Shown here: positions 1-64,000 of the stretch, in pieces
Layout: every line of letters begins with the position of its first letter
Position numbering within the stretch: position 1 is the stretch's first letter
DNA from: Betaproteobacteria bacterium
GTDB lineage: Bacteria > Pseudomonadota > Gammaproteobacteria > Burkholderiales > Casimicrobiaceae
Assembly (NCBI GenBank): GCA_031360485.1
Contig: JANMBN010000052.1
Span: 14,087 to 78,086 of the forward strand
Length of the DNA stretch: 64,000 nt
Direction: 5' to 3'
Position numbers and translations under genes: made by a program
The notes under the pieces: generated by a model
What the model saw: only the letters and a program-made list of their open reading frames with translations
Told to the model about the DNA's origin: nothing
Databases searched by the model: none

Positions 1-738
1 CTGCGGGCGAATCGTCACGGTCACGGCGAGGAAGTGCGATATCCACTTCTCCAGCACGCGGCATAGTCCGTCGAGCGCGGGGCGGCCGCGGTTCAGGCTC
101 ACGGCGAGATCGTGGCGCTCGTCGCGATCCCAGTACGCGTCGGCGTTGCCCGCGTCGAGCGTGTCGAGATCGACCGAGCGGACCGGCGTGCGGTTCTGCT
201 GGAGCAACTCGCCGAGGCTCCCGAAACCGCCGGTCGACGCCAGCAGCTCGACGGTGGCCTCGTCGGCGGCCATGACCGCGCCGTCGCCGGTGACCGCGAT
301 CTTCTGCGTCCGGAAGAGCATTTCCGCGGCGCGCGCCTCGATCGGATCGGCACCGGCGCCCAGGATGTGCCGGAGGAGGATCTCGGTCAGCTGGTGCACG
401 AGCAAGGGCGGCACGTCGACACCGTCGCGGAACAGCGCGACGTACGCTGCCTCGAGCGAGGGCGCCGCGGTGATCCGCTCCCGGAATCGCAGCCAGACTG
501 CGTAGTTCTCGCGAGCGTCGGCGTCGGCAATCGGCGAAAGTTCAGCGGCCGCGACCGCCGCGCGCGGCGCCGCGATCAGCCTCTCGTGCAGCGCGAGTTC
601 GGCCGCGCAGGATTCGGCGATCGGCGCCAGCTCCGGCCGCAACAGCGACGCGCGCAGGAAATCGTCGGTGACGGCAAGCCGGCCGTCGGCGCCGGCCGCC
701 AGCAGCCGGTAGCCGCAGGAGTGCCAGAAATCCGGCAC
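1..738 (-). CDS. conserved hypothetical protein, N-terminal 246 codons only (3' end lies beyond window start)
   Basis: Not in the ORF track because it has no stop in the window. I translated the minus strand by hand. GTG at 738 gives VPDFWHSCGYRLLAAGADGRLAVTDDFLRASLLRPELAPIAESCAAELALHERL... The frame stays open to position 1 with G/C-rich third positions. It starts 8 nt after the stop of the upstream CHI-like gene. Confidence 0.55.
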   Translation of the reverse strand, partial: MPDFWHSCGYRLLAAGADGRLAVTDDFLRASLLRPELAPIAESCAAELALHERLIAAPRAAVAAAELSPIADADARENYAVWLRFRERITAAPSLEAAYVALFRDGVDVPPLLVHQLTEILLRHILGAGADPIEARAAEMLFRTQKIAVTGDGAVMAADEATVELLASTGGFGSLGELLQQNRTPVRSVDLDTLDAGNADAYWDRDERHDLAVSLNRGRPALDGLCRVLEKWISHFLAVTVTIRPQ

Positions 739-746
739 GCCGCGCG

Positions 747-1313
747 TCAACCGCCGAGCATCGCCTTCTTGAGGTCGGCCTGGACCGGCTTGTCGCCGAG
801 CCAGATCTTGGTCAGCGCCTTGTTGAACGCTTCGCCCGGAATCGATCCCTTCGCAGCGCCGTTGAAGCCCACGGCCGTCCCGCCATCGACGAAATCGAGC
901 GTGACCACGTTGCCTTCCTTCGCCTCGCCGAACGCCTTCATGATCGCCGTGAGCTGGTCGGCCTGCGGCTTGACGCCCGCCATTTCTGCTTCGGTGTTGT
1001 TGTCCTTCAAGCCCTCGTTCAGCGCATCGACGAGCTGGTCGGCGGTGAGGTTGCGCAGGATGTTCATCTGGATCCGCCTGGGGCCCTTGGCCAGCACACC
1101 GGCGAGATCCGATGCCTTGGCGGGAACGTACAGGCTGCCGACGTAGACCTTGAACACGACGCGCGTGCGGATTCCCGCTCCGTTCAGCACCAGGTCCTGC
1201 CCTCCCACGGCAACCTTGTCGTCGAGCTTGACGCCGCCGACTTCCGCGGCGGGCGAAGGCGCGCCGAAACACAATGCCAACAACGCGATCAACACCGTGC
1301 GCATCATCATCAT
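747..1313 (-). CDS. chalcone-isomerase-like (CHI-fold) family protein, secreted
   Basis: ORF 747..1418 trimmed to the MMMMRTVLIALLALCFGAPSPAAE start, which has a signal peptide and a GGAGAAG RBS just upstream. The body (VFKVYVGSLYVP...KIWLGDKPVQADLKKAMLG) resembles bacterial CHI-like/YCII-neighbour proteins. Confidence 0.7.
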   Translation of the reverse strand: MMMMRTVLIALLALCFGAPSPAAEVGGVKLDDKVAVGGQDLVLNGAGIRTRVVFKVYVGSLYVPAKASDLAGVLAKGPRRIQMNILRNLTADQLVDALNEGLKDNNTEAEMAGVKPQADQLTAIMKAFGEAKEGNVVTLDFVDGGTAVGFNGAAKGSIPGEAFNKALTKIWLGDKPVQADLKKAMLGG

Positions 1314-1563
1314 CTTCTCCTGTCGGATAGTCTTGGGCGCTTGTTCCGCCGGGCCTGCATGGCCGTCGCCGAAGGTCTTGCCCGGGCGCAAAGTCCCGCC
1401 ACCGTGCCGCGGTCTCACGCGGCGCGCCGCGGCCGGAATCCGGCGTGGACCGCGTCGGCGCCGCGAAGGGCGTCCGCGCGCCGTACAAAGGGCCGCCCGA
1501 AAAACAGGGCGGCCCCTTCGACATCCCCCCGCGGCCGGCCAACGACCCCGGCGGCGGCGGCCG

Positions 1564-3012
1564 TTACCTGAACCGGTAGTTCATCTGGCCGGATAGGATC
1601 GCCACGTTGCTGCTGTAATTGCCGGTGATGAGCCCGTTTGCGGCAATGTTCGCCGGATTGCCCGAATTGTTGATCAACGGGTCCTTGACCCAGATGTACG
1701 CCGCGCCGACGTCGATGTTGATCGCCGGCGACAGCTTGAACCGCCCGCCCACCGTAAGCCACGTGCGATCGCCGTCGGGCAGACGCGCCGAGCGGTCGGT
1801 GTCGTTGACGGGGGTCTGGTCGAATGCCACGCCGGCCCGCAACACGATCTTTTCCGTGTATTGGTAGTTGACCCCCACGGCGTACCGCCAGGTGTCCTTG
1901 AAATTCTCGGGCAGCACGCCGAGCACGCTGCCGCTGGTGCGGACGAGCGCGATCTGCTGGATGCTGCTCCAGCCGGTCCACGTGACGTCGGCCAGGATAT
2001 CCCACTTGTCGTTGAGCCGCTGATAGTAGGAAAGCGAAGCCATGTCCGGCATCGTCAGGTCGATCGTGATTCCCCCGCTGCCGAGCGCCTTGTTGACCGC
2101 GTTGGCCGACCCGACCACGACGGGGTTCAACGCGGCGAGCGGCCCGGTCAGCGTGGGGACCACCGGATGGCTGAACGTGGCGCTGCCGATCACGTCGTAC
2201 TTGATCTTCGACCGATAGGCGAAGCCGATTCTGGCGGCCCCATTTTCGTTGTTGGCGTCGCCGTTGATGCTGTACATCACGCCGACGTTCCAGCCCCATG
2301 ACGTGTCGTCGCCGGTATTCGTCAACTTCGAATCGAGGCCGGCCGTCGCGCCGATCAGCGAGGGGATGGCCGTTGCCGGAATCTGGCCCGCCGCCGCCGC
2401 CGCACCGTAGGCCTGCGCCAGCGCGCCCGTGTAGTTGACCGCCTGGGTGAGCGTCGCCTGCAGGTGTTGGTAGTTCACCCCGGCGCCGAGCCAAAGGTCC
2501 TTGGTGGCTCTGTAGCCAAAGGACGGATTGACGTTGATCGTCTTGATTTCCGACTTCAGCGCCTGATAGCGGCCGAGCCAGCCATCGTCGTACTCGGTCT
2601 TGAGGCCGAACGGCACGTTGATGCCGATTCCGATATGCCACGCGGGGTTGATGGCCATCGACGCGTAGAGGTTCGGCACGACGGCAAAATCGCCAGCGTC
2701 GCCGCCGGTGCCCCCGAGCGGCTGTCCAAACGCCGCTTTCGAGCCCGCGTCCTGGAACTTCGAGGACGGCTTGATCAGATGCACCGCGTTCTCGATCTGC
2801 GGGAAATTGAGGCGTGCGAGACCGGCGGGGTTGTACCACACGGTGTTCGCGTCCTCGGCGGTGGCGCCGGAGCCGGCGAAGGCGTTGCCGAGCCCCATCA
2901 CATTCTGCTCGGCCAGCGCGAAGGCCGCGCCCGAAGCCTGTCCCGCGCCCAGCGTGAGCGCGATTCCGGCCACGGTCGTGGCAATTAGGGTGTGGCGAAA
3001 CGGGGTCCTCAT
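1564..3012 (-). CDS. fadL: FadL/TodX-family outer-membrane long-chain fatty acid transporter
   Basis: Signal peptide MRTPFRHTLIATTVAGIALTLGAGQASGAAFA and the family NPAGL motif (WYNPAGLARL). Beta-barrel-like alternating sequence with a C-terminal aromatic residue. GAGGAG RBS before ATG 3012. Confidence 0.85.
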   Translation of the reverse strand: MRTPFRHTLIATTVAGIALTLGAGQASGAAFALAEQNVMGLGNAFAGSGATAEDANTVWYNPAGLARLNFPQIENAVHLIKPSSKFQDAGSKAAFGQPLGGTGGDAGDFAVVPNLYASMAINPAWHIGIGINVPFGLKTEYDDGWLGRYQALKSEIKTINVNPSFGYRATKDLWLGAGVNYQHLQATLTQAVNYTGALAQAYGAAAAAGQIPATAIPSLIGATAGLDSKLTNTGDDTSWGWNVGVMYSINGDANNENGAARIGFAYRSKIKYDVIGSATFSHPVVPTLTGPLAALNPVVVGSANAVNKALGSGGITIDLTMPDMASLSYYQRLNDKWDILADVTWTGWSSIQQIALVRTSGSVLGVLPENFKDTWRYAVGVNYQYTEKIVLRAGVAFDQTPVNDTDRSARLPDGDRTWLTVGGRFKLSPAINIDVGAAYIWVKDPLINNSGNPANIAANGLITGNYSSNVAILSGQMNYRFR

Positions 3013-3240
3013 GGCAGATCTCCTCGTGTTGGGGTTTCGGGGCGTGTCCTCTGCGCGAGGCACGCCCGCTACGGATGTTGTTCTGGGCTTATTTCGGGGC
3101 CGCCGGAAGCGGATCCCGATGCGGAAAAAAATCGTCAAGCGACTATACACCGGGCTATCGGGGGCCGCGCGGTTTGGGCGGGTACTTTGCGGGCTGCGTC
3201 GCGGGTTGTTGTTTTTTGGGCATGGAACGCGGCGGCGCCG

Positions 3241-3636
3241 TCACTCCGGCGGCAGCTCACGCGGCCTCCGGTCGGCCCCGACAGCAACATACGTCAGGCT
3301 CGCCTCCGTCACCTTGACGCAGATCACATCCCCCGGATTGCGCTGTGCGTAGACCTCGACTGCGACCGTCACGGACGTCCGGCCGACGCGGCTGATCGTC
3401 GCGTAGAAGCTCACCAGGTCGCCGATCAGGACCGGCTCCTTGAACACGAACGAGTTGACCGCGACGGTCGCGACGCGGCCGCGCGCACGGCGCGCGGCCA
3501 CGACTCCGCCGGCGATGTCGACCTGCGACATGATCCAGCCGCCGAAGATGTCGCCGTGGTAGTTGGCGTCGGCGGGCATCGGTACGACGCGCAGCGCCGG
3601 TTCGCGGCCCGGAAGTACGGCAGGCACGTCCGTCAT
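3241..3636 (-). CDS. acyl-CoA thioesterase (hotdog fold, YciA-like)
   Basis: 131 aa with HGDIFGGWIMSQVDIAGG, typical of YciA/Acot-type thioesterases. Lies inside the fad operon. Confidence 0.8.
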   Translation of the reverse strand: MTDVPAVLPGREPALRVVPMPADANYHGDIFGGWIMSQVDIAGGVVAARRARGRVATVAVNSFVFKEPVLIGDLVSFYATISRVGRTSVTVAVEVYAQRNPGDVICVKVTEASLTYVAVGADRRPRELPPE

Positions 3637-3663
3637 TCGCCAAACCCCCGCTCTCGCCGGCGC

Positions 3664-5337
3664 TTACGCCGCGGACTTCTTCGCCTCGTCGCGCAATTCG
3701 CGGCGCAGGATCTTGCCGACGTTGGTCTTCGGCAGATCCTTCCGGAACTCGACGTCGCGCGGCATCTTGTAGCCCGTGAGCTGGCTGCGGCAGTGCTTCA
3801 GCACTTCGTCGGCGGTCAGGCTCGGGTCCTTTTTCACGACAAAAAGCTTCACCGCCTCGCCCGACTTGCTGTCCGGAACCCCCACGGCCGCGCATTCGAG
3901 CACCCCGGGATGCATCGCGACGACGCCTTCGATTTCATTCGGATAAACGTTGAAGCCGGAGACGAGGATCATGTCCTTCTTGCGATCGACGATCCTGACG
4001 AAGCCGCGCTCGTCCATCACGCCGACGTCACCGGTCATGAAATAGTGGTCGGCGGTCATCACGTTCGCCGTCTCGTCGGGCCGGTTCCAGTAACCCGCCA
4101 TCACCTGCGGTCCGCGGATGCAGATCTCGCCCGGCTGGCCGAGCGCGACGTCCTTGCCGGCGTCGTCGCGCAGCACGACCTCGGTCGACGGGATCTGGAG
4201 CCCGATCTAGCCGTTGTACGCGGGCAGGTCGAGCGGGTTGATCGTCGCCGCCGGCGAGGTCTCGGTGAGCCCGTAGGCTTCGACGAGCGTGCAGCCGGTG
4301 ACCTGTTTCCACTTGACGGCGACGGCCTCCTGCACGGCCATCCCGCCTCCCAGCGTCAACCGCAGCGACGAAAAATCGAGCTTCGCGAAATCGGGATTGT
4401 TGACGAGCGCGTTGAACAGCGTGTTGACGCCGGTGAACGCCGTGAATTTGAACTTTCCCATCTCCGCGATGAAGCCGGGTATGTCGCGCGGGTTCGGTAT
4501 CAGCACGTTCTCGGCGCCCAGCGTCATGAACGTGAGGCAGTTCGCCGTCAGCGAGAAGATGTGGTACAGGGGCAGCGGCGTGATGATGATCTCGCGCTCG
4601 TTGCTCAGGAACGGCCGCACCCACGCGCGCGCCTGCAGCAGGTTGGCGACGATGTTCCGGTGCAGCAGGATCGCGCCCTTGGCGACCCCCGTGGTCCCGC
4701 CCGTGTACTGCAGGAACGCGATGTCGTCGTGGGCAACCGGCACCGGCTCGATCTTGCCCCGACGGCCCGCCGCCAGCGCATCGGACAGGCGGACGGCTCC
4801 GGGCAGCTTCCAGGCCGGGATCATCTTTTTCACGTGCCGCAGCACGAGGTCGACGGCGATGCCCTTGATTCCGAGGAGCTCGCCGATGCTCGTGACGATC
4901 ACCTGCCGGACTTTGGTCTTGTCGAGCACTTCCTGCACGGTGTGCGCGAAATTCTCGACGACGACGATCATCTCCGCGCCCGAGTCGGAGAGCTGGTGCT
5001 CGAGCTCGCGCGCCGTGTAGAGCGGATTGACGTTGACCACCGTGCAACCGATGCGCAGGATGCCGAACAGGCACACCGGGTACTGCAGGATGTTCGGCAT
5101 CATCAGCGCTATGCGCGTGCCCTTCTTGCAGCCGTTGGCCTGCAAGTAAGCGCCGAACGCGCCGGAGAGCGTCTCGAGCTCGCCGAAACTGATTGTCTTG
5201 CCCATGCACGTGAAGGCCGGGCGCGCCGCGAACTTCGACACGCTCTCGTCGAACACGTCGCGGACCGACGCGTACTCGTCGACGTCGATCTCTGCGGGAA
5301 TGCCTTTCGGGTAATGCTTGATCCAGATCTTTTCCAC
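3664..5337 (-). pseudogene. fadD: long-chain fatty-acid--CoA ligase interrupted by one in-frame TAG (4207..4209)
   Basis: ORFs 4207..5382 and 3664..4176 are in the same frame (both ends divisible by 3). The junction reads ...[43 protein letters not shown]... The stop sits where adenylate-forming enzymes have the Ser of the G-S-I-G-L-P motif. GTG start at 5337 (VEKIWIKHYPKGIP) follows a GGGAGGA RBS. Confidence 0.85.
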
Positions 5338-5564
5338 GAATTTCCTCCCTGCCCATCGATGGGGCGGCCGAACAAACCGCAATGAGGCGCCGGGCCGTCC
5401 GGCGAAGACGGTGTTCGCCGGCCCGGGGCAACGATCCGGCGCGGCGACGAGTCACCCCACGCGGGGCATGCTACACCAGATGCCGCGCGGGCAGCGCCGC
5501 CCGCGCGCGCTGCCCGCGCGACAAACTGACGCGGGCCTGTGCTGATCCTGCGCGGCGAATTGGC

Positions 5565-7508
5565 TCAGCCGGCGGCGCGACCTTGCGCGGCTTGGCCGCT
5601 GCGCTGTGCGTAATGAATCGGGCCTCCGCGAAAAGGGGCGAACCCCGTTCCGAAAATCGCGCCCGCATCCACGAGATCCCCGTCGGACACGACGCCTTCG
5701 GCGAGTGCGGCCTTCGCCTCCGCCACGAACGGCCCGATGAGCCGCTCGGCGAGACCCGCCGGCACCGCTCCCGCCGCCTGCTTTGCCGGCTTCCCGCTCG
5801 CATAGTCGTAGAAGCCGCGCTTCGTCTTGCGGCCGAGATGTCCCGCCGCCACGAGCTCGGTCAGGCGTTTCGGCGGCGTTGCGTCCGGCGTCAGCATCTT
5901 GCCGACCGCCACGCAGATGTCGAGCCCGACGGTGTCGGCGAGTTCGATCGGACCCATCGGCATCCCGAATTGAAGCGCCGCCTCATCGACCGTTTCGGGC
6001 GCGAGGCCCTCGTCGACGCAGCGCATCGCCGCCATCAGGTACGGCGCCAGCACGCGGTTGACGAGAAACCCCGGAGCGCTTTTCACCGGCAGCGGCAGTC
6101 GATCGATCTGGCGAACGAACGCGGCCGCCGGCGCGATCAGTTCGGCGCGCGTCTGCTTCCCGTGGACGATCTCGACCAGCATCATCTTCGCCACCGGGTT
6201 GAAGAAGTGAAGCCCGACGAGCCGCGTCGGATCGGCCATCGCGGTCGCGATGTCCTCGAGCGGAATCGACGACGTGTTGGTGGCGAGGATCGCGCCGGGC
6301 TTCGCCTTCGCTTCGAGCGCCGCGAACAGGCTGCGCTTGGCGTCGACGTTCTCGAAGATCGCCTCGATGATGACGTCGGCGCGCGCGACGCCGGCGCCCG
6401 CGACGTCCGGAACAAGCCGGTCGATCGCGTCGCGGACGCGGCGCGGATCCTTCAGGCGATCCGCGAACAGCTTTGCCGCGCGCCCCATCGCGGGCGCCAG
6501 CCGGTCGGCGTTCTGGTCCTGCAGCGTGACGCTCAAGCCGCGCAGCGCGCACCACGCGGCGATGTCGCCGCCCATCGTGCCGGCGCCGACCACGTGGACG
6601 TGCGCCGCCTTGAACTCGCCTTCCTTGCCCAGCGCCTTCAGCCGCTCCTGCAGCCCGAACAGCCGGATCAGGTTGGCGGCGGTCGGCGTCCTGAGGAGCG
6701 ACGGGATCGACGCCGGATCGGCCGGCGGCACCGCGAGCGCGTTGCCGTCGTATTTCACCCAGATGTCGAGAATCGCGTACGGCGCCGGATAGTGCTCGCG
6801 GCGCGCGCGCTTCGCCACCTGCTTGCGCGCCTGCGCGGCGATGAGCCGGCGAACCAGCGGATTGAGAGTCAGCGATTGCGGAAAGCCGAGCCGCCGCGGC
6901 GCGGGCAGCGTTTTCAGGATGCCGCGCACCGTGTTCTCCATGATCCGCGCCGGCACGCATTCGTCGGCGATGCCGAGCCGTTTCGCTCGCCGCGCGTCGA
7001 TGGTGCGGCCCGTCAGCATGAGGTCGAGCGCCGCCGGCGCGCCCGCCAGCCGCGGCAAACGTTTCATTCCGCCCCAGCCCGGAACGATCCCCAGCATCAC
7101 CTCGGGCAGGCCCAGCCGGGTGCCGGGCTCGTCGACGACGACGCGGTAGCGGCAGGCGAGCGCGAGCTCCAGCCCGCCGCCCAGGCAGAAGCCGCGAACG
7201 AGGGCGACCGTCGGATACTTCGCGGCCGCAAGGCGCTCGAACGTGTCCCAGCCGCGCTTCACCAGCGCCAGCGCGCCGGCCTCGTTCTCCAGCTGGCCGA
7301 ACTCCTCGACATCGGCGCCGGCAATGAACCCGTTCGCCTTGCCCGACGCGATGACGAGCCCGCGCGGCGGGTCGCGGTCGAGCTGATCGAGCGCCTCGTT
7401 CATCTCCGCGAGCACCGGCGCGCCGAGGGTGTTGGTGGTCGAGCCGGCGCGGTCGAGCGTCAACCGCGCGAGACCGTCGCTGTCGCGTGTGAGGGTCCAG
7501 TGTTGCAT
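5565..7508 (-). CDS. fadB: bifunctional enoyl-CoA hydratase / 3-hydroxyacyl-CoA dehydrogenase
   Basis: N-terminal crotonase fold (GKANGFIAGADVEEF) followed by an NAD Rossmann motif (VVGAGTMGGDIA). 647 aa from the MQHWTL start. Confidence 0.85.
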   Translation of the reverse strand: MQHWTLTRDSDGLARLTLDRAGSTTNTLGAPVLAEMNEALDQLDRDPPRGLVIASGKANGFIAGADVEEFGQLENEAGALALVKRGWDTFERLAAAKYPTVALVRGFCLGGGLELALACRYRVVVDEPGTRLGLPEVMLGIVPGWGGMKRLPRLAGAPAALDLMLTGRTIDARRAKRLGIADECVPARIMENTVRGILKTLPAPRRLGFPQSLTLNPLVRRLIAAQARKQVAKRARREHYPAPYAILDIWVKYDGNALAVPPADPASIPSLLRTPTAANLIRLFGLQERLKALGKEGEFKAAHVHVVGAGTMGGDIAAWCALRGLSVTLQDQNADRLAPAMGRAAKLFADRLKDPRRVRDAIDRLVPDVAGAGVARADVIIEAIFENVDAKRSLFAALEAKAKPGAILATNTSSIPLEDIATAMADPTRLVGLHFFNPVAKMMLVEIVHGKQTRAELIAPAAAFVRQIDRLPLPVKSAPGFLVNRVLAPYLMAAMRCVDEGLAPETVDEAALQFGMPMGPIELADTVGLDICVAVGKMLTPDATPPKRLTELVAAGHLGRKTKRGFYDYASGKPAKQAAGAVPAGLAERLIGPFVAEAKAALAEGVVSDGDLVDAGAIFGTGFAPFRGGPIHYAQRSGQAAQGRAAG

Positions 7509-7572
7509 CGTTTTTCGCTTTCCCGATTTGCGCCGTGTTGCCGCGTCCCCGAGGCTCATTGAGCGGCGGGAA

Positions 7573-8868
7573 TCACACCCTCTCGATGAGCATCGCGCCG
7601 CCGAGCCCGCCCCCGATGCAGATCGCCGCCATTCCGCGCCGGCCGCCGGTGCGTCTCAGGACGTTCAGCAAGTGCAGGACGATGCGCGCGCCCGATGCGC
7701 CGACCGGGTGGCCGAGCGCGACGGCGCCGCCGTCGACGTTGAGCTTGGCCTCGTCGAGCGCGCCGAGTGCGCCGGGAAGCCCCAGCTCCTGCACGCAATA
7801 CTCGGCGTTCTGCCACGCGCGTTCGCATCCGATCACCTGTGCCGCGAACGCCTCGTTGATCTCCCAGGCGTCGAGATCGTCGAGGCCGAGCCCGTTGCGC
7901 GTCAGGATCGGCGTCGCCGCGTGCACGGGGCCGAGTCCCATCTGCGCGGGATCGAGTCCGGCCCACTCCGAGTCGACGATCCGCCCGGCCGGCGTCAGCT
8001 TGTGCTTGTCGACCGCGCGCTCCGACGCGATCACCATCCATGCGGCGCCGTCGGTGATCTGCGAGCTGTTGCCGGCGGTGACGTTGCCGTACTTCCGGTC
8101 GAAGAAGGGCCGCAATTTCGCGAGGTTCTCGACGGTCGAGTCCTCGCGCATCCCGTCGTCGTGCGCGTAGAGCTTGCCCTTGCGGTCGTACAGCGCAACG
8201 ACCTCGCCGTCGTAGTGACCCGCTTTCTGCGCCGCAATGACGCGCGCGTGGCTTCGCGCCGAGAATTCATCCATCTCGCGCCGCGCGATGCCGAACCGGA
8301 AGGCGAGGTTCTCGGCGGTCTGGCCCATCAGGAGCCCCACCATCGGATCGGTCAGGCCCTTCATGAGGCCGATCACGGGCGCGAGGTAGGCCAATTTGAA
8401 TTTCGCCGCCAGCGCGGCGCGCTGTCCAAGCGTCTTCGCCGCGTACCAGTTCGCGAGCCAGAGCACCATCGCATCGGAAAAAAGAAGCGGCGCGCGCGAG
8501 AGGGCATCGACCCCGCCCGCCAGCACGAGATTCGAGCGTCCCGCGCGAATGTTGTTGATCGCGGAGTCGAGCGCCTGCATGCCGGAGGCGCAGTTGCGCA
8601 TCACGGTCCAGCCGGGGACCTTCATCCCGCAGCCCATCCGCAGCGCCACGACGCGGCCGATGTTGACCTCGTCGACCGACGGCGCCGCGCATCCCAGGAT
8701 CACTTCGTCGAGCTCGGTCGGCGCAAACGGCTGCCGGACGAGCAGCGCGCGGCCGGCGGCGGTCGCGAGGTCGGACGCCGCGAACGGCCCCGGGCGATTG
8801 CGCGACTTGAGAAACGGCGTCCGCGCGCCGTCGATGATGTAGATCGGTTCGTTCATGTCGTTGCGCAT
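7573..8868 (-). CDS. fadA: acetyl-CoA C-acyltransferase (3-ketoacyl-CoA thiolase)
   Basis: Thiolase active-site Cys context (RNCASGMQA) and a C-terminal CIGGGLGGAM motif. Confidence 0.9.
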   Translation of the reverse strand: MRNDMNEPIYIIDGARTPFLKSRNRPGPFAASDLATAAGRALLVRQPFAPTELDEVILGCAAPSVDEVNIGRVVALRMGCGMKVPGWTVMRNCASGMQALDSAINNIRAGRSNLVLAGGVDALSRAPLLFSDAMVLWLANWYAAKTLGQRAALAAKFKLAYLAPVIGLMKGLTDPMVGLLMGQTAENLAFRFGIARREMDEFSARSHARVIAAQKAGHYDGEVVALYDRKGKLYAHDDGMREDSTVENLAKLRPFFDRKYGNVTAGNSSQITDGAAWMVIASERAVDKHKLTPAGRIVDSEWAGLDPAQMGLGPVHAATPILTRNGLGLDDLDAWEINEAFAAQVIGCERAWQNAEYCVQELGLPGALGALDEAKLNVDGGAVALGHPVGASGARIVLHLLNVLRRTGGRRGMAAICIGGGLGGAMLIERV

Positions 8869-8918
8869 CCGTCGATCGCGATCATGGGGGTCGCCGCGCT
8901 CGTGGCGGCCAGCCTCTC

Positions 8919-8985
8919 CGTGGGGCCGCCTTCAGGCGGCTCGTCGTCGTTGGCCACGCATTGTCCGGCTGAAGCCGGACCCACG
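8919..8985. repeat. REP/MITE-like palindromic element, copy A (67 bp)
   Basis: CGTGGGGCCGCCTTCAGGCGGC...N23...CCGGCTGAAGCCGGACCCACG lies in the fadA-fadE intergenic gap. The two ends are imperfect inverted repeats of each other, and each end is itself a hairpin. It has the same length and termini as the copy at 42212..42278. Confidence 0.75.
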
Positions 8986-9007
8986 CGCCGGGTCGACACG
9001 GGATGTC

Positions 9008-11527
9008 TCATGCGGCCGCCTTGTGCACGACGCTCGCCGGCGCCGCCGTCGATGCGGCGACGGCGGCGGGGCTCATGACCGTCGCGCCCAGAACCAGCGC
9101 GAAATAGTCGACGCGGATCACTTTCGCCGTGAGCTCGCGGGCGACCCGCAGCGCGACGACCTCGCTCGCCGTGATCGCGCCGGCGGCCTCGGCCCGCGCG
9201 AGCAGGACTTCCCATTCGGCGCCCGGACGCAGCTTCCCGTCGACGCGGCCGGCCTTGATCGCGGCGCGCAGCTTCGCTTCGATCGGCCCGGCGGCGAGCG
9301 TCGCAATCAGCGCGCGCTCGATCAGCGCGACCGGGTTCCCCGGCGCGCGGGAAAGGTACATCCCGGCGGTCAGGCGATCGCGGGCCTCGGAGGGCTCGAT
9401 CAGGATGCGCGCGACCTTTTGCCCGAGCGTGTCCGACGGAACCACGTACGGCCGGCCGAGCGGGAACACGACGCGGCGCATCACCGCCGCGATGAACCGG
9501 TTCGGAAAGTTCGAGATCACGCCCTCGAACGCGCTCTGGATCTTGAACATGGCGTCCCAAATAGCCCAGTGCATCAGCGGTGCGTCGGCCTGCTGCCGGC
9601 CTTCGGCCTCGTACCGCCTGAGGGTCGCGGAACAGAGGTACATCAGCGACAGGATGTCGCCGAGTCGCGCCGAGAGCTTCTCCTTGCGCTTCAACGCGCC
9701 GCCGAGCGTCCCCATCGACACGTCGGCGAGAAACGCGAGCGCCGCCGAGAACCGCGTCAGCTGCTGGTAATAGCGGCGGGTTTCCGGCGCGACGGCGGCG
9801 GGGACGCCGACGAAATGCGAGCCCGTCAGGCCCGTCACGAGCGTGCGCGCGAGGTTCGACACGACGAAGCGGAGGTGGCCAAACAACGCCGCGTCGAACG
9901 CGACCGACGCCTTTTCCGGATCGGTCTCGCGCGTCGCGACGATTTCCTTCAGCACGAACGGATGGCAGCGGATCGCGCCTTGCCCGAACACGATCAGGCT
10001 GCGCGTCAGGATGTTCGCGCCTTCGACGGTGATCGCAACCGGTATCTGCATGTACGCGGCGCCGATGAAGTTCGACGGCCCCATGCAGATGCCCTTGCCG
10101 CCGACGATATCCATCGCGTCGTTGACGACCTGCCGGCCGCGCTCGGTGAGGTGCAGCTTCGCAATGCCGGAGATCACCGCGGGCTTCTCGCCCAGGTCGA
10201 TCCCCGCCGCCGTGAGCGTGCGCGCGGCGTCCATCATGTACAGGTTGCCGCCCATCCGTGTCAGCGCTTCCTCGATACCCTCGAACTTGCCGATCGGCGT
10301 CTTGAACTGCTGGCGCACCTGCGCATAACCGCCGACGGCACGCACCGCGAGCTTGGCCATGCCCGTGGCGGAGGACGGCAGCGAGATTCCGCGGCCGGCG
10401 GCCAGGCACTCCATCAGCATCCGCCAGCCGCGACCGAGCATCGCCTGGCCGCCGATCACCCAGTCCATCGGAATGAAGACGTCCTTGCCCGAGTTGGGGC
10501 CGTTATGGAACGCGGCGTTGAGCGGCATGTGGCGCCGGCCGATCACGACGCCGGGATGCGCGGTCGGGATCAGCGCGCAGGTGATGCCGACGTCTTCCTG
10601 GTCGCCGGCGAGGTGGTCGGGGTCGTAGGCGCGGAACGCGAGCCCGAGCAGCGTTGCGACCGGGCCCAGCGTGATGTAACGCTTGTCCCACGTGACGCGC
10701 AGCCCGAGCACCCTTCGGCCCCCGTGCTCGCCCCAGCAAACGATGCCGTAATCCGGGATCGACGCGGCGTCCGAGCCGGCCGTCGGACTCGTGAGCGCAA
10801 AGCACGGTATCTCCAGCCCCTTGGCGAGCCGGGGCAGGTAATGCCGCTTCTGTTCCTCGGTGCCGTAGTGCGCCAGCAATTCACCCGGCCCCAGCGAGTT
10901 GGGCACCATGACGGTGACCGACACGGTTCCGGAATGCGTCGACAACTTGGTCATCACCTGCGAGTGCGCATAGGCGGAAAAGCCGAGTCCGCCGTACTTC
11001 TTCGCGATGCTCATGCCGAAAAAACCGCGATCCTTGATGAACTGCCAGACGTTCGGGGGCAGGTCGCGGTAGACGTGCGTGGTCTCCCAATCGGTCACCA
11101 TCGCGCAGAGCTCCTCGACATCGTTGTCGAGAAATCGCTGCTCGTCGGCGGTGAGCTTCGGGTAGGGCGTTTCCAGGAGCCGCGTCCAGTTCGGCCGGCC
11201 CGAAAAAAGGTCGCCGTCCCACCAGACCGTGCCGGACTCGATCGCGTCGCGTTCCGTCTGCGACATCGGCGGCAGGACCTTTCGAAAAACCGCGAGCACC
11301 GCATCGCTCACCAGCCGTCGGCGCAACACGGGGACATTGCCCGCAATGGCCAGGACCACGAATACCAGGGTCAGCGCGAGCGCGAGCCAGCCCGGAATCG
11401 TGTGCGCCCCCCACGCCACGGCGAGCGCGACGGCGATCGCCGCGGTGATGGCCGCGCCGGAGGCGTTGATGTAAGCGAGCGTCAGGGCGCCGGCGATGAC
11501 GGCGGCGAGCCAGAGGACGGTGAGCAT
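9008..11527 (-). CDS. fadE: large acyl-CoA dehydrogenase, FadE type
   Basis: 839 aa with N-terminal TM segments (MLTVLWLAAVIAGALTLAYI..., IPGWLALALTLVFVVLAIAG) followed by acyl-CoA dehydrogenase domains. Size and layout resemble E. coli FadE. Confidence 0.85.
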   Translation of the reverse strand: MLTVLWLAAVIAGALTLAYINASGAAITAAIAVALAVAWGAHTIPGWLALALTLVFVVLAIAGNVPVLRRRLVSDAVLAVFRKVLPPMSQTERDAIESGTVWWDGDLFSGRPNWTRLLETPYPKLTADEQRFLDNDVEELCAMVTDWETTHVYRDLPPNVWQFIKDRGFFGMSIAKKYGGLGFSAYAHSQVMTKLSTHSGTVSVTVMVPNSLGPGELLAHYGTEEQKRHYLPRLAKGLEIPCFALTSPTAGSDAASIPDYGIVCWGEHGGRRVLGLRVTWDKRYITLGPVATLLGLAFRAYDPDHLAGDQEDVGITCALIPTAHPGVVIGRRHMPLNAAFHNGPNSGKDVFIPMDWVIGGQAMLGRGWRMLMECLAAGRGISLPSSATGMAKLAVRAVGGYAQVRQQFKTPIGKFEGIEEALTRMGGNLYMMDAARTLTAAGIDLGEKPAVISGIAKLHLTERGRQVVNDAMDIVGGKGICMGPSNFIGAAYMQIPVAITVEGANILTRSLIVFGQGAIRCHPFVLKEIVATRETDPEKASVAFDAALFGHLRFVVSNLARTLVTGLTGSHFVGVPAAVAPETRRYYQQLTRFSAALAFLADVSMGTLGGALKRKEKLSARLGDILSLMYLCSATLRRYEAEGRQQADAPLMHWAIWDAMFKIQSAFEGVISNFPNRFIAAVMRRVVFPLGRPYVVPSDTLGQKVARILIEPSEARDRLTAGMYLSRAPGNPVALIERALIATLAAGPIEAKLRAAIKAGRVDGKLRPGAEWEVLLARAEAAGAITASEVVALRVARELTAKVIRVDYFALVLGATVMSPAAVAASTAAPASVVHKAAA

Positions 11528-11578
11528 CGGGGTCTCCTTCCGGATTGACGATCGAGCGGGATGTCGGTGGCGGTCGCG

Positions 11579-12330
11579 TCAGTGCGTGCCGCGCGGCGCG
11601 TCATCCTTCGTGCGGACGGTATCGTTGAGGTCGGGCACCGGCGACTCGAGGCCCGCCAGCAGAAACGGGGCGAGGCGGCGCAACAGCAGTTCGTCGTTGC
11701 CGCTCTCGGCCGGCGTGAGCTCGGCGATCAATCGCAGCGCATCGGTACCGGCGAGCGTGTAGGACAGCGCGCCCATGATGAAATGCAGGCGCCACGACAA
11801 TTCCTTTCTAGGAGGTCCGGCAGCGCGCGCCCGAACGCCGCCTTGAAACGCGCGATCATCGCTGCGTACTGCTCGGCCAGGAACTTGCGGATGAACGGCG
11901 CCGGGTCCGCATAGGCGCGCCCGAGGAGGCGCAGGAAGTTCTTGCCGCCGCGCTCGGGATCGCGCGCAAGCTCCAGAGCGGGGATGAACATCGCCGACAG
12001 GATCCGGTCGCACGGCAGGGGATCGGGCGCCGCGTCGCGCTCGAGCCGCGTCAGGAGGTCGACGCGCTTCTGGTTCATCGGGTCAAGGCGCCGGGTCAGC
12101 ACGGCCTGGAACAGCTCTTCCTTGCTGCCGAAGTGGTAGTTGACGGCCGCGAGGTTGACGACCGCGGCGGCCGTGATGGCGCGGAGACTCGTCGCTTCGA
12201 AGCCATGCTCCATGAACAACCCCTCCGCGGCGTCGAGGATCTTTTCCTTGGTGACCATCGGCCGGCGCGCCTCTGCAATCGGAATCACCTCGCCGACCAT
12301 CGTCTTGGGCTCCGCGCGTTTCGTCGTCAT
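11579..12330 (-). pseudogene. TetR-family (PsrA-like) fatty-acid-responsive regulator carrying a 1-nt frameshift near 11809..11818
   Basis: The N-terminal HTH (KEKILDAAEGLFMEHGFEATSLRAITAAAVVNLAAVNYHFGSKEELF) is in the frame of ORF 11728..12474. The conserved C-terminal half (PRKELSWRLHFIMGALSYTLAGTDALRLIAEL...) continues in the frame of ORF 11579..12013. The two frames join at GACCTCCTAGAAAGG if one C is restored. Confidence 0.7.
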
Positions 12331-12355
12331 GCACAGGTTTCGATTGGTTTCGATT

Positions 12356-12399
12356 AAACGTTCGTTTTGATGGTAGGACGGCTCGGAGCGCGGTGTCAA
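12356..12399 (-). promoter_or_regulatory. sigma70-like promoter plus PsrA-type operator of the TetR/fad operon
   Basis: On the minus strand: TTGACA (12399..12394), an 18-nt spacer, TACCAT (12375..12370), then AAAC-GAAC-GTTT (12367..12356). This fits the C/GAAAC-N2-4-GTTTG/C operator pattern known for Pseudomonas PsrA. Two 10-bp direct repeats GGTTTCGATT (12336..12355) follow. Confidence 0.5.
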
Positions 12400-12635
12400 C
12401 GCGTCGTTCGCATTGGGGCGTTGGAGGAAACCAACCACGGAGCGCAGCGAACAGGCGTCGATGTGTGTGCTCACTTATCATAAGATCGCCTTCCAATGCC
12501 CGTCGCGATTTGTTCGGCCGCGCATTGATCTCCTGCTCGGGATCCCATGGCGATGGGACGGAAGCGGCTTGCGGACAACAAGTCCTGCGCGATTTCCGAA
12601 CCGGAACGGTAAAGTGCGGGCTGACCGGATCCTCG

Positions 12636-13541
12636 ATGGCGCCTCCCGAAGCAATTCCCCCGCCCCCCTACAGGCCGACGAAGGGCGACCGGCGCCGGGG
12701 TTTGGCCTTCGGTTTGGTCGGTGTCGCGAGCTTCAGCCTTACCCTGCCCGCGACGCGGCTCGCGGTAGCCGCATTCGATCCGGTGTTCGTGGGCCTGGGA
12801 CGCGCGGTCGTCGCCGCGGTTCTTGCCGCCATCGTCCTCGCGGTCATGCGCGTCCCTTGGCCGGGCCGGGCGATCGTGCCGCGGCTCGCGATCGTCGCCG
12901 GCGGTGTCGTGGTCGGCTTCCCGCTGTTTTCAGCCTGGGCGATGCGCTCCGTCCCGGCCGCGCACGGCGCGGTCGTGATCGGCCTACTGCCTCTCGCGAC
13001 CGCGATGGCCGGCGCCTGGATCGCGCACGAGCGGCCGTCGCGCCTCTTCTGGGCGTGCGCCGCGTTCGGCAGCGCCGTCGTCGTCGGGTTCGCGTTGTGG
13101 CAAGGCGGCGGGGCGCCGCAGCCGGCCGACGCGCTGCTGGCGCTCGCGGTGGCGTCCGCCGCGATCGGCTATGCGGAAGGCGGAAGGCTCGCGCGGACGA
13201 TGCCCGGTTGGCAGGTGATCTGCTGGGCGCTCGTGCTAGCGGCGCCGCTGGTTGCGATCCCGACGGCGCTTGCGGTCGACGCCAGGGTGCTGACCGCCCC
13301 GGTGCCGGCGTGGATCGGATTCGGCTATGTGAGCGTCGTCAGCATGTTCCTCGGCTTCTTTGCCTGGTATCACGGCCTCGCCCTGGGCGGCATTGCCACC
13401 GTGGGTCAGGTGCAGCTGGTGCAGCCATTCCTGACGATCTTTGCGTCCGCATGGCTCCTGGGTGAGCGGGTCGACGTCGCGACGTTCGTCGCTGCCGCGC
13501 TCGTCATCGGCTCGATCGCGCTTGGCCGTCGCGGGTATTGA
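12636..13541 (+). CDS. DMT-superfamily (EamA-like) transporter
   Basis: About 10 hydrophobic helices with duplicated EamA-like halves. Start taken at MAPPEAIPPP (ATG 12636). Confidence 0.75.
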   Translation: MAPPEAIPPPPYRPTKGDRRRGLAFGLVGVASFSLTLPATRLAVAAFDPVFVGLGRAVVAAVLAAIVLAVMRVPWPGRAIVPRLAIVAGGVVVGFPLFSAWAMRSVPAAHGAVVIGLLPLATAMAGAWIAHERPSRLFWACAAFGSAVVVGFALWQGGGAPQPADALLALAVASAAIGYAEGGRLARTMPGWQVICWALVLAAPLVAIPTALAVDARVLTAPVPAWIGFGYVSVVSMFLGFFAWYHGLALGGIATVGQVQLVQPFLTIFASAWLLGERVDVATFVAAALVIGSIALGRRGY

Positions 13542-13668
13542 GACGCGGCAGTTGCCGGCGCGGCACCAATTCCGTTCGCTATACTTCTTGTCGCGCGTGG
13601 GGAGCCCGTCGGACTCGCGTCCGCCGAATGCGCGAAGGCAGCCCCGACGGACTCGCGGGAGGTGGACC

Positions 13669-13956
13669 ATGGCCGTGATTGCGATCGAGAAAAAACACAC
13701 GCTGTCGCACAAGAAGGCGAAGGAGTCCGCCGGCAAAGTCGCCGACGATCTCAACGCCCGGTTCGACCTCGAATACACCTGGAAGGGCGACGAGATCGAG
13801 TTCCGGCGCCCCGGCCTCACCGGTGCGCTGCACGTGGGAAAGGACGCCGTCCGCCTCGATTGCGAGCTCGGGTTCATGCTCTCGTTGCTGAAGCCGACCA
13901 TCGAAGCCGAGGTGCACAAGCAGTTCGACAAGTACTTCGGCAAGGCGAAGGCCTAG
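13669..13956 (+). CDS. putative polyhydroxyalkanoic-acid-system small protein (PHA_gran_rgn family)
   Basis: 95 aa: MAVIAIEKKHTLSHKKAKESAGKVADDLNARFDLEYTWKGDEIEFRRPGLTGALHVGKDAVRLDCELGFMLSLLKPTIEAEVHKQFDKYFG. This pattern matches the small family found in PHA loci. GGGAGGTGG RBS. TAG stop is followed in frame by TGA. Confidence 0.65.
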   Translation: MAVIAIEKKHTLSHKKAKESAGKVADDLNARFDLEYTWKGDEIEFRRPGLTGALHVGKDAVRLDCELGFMLSLLKPTIEAEVHKQFDKYFGKAKA

Positions 13957-14001
13957 TGAACTGAGTCAGAAGTTCGCTCGCGTCGCAACGCGTCCCGCGC
14001 T

Positions 14002-14790
14002 TCAACCCGCCGGCGCGGGGGGGGGCGCCACGGCCGGCGTTTCGTCGTCCGCACTGCCGAGCGGATCGGGGAACGGCGCCGTGTCGCCGGCAAACATCGA
14101 ATCCATCAGCGCCCGCTCGCGCCGATCGATCGTCGCGAGGAATTCGGCCGCGCCGCCCATTTTCCGGAACGCCGAAAAGCCGCGCTCGAGAAACTCCTGC
14201 AGCACGCCCAATCCGGCAGCGTGCGCCGGGTGCCGCATCATGGCGAGCGCGGCGCGGATCAGCGGCTTCCCGACGTAGATGTCGATCGACTTGCCGAATT
14301 CGCCGATCAGCCGGATCTGGCGTTCGCGCGCGGGCCGGTTGTCCGTCGCGCGGTACGCGGCGCAATAGTCGGCGACGGTGAACGGGACGTCCCCGTACGG
14401 CAGCCGCGCCAGCAGCAGCCGGTCGAGTTCCTGCGACAGCGCATTGAGCTCCATCGCCTTCGCCACCGACACGGTCACCCGCTCCGGAAGCATCCGCGTC
14501 ATCACCGGCGCGGCGCGCGCGAGATCGGCATCGCGCCGCGAAAAGTCGGCGGCGCCATAGAGGTCCGTCTTGAAGAAGGCGATCGCGTCGGCGTAGCGCG
14601 GCTGCGCCGCGAGATCCGCGTACGTCACGCCCAATCGACTCGCCTGCCAATGGGAAAGGCGTGCGAGCGCACGGGCGAGATCCGGATCCGCGCGCCGCTC
14701 GGCGTGCAGCCGCGCCACGCGGTGGAGTTCGCGTTCGAGCGCCTTCGGCGCCGTGTCGGGCAGGCGGATGTCGGTCGATGCGTTGGGCAC
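14002..14790 (-). CDS. conserved hypothetical protein (start uncertain)
   Basis: Only the last ~262 codons of track ORF 14002..16362 look coding (VPNASTDIRLPDTAPKALERELHRVARLHAERR...LQEFLERGFSAFRKMGG...). Everything upstream is antisense to the phasin and patatin genes. There is no ATG, so GTG 14790 is assumed. Confidence 0.45.
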   Translation of the reverse strand: MPNASTDIRLPDTAPKALERELHRVARLHAERRADPDLARALARLSHWQASRLGVTYADLAAQPRYADAIAFFKTDLYGAADFSRRDADLARAAPVMTRMLPERVTVSVAKAMELNALSQELDRLLLARLPYGDVPFTVADYCAAYRATDNRPARERQIRLIGEFGKSIDIYVGKPLIRAALAMMRHPAHAAGLGVLQEFLERGFSAFRKMGGAAEFLATIDRRERALMDSMFAGDTAPFPDPLGSADDETPAVAPPPAPAG

Positions 14791-14970
14791 GAGGAATGTA
14801 CTTGGCAGGCTTCGCGCGCGCACGGCGGGACGGGGATCGCCGCGCAAAAGTCTAGCAGGCAGCCGGCAACCCGGCGCGTCCTTTAGTGTGTTTCCTCTAA
14901 TCGATAGGGGTAAGTTGGCGTCAATCGCCACACCAACGCGAGACCTCCCACCCTCCCAAAGGAAACGACC

Positions 14971-15438
14971 ATGCTGAAGACCAATCTCAACGTCCAAACC
15001 AATCGCCTCGGCGAAGCCGCGATCGCCGCCTCGCGCCAAATGTGGCTCGCAAGCCTCGGCGCCGCCGTCGTCACCCGCGACTGGGTGAAGGGCGAAGCCG
15101 GCGACATGTTCAAGACGCTGGTCAAGGAAGGGACCGTCGTCGAATCGCGCGCGATCCGCTTCGTGGGCGACCGGATCGAGACTTCGGTTTCGCTCGCGAA
15201 CACGATGTGGAAAGAGACGCGCAAGACCGTCGAATCGACAGTGAAGCAGGCTGCCGACACGGCCGTCGGCATCGCACAGCAGGTTCTGCCGAAGTCGCTG
15301 CCGAAGTTCGAGCTGCCTCCCGTGCTGAAGACCGGCAAGCCCGCCGCTAAGGCCGCCAAGCGGACGAAGCGCACGATCAAGGTCGCAAAGAAATCGACGC
15401 GTACCGTCAAGGCTGCCCGGAAGTCGAAGCGCGCCTGA
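14971..15438 (+). CDS. phasin (PhaF/PhaI-type granule-associated protein) with Lys/Ala-rich histone-H1-like tail
   Basis: The N-terminal RQMWLASLGAAVVTRDWVKGEAGDMFKTLVKEGTVVE matches the poly(hydroxyalkanoate) granule-associated protein family. C-terminal tail: KTGKPAAKAAKRTKRTIKVAKKSTRTVKAARKSKRA. Confidence 0.8.
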   Translation: MLKTNLNVQTNRLGEAAIAASRQMWLASLGAAVVTRDWVKGEAGDMFKTLVKEGTVVESRAIRFVGDRIETSVSLANTMWKETRKTVESTVKQAADTAVGIAQQVLPKSLPKFELPPVLKTGKPAAKAAKRTKRTIKVAKKSTRTVKAARKSKRA

Positions 15439-15480
15439 TAAGGTAGCATTGCACCGCCCAACAACCCCGCGAGGAGATCC

Positions 15481-16752
15481 ATGCCGGAACGTACGGCGAC
15501 CGGGCGCGCCGTCCGCGCCCGGAAACGGAGGCGCGCGCGTCCCCGTGTGGGTCTCGCGCTGGCCGGCGGCGGCCCGCTGGGCGGGATCTACGAGGTCGGC
15601 GCGCTGCTCGCGCTGACCGACTCGCTCGACGGCATCGATTTCACCGACCTCGACGTCTACGTCGGCGTGTCTTCCGGCGGTTTCGTCGCCGCCGCGCTGG
15701 CGAACGGCATTTCGCCGACGCAGATGTATCGACTCTTCATCGACGACGGCGCCGACGCTGCGCTGACGCCCCAGGTCTTCCTGCGCCCCGCGCTGTCCGA
15801 GTTCGCGCACCGCGCGGCGTCGGTCCCCGGGCTCGTCGCGCGTGCCGCGCTGCAGTGGTTGCGCGACCCGTTTCGCCATGGCGTGATGGAATCGCTGGCC
15901 ACGCTCGCCCACGCGGTGCCGACAGGCATTTTCGACAATCGTTCGATCGGCGACTTTCTCCGCCGCCTGTTCGCCGCCTCCGGCCGCACCGATGATTTCC
16001 GCCGGCTCGGCCGCAAGCTGTTTCTCGTGGCGACCAACCTCGACACCGGCGCGTCGGTCACCTTTGGCCAACCCGGACGCGATCACGTTCCGATCTCGAA
16101 GGCCATCGAGGCCTCGGCCGCGCTGCCCGGCCTCTTTCCGCCGGTCAGGATCGGCGGCGAGTATTTCGTCGACGGTGCGCTCAACAAGACGCTGCATGCG
16201 TCGGTCGCGCTGGACGAAGGCGTCGACCTCCTCTTGTGCGTGAACCCGCTGGTGCCGTTCGACGCGAGCGCGGCTGGCCAGTACGGCCGGCTGACCGTCG
16301 GGAAGCTGAGCCAGGGCGGATTGCCGATCGTGCTTTCGCAGACCTTTCGCGCCATCATCCACTCGCGGATGAAGGTCGGGATGGACAAGTACCGGCGGCA
16401 GTACCCGGACGCCGATGTCGTGCTGTTCGAGCCGGATCGCGAGGACGCCGACATGTTCTTCGCCAGTCTATTCAGCTACGCGCAGCGCAAGCGGATCTGC
16501 GATGCGGCCTACCGGAAGACGAGACAGAACCTCGCAGACCGTGCCGATACGCTGGGCCCGCAGCTCGCAAGGCACGGCATCGCGCTGCGGCCCGACCGCC
16601 TTGCCGATCGCGCGCGCCGCGTGACCGACGCACTGACCGACTCGCGCCCGCTGCACGTCGGCAAGCACCGACACAGTGCGGTGCGGCAGACCACGCGCGA
16701 TCTCGCGCACACGCTCGACCATCTGGCGCGCTGGCTCGCCGGCGCCCGCTGA
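15481..16752 (+). CDS. patatin-like phospholipase/lipase
   Basis: Oxyanion Gly-rich loop GGGPLGG, nucleophile elbow GVSSGG (GxSxG) and catalytic Asp motif VDGALN (DGA). Starts 43 nt after the phasin stop. Confidence 0.85.
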   Translation: MPERTATGRAVRARKRRRARPRVGLALAGGGPLGGIYEVGALLALTDSLDGIDFTDLDVYVGVSSGGFVAAALANGISPTQMYRLFIDDGADAALTPQVFLRPALSEFAHRAASVPGLVARAALQWLRDPFRHGVMESLATLAHAVPTGIFDNRSIGDFLRRLFAASGRTDDFRRLGRKLFLVATNLDTGASVTFGQPGRDHVPISKAIEASAALPGLFPPVRIGGEYFVDGALNKTLHASVALDEGVDLLLCVNPLVPFDASAAGQYGRLTVGKLSQGGLPIVLSQTFRAIIHSRMKVGMDKYRRQYPDADVVLFEPDREDADMFFASLFSYAQRKRICDAAYRKTRQNLADRADTLGPQLARHGIALRPDRLADRARRVTDALTDSRPLHVGKHRHSAVRQTTRDLAHTLDHLARWLAGAR

Positions 16753-16769
16753 CGACACGGCGGGCGTTG

Positions 16770-16793
16770 CGCGCGGCATTCGATTGCCGCGCG
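16770..16793. promoter_or_regulatory. 24-bp near-perfect palindrome, candidate TetR operator
   Basis: CGCGCGGCATTCGATTGCCGCGCG has 22 of 24 positions self-complementary. It lies 60 nt upstream of the TetR ATG (16853) and just after the patatin stop. Confidence 0.45.
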
Positions 16794-16852
16794 GGCCGGC
16801 ACGCGATCCGGCCTGCTACACTCGGCGCGTCGCCCCTCCTCCGTTGCCGGCC

Positions 16853-17500
16853 ATGGCGGAAAAAAAACGTCCCCGCCGCACCCGCGAACGGATCCTCGAG
16901 ACCGCTCTCGCGCTGTTCAATCACTCCGGCGCGCCGCGCGTCACGACGGCGGACATCGCCGACGAGATGAACATCAGCCCCGGCAATCTCTACTATCACT
17001 TCGCCAACAAAGACGAGATCGTCTTCGAGCTGTATGCGGCGTACGAGGCGCGCGTCCTGCCGCTCTACGCCAACCCGCGTGGGCGGCGCCTTGGCGTCGA
17101 CGACCTGTGGCTCTGGCTGCATCTGCTGTTCGAGCAGATGCGCGATTACCGCTTCCTCTACCGGGACCTGGACGAGCTCACGTCCCGCGATCGAAAGCTC
17201 GGTGCGCGCTTCGGCGCGTTGCTCCGGAAGGGCGCCGCGACCGTGGTAGAGTTGTGCCGCGGCATGGGAGAAGCCGGGACGATGCGCGCGTCGCGCCGCG
17301 AGATCGAGACCCTGGCGCAGAACGTCGTGCTCATTGCCGCGTACTGGTCGTCGTACGATCGGATTCGCCGCGCCGCGCGTGACGACGCGCCGGAGCCCGA
17401 CGCCGGCCGCGCCGCCTATCAGGTGCTCGCGTTGTTCGGGCCTTACCTCACGGGCGACGCTCGCGCGTACCTCGACCGTGTCTCGGCCGACTATCTCTGA
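16853..17500 (+). CDS. TetR/AcrR-family transcriptional regulator
   Basis: HTH region RERILETALALFNHSGAPRVTTADIADEMNISPGNLYYHFANKDEI. Start at MAEKKRP. Confidence 0.85.
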   Translation: MAEKKRPRRTRERILETALALFNHSGAPRVTTADIADEMNISPGNLYYHFANKDEIVFELYAAYEARVLPLYANPRGRRLGVDDLWLWLHLLFEQMRDYRFLYRDLDELTSRDRKLGARFGALLRKGAATVVELCRGMGEAGTMRASRREIETLAQNVVLIAAYWSSYDRIRRAARDDAPEPDAGRAAYQVLALFGPYLTGDARAYLDRVSADYL

Positions 17501-17512
17501 CGGAGAAATCGC

Positions 17513-18289
17513 ATGGCGAAGAAATGGGCCGCGTTCCCGCACCCGGAAAAGACCTACTTGCACGACATCGCGGGGCTCAGGAAAGTCTGGGCGCGCCTGC
17601 ACCGCGGCGATTGCGAGCCATTGCCGAAAGAACCCGCCGTGCTGGACGCGTGGCGCCACTTTCACGCCGGCGACTTCGGCGACGCGGTCGACGCGGGGCG
17701 CAAGGCCGGTGGCGCGGGGATCCATGCCGCGGTGAAGGCGCAGATGATCTACGCGAACTACCTCGAGAAATCCGAAAAGGCGAAGCTCGCGCTGCTCGAG
17801 GAGGCCGCGGGCTGGGCCGATGAGCGGCGCGCCGAGGCGCCGAAACTCGCCAACGCGCATTATCTGTACGCCTATGCGCTGGGTCGCTACAGCCAGGGCA
17901 TCTCGGTCGCGAAGGCGCTGGCGCAGGGCTTCGGCGGCAAGATCAAGGATGCGCTCAATACGGCACTCAAGCTCGAGCCGAAACACGCGGACGCCCACAT
18001 CGCCTACGGGTCGTATCAGGCCGAGATCATCGATAAGGTCGGCGGGCTCGTGGCGGGAATGACCTACGGCGCGAAAAAGGACTCCGCGCTCGAGCATTTC
18101 CAGAAGGCATTGAAGCTCAATCCCGATTCGGCGATTGCACGGATCGAGTACGCGAACGGCCTCATCATGCTGTTCGGAAAGACCCGGATGGCCGACGCCG
18201 AGAAGCTCTACAAGGAAGCGGCAGCATGCAAACCCGCGGACGCCATGGAGCGCCTGGACGTCGAGCTCGCGCGCTCGGAGCTGGATTAG
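17513..18289 (+). CDS. conserved hypothetical, all-helical (TPR-like) protein
   Basis: 258 aa with G/C-rich third positions, 12 nt after the TetR stop. Repeated helical hairpin-like segments (AHYLYAYALGRYSQ, ALKLEPKHADAHIAYGSY, ALKLNPDSAIARIEYANG). Confidence 0.55.
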   Translation: MAKKWAAFPHPEKTYLHDIAGLRKVWARLHRGDCEPLPKEPAVLDAWRHFHAGDFGDAVDAGRKAGGAGIHAAVKAQMIYANYLEKSEKAKLALLEEAAGWADERRAEAPKLANAHYLYAYALGRYSQGISVAKALAQGFGGKIKDALNTALKLEPKHADAHIAYGSYQAEIIDKVGGLVAGMTYGAKKDSALEHFQKALKLNPDSAIARIEYANGLIMLFGKTRMADAEKLYKEAAACKPADAMERLDVELARSELD

Positions 18290-18339
18290 AGACTGCGGCG
18301 CGCTGGGCATCCCCGGAATGAGTCGCCGTCCGGCGACTG

Positions 18340-19812
18340 CTATGCCGAGGTCCCCCCTACTGCCCTCGCGGCGACCGCGGGATCGAGGTCGCCCTCGCGC
18401 GGCCAGGGAGCCAGCAGCGTCGTCAGCACCAGCTTCTCGAACTCGGGGCCAAAGCGCGCGATGATGCCTTCGGGATCCGGGACCAGTCCGCGGTCGGTGA
18501 TGAGACCGAACTGCACGTGGCCGGCGTACGACAGGATCGAGACACCCATTCCGATGTCGCCGGATTGCGGCACCCAGAACAGGAAGCGCTCGATCGCAGC
18601 ACCCGCGAAATAGAGTTGCTGCTGCGGACCGGGCACGTTCGTCATCACCGCGCTGCCGTTGCGCGCCAGCGCCTGCAGGAGCTGCTCCTGGAGCATCTTC
18701 GGTCCCGCACCCATCGCCGCGAGCAGGCCGAGCGCCAGGATCGGCTGATAGCTTCCCTTCAGCGCGTCCATGTTCGCCCGCACCGCATACAGCCGTTCCA
18801 CGGGATTTTCGATGCCGAGCGGCAGATCGAGAAAGACGAGCCCGAACTGGTTGCCGAGCCGATACGCCTTCTCCAGCGGACGCAGGTTCACCGGCACCAG
18901 CGCACGGATCATCACGCCGTCGGCGGGGTCGCCCTTGTGCACCAGGTACTCGCGCAGCGCGCCCGCGACACAGGACAGGAGGACGTCGTTGACCGAAGCG
19001 GCGAGCGCCTTGCTGACGGCCTTCACTTCGTCGAGGGAGATCGGCTCGGCCCAGGCGACGCGCTTGGCCACACCCGGCTTGCCCTTGAACCGCGTCGCCG
19101 AATCCTGCGGCATCAGCGCGAGCTTCGCGATTTCGGCCGTCAGCGCGCCGCCCTGCTCGGCCAGCGCGACGGCGCTCGCCGGGTCCTGCCAGATGGCGGC
19201 ACCCTTCTCGATCAGCGCCGATCCGGCCTTGCGCGCCAGCTTCATCACGCCGGAGACCGGCTTCATCAGCTGCGCGAGCGCATCGTCCGCGTCGGCGCTC
19301 TGCCGGCGCCGCGGCGCGGGCTCGAACGGCATCGCAGGCGGCCCCTCCGGCGCCGCGTCGGTCATCGACATCAGCACGCGCACGAGGGCGATGCCGTCGG
19401 CGTAGCAATGATGAATGCGCGCGATCAGCGCGCTTGCGCCGTTGAAGTTTTCGACGAGGTGGAACTGCCACAGCGGTCGCGCCGGATCGAGCGGCACGCT
19501 GGCGAGGCGGCTCACCAGCGTCTGCAGCTCCTTCGTCCCGGCACGGCCGGGCAGAGCGACGCGCGCGACATGCTTTTCGATATCGAAATCGATGGCGGTT
19601 TCCCAGTACGCGGCGCCCAGACGTTCCGTGGGGCGCTGGCGAAACCGCTGGAACTTGAGGAAGCGCTCCTCGATGATTCGCGCAAGTCGCTCGAGGCGAA
19701 TGCGCTCGGCGAAGATCAGCACGCCGCAGATCATCATCAGATTGCTCGGCCTGTCCATCCGCAGCCAGGCGGTGTCGACTGCCGAAATCTTTTCGCGCCG
19801 GGAGCTGGTCAT
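18340..19812 (-). CDS. wax ester synthase / acyl-CoA:diacylglycerol acyltransferase (WS/DGAT)
   Basis: Catalytic HHxxxDG motif present as IHHCYADGIAL. The N-terminal SAVDTAWLRMDRPSNLMMI and the 490-aa length are typical of the family. Confidence 0.9.
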   Translation of the reverse strand: MTSSRREKISAVDTAWLRMDRPSNLMMICGVLIFAERIRLERLARIIEERFLKFQRFRQRPTERLGAAYWETAIDFDIEKHVARVALPGRAGTKELQTLVSRLASVPLDPARPLWQFHLVENFNGASALIARIHHCYADGIALVRVLMSMTDAAPEGPPAMPFEPAPRRRQSADADDALAQLMKPVSGVMKLARKAGSALIEKGAAIWQDPASAVALAEQGGALTAEIAKLALMPQDSATRFKGKPGVAKRVAWAEPISLDEVKAVSKALAASVNDVLLSCVAGALREYLVHKGDPADGVMIRALVPVNLRPLEKAYRLGNQFGLVFLDLPLGIENPVERLYAVRANMDALKGSYQPILALGLLAAMGAGPKMLQEQLLQALARNGSAVMTNVPGPQQQLYFAGAAIERFLFWVPQSGDIGMGVSILSYAGHVQFGLITDRGLVPDPEGIIARFGPEFEKLVLTTLLAPWPREGDLDPAVAARAVGGTSA

Positions 19813-19950
19813 GCGGGGAGGAAGGCGGGTCGCACAGGGGCCTGGCGGCCCGGAAGATTCGGATGCGGACGCGCGCAGATTGCGCGCGCTTTCGGCTTCG
19901 CGCTAAAGTAGCACAAACCCCGCGCGCGGGGAAAACCGGAGGAGGATCCG

Positions 19951-20226
19951 ATGGCTGCGCCGAAAAAAGACGATACCAAGACCCGATTCGAAGCGGCCGC
20001 AGCCGCGGCCAAGCAGACGAAGAAGAAGCCGGACAATGCGACGCTGCTCAAGCTCTACTCGTATTACAAGCAGGCGACCGACGGCGACGTCAGGGGCGAG
20101 CGTCCCGGCGGCTTCGATTTCGTCGGCGGCGCAAAGCACGACGCGTGGTCCAAGCTCAAAGGGATGAGCAGGGACGACGCGATGCAGAATTACATCAAGC
20201 AGGTCGACAAGCTGAATCGGGAATAG
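19951..20226 (+). CDS. acyl-CoA-binding protein (ACBP)
   Basis: 91 aa with the ACBP signature: KPDNATLLKLYSYYKQATDGDV...PGGFDFVGGAKHDAWSKLKGMSRDDAMQNYI. Confidence 0.85.
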   Translation: MAAPKKDDTKTRFEAAAAAAKQTKKKPDNATLLKLYSYYKQATDGDVRGERPGGFDFVGGAKHDAWSKLKGMSRDDAMQNYIKQVDKLNRE

Positions 20227-20256
20227 CGCGCGCGCCTGTCCGCGTGCGCATCAGCG

Positions 20257-20778
20257 CTACCTAGCCGCAGCCTTGCGCGCCTTGGCCGCGGTCTTCGCGG
20301 CGCGCTTTTTCGCGGGTGCGTTTCCAACCGGGATCGCGCGCTTTCCTCCGGAGGCCTTGACGAGCATGTTGACGGCCCCGGCGAGTTCGTCGACGCGCGC
20401 GGCGAGACGTTGCACGTCGTTCTGCGTGTAGACCCCCAGCTTCGAAAGCGTCCGCGCGACGCGGTCCTCGAACACCTGCTCCAGCTTGTCCCACGTTCCG
20501 CCCGCCATTTGCTGCATCTCCTTTGCTTTGGCCGTCGCGGCGCCGCGAGCGGCGGCCGCCGTCTCCGTGGCGACCTTCCGGGTTCGATCCTGAAGCTGCT
20601 CGCCCTGTTTGACCAACGATTCGAACACCTTGGTGCCTTCCTGCTGCGCCCGGGAAAATGCCCCCAGGCCGGCGAGCCATATCTGGTGCGATGACTTGAG
20701 CATGCCCTGCGCCAGGTCGTCCTCCTTCGCCGCCCCGGTGTCGCCAGCCTCCATTTTCGCCTTCGCCTTTTTTAGCAT
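20257..20778 (-). CDS. phasin-family protein with basic Ala/Lys/Arg tail
   Basis: SSHQIWLAGLGAFSRAQQEGTKVFESLVKQGEQLQ parallels the first phasin. Tail: APAKKRAAKTAAKARKAAAR. GGAGA RBS before ATG 20778. Confidence 0.8.
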   Translation of the reverse strand: MLKKAKAKMEAGDTGAAKEDDLAQGMLKSSHQIWLAGLGAFSRAQQEGTKVFESLVKQGEQLQDRTRKVATETAAAARGAATAKAKEMQQMAGGTWDKLEQVFEDRVARTLSKLGVYTQNDVQRLAARVDELAGAVNMLVKASGGKRAIPVGNAPAKKRAAKTAAKARKAAAR

Positions 20779-21025
20779 CCTGCGGTCTCCTTGTGACGCT
20801 CGAGCCACACACGCCGCCTCGCGCCGTGCGGGTTCTGCATGCCCAGCGGCAATTCTAGGCGCACTCGGTTAGAGCAAACAAACTAATCGGCGAAGGCGGC
20901 ACGGGAACGCGCAGATTGCCGAGCACAATCCGCGCCGGCCGGAACCGCGGCCCCGCCCCCCACGGCGAGTTACAATCGCGCTCCACCGCACCCGGCAGGA
21001 CATCCGGGCGCCTTCATTTTCCCGG

Positions 21026-21036
21026 CCCCCCCCCCC
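21026..21036. repeat. homopolymeric C11 tract in the 5' region of the fatty acyl-CoA reductase gene
   Basis: 11 consecutive C, counted directly, ending 43 nt upstream of ATG 21080. Confidence 0.9.
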
Positions 21037-21079
21037 GCAAAAGGGACAGGCCCTCCGCCCAATCGCAAGGAGACTCCAG

Positions 21080-23065
21080 ATGGCTTATTTCGTCACCGGC
21101 GCGACCGGCTTCATCGGGCGGTACCTCGTCGAGAACCTCCTGAAGCGCGGCAAACCGGTCTACGTTCTCGTGCGCAAAGGCTCGGAGAAGAAGCTCGCGG
21201 CGATGCGCGAGCACTGGGGCGCCGACGACAAGCAGGTGATCGGGGTCACCGGCGATCTCGCGGCACCCGGTTTCGGCGTCGCCGCGGGTGACGCGAAGAA
21301 GCTCAAAGGCAAGATCGATCACTTCTTCCATCTCGCCGCGATCTACGACATCGCCGCGAGCGCGGAGGCGCAGCAGGTCGCCAATGTCGAGGGGACGAGG
21401 AACGCGGTACGGTTCGCCGAGGCTGTCCAGGCGGGCTGCTTCCATCACGTGAGCTCGATTGCCGCGGCGGGTCTGTACGACGGCACTTTTCGCGAGGACA
21501 TGTTCGCGGAGGCGGAGGACCTCGACCATCCGTACTTCAAGACCAAGCACGACTCCGAGGGCATCGTGCGCCGCGAGTGCAAGCGGCCGTTCCGCGTCTA
21601 CCGTCCGGGATTCGTCGTCGGCCATTCGAAAACCGGCGAGATCGACAAGATCGACGGGCCGTATTACTTCTTCAAGACGCTCCAGAAATTGCGCACGCTG
21701 CTGCCGCCGTGGATGCCGATGATCGGCATCGAAGGCGGGCGCATCAATATCGTGCCGGTCGATTTCGTCGCCGATTCGCTCGACTACCTCGCGCACAGGA
21801 AGGGGCTGGACGGCAAATGCTTCCACCTGACCGACCCCGAGCCGCATCGAATCGGCGAGGTGCTCAACATCTTCGCCAATGCGGGCCACGCGCCGCAGAT
21901 GACAATGCGCATCAACGCCAAAATGTTCGGATTCATTCCGGCGCCGATCCTCTACGGCCTCGGGTCGCTCGCGCCGGTCAAGCGCGCGATCAAAGTCGTG
22001 CTCACCGACCTCGGGATCCCGCGCGACGTGTTTCAGTTTATCAATTGGCCGACGCGCTACGACAACCGCGAGGCAACGAAGGCGTTGAAGGGCTCGGGAA
22101 TCTCAGTCCCGCGGCTGGAATCGTATGCGGCCAAGCTGTGGGACTACTGGGAGCGCCACCTCGACCCGGATCTCTTCATCGACCGTTCGCTGTCGGGCCG
22201 CGTCAAGGACAAGGTCGTCGTCGTGACCGGTTCGTCGTCGGGCATCGGCAAGGCAACCGCGCTGAAGCTCGCCGAGGCAGGCGCCAAGGTGATCCTCGTC
22301 GCGCGCGGCGAGGACAAGCTTCTCGAAACGAAGGCCGAGATCGACCGGACGGGCGGCAAGGCGTGGATCTACGCTGCCGACATCGCCGACCTCGCCTCCT
22401 GCGACGCGCTGGTTCAGCGTGTGCAGAAGGAGCACGGCGGTTGCGACTTCCTCGTCAACAATGCCGGCCGCTCGATCCGCCGCGGCGTGATCAACTCGTT
22501 CGACCGCTTCCACGATTTCGAGCGGACGATGCAGTTGAACTACTTCGGCGCGCTGCGGCTCATCATGGGCTTCCTGCCGAAGATGATCGAGAAGAAGCGC
22601 GGGCACATCATCAACATCTCGTCGATCGGCGTGCTGACGAACGCCCCGCGGTTCTCGGCGTATGTCGCGTCGAAATCGGCCCTCGACTCGTTCTCGGCGT
22701 GCGCCGCGTCCGAGTTCCTCGACAAGGGAATCCACTTCACGACGATCAACATGCCGCTCGTGCGCACGCCGATGATCGCGCCGACGAAGATCTACGAAAG
22801 CGTCCCGACGCTGTCGCCGGAGGAAGCCGCCGGCCTCGTCGTCGACGCCATCGTGCATCGCCAGGTGCGGATCGCGTCGCGCCTCGGCATCTTCGGCGCC
22901 GTGTCCCACGCGGCGGCCCCGAAGCTCACGCAGGTTCTGCTCAACACCGCGTTCAACATGTTCCCGGATTCGAGCGCCGCGATCGGGAAGAAGGGCGGCG
23001 AACCGCAGCCGCTGACCGCCGAACAGATGGCGTTCGCCCAGCTCACGCAGGGGATTCACTGGTAA
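21080..23065 (+). CDS. two-domain fatty acyl-CoA reductase (NAD-binding FAR domain + C-terminal SDR)
   Basis: N-terminal GATGFIGRYLVENLL Rossmann motif of the male-sterility/FAR type. Second domain has VVVVTGSSSGIGKATALKL and YVASKSAL (YxxxK). 661 aa, the architecture I recall for the longer Marinobacter alcohol-forming reductase. Confidence 0.8.
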   Translation: MAYFVTGATGFIGRYLVENLLKRGKPVYVLVRKGSEKKLAAMREHWGADDKQVIGVTGDLAAPGFGVAAGDAKKLKGKIDHFFHLAAIYDIAASAEAQQVANVEGTRNAVRFAEAVQAGCFHHVSSIAAAGLYDGTFREDMFAEAEDLDHPYFKTKHDSEGIVRRECKRPFRVYRPGFVVGHSKTGEIDKIDGPYYFFKTLQKLRTLLPPWMPMIGIEGGRINIVPVDFVADSLDYLAHRKGLDGKCFHLTDPEPHRIGEVLNIFANAGHAPQMTMRINAKMFGFIPAPILYGLGSLAPVKRAIKVVLTDLGIPRDVFQFINWPTRYDNREATKALKGSGISVPRLESYAAKLWDYWERHLDPDLFIDRSLSGRVKDKVVVVTGSSSGIGKATALKLAEAGAKVILVARGEDKLLETKAEIDRTGGKAWIYAADIADLASCDALVQRVQKEHGGCDFLVNNAGRSIRRGVINSFDRFHDFERTMQLNYFGALRLIMGFLPKMIEKKRGHIINISSIGVLTNAPRFSAYVASKSALDSFSACAASEFLDKGIHFTTINMPLVRTPMIAPTKIYESVPTLSPEEAAGLVVDAIVHRQVRIASRLGIFGAVSHAAAPKLTQVLLNTAFNMFPDSSAAIGKKGGEPQPLTAEQMAFAQLTQGIHW

Positions 23066-23107
23066 GTCCGCGGGGACCGCGAAAGGCCGGAAGCGCCGTC
23101 GGCGCCC

Positions 23108-24061
23108 TCAGCGGGCCGCGCCTTCCGCCGCTGCCGTTGCGCGCCCAGATTCCTGCGCGGCGCGCACAAGCTCCCGGGCGACGAGCGCGTACACGCCCGG
23201 ATCGCCGAGAAGCGCGTTGTGTCCGACGCCGACGAGTTCGATGTTCTCCGCACCGGGAAGGCGCGAACTCGTTTGCGGCGCGACCATCGTATCGTGCCAC
23301 GACCAGACGGAAACCAGCCGGGCGGCCGGCGTGGCGCCCTCGTCGCGATTGAGCTCGGCGAGCCACGCGTTACCCGGCCGCAATTGACCGAGGCAGATTC
23401 CGGGGAAAAGCCATGCGTGCACGCTGCCATGGTGCGGCGCGCCCAGCGTCATCACCAGGGCGATCCTCGACGCGCCGAAGCGACGCTGGTACGCGCGGGC
23501 GACGATCCCGCCCATGCTGTGGCCGACAAGCGCGACCCGCGCCGCGCCCGTCGCGCGAAGGATCGCGTCGACCTTCGCCGCGACCTGAGCCGCGAAATCG
23601 TCGATGGAGGCGAGCGGGGGGCCATAGCACATCGTGTAGACGGGACCGATGCCGCGCGCGACGAGATCACGGCGCATTCCGAACCACACGCCCGAATTGC
23701 ACAGTACGCCATGCAGCAGCAGGACCGGCGCCGCCGCGGGTGCCGGCGCCGGGTCGCGCATCAGCAAGCCGAAGAGCGCCATTCGCGGGCCCGACCGGAC
23801 AATCGCGCGCAACTCGTGCCAGTAGAGACGTACGCTCGCCGCGAAATCGATCCGCGACGCGGGCGGGCGCGGTGCGCGGTACAGCCACGCCAGCGCGAGC
23901 CAGGTCGAAGTGACCGAGAGCAGGACCGCGGCGTAGATCAGCGCCGCCCCCGCGACATATCCCCACGGGCTCGCACCGCCGGCGACCGCTGCCCCGGCCC
24001 ATGCGACGTACAGCGCGACGGCGCCCCCCGTGACGACCCAGAGCGCGATGGCGGTGATCAT
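23108..24061 (-). CDS. membrane-anchored alpha/beta hydrolase (lipase/esterase-like)
   Basis: Three N-terminal TM helices, then LLLHGVLCNSGVW and the nucleophile elbow VGHSMGG. Confidence 0.7.
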   Translation of the reverse strand: MITAIALWVVTGGAVALYVAWAGAAVAGGASPWGYVAGAALIYAAVLLSVTSTWLALAWLYRAPRPPASRIDFAASVRLYWHELRAIVRSGPRMALFGLLMRDPAPAPAAAPVLLLHGVLCNSGVWFGMRRDLVARGIGPVYTMCYGPPLASIDDFAAQVAAKVDAILRATGAARVALVGHSMGGIVARAYQRRFGASRIALVMTLGAPHHGSVHAWLFPGICLGQLRPGNAWLAELNRDEGATPAARLVSVWSWHDTMVAPQTSSRLPGAENIELVGVGHNALLGDPGVYALVARELVRAAQESGRATAAAEGAAR

Positions 24062-24155
24062 GGCGCGCGACGATTCCGCCCGACCGGCCGGGCCCCGAAT
24101 AACACGAACGCCCGCGAGCCCGGGCCTGATCGTTGCGGGCCGGCGGCCGGCGCGT

Positions 24156-24728
24156 CTAGGCGCGCCGGCGACGCAACGCGAGCCCGCCGGCTGCCGCGAC
24201 GAGCATCAACGTCAGCGGCAACGCCCATCGTCCGAGGGCCGGAATCCGGCGAGCGAGCAGCGCGGCCGCCTGCTGCGCCGTCTGCGGACACGTTCCGTAG
24301 GGACCCACACACGAAAGCAGCACCTCCCGCGACGTGCAGTTGTAATAGACGAAGAATTCGGCTGTGTTGGCGGGCGCGGGCGGCGTTTCGCCGACGTACG
24401 CGTAGGAACCGATCAGCGTATTCGGAGGCTGCAGCAGCAGCAAGGGCATCTGGAATGTCGAGGTTCTGTTGACGACGTTCGACAACGACGTCGGCTGCTC
24501 GACCGGCACCAGCAATGTCGCGCCGGCGAGGTTCGTCGCGCGCCAGGATTCGCTGTGCGCTCCGAGGGTCGTCAGCGTGATATCGAGGTCGCCCGCCGTG
24601 CAGCCGGCGGTGGCGCTGAGTGCCACGCCCTCCGCGATCGCGTCCGCGTGCGCAGGCACGGCGGTCGTCGCAAAGAGCACGGCCGCGAAAAGTCCAATAA
24701 ACCATCCGGATTGGGCGGTTCGGCCCAT
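24156..24728 (-). CDS. secreted protein with IPTL-CTERM-type sorting signal
   Basis: Signal peptide MGRTAQSGWFIGLFAAVLFATTAVPAHA. C-terminus IPALGRWALPLTLMLVAAAGGLALRRRRA consists of an IP(T/A)L motif, Trp, a TM helix and an Arg cluster. Confidence 0.6.
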   Translation of the reverse strand: MGRTAQSGWFIGLFAAVLFATTAVPAHADAIAEGVALSATAGCTAGDLDITLTTLGAHSESWRATNLAGATLLVPVEQPTSLSNVVNRTSTFQMPLLLLQPPNTLIGSYAYVGETPPAPANTAEFFVYYNCTSREVLLSCVGPYGTCPQTAQQAAALLARRIPALGRWALPLTLMLVAAAGGLALRRRRA

Positions 24729-24991
24729 ATCCAACCTTTGTTCAATGCTTGAATGGAGAGAATCATGCGCCTCCGGAGGGCTTTGCGGCAAGCGGGATCC
24801 GCGAAAACTGCACTGTAAACAGGCTTCAGGGCAGGGTTTTTTGTTGGATTCCAACCACAAATGACGAATTGAAGCAAAACGTCGCTATCGCCCGACACTT
24901 TTTCGCGTTGTCGCCCGCCGACAAACCTGTCGGGCCCAACAGCTGGCGCGGACGCGCCCCGTGACGGACAGCGGATCTATCGGACCGGCGC

Positions 24992-25933
24992 CTAGCCGGT
25001 TGCGCGTTGCCCTTCGATCGACTCCATCCGCCAGGCCTTCAAAGCCGGCAACGTTCCGGCGAGATCGGGAATCAGCATGACGCCCGGCAGCGATTTGCGC
25101 ACGCGGCGCGTCATTTCGCCACCGGCCCACAATGCCATCTTGCCGGGGAGCTGGCGGCGCAGTGCCGCGAGCCCGTCACCGGCCTGCCGAACGGGAAACG
25201 CGCCGGAGAACGACAGCGCGATCACGTGCACGTCGTGCGCCAGCGCCGCGCGGCGGATATCGTCGATCGGCGTCTGCACGCCGAGCGACAGGCACTGCGC
25301 GCCCTCGGGCACGAGCAGCGCCTCGACCATCAGCAAGCCCATCCCGTGCTGTTCGCCGGGAAAGGTCGTCAACAGCACTTTGGGGACCCCGGTCTGCCGC
25401 GGAAAGGCGTTGATCACCGTGCGCAGCGCGACCTGTAGCTGCTCGGTGTACAGATGCTCCTCGAACACCGCGAGCTCACCGCGCATCCACGCGTCGCCCA
25501 CCGCGTGATTCAACGACGGAAGCGTCTCGAGGACAAACCGCTGGATGCCCTGCCGCATCAGCAGGTTCGCGAGGGCATTTTGCAGTGCGGCAGCCTCGTG
25601 ATCCGACAGAAGCGCAAGAATCTCCCGTTCGACCGCGGGCGCGGCCTGATCGCGGCGCGGCGCCGTGCGCCCGTCGGCCAGAGCGTTCAGTTCCTGGAGC
25701 GTGTGGTGGATGATCTTGCCGGGACGCAAGCCGACGTCCATCAGACGCTTGATCGCGCGGAGCTTGGCGACTTCGGCGACCGAGTACTGACGTTCGCCGT
25801 TGCCGTCGCGCGACGGTTTGGGAAAGCCGTAGCGGCGCTCCCACATCCGCAGGACGTCCTTCGACAGCCCGGCCTCGCGCTCAACGGCGCTGATGTTGAG
25901 GGCAAGGCTCGAGTTTTCGGCGGTCGGAGTCAT
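24992..25933 (-). CDS. MerR-family regulator with C-terminal cobalamin-binding domain (LitR/CarH-like)
   Basis: MerR HTH ISAVEREAGLSKDVLRMWERRYGFPKPSRDGNGERQYS. B12-binding signature E-x-H-x-x-G (PGEQHGMGLLMV) followed by a Rossmann-like strand pattern (VHVIALSFSG). Confidence 0.8.
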   Translation of the reverse strand: MTPTAENSSLALNISAVEREAGLSKDVLRMWERRYGFPKPSRDGNGERQYSVAEVAKLRAIKRLMDVGLRPGKIIHHTLQELNALADGRTAPRRDQAAPAVEREILALLSDHEAAALQNALANLLMRQGIQRFVLETLPSLNHAVGDAWMRGELAVFEEHLYTEQLQVALRTVINAFPRQTGVPKVLLTTFPGEQHGMGLLMVEALLVPEGAQCLSLGVQTPIDDIRRAALAHDVHVIALSFSGAFPVRQAGDGLAALRRQLPGKMALWAGGEMTRRVRKSLPGVMLIPDLAGTLPALKAWRMESIEGQRATG

Positions 25934-26093
25934 GGTCGTGTAGCGATCGGAAGGGTTGACGACGGGCCCGTGGACTCTTATCGTATCCGAAGTTCAGCTC
26001 TTGTCCAGGACAAATATGATCACGTTCGAAAAAATCGCCGCCCATGGCCGACCGCGATGCGGGACCGCCGAATCCCCTCGCAATGGCGACTCG

Positions 26094-26696
26094 ATGTGCG
26101 GCATGCGACGCGCCGTTCTCGCCGTCGTGGCGCTTGCCTTCATTGGCGCTCTGGGCGGCGCCCTGCCGGCGCACGCGCTCTCCGCCGACATGGCCGTCGC
26201 GGAATGCCCGCCACTGCTGAGGCACACGTTCAACCGGCTGCAGACCGGCAACCCGCAATCGTTGTGCGATTACCGGGGAAAGGTTCTGGTCATCGTCAAC
26301 ACGGCGAGCTACTGCGCCTACACCGCGCAATACGAGGGGCTGGAGGCGCTCTATCGCAAGTACAGGGATCGCGGCCTGGTCGTGGTCGGCTTCCCGTCGA
26401 ACGACTACGGTTCGCAGGAGCCGGGCTCGAACAAGGAGATCGCGGAGTTCTGCCGCACGACTTACGGCGTGGATTTTCCGATGTTCGAGAAATCGAACGT
26501 CGCGCGGCTCGATGCGCATCCGCTCTATTCGACACTCGCCGCCGCGACCGGGCAGAAACCGCGGTGGAATTTCCACAAATACGTGGTCGACCGCAGCGGC
26601 AGGGCAATCCTGAGCTTCGCGAGCGACGTGACGCCGAATCAACGCGAATTTGTCGCCTCGATCGAGCGGCTGCTCGCCGAAAAACCGGCGCCGTGA
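26094..26696 (+). CDS. glutathione peroxidase, periplasmic (signal peptide)
   Basis: VNTASYCAYTAQY (peroxidatic Cys), GFPSNDYGSQEPG and WNFHKYVV motifs. N-terminal signal MCGMRRAVLAVVALAFIGALGGALPAHA. Confidence 0.85.
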   Translation: MCGMRRAVLAVVALAFIGALGGALPAHALSADMAVAECPPLLRHTFNRLQTGNPQSLCDYRGKVLVIVNTASYCAYTAQYEGLEALYRKYRDRGLVVVGFPSNDYGSQEPGSNKEIAEFCRTTYGVDFPMFEKSNVARLDAHPLYSTLAAATGQKPRWNFHKYVVDRSGRAILSFASDVTPNQREFVASIERLLAEKPAP

Positions 26697-26775
26697 ACAC
26701 CGCGGTTCCGTCCGGGATCGCCGAACGCCGCCCAACGCGCGCCATCGCGCCACTCGCCGTACGCGGCCGGATCGC

Positions 26776-26781
26776 CTATAA
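26776..26781 (+). promoter_or_regulatory. TATAAT -10 box for the tRNA gene
   Basis: Perfect TATAAT ends 11 nt before the tRNA 5' end and is followed by a GC-rich discriminator (CCGGCCCC). No convincing -35 box. Confidence 0.45.
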
Positions 26782-26792
26782 TCCGGCCCCTT

Positions 26793-26869
26793 GGCGAACT
26801 AGCTCAGCTGGTTAGAGCAGAGGAATCATAATCCTTTGGTCCGGGGTTCGAGTCCCTGGTTCGCCACCA
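26793..26869 (+). tRNA. tRNA with CAT anticodon (elongator Met or lysidine-modified Ile2; not distinguishable by eye)
   Basis: I folded the cloverleaf by hand. Acceptor GGCGAAC/GTTCGCC, D stem GCTC/GAGC, anticodon stem GAGGA/TCCTT with loop ATCATAA, variable loop TGGTC, T arm CGGGG-TTCGAGT-CCCTG, encoded CCA. 77 nt. Confidence 0.9.
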
Positions 26870-26870
26870 A
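26823..26870 (+). repeat. 48-bp direct repeat, left copy (3' part of the tRNA; attL-like)
   Basis: GAATCATAATCCTTTGGTCCGGGGTTCGAGTCCCTGGTTCGCCACCAA is identical to 27764..27811. Confidence 0.9.
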
Positions 26871-26880
26871 TACTTACCGA

Positions 26881-26904
26881 ACGGCCGCGATGCGCGGCCG
26901 TTTT
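26881..26904 (+). terminator. rho-independent terminator after the tRNA
   Basis: ACGGCCGCG-ATG-CGCGGCCGT forms a 9-bp GC stem and is followed by TTTT. Confidence 0.6.
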
Positions 26905-26939
26905 AGTTCGGGGTCGAATGTCACTCGCCACAATTGGTG

Positions 26940-26956
26940 TGCTATCATTGATAGCA
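26940..26956. promoter_or_regulatory. perfect 17-bp palindrome, likely TA autoregulatory operator
   Basis: TGCTATCATTGATAGCA (8-1-8) lies 28 nt upstream of the antitoxin ATG, next to AGGAGG/GAGGG RBS-like sequences. Confidence 0.55.
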
Positions 26957-26984
26957 TGCTTTAGGAGGCGTCGCAGAGGGCGTT

Positions 26985-27221
26985 ATGGCAAATCTGATTG
27001 TACGTGGCATTGAAGAGTCGATCGTAAGAGAGCTTAAACAGCGGGCTGCAAAACATGGTCGCAGCGCAGAAGCAGAACATCGTGAGATCTTGGCCAGCGC
27101 CTTGCGCAAGCCACGAAAGCGGAAGCTCGCCGACGCATTAGCTGCGATTCCCGACGTCGGAAAGGACGAGGACTTTGCTCGCATCGAGGATGCTGCCGAG
27201 GCAAAGCGTGTACCTGGTTGA
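26985..27221 (+). CDS. vapB: ribbon-helix-helix antitoxin (FitA/VapB-like)
   Basis: MANLIVRGIEESIVRELKQRAAKHGRSAEAEHREILASAL is the Arc/FitA-type RHH N-terminus. 78 aa. Overlaps the toxin gene by 14 nt. Confidence 0.8.
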   Translation: MANLIVRGIEESIVRELKQRAAKHGRSAEAEHREILASALRKPRKRKLADALAAIPDVGKDEDFARIEDAAEAKRVPG

Positions 27222-27633
27222 TACTGACGTCATCAGCCAACTGCGCAAGAAGGAAAAGGCGAACCGTGGCGTGGTCGCATTCTTCGATGAGGTTGCTCGG
27301 AGCGACGCGCCGCTGTTTCTAGCGGCCGTCACAATCGGTGAACTGCGACGGGGCGTAGAACTCATCCGGCATCGAGGCGATGGCCGGCAGGCGGCACTAC
27401 TCGAACGCTGGCTTGGCAAGCTCCTTGTCGATTTCAGCGACAACGTACTGCCGTTTGACTCCGACATAGCTCAATTGTGGGGTCGTTTGCGCGTGCCGCA
27501 TCCAGAGAACCCGCTCGATAAGCAAGTCGCTGCCACGGCATTGATCCATGATCTGGTCTTGGTCACGCGCAATGTCAAGCACTTTACTGGTACGGGTGTG
27601 AAGATCATTAATCCGTTCGTGCCGAAAGAATAG
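27208..27633 (+). CDS. vapC: PIN-domain ribonuclease toxin (VapC/FitB-like)
   Basis: GTG start gives VYLVDTDVISQLRK (first PIN Asp). Later acidic residues (TIGELRRG, PFDSD) and the C-terminal LVLVTRNVKHF motif fit the PIN fold. Confidence 0.85.
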   Translation: MYLVDTDVISQLRKKEKANRGVVAFFDEVARSDAPLFLAAVTIGELRRGVELIRHRGDGRQAALLERWLGKLLVDFSDNVLPFDSDIAQLWGRLRVPHPENPLDKQVAATALIHDLVLVTRNVKHFTGTGVKIINPFVPKE

Positions 27634-27763
27634 AGTTCAACCGAGCGGCGTTCCGCAATTCCGGGACGTATCGCACGCCGAACAGCTTTGAAATCTGGCG
27701 AAATCACGCTAATTGCGGAACGCTTTGCAACTTAACTAACTGAAACACTGGTAATTTGCGCAA

Positions 27764-27811
27764 GAATCATAATCCTTTGGTCCGGGGTTCGAGTCCCTGG
27801 TTCGCCACCAA
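27764..27811 (+). repeat. 48-bp direct repeat, right copy (orphan tRNA 3' fragment; attR-like)
   Basis: Identical to 26823..26870. Lacks the 5' two-thirds of the tRNA. Confidence 0.9.
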
Positions 27812-27932
27812 ATAAACAAGTGGTTACGAATTCTCGTGGCCTCTTCCCTCCCGCGGGAAACGGGCGGGACAGCGCGGGGACGAAAGCGCGCACCGGCGCC
27901 CCCATTTTCCGCTCTGCCGTTCTGACCGACTG

Positions 27933-29162
27933 ATGCCCGGTCGGGACGCCCTCGCCGCCACCCTCGTGCCGCTGGCGATCCCCGCGCTCATACTCGCCGC
28001 GATTCTGTTTGCCGCGTGGCCCGGTTACCTGAGCTTCGATTCCGCGGTCCAGTTCTGGCAGGCGCGATCGGATCGGTATCTCGACATCGCCCCACCGCTG
28101 TTTCCGTGGATATGGCATCAAAGCCTGCGCTTCTTCGATGGCACGCGCGGCATGCTCGCGTTGTTCGCTGCGCTTTTCTTCGCCGCGTTTTCGCTGCTGG
28201 TGCTAGGTGCCGAAGGCGCCCGACGAAAGTGGCTGATCGCGATTGCGGCTCCCCTGTGTCCGCCTCTGGTTCTGCTGTTGCCGCATCTTTGGACCGATGT
28301 GCTGCTCGCCGCGTGCCTGTTGCTGGCGTTTGCCCTGATCGAATCAAACGCGAATCGCAAGGAGACCCATCCTGGAACGGCGGTTCATGCGCTCGCTGGC
28401 TTGCCGATACTGGTGTTGCTGTTCGCGGCGGTGGCCGTCAGGCACAACGGGGTCCTGGCGGTGCTGCCGATCATCGTGCTTTGGCTCTGGCGGCTGGCGC
28501 CGGGACTGTCGCGGCCGAACCGGCTATTGGCCAGCGGGCTGGTGCTGGTGTTGCTCGCCGGCGCGGGCGCCGCGTTTCGGTATCGCGTCGTCGAGCGATC
28601 GCTCGATACCTGGGCGGTCAGCCTGTTGTTCGACCTGCAGGCGGTCAGCGTCGCCACCAAGACGCAGCGCATTCCGCAGGATCTGGTCGGCCCCGGGATG
28701 ACGCCGGCCGAGCTGGAGCAGGCTTTCCATCCCTTTTCCGCAACGCGCCTTTTCGCCGAAACCCGAGCGGGGGTCGCCGACCCGACCATAGCCCCATTGA
28801 CTGCCGACCAAGCGCAAGCGTTGCGCAAGGCGTGGCTCGCCTCGTGGTCCGAGCCTTCGTTCTGGACACATCGCTGGCGCCTGTTCGCCGCCTTGCTCGG
28901 CCCGCATCAAGACGTAACCTTGCGACCCCTGGCCGATCCATCCGAGCTGTACCAGTACCGCGACAATCCCCCGCTGACCCACCCGCACCCGCTCGCACAC
29001 CAACGCTATCGCGACCTGATCGATCTGGCCTATCGCACACCGATCTTTTCCGTCGGCTTGATCTTGTTGGCGGGCAGCCTTGCTTTTGTCTGGCGATGGC
29101 GAACGCGCACGTTTCAGGAGATGGCGCCGTCCGCAGCCCTGCTGACCAGTGCACTGCTCTAG
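27933..29162 (+). CDS. polytopic membrane protein (glycosyltransferase-39/ArnT-like topology), possibly truncated by TAG 29160..29162
   Basis: About 8 N-terminal TM helices, a soluble middle region and a further TM helix. The frame after the TAG continues for 36 codons with 83% G/C third positions, encoding SLPYLLIAPSAELRYVLWPGLAGWLVLLGVGCRRDR up to TGA 29271..29273. Confidence 0.6.
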   Translation: MPGRDALAATLVPLAIPALILAAILFAAWPGYLSFDSAVQFWQARSDRYLDIAPPLFPWIWHQSLRFFDGTRGMLALFAALFFAAFSLLVLGAEGARRKWLIAIAAPLCPPLVLLLPHLWTDVLLAACLLLAFALIESNANRKETHPGTAVHALAGLPILVLLFAAVAVRHNGVLAVLPIIVLWLWRLAPGLSRPNRLLASGLVLVLLAGAGAAFRYRVVERSLDTWAVSLLFDLQAVSVATKTQRIPQDLVGPGMTPAELEQAFHPFSATRLFAETRAGVADPTIAPLTADQAQALRKAWLASWSEPSFWTHRWRLFAALLGPHQDVTLRPLADPSELYQYRDNPPLTHPHPLAHQRYRDLIDLAYRTPIFSVGLILLAGSLAFVWRWRTRTFQEMAPSAALLTSALL

Positions 29163-29375
29163 TCGTTGCCCTATCTGCTGATCGCGCCGTCCGCCGAGCT
29201 GCGGTATGTGCTGTGGCCCGGTCTCGCGGGGTGGCTGGTGTTGCTGGGCGTCGGCTGTCGACGGGATCGCTGATCCGGCGCCGACGAGCCGCGTCCCGAT
29301 GGCAGCGCTTGAGACCCGGCGCAGGCCGAAGCGCCGCATTTGCACTATCATGCGAACGGTTTGCCGCCCGCCGCC

Positions 29376-29960
29376 ATGGCTTCCACCGATTTCTCCCGCG
29401 ACCTCGACCAGCACCGCGGCTACCTGCTGCGCGTCGCGCGCCTGCAATTGCGCGACGAGGCGCTCGCCGAGGATGTCGTCCAGGAGACGCTGCTCGCCGC
29501 GCTGTCCGGCAGCGGCTTCTCGGGCAAATCGAGCCTTCGCACCTGGCTTACCGGCATCCTCAAGCACAAGGTCGTCGACGCGATTCGGAAGAAGCAGCGC
29601 GAGCCCGTCGCGGCCGCCGCCTTCGGGGACCTCGAGTCCGAGGTGGACATCGAGGATTTCGACGGCATGTTCAAGGACAACGGGGCGTGGGACGCGCGGC
29701 CCGCGGACTGGGGCGATCCCGCAGCCGCCCTCGACCGCCGGCAATTCTTCGACATGATGGATTTCTGCCTCGAAAAGCTGCCCCCCAACACCGCCCGGGC
29801 GTTCATGATGCGCGAGGTCATGGAGCTCGAAACCGACGAAATCTGTAAGGAATTGACCATCACGGCGAATAACCTGTGGGTCATCCTGTACCGGGCCCGG
29901 ATGTCGTTGCGCCAGTGCCTCGAGCAGCACTGGTTCGCCGGCACGCGCGCATCGACATGA
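29376..29960 (+). CDS. ECF-type RNA polymerase sigma factor
   Basis: Region 2 (YLLRVARLQLRDEALAEDVVQETLLAAL) and region 4 HTH (LPPNTARAFMMREVMELETDEICKELTITANNLWVILYRARMSLRQCL), with an unusually long acidic linker between them. Confidence 0.85.
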   Translation: MASTDFSRDLDQHRGYLLRVARLQLRDEALAEDVVQETLLAALSGSGFSGKSSLRTWLTGILKHKVVDAIRKKQREPVAAAAFGDLESEVDIEDFDGMFKDNGAWDARPADWGDPAAALDRRQFFDMMDFCLEKLPPNTARAFMMREVMELETDEICKELTITANNLWVILYRARMSLRQCLEQHWFAGTRAST

Positions 29961-29994
29961 CCGCCACCCACAACCTTTTGCGACACCGCGACCG

Positions 29995-30189
29995 ATGATC
30001 CGCAAAGCGCTCGGCCATGTGATTTCCTGCAAGGACGCGTCGCGGCTGGTCTCCCTCCAGGAGGACGCGCAGCTCACGTTCTGGCAGCGCCTGACGTTGC
30101 GCCTCCACCTCGCCGTCTGCGACGCCTGCGCGCGCTTCGAGCGGCAGATCCACTTTCTGCGGACGGCGATGCAGAGGTACCGGAACTAG
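29995..30189 (+). CDS. small zinc-finger (zf-HC2) anti-sigma factor
   Basis: 64 aa with H-x3-C-x2-C (HLAVCDAC). Lies 35 nt downstream of the sigma gene. No TM segment. Confidence 0.65.
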   Translation: MIRKALGHVISCKDASRLVSLQEDAQLTFWQRLTLRLHLAVCDACARFERQIHFLRTAMQRYRN

Positions 30190-30294
30190 TCGGCCGAGCC
30201 AGAAATTCGCTCGATCGTTCGCGGCGAAACGGGCGACCGACAGCGCGCGGATTCGCGGGCCGCGATTCAAGATGCGCAGCCGGTCAAGGTATCA

Positions 30295-30507
30295 TTGCCG
30301 GCGATGCTGCTCATGGTCAACGGTAGTCCACGCACGTTCGATTCGCCGGTCCGGACGGTCGCCGACGTCATCCGCGAGCTTGCGCTCGAAGGCAAGCGGA
30401 TCGCCGTCGAAAGAAACGGCGAAATCGTGCCGCGAAGCCTTTACGCGGAGACCGCGGTCGACCGCGGCGACCGGCTCGAAATAGTCGGCGCGGTAGGCGG
30501 CGGCTAG
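30295..30507 (+). CDS. thiS: sulfur-carrier protein ThiS
   Basis: About 70 aa ending ...[10 protein letters not shown] (C-terminal Gly-Gly). Directly upstream of thiG. Confidence 0.8.
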
Positions 30508-30554
30508 GGCTCCTCCTGCTCCCAAACTCGCGCCGCGAGCGTAAAATCGCCTCG

Positions 30555-31367
30555 ATGAACGCCCCGCACGAACCTTCGCCCGCGCTCGTCGATCCGCTGC
30601 TCGTCGCGGGCCGCGCCTACCGGTCACGCCTGCTCGTCGGCACCGGCAAATACAAGGACTTCGCCGAGACGCGCGAGGCGGTCGTCGCGTCGGGTGCCGA
30701 GATCGTGACGGTGGCGATCCGCAGGACGAATATCGGCCAGGACCCGAACGCGCCTTCGCTCCTCGACGCGCTGCCGCCGTCCGAGTTCACCTACCTGCCC
30801 AATACCGCCGGCTGCTACACCGCCGACGACGCCGTGCGCACGCTCAGGCTCGCGCGCGAACTGCTGGACGGCCACACGCTGGTCAAGCTGGAGGTGCTCG
30901 GCGATCCGCAAACGCTGTTCCCGAACGTCCGCGCGACGATCGCGGCCGCCGAGACGCTCGTGAAGGATGGGTTCCAGGTGATGGTGTACACGTCGGACGA
31001 CCCGATCATCGCGCGCGAGCTCGAAGCGATCGGCTGCGTGGCGATCATGCCGCTCGCTTCGCTGATCGGTTCGGGGATGGGCATCCTCAACCCGTGGAAT
31101 CTGAAGCTCATCATCGATGCGGCGAAGGTGCCTGTCCTGGTCGACGCGGGCGTCGGCACGGCCTCCGACGCCGCGATCGCGATGGAGCTTGGCTGCGCAG
31201 GCGTGCTGATGAACACGGCGCTCGCGGCGGCGCGCGACCCCGTCCGGATGGCGCGGGCGATGAAACTCGCCGTCGAGGCGGGGCGCGAGGCGTTTCTCGC
31301 CGGGCGGATGCCGCGCAAGTTCTACGCCGCGAGCCCGAGCTCGCCGACGACCGGTCTCGTCGGCTGA
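30555..31367 (+). CDS. thiG: thiazole synthase
   Basis: [16 protein letters not shown] and [15 protein letters not shown] motifs. Confidence 0.9.
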
Positions 31368-31378
31368 CCCGGGCGGGG

Positions 31379-32032
31379 ATGCAACCGCCGCGAGTCACGC
31401 TTGCCCTCGTCGCCCTGCTGGCGGCAGCGGCGCAAGCCGTCCCGCTCACCCCGGAGGAGCTGAAAAAGGTCTGCGCGCAGGCGGAGGACTCGCCGCACTG
31501 CGGCCGCCTCGTCGAAGAAGTGCAGCTGGGCCGGTTGCCGAGCCTCGCGGCGCGCGATGGAGCCGCCCTCAAGGTATCGCTGTTTCCATCGGGCACCGCA
31601 ACCTTCACGGACACGGAGGCATTGAACGGCGGCCGCTCGTACAGCCTGTGGGACTACATCGGCGAGATCAATGCGGTCGTCCTCTACACGTCCGACGGCG
31701 ACGACGTCACGTTCACGCTGCTACAGCGCGCGACCGGCCGCAAGATCGAGCTGCCGGCCGAACCGAGACTTTCGCCGGACCGGGCGAGGCTCGTCACCGC
31801 GGACTTCTGCGAAGCGCGTTGCGTCAACGAACTCGCCGTGTGGCGGGTGACCCGCGAAGGGATTCGCAAGGAGTCGACGTGGAAATCCCCGGAGCCGTGG
31901 TCCGACGCGGTTGCGGAGTGGAAGACCGCGGACACCGTCACGATCGACTACACGGTCGCGGGCGCGCAAACCCGTTCGCGCCTCGAGCGCCGGCTTGCCG
32001 ATCCCGGCTGGGTCCGCGCGACCGCACCGTGA
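31379..32032 (+). CDS. exported hypothetical protein
   Basis: Signal peptide [20 protein letters not shown], coding-like G/C-rich third positions and two Cys pairs. No family recognised. Confidence 0.55.
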
Positions 32033-32069
32033 CGCGCGGTTCCGGCCGGCCGCCGATACGCGTTCCCGC

Positions 32070-32780
32070 ATGAATCCCGACCGGCTCCCGGCCGCCATCG
32101 CGCGGCCGCACCGCCCGGTGCGCAGCTACGTGCTGCGCCAGGGGCGCCTGTCCCCCGGCCAACGGCGTGCGCTCGACGCGCTGATGCCGACTTTCGGAAT
32201 TCCGTTTGCACCGGCGCCGCTCGATTTCGACCGCGCGTTTGGCCGCACGGCACCGCGCATCCTCGAGATCGGCTTCGGGATGGGGGAGACCACCGCGGCG
32301 ATCGCCAGCGCGCGCCCTGCCGACGATTTTCTTGCCGTCGACGTGCATTCGCCCGGCGTGGGCAGCCTGTTGCGGCGCATCGCCGAACTGGGTCTCGGCA
32401 ACCTCCGCGTGGTCCGGCACGACGCGGTCGAATTCGTGGCGGCGATGGTCCCGCCCGCGTCGCTCGCAGGAATCCACGTCTTCTTCCCCGACCCATGGCC
32501 GAAGAAACGTCACCACAAGCGTCGTCTGCTGCAGCCCGCGTTCGTGCACGAGCTCGCGCTGCGGCTCGCACCCGGCGGCTACCTGCATGTCGCGACGGAC
32601 TGGGAAGAGTACGCGCGCGAGATTCTCGCCGCGCTCGCGGCGGAAGCGCTGCTCGCCAATACCGCCGAGGGCTTCGCGCCGCGACCTCCCTACCGCCCGC
32701 TGACGAAGTTCGAGGCGCGCGGGGTCAAGCTGGGGCACGGCGTTTGGGACCTGGTCTTTCGAAGGCGCCCGTCGGCTTGA
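32070..32780 (+). CDS. trmB: tRNA (guanine-N7)-methyltransferase
   Basis: [12 protein letters not shown] motif and the hallmark [15 protein letters not shown]. Confidence 0.9.
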
Positions 32781-32911
32781 CGCGGGCATACGTTCCCGCA
32801 GGAGAGGCAACGGCGGCGATCGGGGCGATGGCTCGCCGATGCATCGCCGCGGCGCCGCCGGGAAGCGCGCAACGAACCGCGTGCCGATAACGGCGCTCCG
32901 GCGGGCGCCCG

Positions 32912-33976
32912 CTATTTGGTGAACACGATGATCCCGGTGGGACAGAGCTTCCGCTTCAGGCCCGGACCGATGGACTCGTCGAATTCGCGCACACACGCGA
33001 TGACCGGCTCGGGAACGGGTATCTCCCCGAGCCCGCTGTCGGACAGCAGGCTCCTGAACGCCGACTCGTAGATCCTGGTCAGGTCCGGTTGCCCCGGATG
33101 AATTTCGACTTTCGACATGCCGAGTTCATCGGCGAGCCGGATCAGATACGGTTCGTCGAAGACCCACTTGTCGTCCAGGCCCGGGGTCCACGGTTTCGCC
33201 GCCGGCGGACCCAGCCGGTACTGGATATCCAGCCGCATCGCTTTCATCAGACGCGCCAGCTCGCCGTCGCCTTGCCCCGAGTCCCCGAGAATCCGCAACA
33301 CGTTGGCGCACAGCATCGTCAGGACCATCGAACCCGACTCCAGCGGCTCGACGAGAATGATCTTTCCGCCCCGCTTGAGGCTTCTCGCGACGTTCGACAA
33401 CGCGGCCCGCGGATCGAGCAGATGGTGGAGGATCGCCGCCCCGATGACCAGATCGAAGATCTCCGGCTTGAAGAAATTCCGATGGAGATCGAAGCAGAAC
33501 GACCTGACGCGTCCGCGCATTTCGGCGCGGGACTCGACGAAGGCGGCCAGCATGCCGAGGAGTTGCGGGGACAGGTCCGAGGCGAAGATTTCCGCCCGCG
33601 GCAGCAGCCGGAGCGCGGCGAATACGCTGCTTCCGCTGCCCGATCCGATGTCGAGGACCCGCATCTCGCGCTGCCGGCCGACGTCGGCCAAGGTCAGGCA
33701 GTAATCGACGAGTTCGACGAAATCGAGCCGGACCGAATAGCGCGCGTGGTACGTCTCGGCGTCGTCGGTGAACTGCTGCGTCACGCCGGCGGGCGACCAG
33801 CTCCTGTCGACGAACATCGGGCCGTCGCGAACGATCCTGACCCCGTGGTGCAGGAGCGCGTCGAATGTGGCATCGTGCCGGCGCGCGAACCGGTTGAGGA
33901 TCACCCGGTTGATACCTCGACCGTCGAACGAAGATCGAAGGGATCTGCCGAGACTGCGTATCCTGTGCATTCGCAT
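32912..33976 (-). CDS. class I SAM-dependent methyltransferase
   Basis: Motif I VLDIGSGSGSS and post-I DLSP. About 354 aa. Confidence 0.7.
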   Translation of the reverse strand: MRMHRIRSLGRSLRSSFDGRGINRVILNRFARRHDATFDALLHHGVRIVRDGPMFVDRSWSPAGVTQQFTDDAETYHARYSVRLDFVELVDYCLTLADVGRQREMRVLDIGSGSGSSVFAALRLLPRAEIFASDLSPQLLGMLAAFVESRAEMRGRVRSFCFDLHRNFFKPEIFDLVIGAAILHHLLDPRAALSNVARSLKRGGKIILVEPLESGSMVLTMLCANVLRILGDSGQGDGELARLMKAMRLDIQYRLGPPAAKPWTPGLDDKWVFDEPYLIRLADELGMSKVEIHPGQPDLTRIYESAFRSLLSDSGLGEIPVPEPVIACVREFDESIGPGLKRKLCPTGIIVFTK

Positions 33977-34080
33977 CCCGATACCTGCGTTTCCCGGATC
34001 CGTTTGGCGGCGGCAATACCCGCCGCACAGGGGGAGGCTACGCTCTCAACCGCCGCGCCAAACTCGGGGCGCTTCCACAC

Positions 34081-35142
34081 TCAGGATCCGCGGATGCGCT
34101 GGAGTTCCTTGGCCCGCGAAAAAGCGAGCGACTCGGCATGGCTCAATCCCGCCCGCAATCTGGCGATTTCCTCGTTGCGTTCCGCAATGGCGGCATCACG
34201 CTCGGCAACCAGCGCCTCCGCATGCGCGAGGCCCCGACTGAGCGTGTCGAGCTCCGATAGCCGCGCGCGGAGTCGGGCACGCTCTTCGGTCCGCTCCGCC
34301 AGCACATGTCCCGCCTCGTCGATCCCGCACTCGAAGCGCGCACGATCGACGGCGTCGCGCAGCGCGCCCGAGGGATCGCGGGCGATGAACTCGCGCACCT
34401 TTCGGAGGTAATCGGGGTGCGCCTCGAGCAGCTTCTTTTCCGCCGCCTGCGCCAGCGTATCGCGCTCGCCGGAAAAACTCACCGCCCCTTCGTGAAATAC
34501 TAGCACGTCACCCGCGAGCACACTTCGCCAGCCCTTTGCGGCGGCGCGCATGCAGAAGTCGTTCTCCTCGCCGTAACCTCGCCCGAAGCGGTCGGCGTCG
34601 AACAGTCCCAGCAGTTCGAGACACGCGCGCCGGATGTACATGCAAAAACCCACTGCCGTCGGCAAGTCCACGGTTCGTCCGGCGTTGGTCGTCGCGAACA
34701 GCCGGTCGAGCCCGGCCAAACCGAGCGTCCCGGGCAGTCCTCCGGACCATCCTTCGAACGGATACGAACAGATCGTTGCGTTGTTGGAAAAAGGTGTCGC
34801 GGTGCCGACGTCCGGCTGGGCATAGGCGCAGCGGCGCAGGCGATCCAGCCAGTCGTTAGCCACCTCGGTATCGCTGTTGAGCAGCACGACGTCACGGTCC
34901 GGGTGCAGCGACATGCCGCGGTTGACCGCACGGACGAACCCGAGATTTCTCGCGTTCGAAACGAGGGTGATTCGCCCCGAGTCGGCCAGCTGCTTCAGAT
35001 AACTCCCGATCTCTTGATCCGGACTCGCGTCGTCGACTGCCACGATTTCGAAGGGCGCGGCTTGAGGATGACCGAGCACGCTTTCGATGCAACGGCGCGT
35101 TTGGGGAAACCCCTTGTAGACGGGAATGATGACGTCTATCAC
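34081..35142 (-). CDS. family-2 glycosyltransferase with ~100-aa C-terminal coiled-coil tail
   Basis: VIIPVYKG...AVDDASPD...NARNLGFVRAVNRG...LLNSDT forms the GT-A core. The tail is rich in A/E/R/L heptad-like repeats (ERTEERARLRARLSELDTLSRGLAHAEALVAERDAAIAERNEEIARLRAGL). Confidence 0.8.
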   Translation of the reverse strand: MIDVIIPVYKGFPQTRRCIESVLGHPQAAPFEIVAVDDASPDQEIGSYLKQLADSGRITLVSNARNLGFVRAVNRGMSLHPDRDVVLLNSDTEVANDWLDRLRRCAYAQPDVGTATPFSNNATICSYPFEGWSGGLPGTLGLAGLDRLFATTNAGRTVDLPTAVGFCMYIRRACLELLGLFDADRFGRGYGEENDFCMRAAAKGWRSVLAGDVLVFHEGAVSFSGERDTLAQAAEKKLLEAHPDYLRKVREFIARDPSGALRDAVDRARFECGIDEAGHVLAERTEERARLRARLSELDTLSRGLAHAEALVAERDAAIAERNEEIARLRAGLSHAESLAFSRAKELQRIRGS

Positions 35143-35151
35143 AATCCGCCT

Positions 35152-36402
35152 CTAGCCTCGTGAACTCCGCAACCGCCTGGCGAATCCGCCCAGCCCCTCG
35201 TTTTTCAGCAAACCGCGCACCCTGGCCCGCAACGCCTTGCCGCCTCTTGGCGCCAGCAGCAGGAACAGGAGGCGGATCGTCACCGGAAAGGCAACGCGAG
35301 CGCGTGCGGCGGGCGGGGCCACCGTCCTGCATCCGCCGTCCGCGGAAAAGATTTCCGGGTACCGCAATCTTCCCTCCGAGTTGCACCAGCCGAGAAAGGT
35401 CGGGCCGTCCAGGCGGGCGTCGTATGGATCGGGAAATGCCCGCTGCAGATCGCGATGATCCCGATAGAACCATCGATAGCCCTTGTCGATCGGCTTTCCG
35501 TCCGAGAAGCGCCCGAAGGCCCACGGCCACTCGCTGATGGGATCCCGATCGGCGAGCGATATCTCGCGCTCGTACCACGAAATGAGTTGCTGCACGGCAG
35601 GGCTCTCGGAGGCGTTCTTGATCGCCATGATCCGATGGGCGCCGCTGTCGAATCCGGTGAAATGATAGAAACCCAGCGGCTCGCCATCGACGCGGAAGCC
35701 GGCCTCGAAATCGCCGGTGACGCGCCGCGTGGTCAGATTCCAGGTGGCGACGTTGTGGCGGGAAGACTTGACGATCGCCACTCCATCGAAAAATACGGGC
35801 GCGAAGTTCACCCATTTCTGGTCGGTGAATAGACCATTCTCGACCTCCGCCCGGCAAAGATGGTACGTTCGTTCCGCCCACCAGCTGGCGAAACGCCGTC
35901 CCTCGTCCGTGTTGCTGACGCCGATGAATCCGAGATTGAAGATCCCGTGCTTCAGGCTCGCGACCTCGTTGTCGAGGACGGCGTCGAGGGTCTCCTCGGG
36001 CTTGGTCTGATGCGGCGTCAGCGCCAGATTCGATGCAACGAGCGTGGCCAACAGGTCGTCGACCCGCGAAAATAGGACCATGTCCGGATCGAAATACAAG
36101 ACCGTTCCGCATTCCGGCAGGGTCAACAGGTGCTTGAGTGCGAAGGGCTTGATCCCCGTCGACAGCTCCACGATGCTGTGGGCGAAACTCCACGCCCTCC
36201 AATCAGGTATGCCGAGCTGCTCGATGCCCAGGATGAAATCGAAGGGCTCGTCTTCGGCGCGCAGCCACCGGGGGCGCTCGTCGGCCAGGACGAGATGAAT
36301 GACGGCCTCGGGATGATATCGCCTGATCGACTGGCAAAGGATCCGCACCTTCGGCAGGTAATTGACCGCGGCGCTCGTGAAAACGTGCAACGTGCCGGAC
36401 AT
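35152..36402 (-). CDS. putative nucleotide-diphospho-sugar transferase (GT8-like)
   Basis: From the MSGTLHVFTSAAVNYLPKVRIL start. YFDPDMVLF is a DxD-like motif. Embedded among glycosyltransferases. Family assignment is tentative. Confidence 0.5.
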   Translation of the reverse strand: MSGTLHVFTSAAVNYLPKVRILCQSIRRYHPEAVIHLVLADERPRWLRAEDEPFDFILGIEQLGIPDWRAWSFAHSIVELSTGIKPFALKHLLTLPECGTVLYFDPDMVLFSRVDDLLATLVASNLALTPHQTKPEETLDAVLDNEVASLKHGIFNLGFIGVSNTDEGRRFASWWAERTYHLCRAEVENGLFTDQKWVNFAPVFFDGVAIVKSSRHNVATWNLTTRRVTGDFEAGFRVDGEPLGFYHFTGFDSGAHRIMAIKNASESPAVQQLISWYEREISLADRDPISEWPWAFGRFSDGKPIDKGYRWFYRDHRDLQRAFPDPYDARLDGPTFLGWCNSEGRLRYPEIFSADGGCRTVAPPAARARVAFPVTIRLLFLLLAPRGGKALRARVRGLLKNEGLGGFARRLRSSRG

Positions 36403-36434
36403 GTGGAATCTTCCGCGAGAGGAGCGCGGCCATT

Positions 36435-38060
36435 CTACGCCCGGGTGACTTCCGTCGCCGCGAGCTGCTCGTGAAACGCGATCAGGGTGGCCAACGCCGA
36501 TCGGGCATTCACTTCGCCGCAGAGTCTCGCGTTGCCGTAACGGCGCAATCGTTCGCCCGGAGCGCCCAGGTCGAACGCGACGATCGGCAGGTCCAGCAGG
36601 ATCATCTCCTCGGTAACATAGGAAAAGGTTTCCGGGCAGATGGACGGGAACAGGCACATGTTGATCCCGTTGGCCTCGATCAGCTCGACCAGGTCTTCAT
36701 GCCGGTAGGTGCCGATCACCCGCAGCCGTTCCGACTTGACCGCGATATCCAGCGTGCCGATGACGACCACTCTCGCATCCGAATGGTCCCGGTCCATCCG
36801 GGCAAGCATCTCCTTGACGATCATCGCCCCCTTTTGCACGCTGATGTGCCCGATGATGCCGATCACCAGCGGGGCCGCGTGATCGAGCCGCGGCAGCCGG
36901 ACAGGCAGGTAGTCCACCCGATGCGCAATGACGCTGATGCGCTCGGCATCGAGGCCCGGGTAGGCGCGCAGCAGCAACTGCCGCGTCGACGTCGAAAAAC
37001 AGCGCACTTCATCGGCGGCGCGCAGACAGCGTCCCCACAGCGCGCGCCACGGCCCGATTTCGGTCGGGGGCGACAGCGCGACGTACCGCGCCTGATGACG
37101 CTTGAGGCACGCCGCGCACACGCTGACTTCGGGGATGCCGCAGTAGTGCCCGTCGGCATTCAACAGCACGAACGACGGACAGACCGAAAAATAGTCATGC
37201 ACGGCGACCGTCAGGCGCGCATTCGGATTCGCCGCGCGCATCGTGCTGATCCAGTCGGCAAAGTGCAGCGGTTCGTCGAACGAGACCGGGCTGTTCACGA
37301 ACAGTTCTTCGACGCGCGATTCGCTCAAGATCCGCTCGAGGCCCACGAACGACGAAATCCGGTAAACCTCCTCGTCGCCGCCCGGCCGGAAGACGTGCAG
37401 CCGATAGTCGAGCGTCGGCAGGTTGTACGTGCACAGCAGGACCGTCAGCCCGCCGGCGACGCGTTCGTCGATCAGGGCGCGGCGATACTGGTTCGCGCCG
37501 CCGCCCAGGTTGTGGTCGAAAACGACGGAGATCGCACGCCCTTCGTCGAGGCGCGGCAGCAGCCGCTGGACGATGTTGAGATCATCGAGCGACGGGGCTG
37601 AGTAGTTCTGCGCGCTCGCCCGGCTCAGGATGCCCCGGAAGTCGCGCCGTTTCAGCCGCCGCCACACCGCGCGCAGGAGCCAGAGCAGCTCGCGCAGTTT
37701 GCGCTGGCTGCCGTGCCGCGATTCCACGACGTGCGTGATATCGAGGTCCTTCGTCCCGCCGTCGTCGTAACGCAGCTGCAGGATCATCGTCCGCGCGGGC
37801 GCCCGGGGCATGTAGCCCGTCACCACGAAGCCCGAGGAGCCCGCGTTGTGCAGTCGGGGAAAGGCGCTTTCGACGTCGCTGCGGGCGAGGCCGAAGTTGA
37901 CCGGCAGGCTCTTCTCCCAGTCGTCACCCTTGAGCAGCAGCGTGACTTCGTCGATGGCGTGCGCAGGATGGGCGGCCCAACCCCAGCCGAAAATTCGCTT
38001 CCCGTTGGTCACCAGGCGATCGATGCCGAATTGGAGTTCTCGCTGCGCGTTCTCGTTCAT
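36435..38060 (-). CDS. glycosyltransferase (GT-B, family 1/4-like C-terminal half) with novel N-terminal domain
   Basis: C-terminal E-x7-E motif region (FPSICPETFSYVTEEMILLDLPIVAFDLGAPGERL). The N-terminal ~150 aa (FGWGWAAHPAHAIDEVTLLLKGDDW) were not recognised. Confidence 0.65.
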   Translation of the reverse strand: MNENAQRELQFGIDRLVTNGKRIFGWGWAAHPAHAIDEVTLLLKGDDWEKSLPVNFGLARSDVESAFPRLHNAGSSGFVVTGYMPRAPARTMILQLRYDDGGTKDLDITHVVESRHGSQRKLRELLWLLRAVWRRLKRRDFRGILSRASAQNYSAPSLDDLNIVQRLLPRLDEGRAISVVFDHNLGGGANQYRRALIDERVAGGLTVLLCTYNLPTLDYRLHVFRPGGDEEVYRISSFVGLERILSESRVEELFVNSPVSFDEPLHFADWISTMRAANPNARLTVAVHDYFSVCPSFVLLNADGHYCGIPEVSVCAACLKRHQARYVALSPPTEIGPWRALWGRCLRAADEVRCFSTSTRQLLLRAYPGLDAERISVIAHRVDYLPVRLPRLDHAAPLVIGIIGHISVQKGAMIVKEMLARMDRDHSDARVVVIGTLDIAVKSERLRVIGTYRHEDLVELIEANGINMCLFPSICPETFSYVTEEMILLDLPIVAFDLGAPGERLRRYGNARLCGEVNARSALATLIAFHEQLAATEVTRA

Positions 38061-38481
38061 CGGGGAATCGGGATCGGGAACCTCGGAGGGCCCCGTCGTT
38101 CTGCGACGCGGACGGGATCCGTCGGCACGGGGAAAACGCTCCGGGAAGCTCTCGGTGCGCGGGCAGGGCGCCCCCCGGTGTTGCGCGGGATCGCCATTTT
38201 AGCGGAAGCGCTCGGCGGGGGCCACGGGCGCCACGCACCGCCGCGAATCGCTGGATGCTCCGCCGCGCCCGCGGGCGGCGCCCGGGCATGCGCCGTCACC
38301 CGGGGTTTGGGCCCTCCCCCGTCGCGTAGAATTACGGATTCAGCCATCTGTCCTGCTTCGAGCATCGAGCAGGCATCGACGCGATGTCCCGCCCCGCCGC
38401 TGACCCCTTCCTCCTCTCCGCGCAGTCACGACCCGGCCTTGCCGCGGGTCGTGCTGCCCGTTCGTTTCGCGCAACGGAAAC

Positions 38482-39501
38482 ATGAGCAACGAACTTGTTT
38501 TCACCGGTGAGCGTTTCGTTCCCGGCGCCGCGGGCGAGATCTGGCACGAGCACTGGCACCGTTATCACTTCGCCGCCGGGTTCGTCGCGGGCCTCGAAGT
38601 CCTCGACGTCGCGTGCGGCGAAGGCTACGGCAGCGCGCTCCTCGCCCGCCACGCCGCGCGGGTGACCGGCGCCGACGTCGCACCCTCGGCCGTCGACCAT
38701 GCGCGGGCGCGCTACGCGGCGATCGCAAATCTCGGTTTCCTGCAGGCGGACTGCACGGCATTGCCGTTTCCCGACGCCTCGTTCGACGCGGTGGTCTCGT
38801 TCGAGACGATCGAGCACATCGCTGCGCAGGAACCGTTCCTCGACGAGATTCGCCGCGTGCTGCGCCCGGGCGGTCTGTTGCTGCTGTCGTGTCCCAACAA
38901 GACCGAGTACACCGATCGTCGTGGCGTGATCAACGACTTCCACGTCAAGGAACTCTATCGCGACGAGCTCGCCGCGATCATCGCGCCGCGTTTCGAGCAC
39001 GCCGCGTGGTATGGCCAGCGACCGAGCTTCTACTCGGTCGTGTGGCCGGAGCACGGCGAGGCGCGCGGCGAGATCTTCGAGGTCTCCGAAGCAAACCCGG
39101 AGGCGCCGCTGCCGGGTCACGCCCGCCCGCTCTACTTTATCGTCGCCGCGAGCGCTTCCGCCGATCGTCTGGCCCGCGCCGTCCCTCGGTTGTCGGTGCT
39201 CGCCGATCGGGACGAATGGGTCCACAACGACTACGAGAAGGTGATGCTCGACCTGGACGCCATGCACCGCCGCGCCAACGCGCTCGCCATGGAGGTGACC
39301 CTTTGGGGGCACCGTCACGCCGAAGCCGTCCGGGAGCGCGACACGCAGCGTGCGGCCGACGCCGACGAGCGATCGCGCCTCGTCACGCAGATCGAGATCC
39401 AGCAACACGAGATCGCGCGCCGCGCGAGCGTCCGCTGGTGGCTGGCGCTCCCCCTGCGCAGGGTCTGGCTCGCGTTCACCGGAAGGCCGCCCGCCGCGTA
39501 G
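38482..39501 (+). CDS. class I SAM-dependent methyltransferase with C-terminal coiled-coil/TM tail
   Basis: Motif I VLDVACGEGYG, then FDAVVSFETIEHI and LRPGGLLLLSCPN. C-terminal helical segment and a hydrophobic end (WWLALPLRRVWLAF). Confidence 0.75.
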   Translation: MSNELVFTGERFVPGAAGEIWHEHWHRYHFAAGFVAGLEVLDVACGEGYGSALLARHAARVTGADVAPSAVDHARARYAAIANLGFLQADCTALPFPDASFDAVVSFETIEHIAAQEPFLDEIRRVLRPGGLLLLSCPNKTEYTDRRGVINDFHVKELYRDELAAIIAPRFEHAAWYGQRPSFYSVVWPEHGEARGEIFEVSEANPEAPLPGHARPLYFIVAASASADRLARAVPRLSVLADRDEWVHNDYEKVMLDLDAMHRRANALAMEVTLWGHRHAEAVRERDTQRAADADERSRLVTQIEIQQHEIARRASVRWWLALPLRRVWLAFTGRPPAA

Positions 39502-39535
39502 CGCCGGACGAAGCCCCGCACGACGCGGGCCGCGT

Positions 39536-40393
39536 TCAATCGAGCGTGAGGATGACCGGTTGGTGATCGGCCGCCTGCGTGGCGCTGTCGACACGCACAC
39601 TCGCGATGCGCGGCGCGAGGTCCGCGTTCACGAAGATGAAGTCGCAGCGCAGCTCCGGCTGGCCCGGGAAATCCTTTTCGTACAGCTTGAACGTGCCGGG
39701 ATGCGGGATGCCCGGATGCGATGCCTCCCAGGCGTCGACGAGCAAAGGCGTGCCGTCGGGGAATGCGCTCAGCATGCGCGCGTGAAGCGGATCGTCGGGC
39801 TCGAAGTTGAAGTCGCCGGTCACGATCGTTGCGGACGGACGCGGGTAGGTATGGAACGGGCCGCCGCTCACATCGACGACGAAGCCCGATCGCGCGTGCC
39901 CGTGGCCCTCGGCGTAGATCGCGCGCAGCGCATCGACCTGGGCGCGGCGCTGCATGTTCGAGTAGTACTCGAGATGCGTCGTGATCACGCGCACCTCGCC
40001 GAAAGGCGCCCTGACCACCGCCTCGGCCGCGATCCGCGGCATCCCGTTGAGGCCGGGATCCACGGGAGACGGCAGAAGGTGCCGATAGGCCTGAAGCACC
40101 GGCAACCGCGACAGGATCATGTTGCCGAATTTCCGCCGGCGGCCGCCGTCTCCCGGATGGTCGACCGCGACGCCGGCCACGGCGGTGAAATCCGGCAACA
40201 GCGCCGCGAGCACCGCGAACTGGTCCTCGCCGGCGCTTCCGGCAAGCCGCGGGTCCGCAAAGTTGTCGGCGATCTCCTGCACGCACAGCACGTCGAAGTC
40301 GGCGAGCGCCCTCGCCTCGGCAACGATCCGCGGGGGATCGACACGTCCGTCGACGCCGCGGCACCATTGCACGTTCCAGGTGATGAGCTTCAA
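39536..40393 (-). CDS. endonuclease/exonuclease/phosphatase (EEP) family phosphoesterase
   Basis: (TTG)KLITWNVQW..., VLCVQE, ITTHLEY, IVTGDFNF and a C-terminal SDH-type ending (AADHQPVILTLD). The TTG start overlaps the permease stop (TTGA). Confidence 0.75.
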   Translation of the reverse strand: MKLITWNVQWCRGVDGRVDPPRIVAEARALADFDVLCVQEIADNFADPRLAGSAGEDQFAVLAALLPDFTAVAGVAVDHPGDGGRRRKFGNMILSRLPVLQAYRHLLPSPVDPGLNGMPRIAAEAVVRAPFGEVRVITTHLEYYSNMQRRAQVDALRAIYAEGHGHARSGFVVDVSGGPFHTYPRPSATIVTGDFNFEPDDPLHARMLSAFPDGTPLLVDAWEASHPGIPHPGTFKLYEKDFPGQPELRCDFIFVNADLAPRIASVRVDSATQAADHQPVILTLD

Positions 40394-41217
40394 CGTATCC
40401 CCGCCCTCATGAAGCTTTGCACGAATTGCCGCTGGAACAGCAGGAACGCGATCAGCAGCGGCGCCGTCGTCAGCAAGGTCGCCGCCGTGATGATCGACCA
40501 GTCGATGCCCTGGTCGCCCGACGAGAACACCTGCAGCCCGACCGTGAGCGGCCGCGATTCCACCGAATTGGTGATGATGAGGGGCCAGAGGAAATTGTTC
40601 CAGTGGTAGCTCACGCTCACCAGCGCGTAGGCGAGGTAGACGGGCCGGGCGAGCGGCACGTAGACCTTCCACAGCAGCGCGAGCGGTCCGCAGCCCTCGA
40701 CCCGTGCGGCCTCGTCGAGCTCGCGCGGCACCGTCTTGAACGTCTGCCGCAGCAGGAAGATCCCGAACGCGCTCGCCATGTAGGGAAGGCCCATGGCGAC
40801 GATCGTGTCCTTGAGGCCAAGCAAGGTCATCGTCCGGTAGTTCTCGACGATCAGCACGTCCGGCATCACCATCAGCTGGACCAGCACCAGCGCGAACAGG
40901 ACGTTCCGCCCCGGAAACTCGAACCGTGCAAACGCGTACGCGGCGAGCGTCACCAGAACGAGCTGTGCGCCCAGCACCAGCGCGACGAGCGCTACGGTAT
41001 TCACGTAGTAGCGCGCGAAGGGAGCGGCCTGCCACGCCTTCTCGAAATTCTCCAGCGTCAGCGGCGCGGCCAGAACGAACCGGGTCGAGAACTCCGCGGG
41101 ATGGAAGGCCGTCCAGGCGGCGTAGGCGAGCGGCAGAATCCAGAGGACGCCGAGCAGCCACGCCCCGGCCGTCTCCAGCACGCGCGGGAAGCCGCGCATC
41201 GCGTAGACGTGCGTCAC
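40390..41217 (-). CDS. ABC transporter permease (CUT1 family, UgpE-like)
   Basis: EAA loop (LDEAARVEGCGPLALLWKVYVPLARP) and six TM helices. GTG start overlaps the upstream stop (GTGA). Confidence 0.85.
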   Translation of the reverse strand: MTHVYAMRGFPRVLETAGAWLLGVLWILPLAYAAWTAFHPAEFSTRFVLAAPLTLENFEKAWQAAPFARYYVNTVALVALVLGAQLVLVTLAAYAFARFEFPGRNVLFALVLVQLMVMPDVLIVENYRTMTLLGLKDTIVAMGLPYMASAFGIFLLRQTFKTVPRELDEAARVEGCGPLALLWKVYVPLARPVYLAYALVSVSYHWNNFLWPLIITNSVESRPLTVGLQVFSSGDQGIDWSIITAATLLTTAPLLIAFLLFQRQFVQSFMRAGIR

Positions 41218-42089
41218 TGGTAGTGGACCTTCCGCTCGAGGAACCAGAACTGGGCCAGCGCGACGGTTGCGAGCAGCGCCAAGAGCACCATCGTGAGCGC
41301 CGCGGCGTACGCGGAATCCCAGAAGCGGAAGCCGATCTCGTAGACGTAATAGAGCAGGAGCGACGTGGCGTTGTCGGGGCCGCCGCGCGTCATCACGACG
41401 ATGTGGTCGACGAGGCGGAACGCGTTGATCACCGCGTTGACCAGCACGAACAGCGTCGTCGGCATCAGCAGCGGAAAGGTGACACGCCGGAAGAAGTAGC
41501 CCCGCGACGCACCCTCGATCGCCGCCGCCTCGGCGAGATGCGGCGACATCGACTGCAGCGCCGCGAGGTAGAAGATCATGAAGAAGCCCGCCTCCTTCCA
41601 CACGGTGACGACCATCAGGCACGCGAGCGCCGTGCTCTTGCTGCCGAGCCAGTTGTGCGTGGCGGCGCCGAATGCCGAGAGGAACCTCTCCAAAAGTCCG
41701 TATTCCGGCGTGTAGAAGAAGAGCCAGATGTTCGCCACCGCGATCATCGGCAGCACGGTCGGCGTGAAGTATGCGAGCCGCAGGAACCCGCGCCCGGCGA
41801 GCTTGCCGTTGACCCAGACCGCCATCAGCAGCGCGAGCGCGATCGAGGCGGGGATCGTCCCGAGCGCAAACCACAGATTGTTGGCGAGCGCCTGCCAGAA
41901 GATCGGGTCGTCGGCGAGCTGCCGGTAGTTGTCGAGGCCGACCCAGACCGCCGAGCGGTCCCCCTTGGGCGTGGAGAGAAAGCTGTGCCAGAGCGTCGCG
42001 ATCGCAGGGTAGTGCGTGAAGAGCGCAAGCAGCGCCGCCGCCGGCAGCAGCAGCATCCAGCCGTAGAGCCATTGCGCGCCGCGCGTCAT
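41214..42089 (-). CDS. ABC transporter permease (CUT1 family, UgpA-like)
   Basis: EAA loop (LAEAAAIEGASRGYFFRRVTFPLLMP). 291 aa. Confidence 0.85.
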   Translation of the reverse strand: MTRGAQWLYGWMLLLPAAALLALFTHYPAIATLWHSFLSTPKGDRSAVWVGLDNYRQLADDPIFWQALANNLWFALGTIPASIALALLMAVWVNGKLAGRGFLRLAYFTPTVLPMIAVANIWLFFYTPEYGLLERFLSAFGAATHNWLGSKSTALACLMVVTVWKEAGFFMIFYLAALQSMSPHLAEAAAIEGASRGYFFRRVTFPLLMPTTLFVLVNAVINAFRLVDHIVVMTRGGPDNATSLLLYYVYEIGFRFWDSAYAAALTMVLLALLATVALAQFWFLERKVHYQ

Positions 42090-42090
42090 C

Positions 42091-42222
42091 CGGTCGTGGG
42101 GCCGCCGGTCGTGGGGCCGCCGTTCGCGGGGCCGCCGGTCGTGGGGCCGCCGGTCGTGGGGCCGCCGGTCGTGGGGCCGCCGTTCGTGGGGCCGCCGTTC
42201 GTGGGGCCGTTCGTGGGGCCGC
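42091..42222. repeat. tandem array of nine 15-bp units (one of 12 bp): CGGTCGTGGGGCCGC
   Basis: Units counted directly. Variants are CGTTCGCGGGGCCGC and CGTTCGTGGGGCCGC. The last unit merges into the head of REP copy B. The array abuts the ugpA-like start codon. Confidence 0.9.
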
Positions 42223-42278
42223 CTTCAGGCGGCTTGCTACCGGCCGCCTTTCCGTATCCGGCTGAAGCCGGACCCGCG
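42212..42278. repeat. REP/MITE-like palindromic element, copy B (67 bp)
   Basis: CGTGGGGCCGCCTTCAGGCGGC...N23...CCGGCTGAAGCCGGACCCGCG. Same termini and length as copy A. Confidence 0.75.
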
Positions 42279-42294
42279 ACGGATGCGGGCGCCC

Positions 42295-43596
42295 TCACTT
42301 GTACGAGCGCAACAACCGCTCGGCCTCGCGCTGCGCATCCTTCATCGCCTGCTCCGGCGTCTTCGTTCCAGTGAGCGCCGCCTGCAATCCGTCGTTCAGC
42401 GCCTTGGTCACACGCTGATTGTCATGGGTCGACAGCTCAGCTTTCGCGAACGGCAACTGGTCGCGCGCCACGGCCGCCGCAGGGAATCCCGCCACGTACT
42501 GCTTCATCGCCGGCGTCTCCCAGGCATCGGCCCGCACCGCGACGTAGCCGGTGTCGATACCCCATTGCGCTGCGCGTTCCGGTGCCGTGATCCATTTGAC
42601 GAATCTGAAAGCGGCCTGCTGCTGCGCCGGCGTGCTCTTCTTGAACAGATAGAAGTTGCCGCCGCCCGTCGGACTGCCGCGCTGCTTGCCTGCCGGCAGC
42701 ATCGCGACGCCGAAGTCGAACTTGGCGTTTTCCTTGACGTTGGTGAGGTTGCCGGTCGTCGTCCACATCATCGCCATCTTCTTCTCGAAGAAGTCCTTCG
42801 GCGTCGTGCCCCATTCGACGATGCCCTCCGGGTGCACCTTGAGCTTGCGCACGAGGTCGACCCAGTAGGCCAGTGCCTCGATCACCTCGGGCCTGTCGTA
42901 ATAGGTTTCGGTGCCGGCAGCGTTCATCAGGTTGACCCCGTTCTGGATCGCGAACGCCTGGAACAGCCAATAGGGGAAGCCCGACGACGGTATCTGGAGG
43001 CCCCACTGCGTGACCTTTCCCGAAGCGTCGCGCTTCGTGAGCTTCTGCGCATACTCGGCCATCTCCTTCCAGTTCGCCGGCGCGCGATTCGGATCGAGGC
43101 CCGCCTCCTTGAACATCTCGCGGTTCCAGTAGAGCACGATCGTCGAGCGCTGGAACGGGATGCCCCACGTCTTGCCTCCGGTCTGGCTGTTCTCCATGAA
43201 CGCCGGATAGAAGCTCTTGAGCCACGCCTGATCCTCGGGCGTCTTGACCAGATTGTCGAACGGAACGATCGCGTCCTCGTCGATCAGCGTGTACATGTCG
43301 GTCGACAGCAGGATCGACGTCACCGGCGGCTCGCCGCTCTTCACCGCGGTGAGCGCCTTGGTGATCGTGTCCTGGTACGTTCCGGAGTAGATCGGCTTGA
43401 CCTTGATTCCCGGATTCTCCTTCTCGAAGTCCGCGGCGAAACCGTCGATGATCTTCGGAATCTTTCCGCCGACCGCGATCGGGTAGTAGAACGAGATCTC
43501 GACGGGCGTCTGCGCTTGAGCGGATGCCGGCAGCGTCGTCGATGCGATCGCGGCGACGAGAACGGTCATCACACGCCGGATGGTCTGGTGCAACAT
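42295..43596 (-). CDS. ABC transporter periplasmic solute-binding protein (family 1, UgpB-like)
   Basis: Signal peptide MLHQTIRRVMTVLVAAIASTTLPASAQA. 433 aa. GGGGAGGAAG RBS. Confidence 0.85.
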   Translation of the reverse strand: MLHQTIRRVMTVLVAAIASTTLPASAQAQTPVEISFYYPIAVGGKIPKIIDGFAADFEKENPGIKVKPIYSGTYQDTITKALTAVKSGEPPVTSILLSTDMYTLIDEDAIVPFDNLVKTPEDQAWLKSFYPAFMENSQTGGKTWGIPFQRSTIVLYWNREMFKEAGLDPNRAPANWKEMAEYAQKLTKRDASGKVTQWGLQIPSSGFPYWLFQAFAIQNGVNLMNAAGTETYYDRPEVIEALAYWVDLVRKLKVHPEGIVEWGTTPKDFFEKKMAMMWTTTGNLTNVKENAKFDFGVAMLPAGKQRGSPTGGGNFYLFKKSTPAQQQAAFRFVKWITAPERAAQWGIDTGYVAVRADAWETPAMKQYVAGFPAAAVARDQLPFAKAELSTHDNQRVTKALNDGLQAALTGTKTPEQAMKDAQREAERLLRSYK

Positions 43597-43624
43597 GGCT
43601 TCCTCCCCAGGTGAATCGGAATTC

Positions 43625-44716
43625 CTACGCGAACATGGTCACGGATTTTTCGTCGGCGGCATCGGCGCGGCGCGTTCCATCGGGTTCGAACAGGTGCTGC
43701 GCGCCGGCCGCCCACGATAGCCGCACCGGATCGCTTCGCGCAAGTCCGACGCTGCCGGGGACGCGGACGGCGAGCGTCGTCGATCCCAGCCGGCACGTGA
43801 CCAGCGAATCCGCGCCCAGATACTCGATCGCCGCGACCTCGGCGGGGACGCCGCGCTCCAATCCGAGAACGATGTGTTCGGGCCGCAAGCCGAGCGTGAG
43901 ACCCGCGCAATCGGCCGGCGCCACCGCCGGTCCGCCGGTACCTGCGATCGCGGCGCCGCCGCTTCCGCGCTCGAGCGGCAGCAGGTTCATCGGTGGCGTG
44001 CCGATGAAGCGCGCGACGAAGGTGTTGGCCGGCCGCTCGTAGAGCTCCGCCGGCGTCGCGTTCTGTTCGATCCTGCCGTTGTTGAGCAGCACGACGCGGT
44101 CCGCCATCGACAGCGCCTCGACCTGATCGTGCGTGACGTAGACCATCGTGATCCCGAGCTGCCGCTGCAGATGGCGGATCTCGGCGCGCATGTCCTGGCG
44201 GAGCTGCGCATCGAGATTCGACAACGGCTCGTCCATCAGGCACACCGGCGCCTCGGCGATGATCGCGCGGCCCAGCGCGACGCGCTGCTGCTGGCCGCCG
44301 GAGAGCTGCGACGGCTTGCGCTCCAGGAGCTCGCCGAGTCCGAGCAGCTTGGCGACTCGTTCGAGCCGTCGCGCCACGTCGGACGGCGCGACCTTGCGCA
44401 CCTTGAGTCCGAATACGATGTTCTCGGAGACCGGGAGGTGCGGAAACAGCGCGTAGCTTTGAAACACCATCGCGATATTGCGCTGCGACGGCGGGAGCCC
44501 CGTCACGTCGCGGCCGCCGATCAGGATGCGCCCGCCGTCGGCCGGCTCGAGACCGGCGATGAGGCGCAGCGTCGTCGACTTGCCGCAGCCGGAGGGGCCG
44601 AGCAGGACGTTGAACGTCCCCTGGTCGAACGCGAACGAGAGTCCATCGACCGCGCGAATTGCGCCGTCGGCCGTCCGCCAGTGCTTGCTGACGTTTTCGG
44701 CGGCAATGGCCGACAT
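43625..44716 (-). CDS. ABC transporter ATP-binding protein (UgpC/MalK-like)
   Basis: Walker A GPSGCGKST, signature LSGGQQQRV and Walker B CLMDEPLSNLD, with a C-terminal regulatory domain. Starts 2 nt after the trpC stop. Confidence 0.9.
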   Translation of the reverse strand: MSAIAAENVSKHWRTADGAIRAVDGLSFAFDQGTFNVLLGPSGCGKSTTLRLIAGLEPADGGRILIGGRDVTGLPPSQRNIAMVFQSYALFPHLPVSENIVFGLKVRKVAPSDVARRLERVAKLLGLGELLERKPSQLSGGQQQRVALGRAIIAEAPVCLMDEPLSNLDAQLRQDMRAEIRHLQRQLGITMVYVTHDQVEALSMADRVVLLNNGRIEQNATPAELYERPANTFVARFIGTPPMNLLPLERGSGGAAIAGTGGPAVAPADCAGLTLGLRPEHIVLGLERGVPAEVAAIEYLGADSLVTCRLGSTTLAVRVPGSVGLARSDPVRLSWAAGAQHLFEPDGTRRADAADEKSVTMFA

Positions 44717-44718
44717 GG

Positions 44719-45513
44719 TCAGGCGAACAACGCCGCGAGCGCGGCGCCGGGATCGGCGGCGCGCATGAACGCCTCGCCGACGAGAAACGCGTGCACCCCG
44801 CGCGAGCGCAGCGTCGCCACGTCGCCCGGCGCGAGAATTCCACTCTCCGTCACGACGAGCTTCCCGGCCGGCATGCGCGGCAGGAGATCGAGCGTTGTCG
44901 CGAGCGACACTTCGAACGTGCGCAGATTGCGGTTGTTGATGCCGACGAGCGGCGTGGCCAGCCGCAGCGCACGCTCGAGCTCCTCCGCGTCGTGGACCTC
45001 GACCAGCACGGCCATCCCGAAATCGCGCGCGCACGCGGCGAGGGCGGCAAGCCGCGCGTCGTCGAGCGCCGCGACGATCAGCAGGATCGCGTCGGCGGAG
45101 AGAGCGCGCGCTTCCGCGACCTGATATTCGTCGATGAGGAAATCCTTGCGCAGCGCCGGCAACGTGCACGCGGCCCGCGCGGCCGTCAGGTACTCCGGTG
45201 CGCCCTGGAAATACGGGCGGTCGGTGAGGACCGACAGGCACGCCGCGCCGCCGGCCTCGTAGCTCGCCGCGATTGCCGGCGGATCGAAATCGGCGCGCAG
45301 CAAGCCGCGGCTGGGGCTCGCCTTCTTGACCTCCGCGATCACGGCCGGACGCCCCGCCGCGATCTTCGCGCGCAATGCGCCCTCGAAATCGCGCGGCGGA
45401 GGCATGGCCCTCGCGGCGGCCTCGATTGCAGCCGGTGATCGCGCGCGTTTCGCCGCGGCGATCTCGTCGGCCTTGGTCGCGAGGATCCGCGCAAGGATGT
45501 CGGGCGCCGTCAT
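44719..45513 (-). CDS. trpC: indole-3-glycerol-phosphate synthase
   Basis: [18 protein letters not shown] and [10 protein letters not shown] motifs. Confidence 0.9.
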
Positions 45514-45523
45514 CCGCGGTCCC

Positions 45524-45612
45524 GCCGGCTGAAGCCGGCCCCACGGGTTGCGGCATGCCGCCTCGAGCCGGCACCTTGCGGAGATTTCACCGTGGGGCCG
45601 GCTTCAGCCGGC
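45524..45612. repeat. REP/MITE-like element, copy C: perfect 22-bp inverted repeats separated by 45 nt
   Basis: GCCGGCTGAAGCCGGCCCCACG (45524..45545) is the exact reverse complement of CGTGGGGCCGGCTTCAGCCGGC (45591..45612). The left arm ends 10 nt upstream of the trpC start. Confidence 0.8.
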
Positions 45613-45664
45613 GGGTGGCGACCCGCAGGGCAAGCTTCAACCTGACGCGGCGCCGCCACGCGGC

Positions 45665-46702
45665 TCACGTCGCGCTGCCGAGCTTCTGCGTCAGCGCGAC
45701 GAATTCTCCGAGCTTCTTCCGCGCGGCGCCCGAGGCGACCGCCGCCCGCGCCCGCTCGATGCCTTCGCCGATCGACGTCGCAACGTCGGCCGCGTAGAGC
45801 GCCGCTCCCGCATTCAGGATGACGATCTCGCGCGGCGTGCCCTCCGTGTTGCCGAGCGCCTCCAGCACCATCTCCTTCGACTCGGCCGCGCCGGAAACCT
45901 TGAGCCCGCGATTCGAAATCATCCTGAGGCCGAAATCCTCGGGATGGATCTCGTACTCGCGGACCTCGCCATCCTTCAATTCACCGACCATCGTCGCGGC
46001 GCCCAGCGAGACCTCGTCCATCCCGTCCTTGCCGTAGACGACGAGCACGTGCTTGCTGCCCAGCCGCTGCAGGACGCGCACCTGAATGCCGACGAGATCC
46101 GGATGGAACACGCCGAGGAGCTGGTTCGGCGCCCCCGCCGGGTTGGTGAGCGGGCCGAGGATGTTGAAGATCGTGCGCACGCCGAGTTCCTTGCGCACCG
46201 GCGCCGCGTGCTTCATCGCGCTGTGATGCGATGGCGCGAACATGAAGCCGATGCCGCATTCCATGATCGATTGCGCGATCTGTTCGGGCTTCAGCATGAT
46301 GTTGGCGCCGAGCGCTTCTAGCACGTCCGCGCTCCCCGATTTCGAAGACACCGAGCGCCCGCCATGCTTGGCGACGCGCGCTCCCGCCGCTGCCGCGACG
46401 AACATCGATGCCGTCGAAATGTTGAACGTCTGCGACGAATCGCCTCCGGTGCCGACGATGTCGACCAGGTTCTCGCGATCGGGGACGTCGACCCGCGTCG
46501 CGAATTCGCGCATGACATGCGCGGCGGCGGCGATCTCGCCGACCGTTTCCTTCTTGACGCGCAGGCCGACGGTGAGCGCCGCGATCATCACCGGCGTCAA
46601 TTCGCCGCTCATGATCCGGCGCATGATCGACAGCATCTCGTCGGGAAAGATCTCGCGATGCTCGATCGTGCGTTGCAGCGCTTCCTGGGCGGTAATGGGC
46701 AT
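45665..46702 (-). CDS. trpD: anthranilate phosphoribosyltransferase
   Basis: [18 protein letters not shown] and [21 protein letters not shown] motifs. Confidence 0.9.
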
Positions 46703-46812
46703 GGCGGCTCCTGTCCTCGTGGGTCAGCGTTGCGGAATCCGGGTCCGCCCGGGGGCGAGCGCGGCGCGGGGGGCCCTCGCGCCGAAGGCGGACGCAAGCG
46801 AGCGCGAGGCGT

Positions 46813-47382
46813 TCATCGCCTGCCCTCGAGGAAGTTCTTGAGCAGCGCGTGGCCGTGCTCGGTCAGGATCGCCTCGGGATGGAATTGCACGCCTTCGACG
46901 GCGAGCTCGCGGTGCCGCACGCCCATCACCTCCCCGTCGTCCGCCGTCGCCGTCACCTCGAGGCAGGCGGGCATCGTCGCCGGCTCGATCGCGAGCGAAT
47001 GGTAGCGCGTGACCGTCACCGGCGACGGCACGCCGGTGAAGACGCCGCGGCCGTCGTGCGCGACGGGCGACAGCTTCCCGTGCATGACCCGCTGCGCGCG
47101 GCCGATGCGGCCGCCAAAGGCCTGGCCGATCGCCTGATGTCCGAGACAGACGCCGAGGATCGGAATCTTCCCGGCGAAGCGCTGGATCAACGGGACGGAT
47201 ATGCCGGCTTCATTCGGCGTGCAGGGTCCCGGCGAGATGACGATCCATTCCGGCTCCCATGCGGCCACCTGCTCCGGCGTGATGGCATCGTTGCGGTGCA
47301 CGTGGACGTCGGCGCCCAGCTCGCCCAGATACTGGACGAGGTTGTAGGTGAAGCTGTCGTAGTTGTCGATCATCAGCAGCAT
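46813..47382 (-). CDS. trpG: anthranilate synthase component II (glutamine amidotransferase)
   Basis: [18 protein letters not shown] start and triad Cys in [12 protein letters not shown]. The start could instead be ATG 47400. Confidence 0.9.
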
Positions 47383-47589
47383 GAGCGGGCGGAACACCAT
47401 CCGATCGGTGGCGTGAGACGGGCGCTGGTCGCGCAACAGGCACCCGCTCCCACAAGACGACGGAGTTTACAACCAACCGATCCGCCCCCGCGGGACTTGG
47501 GATCGGGTCGCCGGCGAATGTGCTTCTGGCCCGCTGCGGACGGGTCGGCATAGAATGACGTCGCTTTGCGACATTTCCACAGGCATCCG

Positions 47590-47907
47590 ATGTTGAGAAA
47601 AACGGAATTCTGGATCCTGACCTTGCTGGCCGCGCTCGGACTGCTGCTGGCGGTCGGCAACATGGTCATGTTCGGTCAGAACCGCCAGGCGCAGGCCGAG
47701 GTCAACTCCCGCGCGCAGTACATCCAGCAGAGCGCTCAGCTCGAGCCGTTGTACCGCGAGATCGTCAAAGCGCTGGCGGACCTCTCGGTGCGCAACAACG
47801 ACGGCGAGTTGCGCGAATTGCTGGCGAAGCAGGGGATCACGGTGCCGGCGAATCCGCCGCCGGCGGGCGGCGCGCCCGCGCCGGAACCGAAGAAAGGGGG
47901 GAAGTGA
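47590..47907 (+). CDS. small single-pass membrane protein (paralog 1)
   Basis: MLRKTEFWILTLLAALGLLLAVGNMVMF TM helix, then a soluble tail ending LRELLAKQGITVPANPPPAGG. Coding-like G/C-rich third positions. Confidence 0.5.
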   Translation: MLRKTEFWILTLLAALGLLLAVGNMVMFGQNRQAQAEVNSRAQYIQQSAQLEPLYREIVKALADLSVRNNDGELRELLAKQGITVPANPPPAGGAPAPEPKKGGK

Positions 47908-47908
47908 G

Positions 47909-48310
47909 ATGAGCACCCCCATGCCCGTCGGAGAGGCCGGCCCGGCATCGGCCGCTCCCTTCGGCGAGCGCCGCGACGAATGGCGCCGGCGCGAGCACGG
48001 CGAGCGCGGCTACAGCCCCTTCCTGCCCCTGCTGCTGCTGGCCGTCATCGCCGTGGCCTGGCCGGCGTTCCAGTGCTACCAGCTGGTCAACGAGAAGCAG
48101 GCGCTGGCCACGGTCTTCGGCAATCAGACCCGGCCGTTCGACGATTCCGGGAAACTGCGCACTTCGCTCGAGGGCATCGCCCGCGAGACGGCGCTCCTCG
48201 CGGCCAAGGGCAACCCCAGCGCCAAACTGATCGTGGACCAACTGGCCCGGCGCGGGGTGACAATCAATCCGAGCGCGCAGCCGAGCGCTCCCGCGAAGGC
48301 GGGGAATTAG
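47909..48310 (+). CDS. small single-pass membrane protein (paralog 2)
   Basis: FLPLLLLAVIAVAWPAF TM helix. The tail KLIVDQLARRGVTINPSAQPSA aligns with paralog 1. Starts 1 nt after the paralog 1 stop. Confidence 0.5.
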   Translation: MSTPMPVGEAGPASAAPFGERRDEWRRREHGERGYSPFLPLLLLAVIAVAWPAFQCYQLVNEKQALATVFGNQTRPFDDSGKLRTSLEGIARETALLAAKGNPSAKLIVDQLARRGVTINPSAQPSAPAKAGN

Positions 48311-48362
48311 GCCCGGTTCACACCCTGTCCACCATTGCGAACAGGCGCTGGCGACGGCTTCG

Positions 48363-49841
48363 CTAGGGTTCGGCGTCCAGGCCCTGCTGCACCATGTCGG
48401 CGGCGCGCAGCACCGCACGCGCCTTGTTCTGCGTCTCCGTCCACTCCGATTCGGGCACCGAGTCGTGGACGATGCCCGCGCCCACCTGCGCATAGAGCGT
48501 GCCGTCCTTGATCACGGCCGTTCGGATCGCAATCGCCGTGTCCATGTCGTCCTGGAAGCTGATGTAGCCGACCGCCCCGGCGTAGACGCCCCGGCCGGTC
48601 GGCTCGAGTTCGTCGATGATCTCCATCGCCCGGACCTTCGGCGCGCCGCTGACCGTGCCGGCCGGGAACGCCGCGCGCAGCACGTCGATGCTGGTCAAGC
48701 CGGGCTTCAGCACGCCTTCGACATTGGAAACGATGTGCATCACGTGCGAGTACCGCTCGACCACCATCCGGTCGGTGAGCCGCACGGTGCCGATCTGCGC
48801 GACCCGCCCGACGTCGTTGCGGCCGAGGTCCACGAGCATCACGTGCTCGGCGACTTCCTTGGGATCGGCCAGCAATTCCTGCGCGAGTTTTTCGTCGGCG
48901 TCCCGCGTGGCGCCGCGGGGCCGCGTGCCGGCGATCGGCCGCAGGGTGACGGCGGAGCCTTCCTTGCGCACGAGGATCTCGGGCGAGGCGCCAACCACGT
49001 GAAAATCGCCGAAGTCGTAATAGAACATGTACGGCGACGGATTGAGCGAGCGCAGCGCCCGGTACAGCGAAAGGGGCGACGAGGCGAACGGGCGCCGCAG
49101 CCGCTGCGAGAGCACGACCTGCATCACATCGCCGGCCGCGATGTAGTCCTTGGCGCGCCGCACCGCGCGCTGGAATCCGTCCGCGCCGAATTCGCTTTCG
49201 GCACGCGTGACCGCGGTCGCGGTCTGGAATGGAATCGACACGGGCTCGCGCAGCTTGCGGTGCAGCGCCTGCAGGCGTCCCTTCGCGTGCGCATAGGCAT
49301 CGGCTTCGCCCGGGTCCGCATAGACGATCAGATAGATCTTGCCGGCGAGGTTGTCGACGACGGCGAGCTCCTCGGTGAGGAGCAGCAGGATATCGGGAAC
49401 CTCGGCAAGGCCGGGCGCGGCCGGCGGGGCGCGGCCGGCGAGCTTCGTCTCGACATGGCGCACGGTGTCGTAACCGAAATAGCCGGCGAGTCCGCCGCAG
49501 AAGCGCGGCAGGCCCGGTCGCGGGGCGGCACGGTATCGGCGCATGAACGCGCCGACAAACGCCAGCGGATCGCCGTCGTGGCGCTCGACGACGGTTCCCC
49601 CGTCGTCGACCTCGATCGCGGTTCCGCGCGCGCGAATGCGCACCCTGGCGGGCAGGCCGATGAACGAGTAGCGCCCGAACCGCTCACCGCCCACCACCGA
49701 TTCGAGGAGGAAGGTGTAGCGCTCGTTCGCGAGCTTGACGTACAAGGACAGCGGGGTATCGAGATCCGCGAACGACTCGAGGACGAGCGGAATGCGGTTG
49801 TACCCTTGCGCGGCCAGCGCGCGGAATTCGGCTTCGGTCAT
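48363..49841 (-). CDS. trpE: anthranilate synthase component I
   Basis: [18 protein letters not shown] and the C-terminal chorismate-binding motifs ([28 protein letters not shown]). Confidence 0.9.
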
Positions 49842-49878
49842 GGTGCTTCGACGAACTCTTCGTCGAAGACGTCGAAGC

Positions 49879-50613
49879 TCATCGAGTGTCGGCGGGTAGG
49901 TAGCGAATGCGGTCGGCGACCGCCGTCAGCGTGGGGACTATACCATCGGCGTCGAGGCTCTGCACCGGCTCGCCCTCGTTGTAGCCATAAGGGACGACGA
50001 ACACCGGGCACCCGGCCGCTCGCGCGGCGAGGACGTCGTTGATCGAATCGCCCACCATCAGCAGGCGGCGGACCGGCACGCGGAGCGCCGCGGCGACGTG
50101 CCAAAGCGGGCCGGGATCCGGCTTCTTCGTCGGAAGATCGTCGCCGCCGACGACGATGCCGAACAGGTGTTCGATCCCGGCCTGGGCGAGATGCGGACGG
50201 ACGAAGCGAGTCGACTTGTTGGTGATGATCGCGAGCGGAATACCCATCGAAGCAAGCCGGGCGAGCCCTTCCGACATGCCCGGAAACGCGAGCGTGCCGC
50301 GGCCGAGTTGCGCGGCATAGTGGGCTTCGTAACGAACGAGCGCATCGCTGACTTTCGCGCCGTCGACCGCCTCCGGGGCAACCCCGGTCGCGCGCGCGAG
50401 CACCCGGCGCACGAGATTCGCCATTCCCTTGCCGATCATCGCGCGGATCGCGTCCTTCGGCAGCGCCGGATGACCGAACTCCGCCAGCAGCGCGTTGACC
50501 GCTGCCGAGAGGTCGTGGATCGTGTCGAGCAGCGTGCCGTCGAGATCGAACGCGATGGCGCTGACGTCGATGAGCCGCGGCCCCCCGTCCACAGGCGGCG
50601 CCAAATCCTTCAC
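49879..50613 (-). CDS. gph: phosphoglycolate phosphatase (HAD family)
   Basis: HAD motifs [14 protein letters not shown] and [19 protein letters not shown] start overlaps the rpe stop (GTGA). Confidence 0.85.
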
Positions 50614-51290
50614 CGCGCCTTGGCGAGTTCGGCGCGCATCCGGGCGATCGTCGCCGCGTAGTCGGGCGTGCCGAAGATCGCCGAACCCGCGACGAAGGTG
50701 TCGGCACCGGCCTTCGCGATCGCCGCGATGTTGTCGACCTTCACGCCGCCGTCGACTTCGAGCCGGATCCTGCGGCCCGTTCGCTGCTGCGCCGCGTCGA
50801 TGCGCGAGCGCGCGAGCGCGAGCTTGGCGAGCGCCTCGGGAATGAAGGACTGGCCGCCGAAGCCCGGGTTCACCGACATGATCAGCACCAGATCGAGCTT
50901 GTCGATCGTGTGATCGAGCCAGTCGAGCGGAGTCGCCGGATTGAATGCGAGTCCCGCCTTGCAGCCGCTGTCGCGGATGAGGCCGATCGTGCGGTCGACG
51001 TGCTCCGACGCCTCCGGGTGGAAGCTGACGATCGCGGCGCCCGCCGTCGCGAAATCCGGAACGATCCGGTCGACGGGCTTGACCATCAGGTGGACGTCGA
51101 TCGGAACCGTCGCGTGCGGACGCAGCGCCTCGCACACCAGCGGTCCGATCGTGAGATTCGGAACGTAGTGGTTGTCCATCACGTCGAAATGGAGGAAGTC
51201 GGCGCCGGCGGCGATCACCGCGCGCACCTCGTCCCCCAGGCGCGCGAAATCCGCGGACAGCAGCGATGGCGCAATCTTGTCGTCGGTCAT
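50610..51290 (-). CDS. rpe: ribulose-phosphate 3-epimerase
   Basis: [31 protein letters not shown] and [10 protein letters not shown] motifs. Confidence 0.9.
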
Positions 51291-51335
51291 GGCGTCGGGC
51301 CTGGGTTTATAATCGTTTCAGGAAATTGTTTCGCA

Positions 51336-51725
51336 ATGCCTATGGCCGAAACCCGAAAATACGAGATCACGGTCGCGGTGAAATCGGCGTATCTCGCCGA
51401 CCAATCCGACCCGGCGCGCAACCAATACGTTTTCGCGTATACGATCACGATCACCAACACGGGCGCGGTCGCGGCGCAGCTCATCAGCCGTCACTGGATC
51501 ATCACCGATGCCGAGCACGAGGTCCAGGAAGTGAAAGGGCTGGGCGTCGTCGGCCAGCAGCCGCTGCTCCAGCCCGGCGAGAGTTTCGAGTACACGAGCG
51601 GCACCAGCCTGCCGACCGCAGTCGGCACGATGCGCGGCACCTACCAGATGGTCGCCGGCGACGGCAGGAAGTTCGATGCCGAGATCCCGCTCTTCACGCT
51701 GTCCATGCCGCGCGTGCTCCATTAG
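51336..51725 (+). CDS. apaG: ApaG (DUF525) protein
   Basis: YVFAYTITITNTG...RHWIITDA...VKGLGVVGQQPLLQPGESFEYTSG. TATAAT at 51308..51313 lies upstream. Confidence 0.85.
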   Translation: MPMAETRKYEITVAVKSAYLADQSDPARNQYVFAYTITITNTGAVAAQLISRHWIITDAEHEVQEVKGLGVVGQQPLLQPGESFEYTSGTSLPTAVGTMRGTYQMVAGDGRKFDAEIPLFTLSMPRVLH

Positions 51726-51853
51726 GGCCGCTCGTTGCCGGCGTCGCTCCTGGTTTCACGCGGCGGCTTCTTGCGTTTGAGTCCCATCGTCCACCAGACG
51801 ATGCCGACGGCGAGCAGAAGCGCGACCAATGCCTCCAGCAGAAACCATTCCAT
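51722..51853 (-). CDS. possible 43-aa membrane peptide (tentative)
   Basis: MEWFLLEALVALLLAVGIVWWTMGLKRKKPPRETRSDAGNERP is a TM helix plus a basic tail. GAGGGAG lies 10 nt upstream. It conflicts with the annotated mltA 5' end. Confidence 0.3.
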   Translation of the reverse strand: MEWFLLEALVALLLAVGIVWWTMGLKRKKPPRETRSDAGNERP

Positions 51854-53144
51854 CGCCTTGGGACTCCCTCGCTCGCGTCGTGCGCTAACCGTTCTCGCGG
51901 TATCGGTGCTTCTGGTCGCTGCCGGATGCGTCACCGTCCCGCCCGAGCCTTCGCCGCCGCCCGCAGTAACGCCGGCGCCCGTCGTCCCGTCGCCGCCCGC
52001 TCCGATAATCCCGCCACCGCCGGCGGCGCCAACGCTGCCCGCGAAGTACGCGCCCGCGGCCTGGAGCCAGTTGCCGGGGTGGACCGAAGACCGGGTCGAC
52101 GAGGCATGGCCGGCGTTTCGCGTCGGGTGCGCGGCACTCGTCGCGGCGGCGGCGACGAAAGCGCTTTGGTCGGATCCGTGCGCCGCAGCGAACGCCCTCC
52201 CGTCCCCGGACCGCGGCGCCGTCCGTGCGTTCTTCGAGACCTATTTTAGCCCATACCAGGTAGCGGCCGTTGATGGTCGCGACTCGGGCACGATCACCGG
52301 CTATTACGAGCCCCTCCTCGCCGGCAGCCGCACGCGTTCGCCGCGCTTCCGCGTGCCGCTGTACGCGGCGCCGGACGATCTCCTCTCGATCGACCTCGCC
52401 GACCTCTATCCGGAGCTCAAGGACAAGCGGCTGCGCGGACGTCTCGCGGGCAAACGCGTCGTCCCGTATTGGACGCGCGCGGATATCGAAAACGGCAAGG
52501 CGACGTTCGACGGCAACGCGCTCGTCTATGTCGAGGACCCGGTCGAGGCCTTCTTCCTGCAGATCCAGGGCTCCGGCCGGGTCAAGCTCGCCGACGGCGG
52601 CATCATGCGCGTGGGCTATGCCGACCAGAACGGGCACCCGTTCCGCTCGATCGGACGCCTGCTGGTGGAGCGCGGCGAATTGCCCCTCGAACGCGCGTCG
52701 ATGCAGGGGATCAAGGACTGGGGCCGGCGCAATCCCGCGAAACTCGCGCCGCTGCTCGACGAGAATCCGAGCTACGTGTTCTTTCGCGAAGTTCCCGAAC
52801 CCGCGGCAGGAACGCTGGAAGCCGATATCGACGGACCGATCGGGACCCTCGGCGTGCCGTTGCTGCGCGAACGCACGCTCGCCGTCGATCCGCGTTCGAT
52901 TCCGCTGGGAGCGCCGGTGTTCCTCGCGACCACGCACCCGCTGTCGACCAGACCGCTGCAGCGCCTGATGCTTGCCCAGGACACCGGCGGGGCGATCCGT
53001 GGCGCCGTGCGCGCCGATTTTTTCTGGGGTTTCGGCGACGACGCCGGACGGCAGGCGGGCCGGATGAAACAGGACGGGCGAATGTGGATCCTGTGGCCCA
53101 AGGACGCGGGCCTGCCCGCGCGCACGGCCGAAGTCATCCCGTGA
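51801..53144 (+). CDS. mltA: membrane-bound lytic murein transglycosylase A (lipoprotein; start uncertain)
   Basis: Lipobox LLVAAGC. MltA-type motifs (ITGYYEPLLAGSRTRS, YWTRADIE, FFLQIQGSGRV, the GYADQNGHPFRSIG region and 3D-domain FLATTHP...QDTGGAIRG). Confidence 0.8.
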   Translation: MPTASRSATNASSRNHSIALGLPRSRRALTVLAVSVLLVAAGCVTVPPEPSPPPAVTPAPVVPSPPAPIIPPPPAAPTLPAKYAPAAWSQLPGWTEDRVDEAWPAFRVGCAALVAAAATKALWSDPCAAANALPSPDRGAVRAFFETYFSPYQVAAVDGRDSGTITGYYEPLLAGSRTRSPRFRVPLYAAPDDLLSIDLADLYPELKDKRLRGRLAGKRVVPYWTRADIENGKATFDGNALVYVEDPVEAFFLQIQGSGRVKLADGGIMRVGYADQNGHPFRSIGRLLVERGELPLERASMQGIKDWGRRNPAKLAPLLDENPSYVFFREVPEPAAGTLEADIDGPIGTLGVPLLRERTLAVDPRSIPLGAPVFLATTHPLSTRPLQRLMLAQDTGGAIRGAVRADFFWGFGDDAGRQAGRMKQDGRMWILWPKDAGLPARTAEVIP

Positions 53145-53163
53145 CGCGATCGCCGCGCGGCGG

Positions 53164-54132
53164 TCAGCCGGCGGTGGCGAGCACTTCTTCGGCCTGCCGG
53201 TCGGCGTGGTACGACGACCGCACCATCGCGCCGACGGCGGCGTGCCGGAACCCCATCGCGTACGCCTCCCGCTCGAACGCCGCGAACCCGTCCGGGGGCA
53301 CGTACCGCAATACCGGTAGGTGGCCGGCCGTCGGCTGCAGGTATTGGCCGATCGTCAGCATGTCGATGTCGTGCGCGCGCATGTCGCGCATGACGGCGAT
53401 GATTTCGTCGTCCGTCTCGCCCAGACCGACCATCAGTCCCGATTTGGTCGGGACCGCGGGAAAGCGCTGCTTCCACTCCCGGAGCAGCGCCAGCGAGTTG
53501 ACGTAGTCCGACCCAGGCCGCGCCTGCTTGTAGAGGCGCGGCACCGTTTCGAGGTTGTGGTTCATGACGTCCGGGGGCGCGTCGCCGAGAATCTCCAGCG
53601 CACGCTCCCGCCGGCCGCGGAAATCGGGAACGAGCACCTCGATCTGGGTGCCGGGCGAGCGCTCGCGCACCGCGCGGATGCAATCGACGAAATGCCGCGC
53701 GCCGCCGTCGCGGAGGTCGTCGCGATCCACGCTCGTGATCACGACGTAGCGCAGCTTCAGCGCCGCAATCGTCTTCGCGAGGTTGGCGGGTTCCTCGGCA
53801 TCGAGCGGCAGCGGCCGGCCGTGGCCGACGTCGCAGAACGGGCAGCGTCGCGTGCAGATGTCGCCCATGATCATGAATGTCGCCGTGCCTTTGGAAAAGC
53901 ACTCGCCGATGTTCGGGCAGGACGCTTCCTCGCAAACGGTGTGGAGGTTGTGCTCGCGCAGGATTTGCTTGATTTCGGCGTAGCGCGGCGACGACGGCAC
54001 GCGCGCGCGGATCCAGTCCGGCTTCTTCAAGCGTTCGGCCGGCACGATCTTGATGGGGATGCGCGCGGTCTTGGCGTCGCCCTTGTGCTTGACGCCGGCG
54101 ACGTTGGAAGGCGAGGCGATGGTCTTGTCCAT
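53164..54132 (-). CDS. lipA: lipoyl synthase
   Basis: N-terminal cluster [12 protein letters not shown] and radical-SAM CTRRCPFC. Confidence 0.9.
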
Positions 54133-54141
54133 GGGTCGATT

Positions 54142-54762
54142 CTACGTTCCGAGGCGCGCGGCGAGAATGCGGGCGAGACCGGCACCCGCATCGTCGACGG
54201 TCATCGCCACACCGAGGTCGGCGAGCTGCGTGACGGCGAGCCCCGGGTAGCCGCAGGGATCGATGTCGGCAAACGGCGCCAGATCCATCGCGACGTTGAC
54301 CGCGAGCCCGTGATACGTGCAGCCATTGCGCACTTTCAGCCCGAGCGCGGCGATCTTCGCCTCGACGCCTCCGGTCAACACGTAGACGCCCGGGGCCGCG
54401 GGCTTGCCGTACGCAGAAATGTCCAACGAATCAAGCCATTCTACCACCGCCGCTTCGATCGTCCGGACCATCGCGCGAACGCCTCGCTGCGGGCGCCGCA
54501 GGTCGTAGAGCAGGTAGGCGACGAGTTGGCCCGGGCCGTGGTAGGTGATCTGCCCGCCCCGGTCGACCTTGATCGCCGGAATGCCGTTGTCGCGCAGCAG
54601 GTGCTCGCGCCGCCCGGCGAGGCCGAGCGTGTAGACCGGCGGATGCTCGGTCAGCCAGATCTCGTCGGCCGTGTCGAGCCGTCGCGCCGACGTGAACGCC
54701 TGCATCGCCCGCCACGTGGGCTCGTACTCGGTGCGGCCCAGCGCGCGGATGGCCACGCGCAT
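54142..54762 (-). CDS. lipB: lipoyl(octanoyl) transferase
   Basis: From the MRVAIRALG start. EHPPVYTLG and DRGGQITYHGPGQLV motifs. Confidence 0.85.
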   Translation of the reverse strand: MRVAIRALGRTEYEPTWRAMQAFTSARRLDTADEIWLTEHPPVYTLGLAGRREHLLRDNGIPAIKVDRGGQITYHGPGQLVAYLLYDLRRPQRGVRAMVRTIEAAVVEWLDSLDISAYGKPAAPGVYVLTGGVEAKIAALGLKVRNGCTYHGLAVNVAMDLAPFADIDPCGYPGLAVTQLADLGVAMTVDDAGAGLARILAARLGT

Positions 54763-54769
54763 CAGCCCG

Positions 54770-55039
54770 CTAGAGCACCATCGCAACCATCGGGTGCGAT
54801 GAAAGGTCGCGGTAGAGGCCGTCGAGCTGATCGCGCGAGATCGCGTTGATCGTGCAAGTGAGGGACAGGTACTTGCCCGCGCTCGACGCGCGCATCTCGA
54901 TGGTGGCGGGGTCGAAATCCGGCGCGTGCCTCTGCACGACCGTCGCGATCGTCTGCGCAAAGCCATCCTGGGTGCGCCCCATCACCTTGATCGGGAACTC
55001 CACCGGAAACTTGAGCAGCGATTCGGCAGGCTGCGACAT
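54770..55039 (-). CDS. ybeD: YbeD-family (DUF493) protein
   Basis: LKFPVEFPIKVMG signature. GGTGGAGAA RBS. The dac-ybeD-lipB order resembles E. coli. Confidence 0.8.
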   Translation of the reverse strand: MSQPAESLLKFPVEFPIKVMGRTQDGFAQTIATVVQRHAPDFDPATIEMRASSAGKYLSLTCTINAISRDQLDGLYRDLSSHPMVAMVL

Positions 55040-55120
55040 GCGGTTCTCCACCGACCGAATGTGGCGGCGCGACGCTGCGAATGCAAGGCCCCGGTATCCG
55101 CCGGGCCCGTCCGCGATCCG

Positions 55121-56335
55121 TCAGCCGCCGTCCTTCGCGTACATGTATTCGCGCGTCAACGGATGCGGCAGTCGGCCGTCGGGAAGCGGCTTTCCGGCGA
55201 GCAGCTGCCACAGCGACAGCCAGCCCCGGTCGAACGCGTGCGCCGACCCCGCGAGATAGATCCGCCATACGCGGTACTTTTCCTCGCCGACCTCGGCCCG
55301 CGCCGCATCGGCGTTGGCCTCCAGCCGCTCGCACCAGCGCCACAGCGTTTTCGCGTAGTGCTCGCGCAGCGCCTCGGCATCGATCACCTCGAGTCCTTGC
55401 GCCGCCATTCCTTCGATCACCTTGGCCACATGCGCGAGCTCGCCGCCCGGGAAGACGTACTCGTCGACGAAATCGCCGATGCCGCTGCCGAGACTCTGCG
55501 CGCCGAGCGGGTTGTGGGTGATCCCGTGATTCAGCACGAGTCCGCCCGGCTTCAGAATCTGCGCGATCTTGCCGAAGTAACGCGGGAACCGCGCGATGCC
55601 GACGTGCTCGAACATTCCGATGCTCGCGATCTTGTCGTACAGCGCGTCCTCGGGCAGATCGAGGTAGTCGCGCAATTCGACATGCACGCGGCCGGCCAGT
55701 CCGCGCGCGGCGATCTGCGCGCTGACGTAGTCGAACTGATTCTGCGACAGCGTGATGCCGGTCGCGTGAACGCCATGCTGCTGCGCGGCGTGGAACACGA
55801 GCCCGCCCCAACCGCATCCGATGTCGAGGAAACGCTCGCCCGGCTCGAGCCGCAGCTTGCGGCAGATATGCTCGAGCTTGGCCGCCTGCGCTGCGTCCAG
55901 CGTGGCGTCGTCCGTCCTGAAATACGCGCACGAGTAGACGAGCTGCGAATCGAGCCAAAGTCGGTAGAACGCGTCCGACACGTCGTAGTGGTAGCCGATA
56001 TTGGCGCGGTTGCTGCGATGCTGATGGCGCCACAGACGCCAGCGCGTCGTGAGGGAATCGCGGCCGTGCGAAATCTCGCCGACCATGCCCTCGGCGATCG
56101 CGGCCGCCCGGCGCGCGCTGCCGGTGAAATCGATGTCGTTGTGAACATAGGCGCGGGCGAGCGCCCCCATCGCCGGCGCCGCGAGCGCCTTCAGCCCGCG
56201 CCACGTGCGCGCGAGGATCTCGACCTCCGTGTCCGACGACAGCGGGACGCGTCCGCCATCGGGCAGGACCAGCGTGACGGGGAGGTTGCGCCCGCCGTAC
56301 CGGTTCGCGATGATCTTCTGCAAGGGTCCGGTCAT
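55121..56335 (-). CDS. cfa: cyclopropane-fatty-acyl-phospholipid synthase
   Basis: YDVSDAFYRLWLDSQLVYSCAYF, SAM motif LDIGCGWGG, and MFEHVG. Confidence 0.85.
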   Translation of the reverse strand: MTGPLQKIIANRYGGRNLPVTLVLPDGGRVPLSSDTEVEILARTWRGLKALAAPAMGALARAYVHNDIDFTGSARRAAAIAEGMVGEISHGRDSLTTRWRLWRHQHRSNRANIGYHYDVSDAFYRLWLDSQLVYSCAYFRTDDATLDAAQAAKLEHICRKLRLEPGERFLDIGCGWGGLVFHAAQQHGVHATGITLSQNQFDYVSAQIAARGLAGRVHVELRDYLDLPEDALYDKIASIGMFEHVGIARFPRYFGKIAQILKPGGLVLNHGITHNPLGAQSLGSGIGDFVDEYVFPGGELAHVAKVIEGMAAQGLEVIDAEALREHYAKTLWRWCERLEANADAARAEVGEEKYRVWRIYLAGSAHAFDRGWLSLWQLLAGKPLPDGRLPHPLTREYMYAKDGG

Positions 56336-56528
56336 GTTCGCCCGCGAAACGTGGGAATCCCGGAGCGGCCTGCTCGACCGCGTGCGAGGTGGCGGAAAAA
56401 TGCGCCGTCCACCCCAAGCAGCTGCCACGACGGTCCAGTTTAGCAAGAACCGGGGTTGAACGGCGCACCGGAATCCGTTACCGCAGCGCCGGTGACGGCG
56501 GACCAACGCCCAGGCGCCCGCCGCTGCC

Positions 56529-57104
56529 ATGCCGCTGCTACCATCGGGGCTTTGGCCTTCCGTCCGCGTCCGCGGGACATTCTTGACCCAACCTGCCCAA
56601 GGCGCTCCCGCCAGCCGCCCGCCCGCGTTCACGACCCGGGACTTGCGCGACGCCCTCGCGCAGTTCGCTACGGGCGTCACGGTGATCTGCGCGCCCGGGC
56701 CCGAGGGCCGGTTCGTCGGCTTCACCGCGAACTCGTTCAATTCGGTGTCGCTCGACCCGCCGCTCGTGGTGTGGAGCCTCGACCGCCGCGCCGTGGGCCT
56801 CGAAGCCTTCGAGAATGCCGAACGCTACGTGATCAACGTGCTCGCCAGCGATCAGGTGGAACTGGCGCGCCGCTTTTCGCGACCGCACGCCGACCGTTTC
56901 GCGGGTGTCGCGTTTCGGCTGGGCATGGCGGGCGTTCCGCTGATCGACGGCTGTGTCGCATGGTTCGAGTGCCGCCACCACGCGCGGCAACGGGCGGGCG
57001 ACCACATTCTCTTCATCGGAGAGGTCGAGACCTGCTCCCGCACCAAGGGCCGCGGGCTGGTGTTCCACCACGGCCGGTTCGGGACGACGCACCCGCTCGA
57101 GTAA
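56529..57104 (+). CDS. flavin reductase-like domain protein (start uncertain)
   Basis: FATGVTVICA...FTANSFNSVSLDPPLVVWSL matches the flavin reductase/HpaC-like fold. TTG 56583 is an alternative start. Confidence 0.7.
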   Translation: MPLLPSGLWPSVRVRGTFLTQPAQGAPASRPPAFTTRDLRDALAQFATGVTVICAPGPEGRFVGFTANSFNSVSLDPPLVVWSLDRRAVGLEAFENAERYVINVLASDQVELARRFSRPHADRFAGVAFRLGMAGVPLIDGCVAWFECRHHARQRAGDHILFIGEVETCSRTKGRGLVFHHGRFGTTHPLE

Positions 57105-57128
57105 ACTCGCCCCGGCCGCACGCGAGGC

Positions 57129-57965
57129 TTAACGGGGTATGCGCGCCTGGAAGAGCGCGTGCATCTTCCGGAACACCGGCCCCGGAACACCGGTGGCGAA
57201 CGGCCTGCCATCCACCGAAGTGACCGCGAGCACTTCCTTCGTCGAGGACGTGAGCCACATTTCGTCCGCGACATACGCCTCGGATCGCGTCACGGGCCGA
57301 ATCTCGAACGGGAGCCCCGCGTCGCGCGCAAAATCGTACGCGGCGCCATACGTGATGCCGGGAAGGATCAGGTTGTCCTTCGGGGGCGCGACGATCGTTC
57401 CGCCGATCACGACGAGAACGTTCGACGCCGATGCCTCGGTGAGATGTCCGTCGCGGAACATCACCGTCTCGACCGCGCCCGCGTCGGCGGCGAGCTGGCG
57501 CATCAGCACGTTGCCGAGGAGCGAAATCGTCTTGAGGTCGCAGCGCCGCCAGCGGTTGTCCTCGGCGGTGACGACTGCGACGCCTTTCTCGACCTGCTCC
57601 GCCGACGGCGTCACCAGCGGATTGCTCATCATGAAGACCGTCGCCGGAACGCCCGGGGGGAACGAGTGATCGCGTTTCGCGACGCCGCGCGTGACCTGGA
57701 AATAGACGCCCTGGTTGTCGAACGGCTGTTTCGCGACGAGCTCGCCGATGATCGCGCCCCATTCGGCGTCGGTATGCGGATTCGCGAGCCGGATGCCGTC
57801 GAGGCTGTGCTGCAGTCGCGCGAGGTGCTGGGGAAGCCTGAACGGCTGGCGCCGGTACACGGGAACGAGCTCGTAGACGCCGTCGCCGAAGATGAAGCCG
57901 CGATCGAGGACGGAGATCCTCGCGTCCTCGACGGGAAGAAACTGGCCGTTCAGGTAAACGATCAT
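57129..57965 (-). CDS. class IV aminotransferase (D-amino-acid aminotransferase-like)
   Basis: RGFIFGDGVYE, YFQVTRG and EASASNV motifs. ATGA overlap with the upstream dac stop. Confidence 0.75.
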   Translation of the reverse strand: MIVYLNGQFLPVEDARISVLDRGFIFGDGVYELVPVYRRQPFRLPQHLARLQHSLDGIRLANPHTDAEWGAIIGELVAKQPFDNQGVYFQVTRGVAKRDHSFPPGVPATVFMMSNPLVTPSAEQVEKGVAVVTAEDNRWRRCDLKTISLLGNVLMRQLAADAGAVETVMFRDGHLTEASASNVLVVIGGTIVAPPKDNLILPGITYGAAYDFARDAGLPFEIRPVTRSEAYVADEMWLTSSTKEVLAVTSVDGRPFATGVPGPVFRKMHALFQARIPR

Positions 57966-59200
57966 GGCGATTTCTTCGAATCGGGGCCGGTCCCCGGTTT
58001 CATCCAAAGGCGGATCGTATCCCAAGCCCGGCCGAAGATGTTCGCCGCGGGAACGTCGGCCAGCGCGACCAGCGGGAACTCCGCCATGACCTTCCCTTCG
58101 AGCGCGACCCTGACGGTCCCGAGCCGCTGCCCCTTCGCCACGGGCGCCAACAGCGGCTCGGTCGCCGTCATCGAAAGCGCGAGCTTGTCCGCCTTGCCCT
58201 TCGGCACCGTCAGGTACCGGTCGTCGACGAATCCCGCGGCCACGTCGCGGGCCTCGCCCTTCCACACCCGCAGGTTGGCGACGGATTTGCCGGACGGATA
58301 AAGCTGGACGGTCTCGAACGCCTGAAAGCCATAGTTCAGGAGCTTCTGCGCGTCGCCGGTGCGCGCGGCGTCCGACGCCGCGCCCAGCACGACCGCCAGC
58401 AGCCGTCGCTCGCCACGCCGGGCGGATGCGATGAGGCACCAGCCCGCGGCATCGGTGTGTCCGGTCTTCATCCCGTCGACGAACGGATCGATCCACAAAA
58501 GACGGTTGCGGTTGGGCTGCGCAATGTTGTTGTACCGGTACTCGCGGAGCGAGTAGAGCGGGTAGTAGCCGGGAAAATCGCGAATCACCGCGGCGGCGAG
58601 ACGCGCGAGATCGGTCGCCGTCGAATATTGCTGCGGATCCGAGAGGCCCGTCGCGTTGACGAAATGCGTGTTCGCGAGCCCGAGCCGCGCCGCCTCGGCG
58701 TTCATCCGCTCGGCGAACGCGGCCTCGCTTCCCGCGACCACCTCCGCGAGCGCGATCGACGCGTCGTTGCCCGACTGCACGATCATCCCGCGCAGGAGCT
58801 CGTCGACGGTGACCGCCTTTCTCGGCTCGACGAACATCCGCGAACCTTCCGCACGCCATGCGGCCGCGGACACGCTGACCAGTTGCGTCGGGACGATGGT
58901 CTTGTCGCGCAACGCCGCAAAGGTCACGTAGGCGGTCATCAGCTTGGTGAGCGACGCCGGCTCGCGCCGCTCGTCGGCTTCCAGGGCAACGATCGCCTGT
59001 CCGCTGGTGACGTCCTGCAGCAGATACGCCGGCGCGCCGATCGCCGGGGCGGGGACCGCGACCGGGACGGGAGCGGGGGCGGGCTGGGCAAGCGAGAGCG
59101 AGGCAATGCCGAGCCACAGCACGACGGAGGCGGCAAGGCGCGTGGCGATGGACGCGGCGGCCGCAGCGAAGCGCTCGCGGGACAGGCGACCCGGCGTCAC
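57962..59200 (-). CDS. D-alanyl-D-alanine carboxypeptidase (PBP5/6 class)
   Basis: SxxK (ASLTKLMT), SGN (VQSGNDAS) and KTG (MKTGHT) motifs. The assumed GTG start overlaps the upstream stop (GTGA). Confidence 0.85.
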   Translation of the reverse strand: MTPGRLSRERFAAAAASIATRLAASVVLWLGIASLSLAQPAPAPVPVAVPAPAIGAPAYLLQDVTSGQAIVALEADERREPASLTKLMTAYVTFAALRDKTIVPTQLVSVSAAAWRAEGSRMFVEPRKAVTVDELLRGMIVQSGNDASIALAEVVAGSEAAFAERMNAEAARLGLANTHFVNATGLSDPQQYSTATDLARLAAAVIRDFPGYYPLYSLREYRYNNIAQPNRNRLLWIDPFVDGMKTGHTDAAGWCLIASARRGERRLLAVVLGAASDAARTGDAQKLLNYGFQAFETVQLYPSGKSVANLRVWKGEARDVAAGFVDDRYLTVPKGKADKLALSMTATEPLLAPVAKGQRLGTVRVALEGKVMAEFPLVALADVPAANIFGRAWDTIRLWMKPGTGPDSKKSP

Positions 59201-59958
59201 CAGGGATAAACCGGCAGAATACCGACGACGTTGCCGGTCTTGATGTCGACGACGACGGCCATGTCGCGACTGCGCGCCTTCATCGGCACGAAACCGAAGG
59301 CTTCTTCCGTGCGGCCGGAGCCGGCCACGAACGATCGAATCGTCGCGGCCTCTCCCGGCTGACGTTTCGCGAGCTCGCCGAGCGGACGGGCGGCCAGCGC
59401 CGCTTCCAGCCGTGTCTGCGCGTAAGGGACGTAGAGCTCGGCAAGGTTGGCGAGATCCGGACCGCCGTTCATCGCCGAGATCACGATGTCCGCCTTTCGC
59501 TGCGCATCGTCCGGCTGGCGCGCTCCGATGATCTTCGGCCCGGCGAGAGGCAGCGTCCGGAATTCGGCCGCGGTCACCTTCGCCAGCGATCCGGCATCGA
59601 CCTGATTCGCCGCGATGGTTTCGAACCGGTCGACGACGAAAACGTTGTAGACCGGCCGCGCGTCGAACATCACGTGGCAGCCGTAGATGAGCGCCGCGAT
59701 CTGCAGGAGAGCGATCACGGCGAGGTCGAACCTGAGGCTCTTCTTCTTCGGATCGAAGACGATCAGCGTGATCAGCGGGCCGATGACCACGTCGACCCCG
59801 ATGAGCAGCAGGATGAGCGTATCGCCGCCCATCGCCTCGAAGTACGGCTGCGGATACCACAGGACAAGCATCAGCGTGACCACCGTCGCCGCGATCGCCG
59901 CGCTGATGGCGAGGTGGAAAGCGGCGGCTTTCCACCGGTTGAGGGAGGTGAGTGTCAT
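59197..59958 (-). CDS. polytopic membrane protein, possibly TfpX/TfpZ-type pilin accessory family
   Basis: Four predicted TM helices (AFHLAISAAIAATVVTLMLVLWYP, LILLLIGVDVVIGPLITLIVF, FDLAVIALLQIAALIYG) followed by a soluble domain. The family call is from memory and is unverified. Confidence 0.4.
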   Translation of the reverse strand: MTLTSLNRWKAAAFHLAISAAIAATVVTLMLVLWYPQPYFEAMGGDTLILLLIGVDVVIGPLITLIVFDPKKKSLRFDLAVIALLQIAALIYGCHVMFDARPVYNVFVVDRFETIAANQVDAGSLAKVTAAEFRTLPLAGPKIIGARQPDDAQRKADIVISAMNGGPDLANLAELYVPYAQTRLEAALAARPLGELAKRQPGEAATIRSFVAGSGRTEEAFGFVPMKARSRDMAVVVDIKTGNVVGILPVYPW

Positions 59959-60117
59959 CGTTCGCGTCTTGCCTTCGTTCGAGCGGTGCGCGTCATTCTA
60001 GCGTGAGCCCGTTCGCGCGGTGAACGCCGCGGCCGCCCGCGCCGGCGGATCCGAATTCGACCGCGGAACTTCGCCCGGGAACCACGGCGGCGGGCGCGGC
60101 GCCGTGAACCGCGACGC

Positions 60118-63060
<2,943 letters not shown>

Positions 63061-63127
63061 GTCGTGGAGGGTCGCGCCGACGTGCGGCGGCAGGATCGCC
63101 GCGCAAAGTCAAACGTAAGCGTCCGCA

Positions 63128-63511
63128 TTAGGCGTCGCCGATCGTCGCTTCGTACGCCCTCGCGTCGAGCAGCTTGTGAATGCCGGCGGGTTCCGCCGGC
63201 TTCATGCGGAAGAACCACGTTGCGTAGGGGTCCTTGTTCACCTGCTCGGGCGCGTCCGCCGCCGCCGTGTTGACCGCCACGACTTCGCCGGCAACCGGCG
63301 CGTAGACATCCGAAGCCGCCTTCACCGATTCGACGACGGCGCACGCTTCGGCGGCCGCGAGCTTGCGGCCTACCGCGGGCAGCTCGAGGTAGACGAGATC
63401 GCCGAGCGCGGCCTGCGCGTGGTCGGTGATGCCGATCGACACCGTGCCGTCGGCCTCGGTGCGCACCCACTCGTGCGACGACGTGTATTTGAGATTTGCC
63501 GGGATGTTCAT
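63128..63511 (-). CDS. gcvH: glycine cleavage system H protein
   Basis: Lipoyl-lysine motif [15 protein letters not shown]. 127 aa. Confidence 0.9.
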
Positions 63512-63575
63512 TCTGGCTCCTTGGGGCCTGTCGGTTGATGGACCGCGCGTGCGAACGCGGTGAATATTTCTTTCC

Positions 63576-64000
63576 TCATGAGCGTGCGCCGACGAGAGCC
63601 TTGCCGTTGCGCGCGAACGGCGGCTTCACGACCTCCGCGGCAAGCTCGCGATCCCTGACGACGACCTTCACGGTGTCGCCGGGCGCGACGCCCGCGGGCA
63701 GGCGGGCGAGCGCGATCGACTGGTTGAGCGTCGGGCTGAACGTGCCGCTCGTGATCTCGCCGTCGCCGTGGCGGGTGTGCACGACCTGGTGCGCGCGCAG
63801 CACGCCGCCCTTGTCGACGAGCACGAGCCCGCCGAGTTGCCGCGCCGGCGGATGCGCGGCCAGCGCCGCCTTGCCGACGAAATCGCGAGGGCTCGCGAGG
63901 TCTACCGTCCACCCGAGGCCGGACTCGAGCGGCGAAACCGTCTCGTCCATGTCCTGCCCGTACAGGTTCATCCCGGCTTCGAGCCGCAACGTGTCGCGGG
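63576..64000 (-). CDS. gcvT: aminomethyltransferase (glycine cleavage T protein), C-terminal part; 5' end beyond window
   Basis: [28 protein letters not shown]...[21 protein letters not shown]. The ORF is open to the right edge of the window. Confidence 0.85.

Follow-up and report, generated by a model that had tools for sequence, protein, structure and literature searches.

The locus considered here lies in a stretch of 64,000 nucleotides (the window) from a Casimicrobiaceae-like betaproteobacterium, and the question it raises is whether eleven adjacent genes that bring phasins together with enzymes of wax-ester synthesis form a functional unit, and for what. A preliminary description had taken them for a self-contained locus for neutral-lipid bodies, built like a pha cluster with a WS/DGAT and a fatty acyl-CoA reductase (FAR) in place of the PHA synthase. 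The bacterial family carrying the cluster is abundant in soil and wastewater. All eleven genes were recovered at, or very close to, the positions first called, and all have the host coding pattern (GC3 of 0.80 to 0.89 in a genome of 67% GC). Profile searches agreed with the families proposed for the eleven genes, apart from the entries relabeled below; run on each product, they confirmed the family for all but the DUF8198 protein, for which our local Pfam was blank and NCBIfam positive.

The WS/DGAT acyltransferase (18340 to 19812, minus strand, 490 amino acids) matched both expected domains (PF03007 and PF06974; TIGR02946, 415 bits), carries the HHCYADG motif noted earlier, at residue 134, and matches the solved WS/DGAT structures from Marinobacter and Acinetobacter (6chj and 7nxg). 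The FAR (21080 to 23065, plus strand, 661 amino acids) was correctly described as a two-domain enzyme, with NAD_binding_4 at residues 5 to 233 and adh_short at residues 378 to 568. It matched NF005539/PRK07201 over its full length (975 bits versus a cutoff of 549), contains the motifs GATGFIG, GSSSGIG, NNAG, and YVASK, and shares 54% identity with an Acinetobacter SDR over residues 396 to 661; the PRK07201-type reductase has been equated with the characterized Maqu_2507 (PMC10351704). With a median identity of 80% across related loci, the FAR is among the best-conserved genes of the cluster. The acyl-CoA-binding protein (ACBP; 19951 to 20226, plus strand, 91 amino acids) had been called divergent, which holds for its direction of transcription but not for its sequence, which is canonical (PF00887, 99.4 bits; YKQAT...KHDAW). 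It adjoins the WS/DGAT gene in 75 of 80 related loci, with a median identity of 84%. FAR, WS/DGAT, and ACBP together are the canonical route to storage lipids (PMC10351704).

Both phasins are of the PhaF/PhaI type. Phasin 1 (14971 to 15438, plus strand, 155 amino acids), a PhaF/PhaI-type N-terminal domain followed by a Lys/Ala-rich basic tail, is a weak family member (PF05597, 32.6 bits versus a cutoff of 28.8) and fails TIGR01837 (25.4 versus 94.7 bits). Phasin 2 (20257 to 20778, minus strand), which also has a basic Lys/Ala tail, matched PF05597 with 138.7 bits and passes TIGR01837 with 101 bits against the same cutoff; its likely start is the ATG at 20778, preceded by the ribosome-binding site AAGGAGA, giving 173 amino acids in a reading frame open to 20808. 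The PHA_gran_rgn small protein (13669 to 13956, plus strand, 95 amino acids; PF09650, 95.4 bits; TIGR02610, 90.6 bits) was found in 55 of the 80 related loci and directly adjoins the WS/DGAT gene in the Rhodocyclaceae loci L072 to L074 and L077.

The patatin-like lipase/phospholipase (15481 to 16752, plus strand, 423 amino acids; PF01734, 100 bits) has the reported GVSSG and DGA motifs plus GGGPLG, and its closest solved structure is PlpD. It does follow phasin 1, at a spacing of 42 rather than 43 nucleotides (nt), and this pairing is retained even in the gammaproteobacterial locus L079. The gene downstream of the FAR (23108 to 24061, minus strand, 317 amino acids; Abhydrolase_1, PGAP1, Lipase_2, and LCAT matches) encodes, as proposed, a membrane-anchored hydrolase with a GHSMGG motif. 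It is of the alpha/beta type, has two N-terminal hydrophobic helices, and is lipase-like: among solved sequences it comes closest to true lipases, namely B. subtilis LipA/EstA and a Burkholderia lipase. Its pairing with the FAR is retained in distant loci.

Two further products could be described more closely. The gene for a 258-amino-acid helical-repeat protein (17513 to 18289, plus strand) is real, and weak TPR matches and a fold search refine its product to a TPR-like protein. PF21033 (RMD1-3) scored 15.3 bits, below threshold in our local Pfam, and precomputed annotation lists it as an unmarked hit. The AF2 model (pLDDT 89) found the TPR domain of PTPIP51 as its top PDB fold match (7cc7; E 6.7e-6; TM 0.61/0.68), with the sterol binder BstC (7t1s) and a TPAT protein (8g52) as further top folds; no signal peptide was found in the protein. 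PTPIP51-type TPR domains handle phospholipids (PMC10243591), and the best folds matched are those of lipid-binding TPR domains (PMC10243591, PMC10942540). A fold similarity of TM ∼0.6 to 0.68, together with the subthreshold Pfam match, makes the protein a candidate for lipid binding or transfer. The product of 14002 to 14790, earlier left as hypothetical, is a DUF8198/FFLEELY-motif protein (262 amino acids) encoded on the minus strand, as indicated by NF047641 (227 bits versus a cutoff of 55) and the GC3 frame plot; our local Pfam copy gave no match, and PF26621 comes from precomputed annotation. Its AF2 model is all-alpha (pLDDT 87), with no fold neighbor in the PDB (best E 0.19).

A gene-neighborhood comparison showed that these genes are co-conserved: all eleven occur in 36 of the 80 related loci, always in the window order, and 46 loci carry ten of them. 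Given these 36 loci of identical order, the arrangement is far beyond chance expectation, and the cluster is genuine and strongly conserved. The same gene set was found on a 4.58-Mb contig (L085) with independent gene calls, and a rearranged core is kept in Rhodocyclaceae, in other Burkholderiales, and in one gammaproteobacterial MAG (Saccharospirillum). The adjoining beta-oxidation operon was confirmed as well; it encodes FadL, a 4HBT thioesterase, FadD, FadB, FadA, and FadE (1564 to 11527, minus strand) and, with its own TetR (11728 to 12474), spans 1564 to 12474. Its adjacency is kept in many relatives, including L085. Most relatives' loci also hold a GMC oxidoreductase, which is absent from the window, and one Rhodocyclaceae locus additionally has an aldehyde dehydrogenase; both are candidate steps for fatty-alcohol reoxidation. 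A MerR/B12-binding regulator and a glutathione peroxidase lie at 24992 to 26696, likewise in most relatives, and AhpC/TSA follows the FAR in Rhodocyclaceae loci. The suggestion that the combined architecture is uncharacterized holds for experiments, our literature search having found no expression, lipid, or localization data for any Casimicrobiaceae; part of the arrangement was described earlier, in a 2023 metagenome survey that reported neighborhoods of WS/DGAT, ACBP, a Maqu_2507-like SDR, and a PHA-system protein/phasin on Burkholderiales-like scaffolds (PMC10351704).

What is new here is a motif link between the phasin genes and the FAR. An 18-bp motif (consensus yTAGAGcAAwCAnaCTAA) matched twice in the window, versus 0.01 matches expected, once upstream of each phasin gene: site 1 (TTAGAGGAAACACACTAA; 14883 to 14900, minus strand) stands in the divergent DUF8198/phasin 1 promoter, 71 nt ahead of the phasin 1 ATG, and site 2 (TTAGAGCAAACAAACTAA; 20869 to 20886, plus strand) in the divergent phasin 2/FAR promoter. 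A position weight matrix (PWM) matched 146 times in the related loci (1.37 Mb), and all but one of these matches (145) fell at most 400 bp upstream of phasin 1, phasin 2, FAR, or DUF8198; shuffled sequence gave 0 to 1 matches. The PWM was trained on sites from the window-derived pattern, which makes its information content circular in part; the hit positions, however, were not preselected. The motif, whose orientation is fixed across loci, lies upstream of phasin 1 in 58 of 59 loci, phasin 2 in 50 of 67, FAR in 46 of 62, and DUF8198 in 45 of 53, and the FAR has its own copy where no phasin adjoins (L065, L071, and L076). Given that phasin and FAR upstream regions have this motif in common, the phasins appear to be wired to fatty-alcohol synthesis.

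The motif is absent upstream of WS/DGAT and ACBP, which have their own conserved promoter block. This near-invariant block (CGCGCTAAAGTAGCAC; 19899 to 19914, plus strand), obtained from an alignment of 64 intergenic regions, lies in the divergent WS/DGAT-ACBP promoter, is distinct from the 18-bp motif, occurs once in the window, and includes a −10-like TAAAGT ∼40 nt ahead of the ACBP start. Because this central synthetic pair lacks the 18-bp motif, the cluster is not one regulon. The proposed TetR-family regulator (TetR_N and PF13972, 129 bits; plus strand, 215 amino acids) stands, with its start reset to the ATG at 16853 (16853 to 17500); the solved structures that resemble it most, 3nnr and 3rh2, belong to uncharacterized TetRs. 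The motif is missing in L079, the one phasin/FAR locus without the cluster TetR, and this co-occurrence, with L079 as the single informative negative case, makes the regulator a candidate binder of the motif. The notion of a functional unit is thus backed by co-conservation in dozens of species-level genomes and by the promoter motif joining both phasins with the FAR; "self-contained" overstates the case, given the separate WS/DGAT-ACBP promoter block and the lack of the GMC oxidoreductase that most relatives carry.

Many Betaproteobacteria produce PHA, and a synthase encoded elsewhere could form ordinary PHA granules that are served by both phasins, by PHA_gran_rgn, and perhaps by the hydrolases as well; the locus would then be a general carbon-storage neighborhood whose wax-ester and PHA accessory genes are simply neighbors. 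Both protein families take their names from PHA contexts, phasin 2 and PHA_gran_rgn pass TIGR01837 and TIGR02610, and the synthase search covered 64 kb plus related loci. As had been noted, a profile search of ∼50 window open reading frames matched no PHA synthase or depolymerase family; a synthase was also not found in the fetched related loci, nor a PhaC signature peptide (a heuristic motif) in their six-frame translation (∼1.4 to 1.47 Mb). The FAR retains the phasin promoter motif when apart from a phasin, phasin genes stay paired with patatin and with the FAR in different families and even in a gammaproteobacterium, and PHA_gran_rgn adjoins WS/DGAT in Rhodocyclaceae, so we consider this explanation unlikely. 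WS/DGAT enzymes are bifunctional, and their specificity is not predictable from sequence; triacylglycerol could therefore be the main product, with the FAR serving another purpose, and the entry name of 6chj is indeed diacylglycerol O-acyltransferase. Against this stand the conservation of the FAR, its wiring to the phasin promoters, and the absence of Kennedy-pathway genes (GPAT, AGPAT, and PAP) from the locus, which make it very improbable.

A role in stress protection (oxidative, light, desiccation, or cold) instead of storage, through fatty alcohols/wax esters or membrane-lipid remodeling, is slightly less probable than the PHA explanation. Phospholipids would then be the targets of the patatin, lipase, and TPR protein, and the phasin-like proteins would be amphipathic chaperones. 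This reading accords with the peroxidase genes recurring near the cluster, with the frequent phospholipase activity of patatins and the likeness to PlpD, and with the phospholipid handling by PTPIP51-type TPR domains (PMC10243591). However, the adjoining FadL/beta-oxidation operon and the relatives' alcohol and aldehyde oxidation genes fit carbon-store turnover, the FAR-WS/DGAT-ACBP set is the canonical storage-lipid route (PMC10351704), and coat proteins are expected on inclusions, not membranes.

For wax-ester storage, acyl-CoA would come from the adjoining FadL/FadD/beta-oxidation operon or de novo synthesis and be buffered by ACBP; the FAR would reduce it via the aldehyde to fatty alcohol, which WS/DGAT would join to a second acyl-CoA as an ester. 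The hydrophobic product would collect in bodies coated by the two phasins, whose Lys/Ala-rich tails may tether them to the nucleoid, as PhaF does. The cytoplasmic PTPIP51/BstC-like TPR protein may carry lipid between membrane and body, PHA_gran_rgn and DUF8198 may contribute, and the patatin and membrane-anchored hydrolase would free alcohol and acid again; the GMC oxidoreductase of most relatives, with the aldehyde dehydrogenase in one Rhodocyclaceae locus, could bring the alcohol back to the acyl pool. The cluster TetR, with probably acyl-CoA or fatty alcohol as ligand, would act on the motif where it overlaps the −35 region of the phasin 1-patatin(-TetR-TPR), DUF8198, and phasin 2/FAR promoters. 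The alcohol-oxidation genes and the likeness of the TPR protein to lipid-binding domains agree with such lipid bodies. Building on family membership, catalytic motifs, conserved synteny, and the shared position-specific motif, we therefore regard it as probable that these bacteria have a conserved, partly co-regulated gene set to make, package, and re-use wax esters, possibly triacylglycerol too.

Our analysis points to the eleven adjacent genes at 13669-24061 as a conserved, partly coregulated wax-ester/neutral-lipid locus, a reading that we consider probable. Since the GC content of the window is 67%, most of its long open reading frames (ORFs) are spurious, and genes were therefore chosen by codon-position GC, with GC at the third position (GC3) of 0.80 to 0.89 for all eleven genes named in the preliminary description. 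Families were assigned by profile searches (a local Pfam copy and TIGR/NCBIfam models) and precomputed annotation. The left part of the cluster consists of a PHA_gran_rgn protein (13669-13956, plus strand; profile search), a DUF8198/FFLEELY motif protein of 262 amino acids (14002-14790, minus strand; NF047641 at 227 bits and PF26621 in the precomputed annotation, with no match in the local Pfam copy), a phasin with a weak PF05597 match (phasin1; 14971-15438, plus strand), a patatin (15481-16752, plus strand; PF01734, 100 bits), a TetR regulator starting at the ATG at 16853 (to 17500, plus strand; TetR_N and PF13972), and a TPR-like protein of 258 amino acids with weak TPR matches (17513-18289, plus strand). 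These are followed by the WS/DGAT (18340-19812, minus strand; PF03007, 134.8 bits, and PF06974, 135.3 bits), a canonical ACBP (19951-20226, plus strand), a second phasin (phasin2; 20257-20808, minus strand; PF05597/TIGR01837), whose likely start is the ATG at 20778 after an AAGGAGA Shine-Dalgarno sequence, the 661-amino-acid FAR with NAD_binding_4 and adh_short domains (21080-23065, plus strand; NF005539/PRK07201), and an alpha/beta hydrolase with a GHSMG motif (23108-24061, minus strand; profile search and motif). Profile searches and GC3 thus confirm the genes and families of the earlier eleven-gene observation, apart from minor changes in strand, start codons, and naming. A motif scan found the catalytic motifs intact in the WS/DGAT, patatin, FAR, hydrolase, and ACBP.

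The WS/DGAT carries HHCYADG at residue 134, which fits the HHxxxDG pattern, has both the catalytic and the C-terminal domain, scores 415 bits against a TIGR02946 cutoff of 310 bits, and aligns to the solved Marinobacter/Acinetobacter enzymes 6chj and 7nxg, so that it is predicted to be a member of the wax ester synthase/diacylglycerol acyltransferase family. The FAR combines NAD_binding_4 (residues 5-233) with adh_short (residues 378-568) and contains the motifs GATGFIG, GSSSGIG, NNAG, and YVASK; against NF005539, it reaches 975 bits (cutoff, 549), with residues 1-661 aligned to model positions 1-657. We assign it by these features to the two-domain Maqu_2507/PRK07201 type, the equivalence to Maqu_2507 coming from published work (PMC10351704). 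The FAR homologue search returned only relatives with at least 82% identity and no Marinobacter entry, while the plasmid database gave only Tsukamurella and Acinetobacter matches, with uninformative gene context. The C-terminal half of the FAR shares 54% identity with one of these, an Acinetobacter SDR that we take to be Acr1-like. This is consistent with the view, which Willis and colleagues are said to have published in 2011, that the C-terminal half of a Maqu_2507-type reductase is Acr1-like. The ACBP matches PF00887 with 99.4 bits over 75 of 76 profile positions and has the ligand-binding motifs YKQAT and KHDAW, as predicted for a canonical member of the acyl-CoA-binding protein family. 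Between phasin2 and FAR, 11 consecutive C residues at 21025-21035 lie 45 bp before the FAR start codon, where relatives have at most 6 C; this tract may be slippage prone or an assembly artifact.

Among the remaining products, the patatin has the motif set of a Ser-Asp dyad (GGGPLG at residue 29, GVSSG at 62, and DGA at 231) and is accordingly a predicted member of the patatin-like lipase family. A gap of 100 nt (16753-16852) follows the patatin gene. The nearest solved sequences to the hydrolase are lipases, namely, LipA/EstA of B. subtilis and lipases of Burkholderia/Pseudomonas. The AlphaFold model of the DUF8198 protein is all-alpha (pLDDT, 87) and has no PDB neighbor in Foldseek (best E value, 0.19), and for this reason we propose no function; its gene is almost always paired with that of PHA_gran_rgn, even where the two lie several kilobases from the WS/DGAT gene (loci L064 and L078 from related genomes). 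For the TPR-like protein, the precomputed annotation lists PF21033 (RMD1-3), an unmarked match with an E value of ≤1e-5 to a later version of the model, whereas the score in the local Pfam copy is 15.3 bits, below the gathering score of 26.7. Its AlphaFold model, built with 31 homologues (pLDDT, 89; pTM, 0.87), finds as its best PDB match the TPR domain of PTPIP51 (7cc7; E value, 6.7e-6; TM score, 0.61/0.68), and BstC (7t1s; TM score, 0.60/0.66) and a TPAT-family protein (8g52; TM score, 0.64/0.60) are further matches. These three rank above or amid designed consensus TPRs, with a sequence identity of just 15 to 22%. The PTPIP51 domain has been discussed as a lipid-transfer domain (PMC10243591), and BstC is a sterol binder resembling the T-component of TPAT transporters (PMC10942540), so that all three kinds of protein bind hydrophobic ligands or are implicated in handling them. 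The TPR-like protein resembles the PTPIP51/RMDN3 TPR domain, BstC, and the TPAT T-components by its predicted fold but, unlike the periplasmic BstC and TPAT proteins, it has no signal peptide and is predicted to be cytoplasmic. A cytoplasmic role in lipid binding would be a reasonable reading.

In a scan of the genome collection with the window WS/DGAT, we retrieved 80 loci, nearly all from metagenome-assembled genomes (MAGs) labeled Casimicrobiaceae, Betaproteobacteria, or Burkholderiales, with a best WS/DGAT identity of 84% and a tail at 50 to 55% identity composed of Rhodocyclaceae, “Ca. Methylophosphatis,” and one Saccharospirillum MAG. When 16 window proteins were compared with these loci by tblastn, all eleven genes were found in 36 of the 80, in every case (36/36) in the window order, and ten of the eleven were found in 46 loci; the incomplete loci are mostly truncated contigs or contain an insertion of ∼4 kb that shifts FAR and the hydrolase past the fetched flank. 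The highest median identities were those of the ACBP (84%), the FAR (80%), and the TPR-like protein (75%). Gene order is shuffled in the distant loci, where the same components recur: patatin, TetR, and TPR genes still adjoin WS/DGAT, the phasin gene is divergent from FAR or immediately 5' of patatin, the hydrolase gene comes after FAR, and PHA_gran_rgn immediately adjoins WS/DGAT. The Saccharospirillum locus (L079) retains WS/DGAT, TPR, phasin-patatin, and hydrolase-FAR and lacks TetR and ACBP. On a 4.58-Mb contig (L085), independent gene calls and Pfam labels gave this same gene set, with the fad operon again beside it. The preliminary description had made its interpretation depend on the genes being kept together in relatives, which the 36 full loci and L085 bear out.

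Most Casimicrobiaceae loci additionally contain a GMC oxidoreductase gene between DUF8198 and phasin1 (for example, L010:15704-17380 and L085:7711-9324), and the Rhodocyclaceae locus L074 has one as well (L074:18465-20255). This gene is missing from the window, where tblastn with the L085 protein found no copy in the 64 kb, and from its closest relatives (L001-L005, L023, and L028), a loss in the sub-clade of the window. In L074, FAR is followed by the genes for AhpC/TSA peroxiredoxin, hydrolase, GMC oxidoreductase, and aldehyde dehydrogenase, in this order; judging from family chemistry, a flavin alcohol oxidase/dehydrogenase and an aldehyde dehydrogenase would be the set needed to return fatty alcohol to the acyl pool. 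Two further small genes without a Pfam match occur inside the cluster in some relatives: L085 has one of 245 amino acids between TetR and patatin (L085:5086-5823), in the place of the 100-nt gap of the window, and one of 172 amino acids after the GMC oxidoreductase gene (L085:9321-9839).

On its 5' side, the cluster lies beside a beta-oxidation operon, as had been described: FadL, a 4HBT thioesterase, FadD, FadB, FadA, and an 839-amino-acid FadE are encoded on the minus strand (1564-11527), together with a second TetR (11728-12474). The FadD gene (3664-5382, minus strand) was at first suspected of a frameshift, but tblastn showed a single frame with one in-frame TAG at 4207-4209 (…PAYNG*IGLQIP…) that interrupts the gene; the reading frame is continuous apart from this stop codon, and the product shares 80% identity with the uninterrupted FadD of L085 (559 amino acids). 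The gene may be a pseudogene, or the stop codon may reflect a nonsense mutation specific to the strain or an error in sequencing or assembly. A Chalcone_3 (chalcone-isomerase-like) protein (747-1418, minus strand; 172 bits) adjoins FadL. Some proteins of this fold, from bacteria and plants, bind fatty acids, and the protein may thus belong to the fatty-acid uptake operon. On the other side, a small secreted protein with a signal peptide (24156-24860, minus strand; likely start near 24737) is encoded between the hydrolase and a MerR gene; its C-terminal IPALGRWALPLTLMLVAAAGGLALRRRRA tail resembles a sorting signal of the IPTL/PEP-CTERM type, and this protein is apparently not connected with the lipid genes. 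The MerR gene encodes a regulator with a B12-binding domain (CarH/LitR-like; 24992-25933, minus strand) and is followed by a glutathione peroxidase gene (25956-26696, plus strand), and both also flank the cluster in most Casimicrobiaceae loci. In the Rhodocyclaceae and other distant loci, an AhpC/TSA-sized gene lies directly after FAR (confirmed by Pfam for L074 only; L074:17044-17505), so that an association of peroxidases with wax-ester genes recurs. The region from 26000 to 29300 has a GC content of 0.60, compared with ∼0.67, and holds a PIN-domain gene (27175-27633) and a 409-amino-acid ORF without a Pfam match (27933-29162), after which comes an ECF-type sigma factor gene (29340-29960); it may be an inserted segment.

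Inspection of the three divergent intergenic regions of the window revealed the same 18-mer 5' of both phasin genes, TTAGAGGAAACACACTAA at 14883-14900 (minus strand) and TTAGAGCAAACAAACTAA at 20869-20886 (plus strand). With up to three mismatches, these are the only two sites in 64 kb, where 0.01 would be expected. The pattern, and then a weight matrix derived from it, was run on all 80 loci (1.37 Mb), and 145 of 146 matches sit at most 400 bp upstream of phasin1, phasin2, FAR, or DUF8198, compared with 0 or 1 match in block-shuffled sequence; the information content of the matrix is partly circular, while the positions of the matches were not chosen beforehand. The motif lies upstream of phasin1 in 58 of the 59 loci having this gene, of phasin2 in 50/67, of FAR in 46/62, and of DUF8198 in 45/53, and its orientation is constant, running against the phasin gene and with FAR and DUF8198. 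Loci with a GMC oxidoreductase have a further site in the GMC/DUF8198 divergent region, and where FAR lies apart from the phasin gene (three loci, L065, L071, and L076), it has a site of its own. The consensus, yTAGAGcAAwCAnaCTAA, has an outer symmetry of TTAG...CTAA. In the window, −10-like hexamers (TAAGTT for phasin1 and TAGAAT for phasin2) are found 10 to 11 bp past the motif on the phasin side, from which we read that the motif overlaps the −35 position; a scan of the intergenic regions for sigma-70 and terminator consensus sequences gave nothing above shuffle expectation.

The TetR of the cluster, with its N-terminal helix-turn-helix and ligand domain, is the only specific DNA-binding protein encoded there, and L079, the sole phasin/FAR locus without it, has no motif (best score, 4.0, versus 19 to 35 elsewhere). 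We infer from both observations that the cluster TetR binds the 18-bp motif. The WS/DGAT and ACBP genes do not have the motif; their 138-bp divergent region contains a near-invariant block, CGCGCTAAAGTAGCAC, at 19899-19914. We considered this block as a further copy and rejected it, since it has only CTAAAG in common with CTAGAG and scores below the threshold, and we treat it as a separate element. The cluster thus comprises at least two control units.

Chance or hitch-hiking adjacency of these genes is excluded by the synteny and the motif statistics. The family names of the phasins call for another explanation to be weighed, in which they serve PHA granules with a synthase encoded elsewhere in the genome. 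Phasin2 matches PF05597 with 138.7 bits and TIGR01837 with 101 bits (cutoff, 94.7), while phasin1 passes PF05597 (32.6 versus 28.8 bits) and fails TIGR01837 (25.4 versus 94.7 bits), indicating a divergent paralogue. Both end in basic Lys/Ala-rich tails, as does PhaF of Pseudomonas. By the genomic criterion for PHA association, a PHA synthase gene would lie near the phasin genes, and we found none: the claimed absence of PHA synthase and depolymerase families held among the ∼50 window ORFs scanned and extended to the L085 locus, and the PhaC signature peptide was absent from the 1.47 Mb of window and loci, a weak negative given that the pattern is heuristic. Together with the motif that links the phasins to FAR and the persistence of the gene pairings across families, this makes the PHA-granule explanation the less likely one. 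Whether the phasins coat non-PHA bodies appears to us evenly balanced. The locus is also a caution that the “PHA” labels of PF05597/PF09650 proteins may mislead the metabolic reconstruction of MAGs.

It is also possible that the product is TAG instead of wax ester, an outcome open to any WS/DGAT, against which stands the FAR, both motif linked and among the best-conserved genes. A role in stress lipids or membrane remodeling is suggested by the MerR/B12 regulator and glutathione peroxidase beside the cluster, here and in most relatives, and by the AhpC after FAR in Rhodocyclaceae.

The wax-ester locus that we favor shares its two enzyme families and its chemistry with the routes of Marinobacter aquaeolei VT8 (Maqu_2507) and Acinetobacter baylyi ADP1 (Acr1), and its FAR has the same 661-amino-acid two-domain architecture (PRK07201) as the Marinobacter reductase. 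To our knowledge, the wax-ester genes of VT8 and ADP1 are dispersed and have no known dedicated coat proteins, whereas the window enzymes are encoded in a single conserved locus that also specifies ACBP, two proteins of the phasin type, PHA_gran_rgn, DUF8198, patatin, a lipase-like hydrolase, TPR, and TetR, and the reductase gene has a promoter motif in common with the phasins. As for the generally known pha cluster of Pseudomonas putida (phaC1-phaZ-phaC2-phaD and phaF-phaI), the likeness lies in PhaF/PhaI-family phasins with basic C-terminal tails, a TetR-family regulator inside the cluster, a site at the phasin promoter overlapping the −35 region, a mobilizing hydrolase encoded alongside, and a link to beta-oxidation. 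The Pseudomonas type is defined by one or more class II synthases and PhaZ flanked by PhaD and phasins, of which only the phasin and TetR counterparts are present here; FAR and WS/DGAT replace the polymerizing step, and the hydrolases are a patatin and a lipase-like enzyme. The locus can thus be said to resemble a pha cluster in layout, as the preliminary description had it, but it is none, because the defining synthase and PhaZ-type depolymerase are absent.

Part of this gene context has been published. What is evidently this type of cluster was seen on Burkholderiales-like sediment metagenome scaffolds by Galvan et al. (PLoS One, 2023; PMC10351704), who found ws/dgat with an ACBP gene as its neighbor, an SDR sharing 59% identity with Maqu_2507, a “polyhydroxyalkanoic acid system family protein,” and, in the case of one scaffold, a phasin. 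Their account is confined to short scaffolds; the operon of patatin, TetR, and TPR, the DUF8198 and lipase genes, conservation across the family, and the regulatory motif are not covered in it, nor does it include experiments. Full-text searches on phasins with wax esters or lipid droplets, Maqu_2507, Casimicrobiaceae, and FFLEELY returned nothing else relevant. The earlier statement that the architecture had not been characterized is therefore right for experiments and too broad for the core neighborhood. The wax-ester enzymes were likewise known, and the central claim remains inferential; what the present analysis adds is that the complete architecture comprises eleven genes and is conserved across the family, that an extended core occurs in other orders, that an operator-like motif links the phasins to FAR, that the model of the TPR protein appears lipid-binding-like, and that alcohol/aldehyde oxidation genes recur.

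Taken as a pathway, the ACBP would buffer acyl-CoA, which the FAR would reduce to fatty alcohol for esterification by the WS/DGAT. The phasins, perhaps with PHA_gran_rgn and DUF8198, would package the presumed product, and the TPR protein would carry a lipid from the membrane to the body or back. Mobilization of the store would fall to the patatin and the anchored lipase, and the GMC oxidoreductase (in relatives) and the neighboring fad operon would consume the released products. TetR would gate the phasin, patatin, FAR, and DUF8198 promoters via the 18-bp site, its ligand and the sign of its control being conjectural.

The neutral-lipid bodies of actinobacteria have known coat and building proteins, as do PHA granules; for Gram-negative wax-ester accumulators, we know of essentially none, also from the literature searched here. 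Candidates for such body proteins can be named from the locus (both phasins, PHA_gran_rgn, DUF8198, and the TPR protein with its lipid-binding-like model), as can a candidate regulator, to which an 18-bp site is assigned, and lipases that may mobilize the store. All of them are encoded together in a conserved block, and the family is one often met in soils and wastewater plants, so that the organization of bacterial wax-ester bodies becomes directly testable; within this group, transformation has been reported for C. huifangae SJ-1 (PMC13515534). The compact cassette could also help to engineer wax-ester production. We tentatively put forward a further-reaching joint reading, which we think possible while doubting that all of its parts will hold: PF05597 phasins, PHA_gran_rgn, and DUF8198 would not be PHA specific but would coat and assemble the wax-ester bodies of Gram-negative bacteria, controlled together with FAR by a dedicated TetR/18-bp-operator switch, and the cytoplasmic PTPIP51-like TPR protein would act inside the cell as a bacterial lipid-transfer protein that fills or empties the body. 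If true, the cluster would define, at the genetic level, a “lipid droplet organelle” module that is widespread in a family abundant in soil and activated sludge and present also in Rhodocyclaceae and some Gammaproteobacteria.
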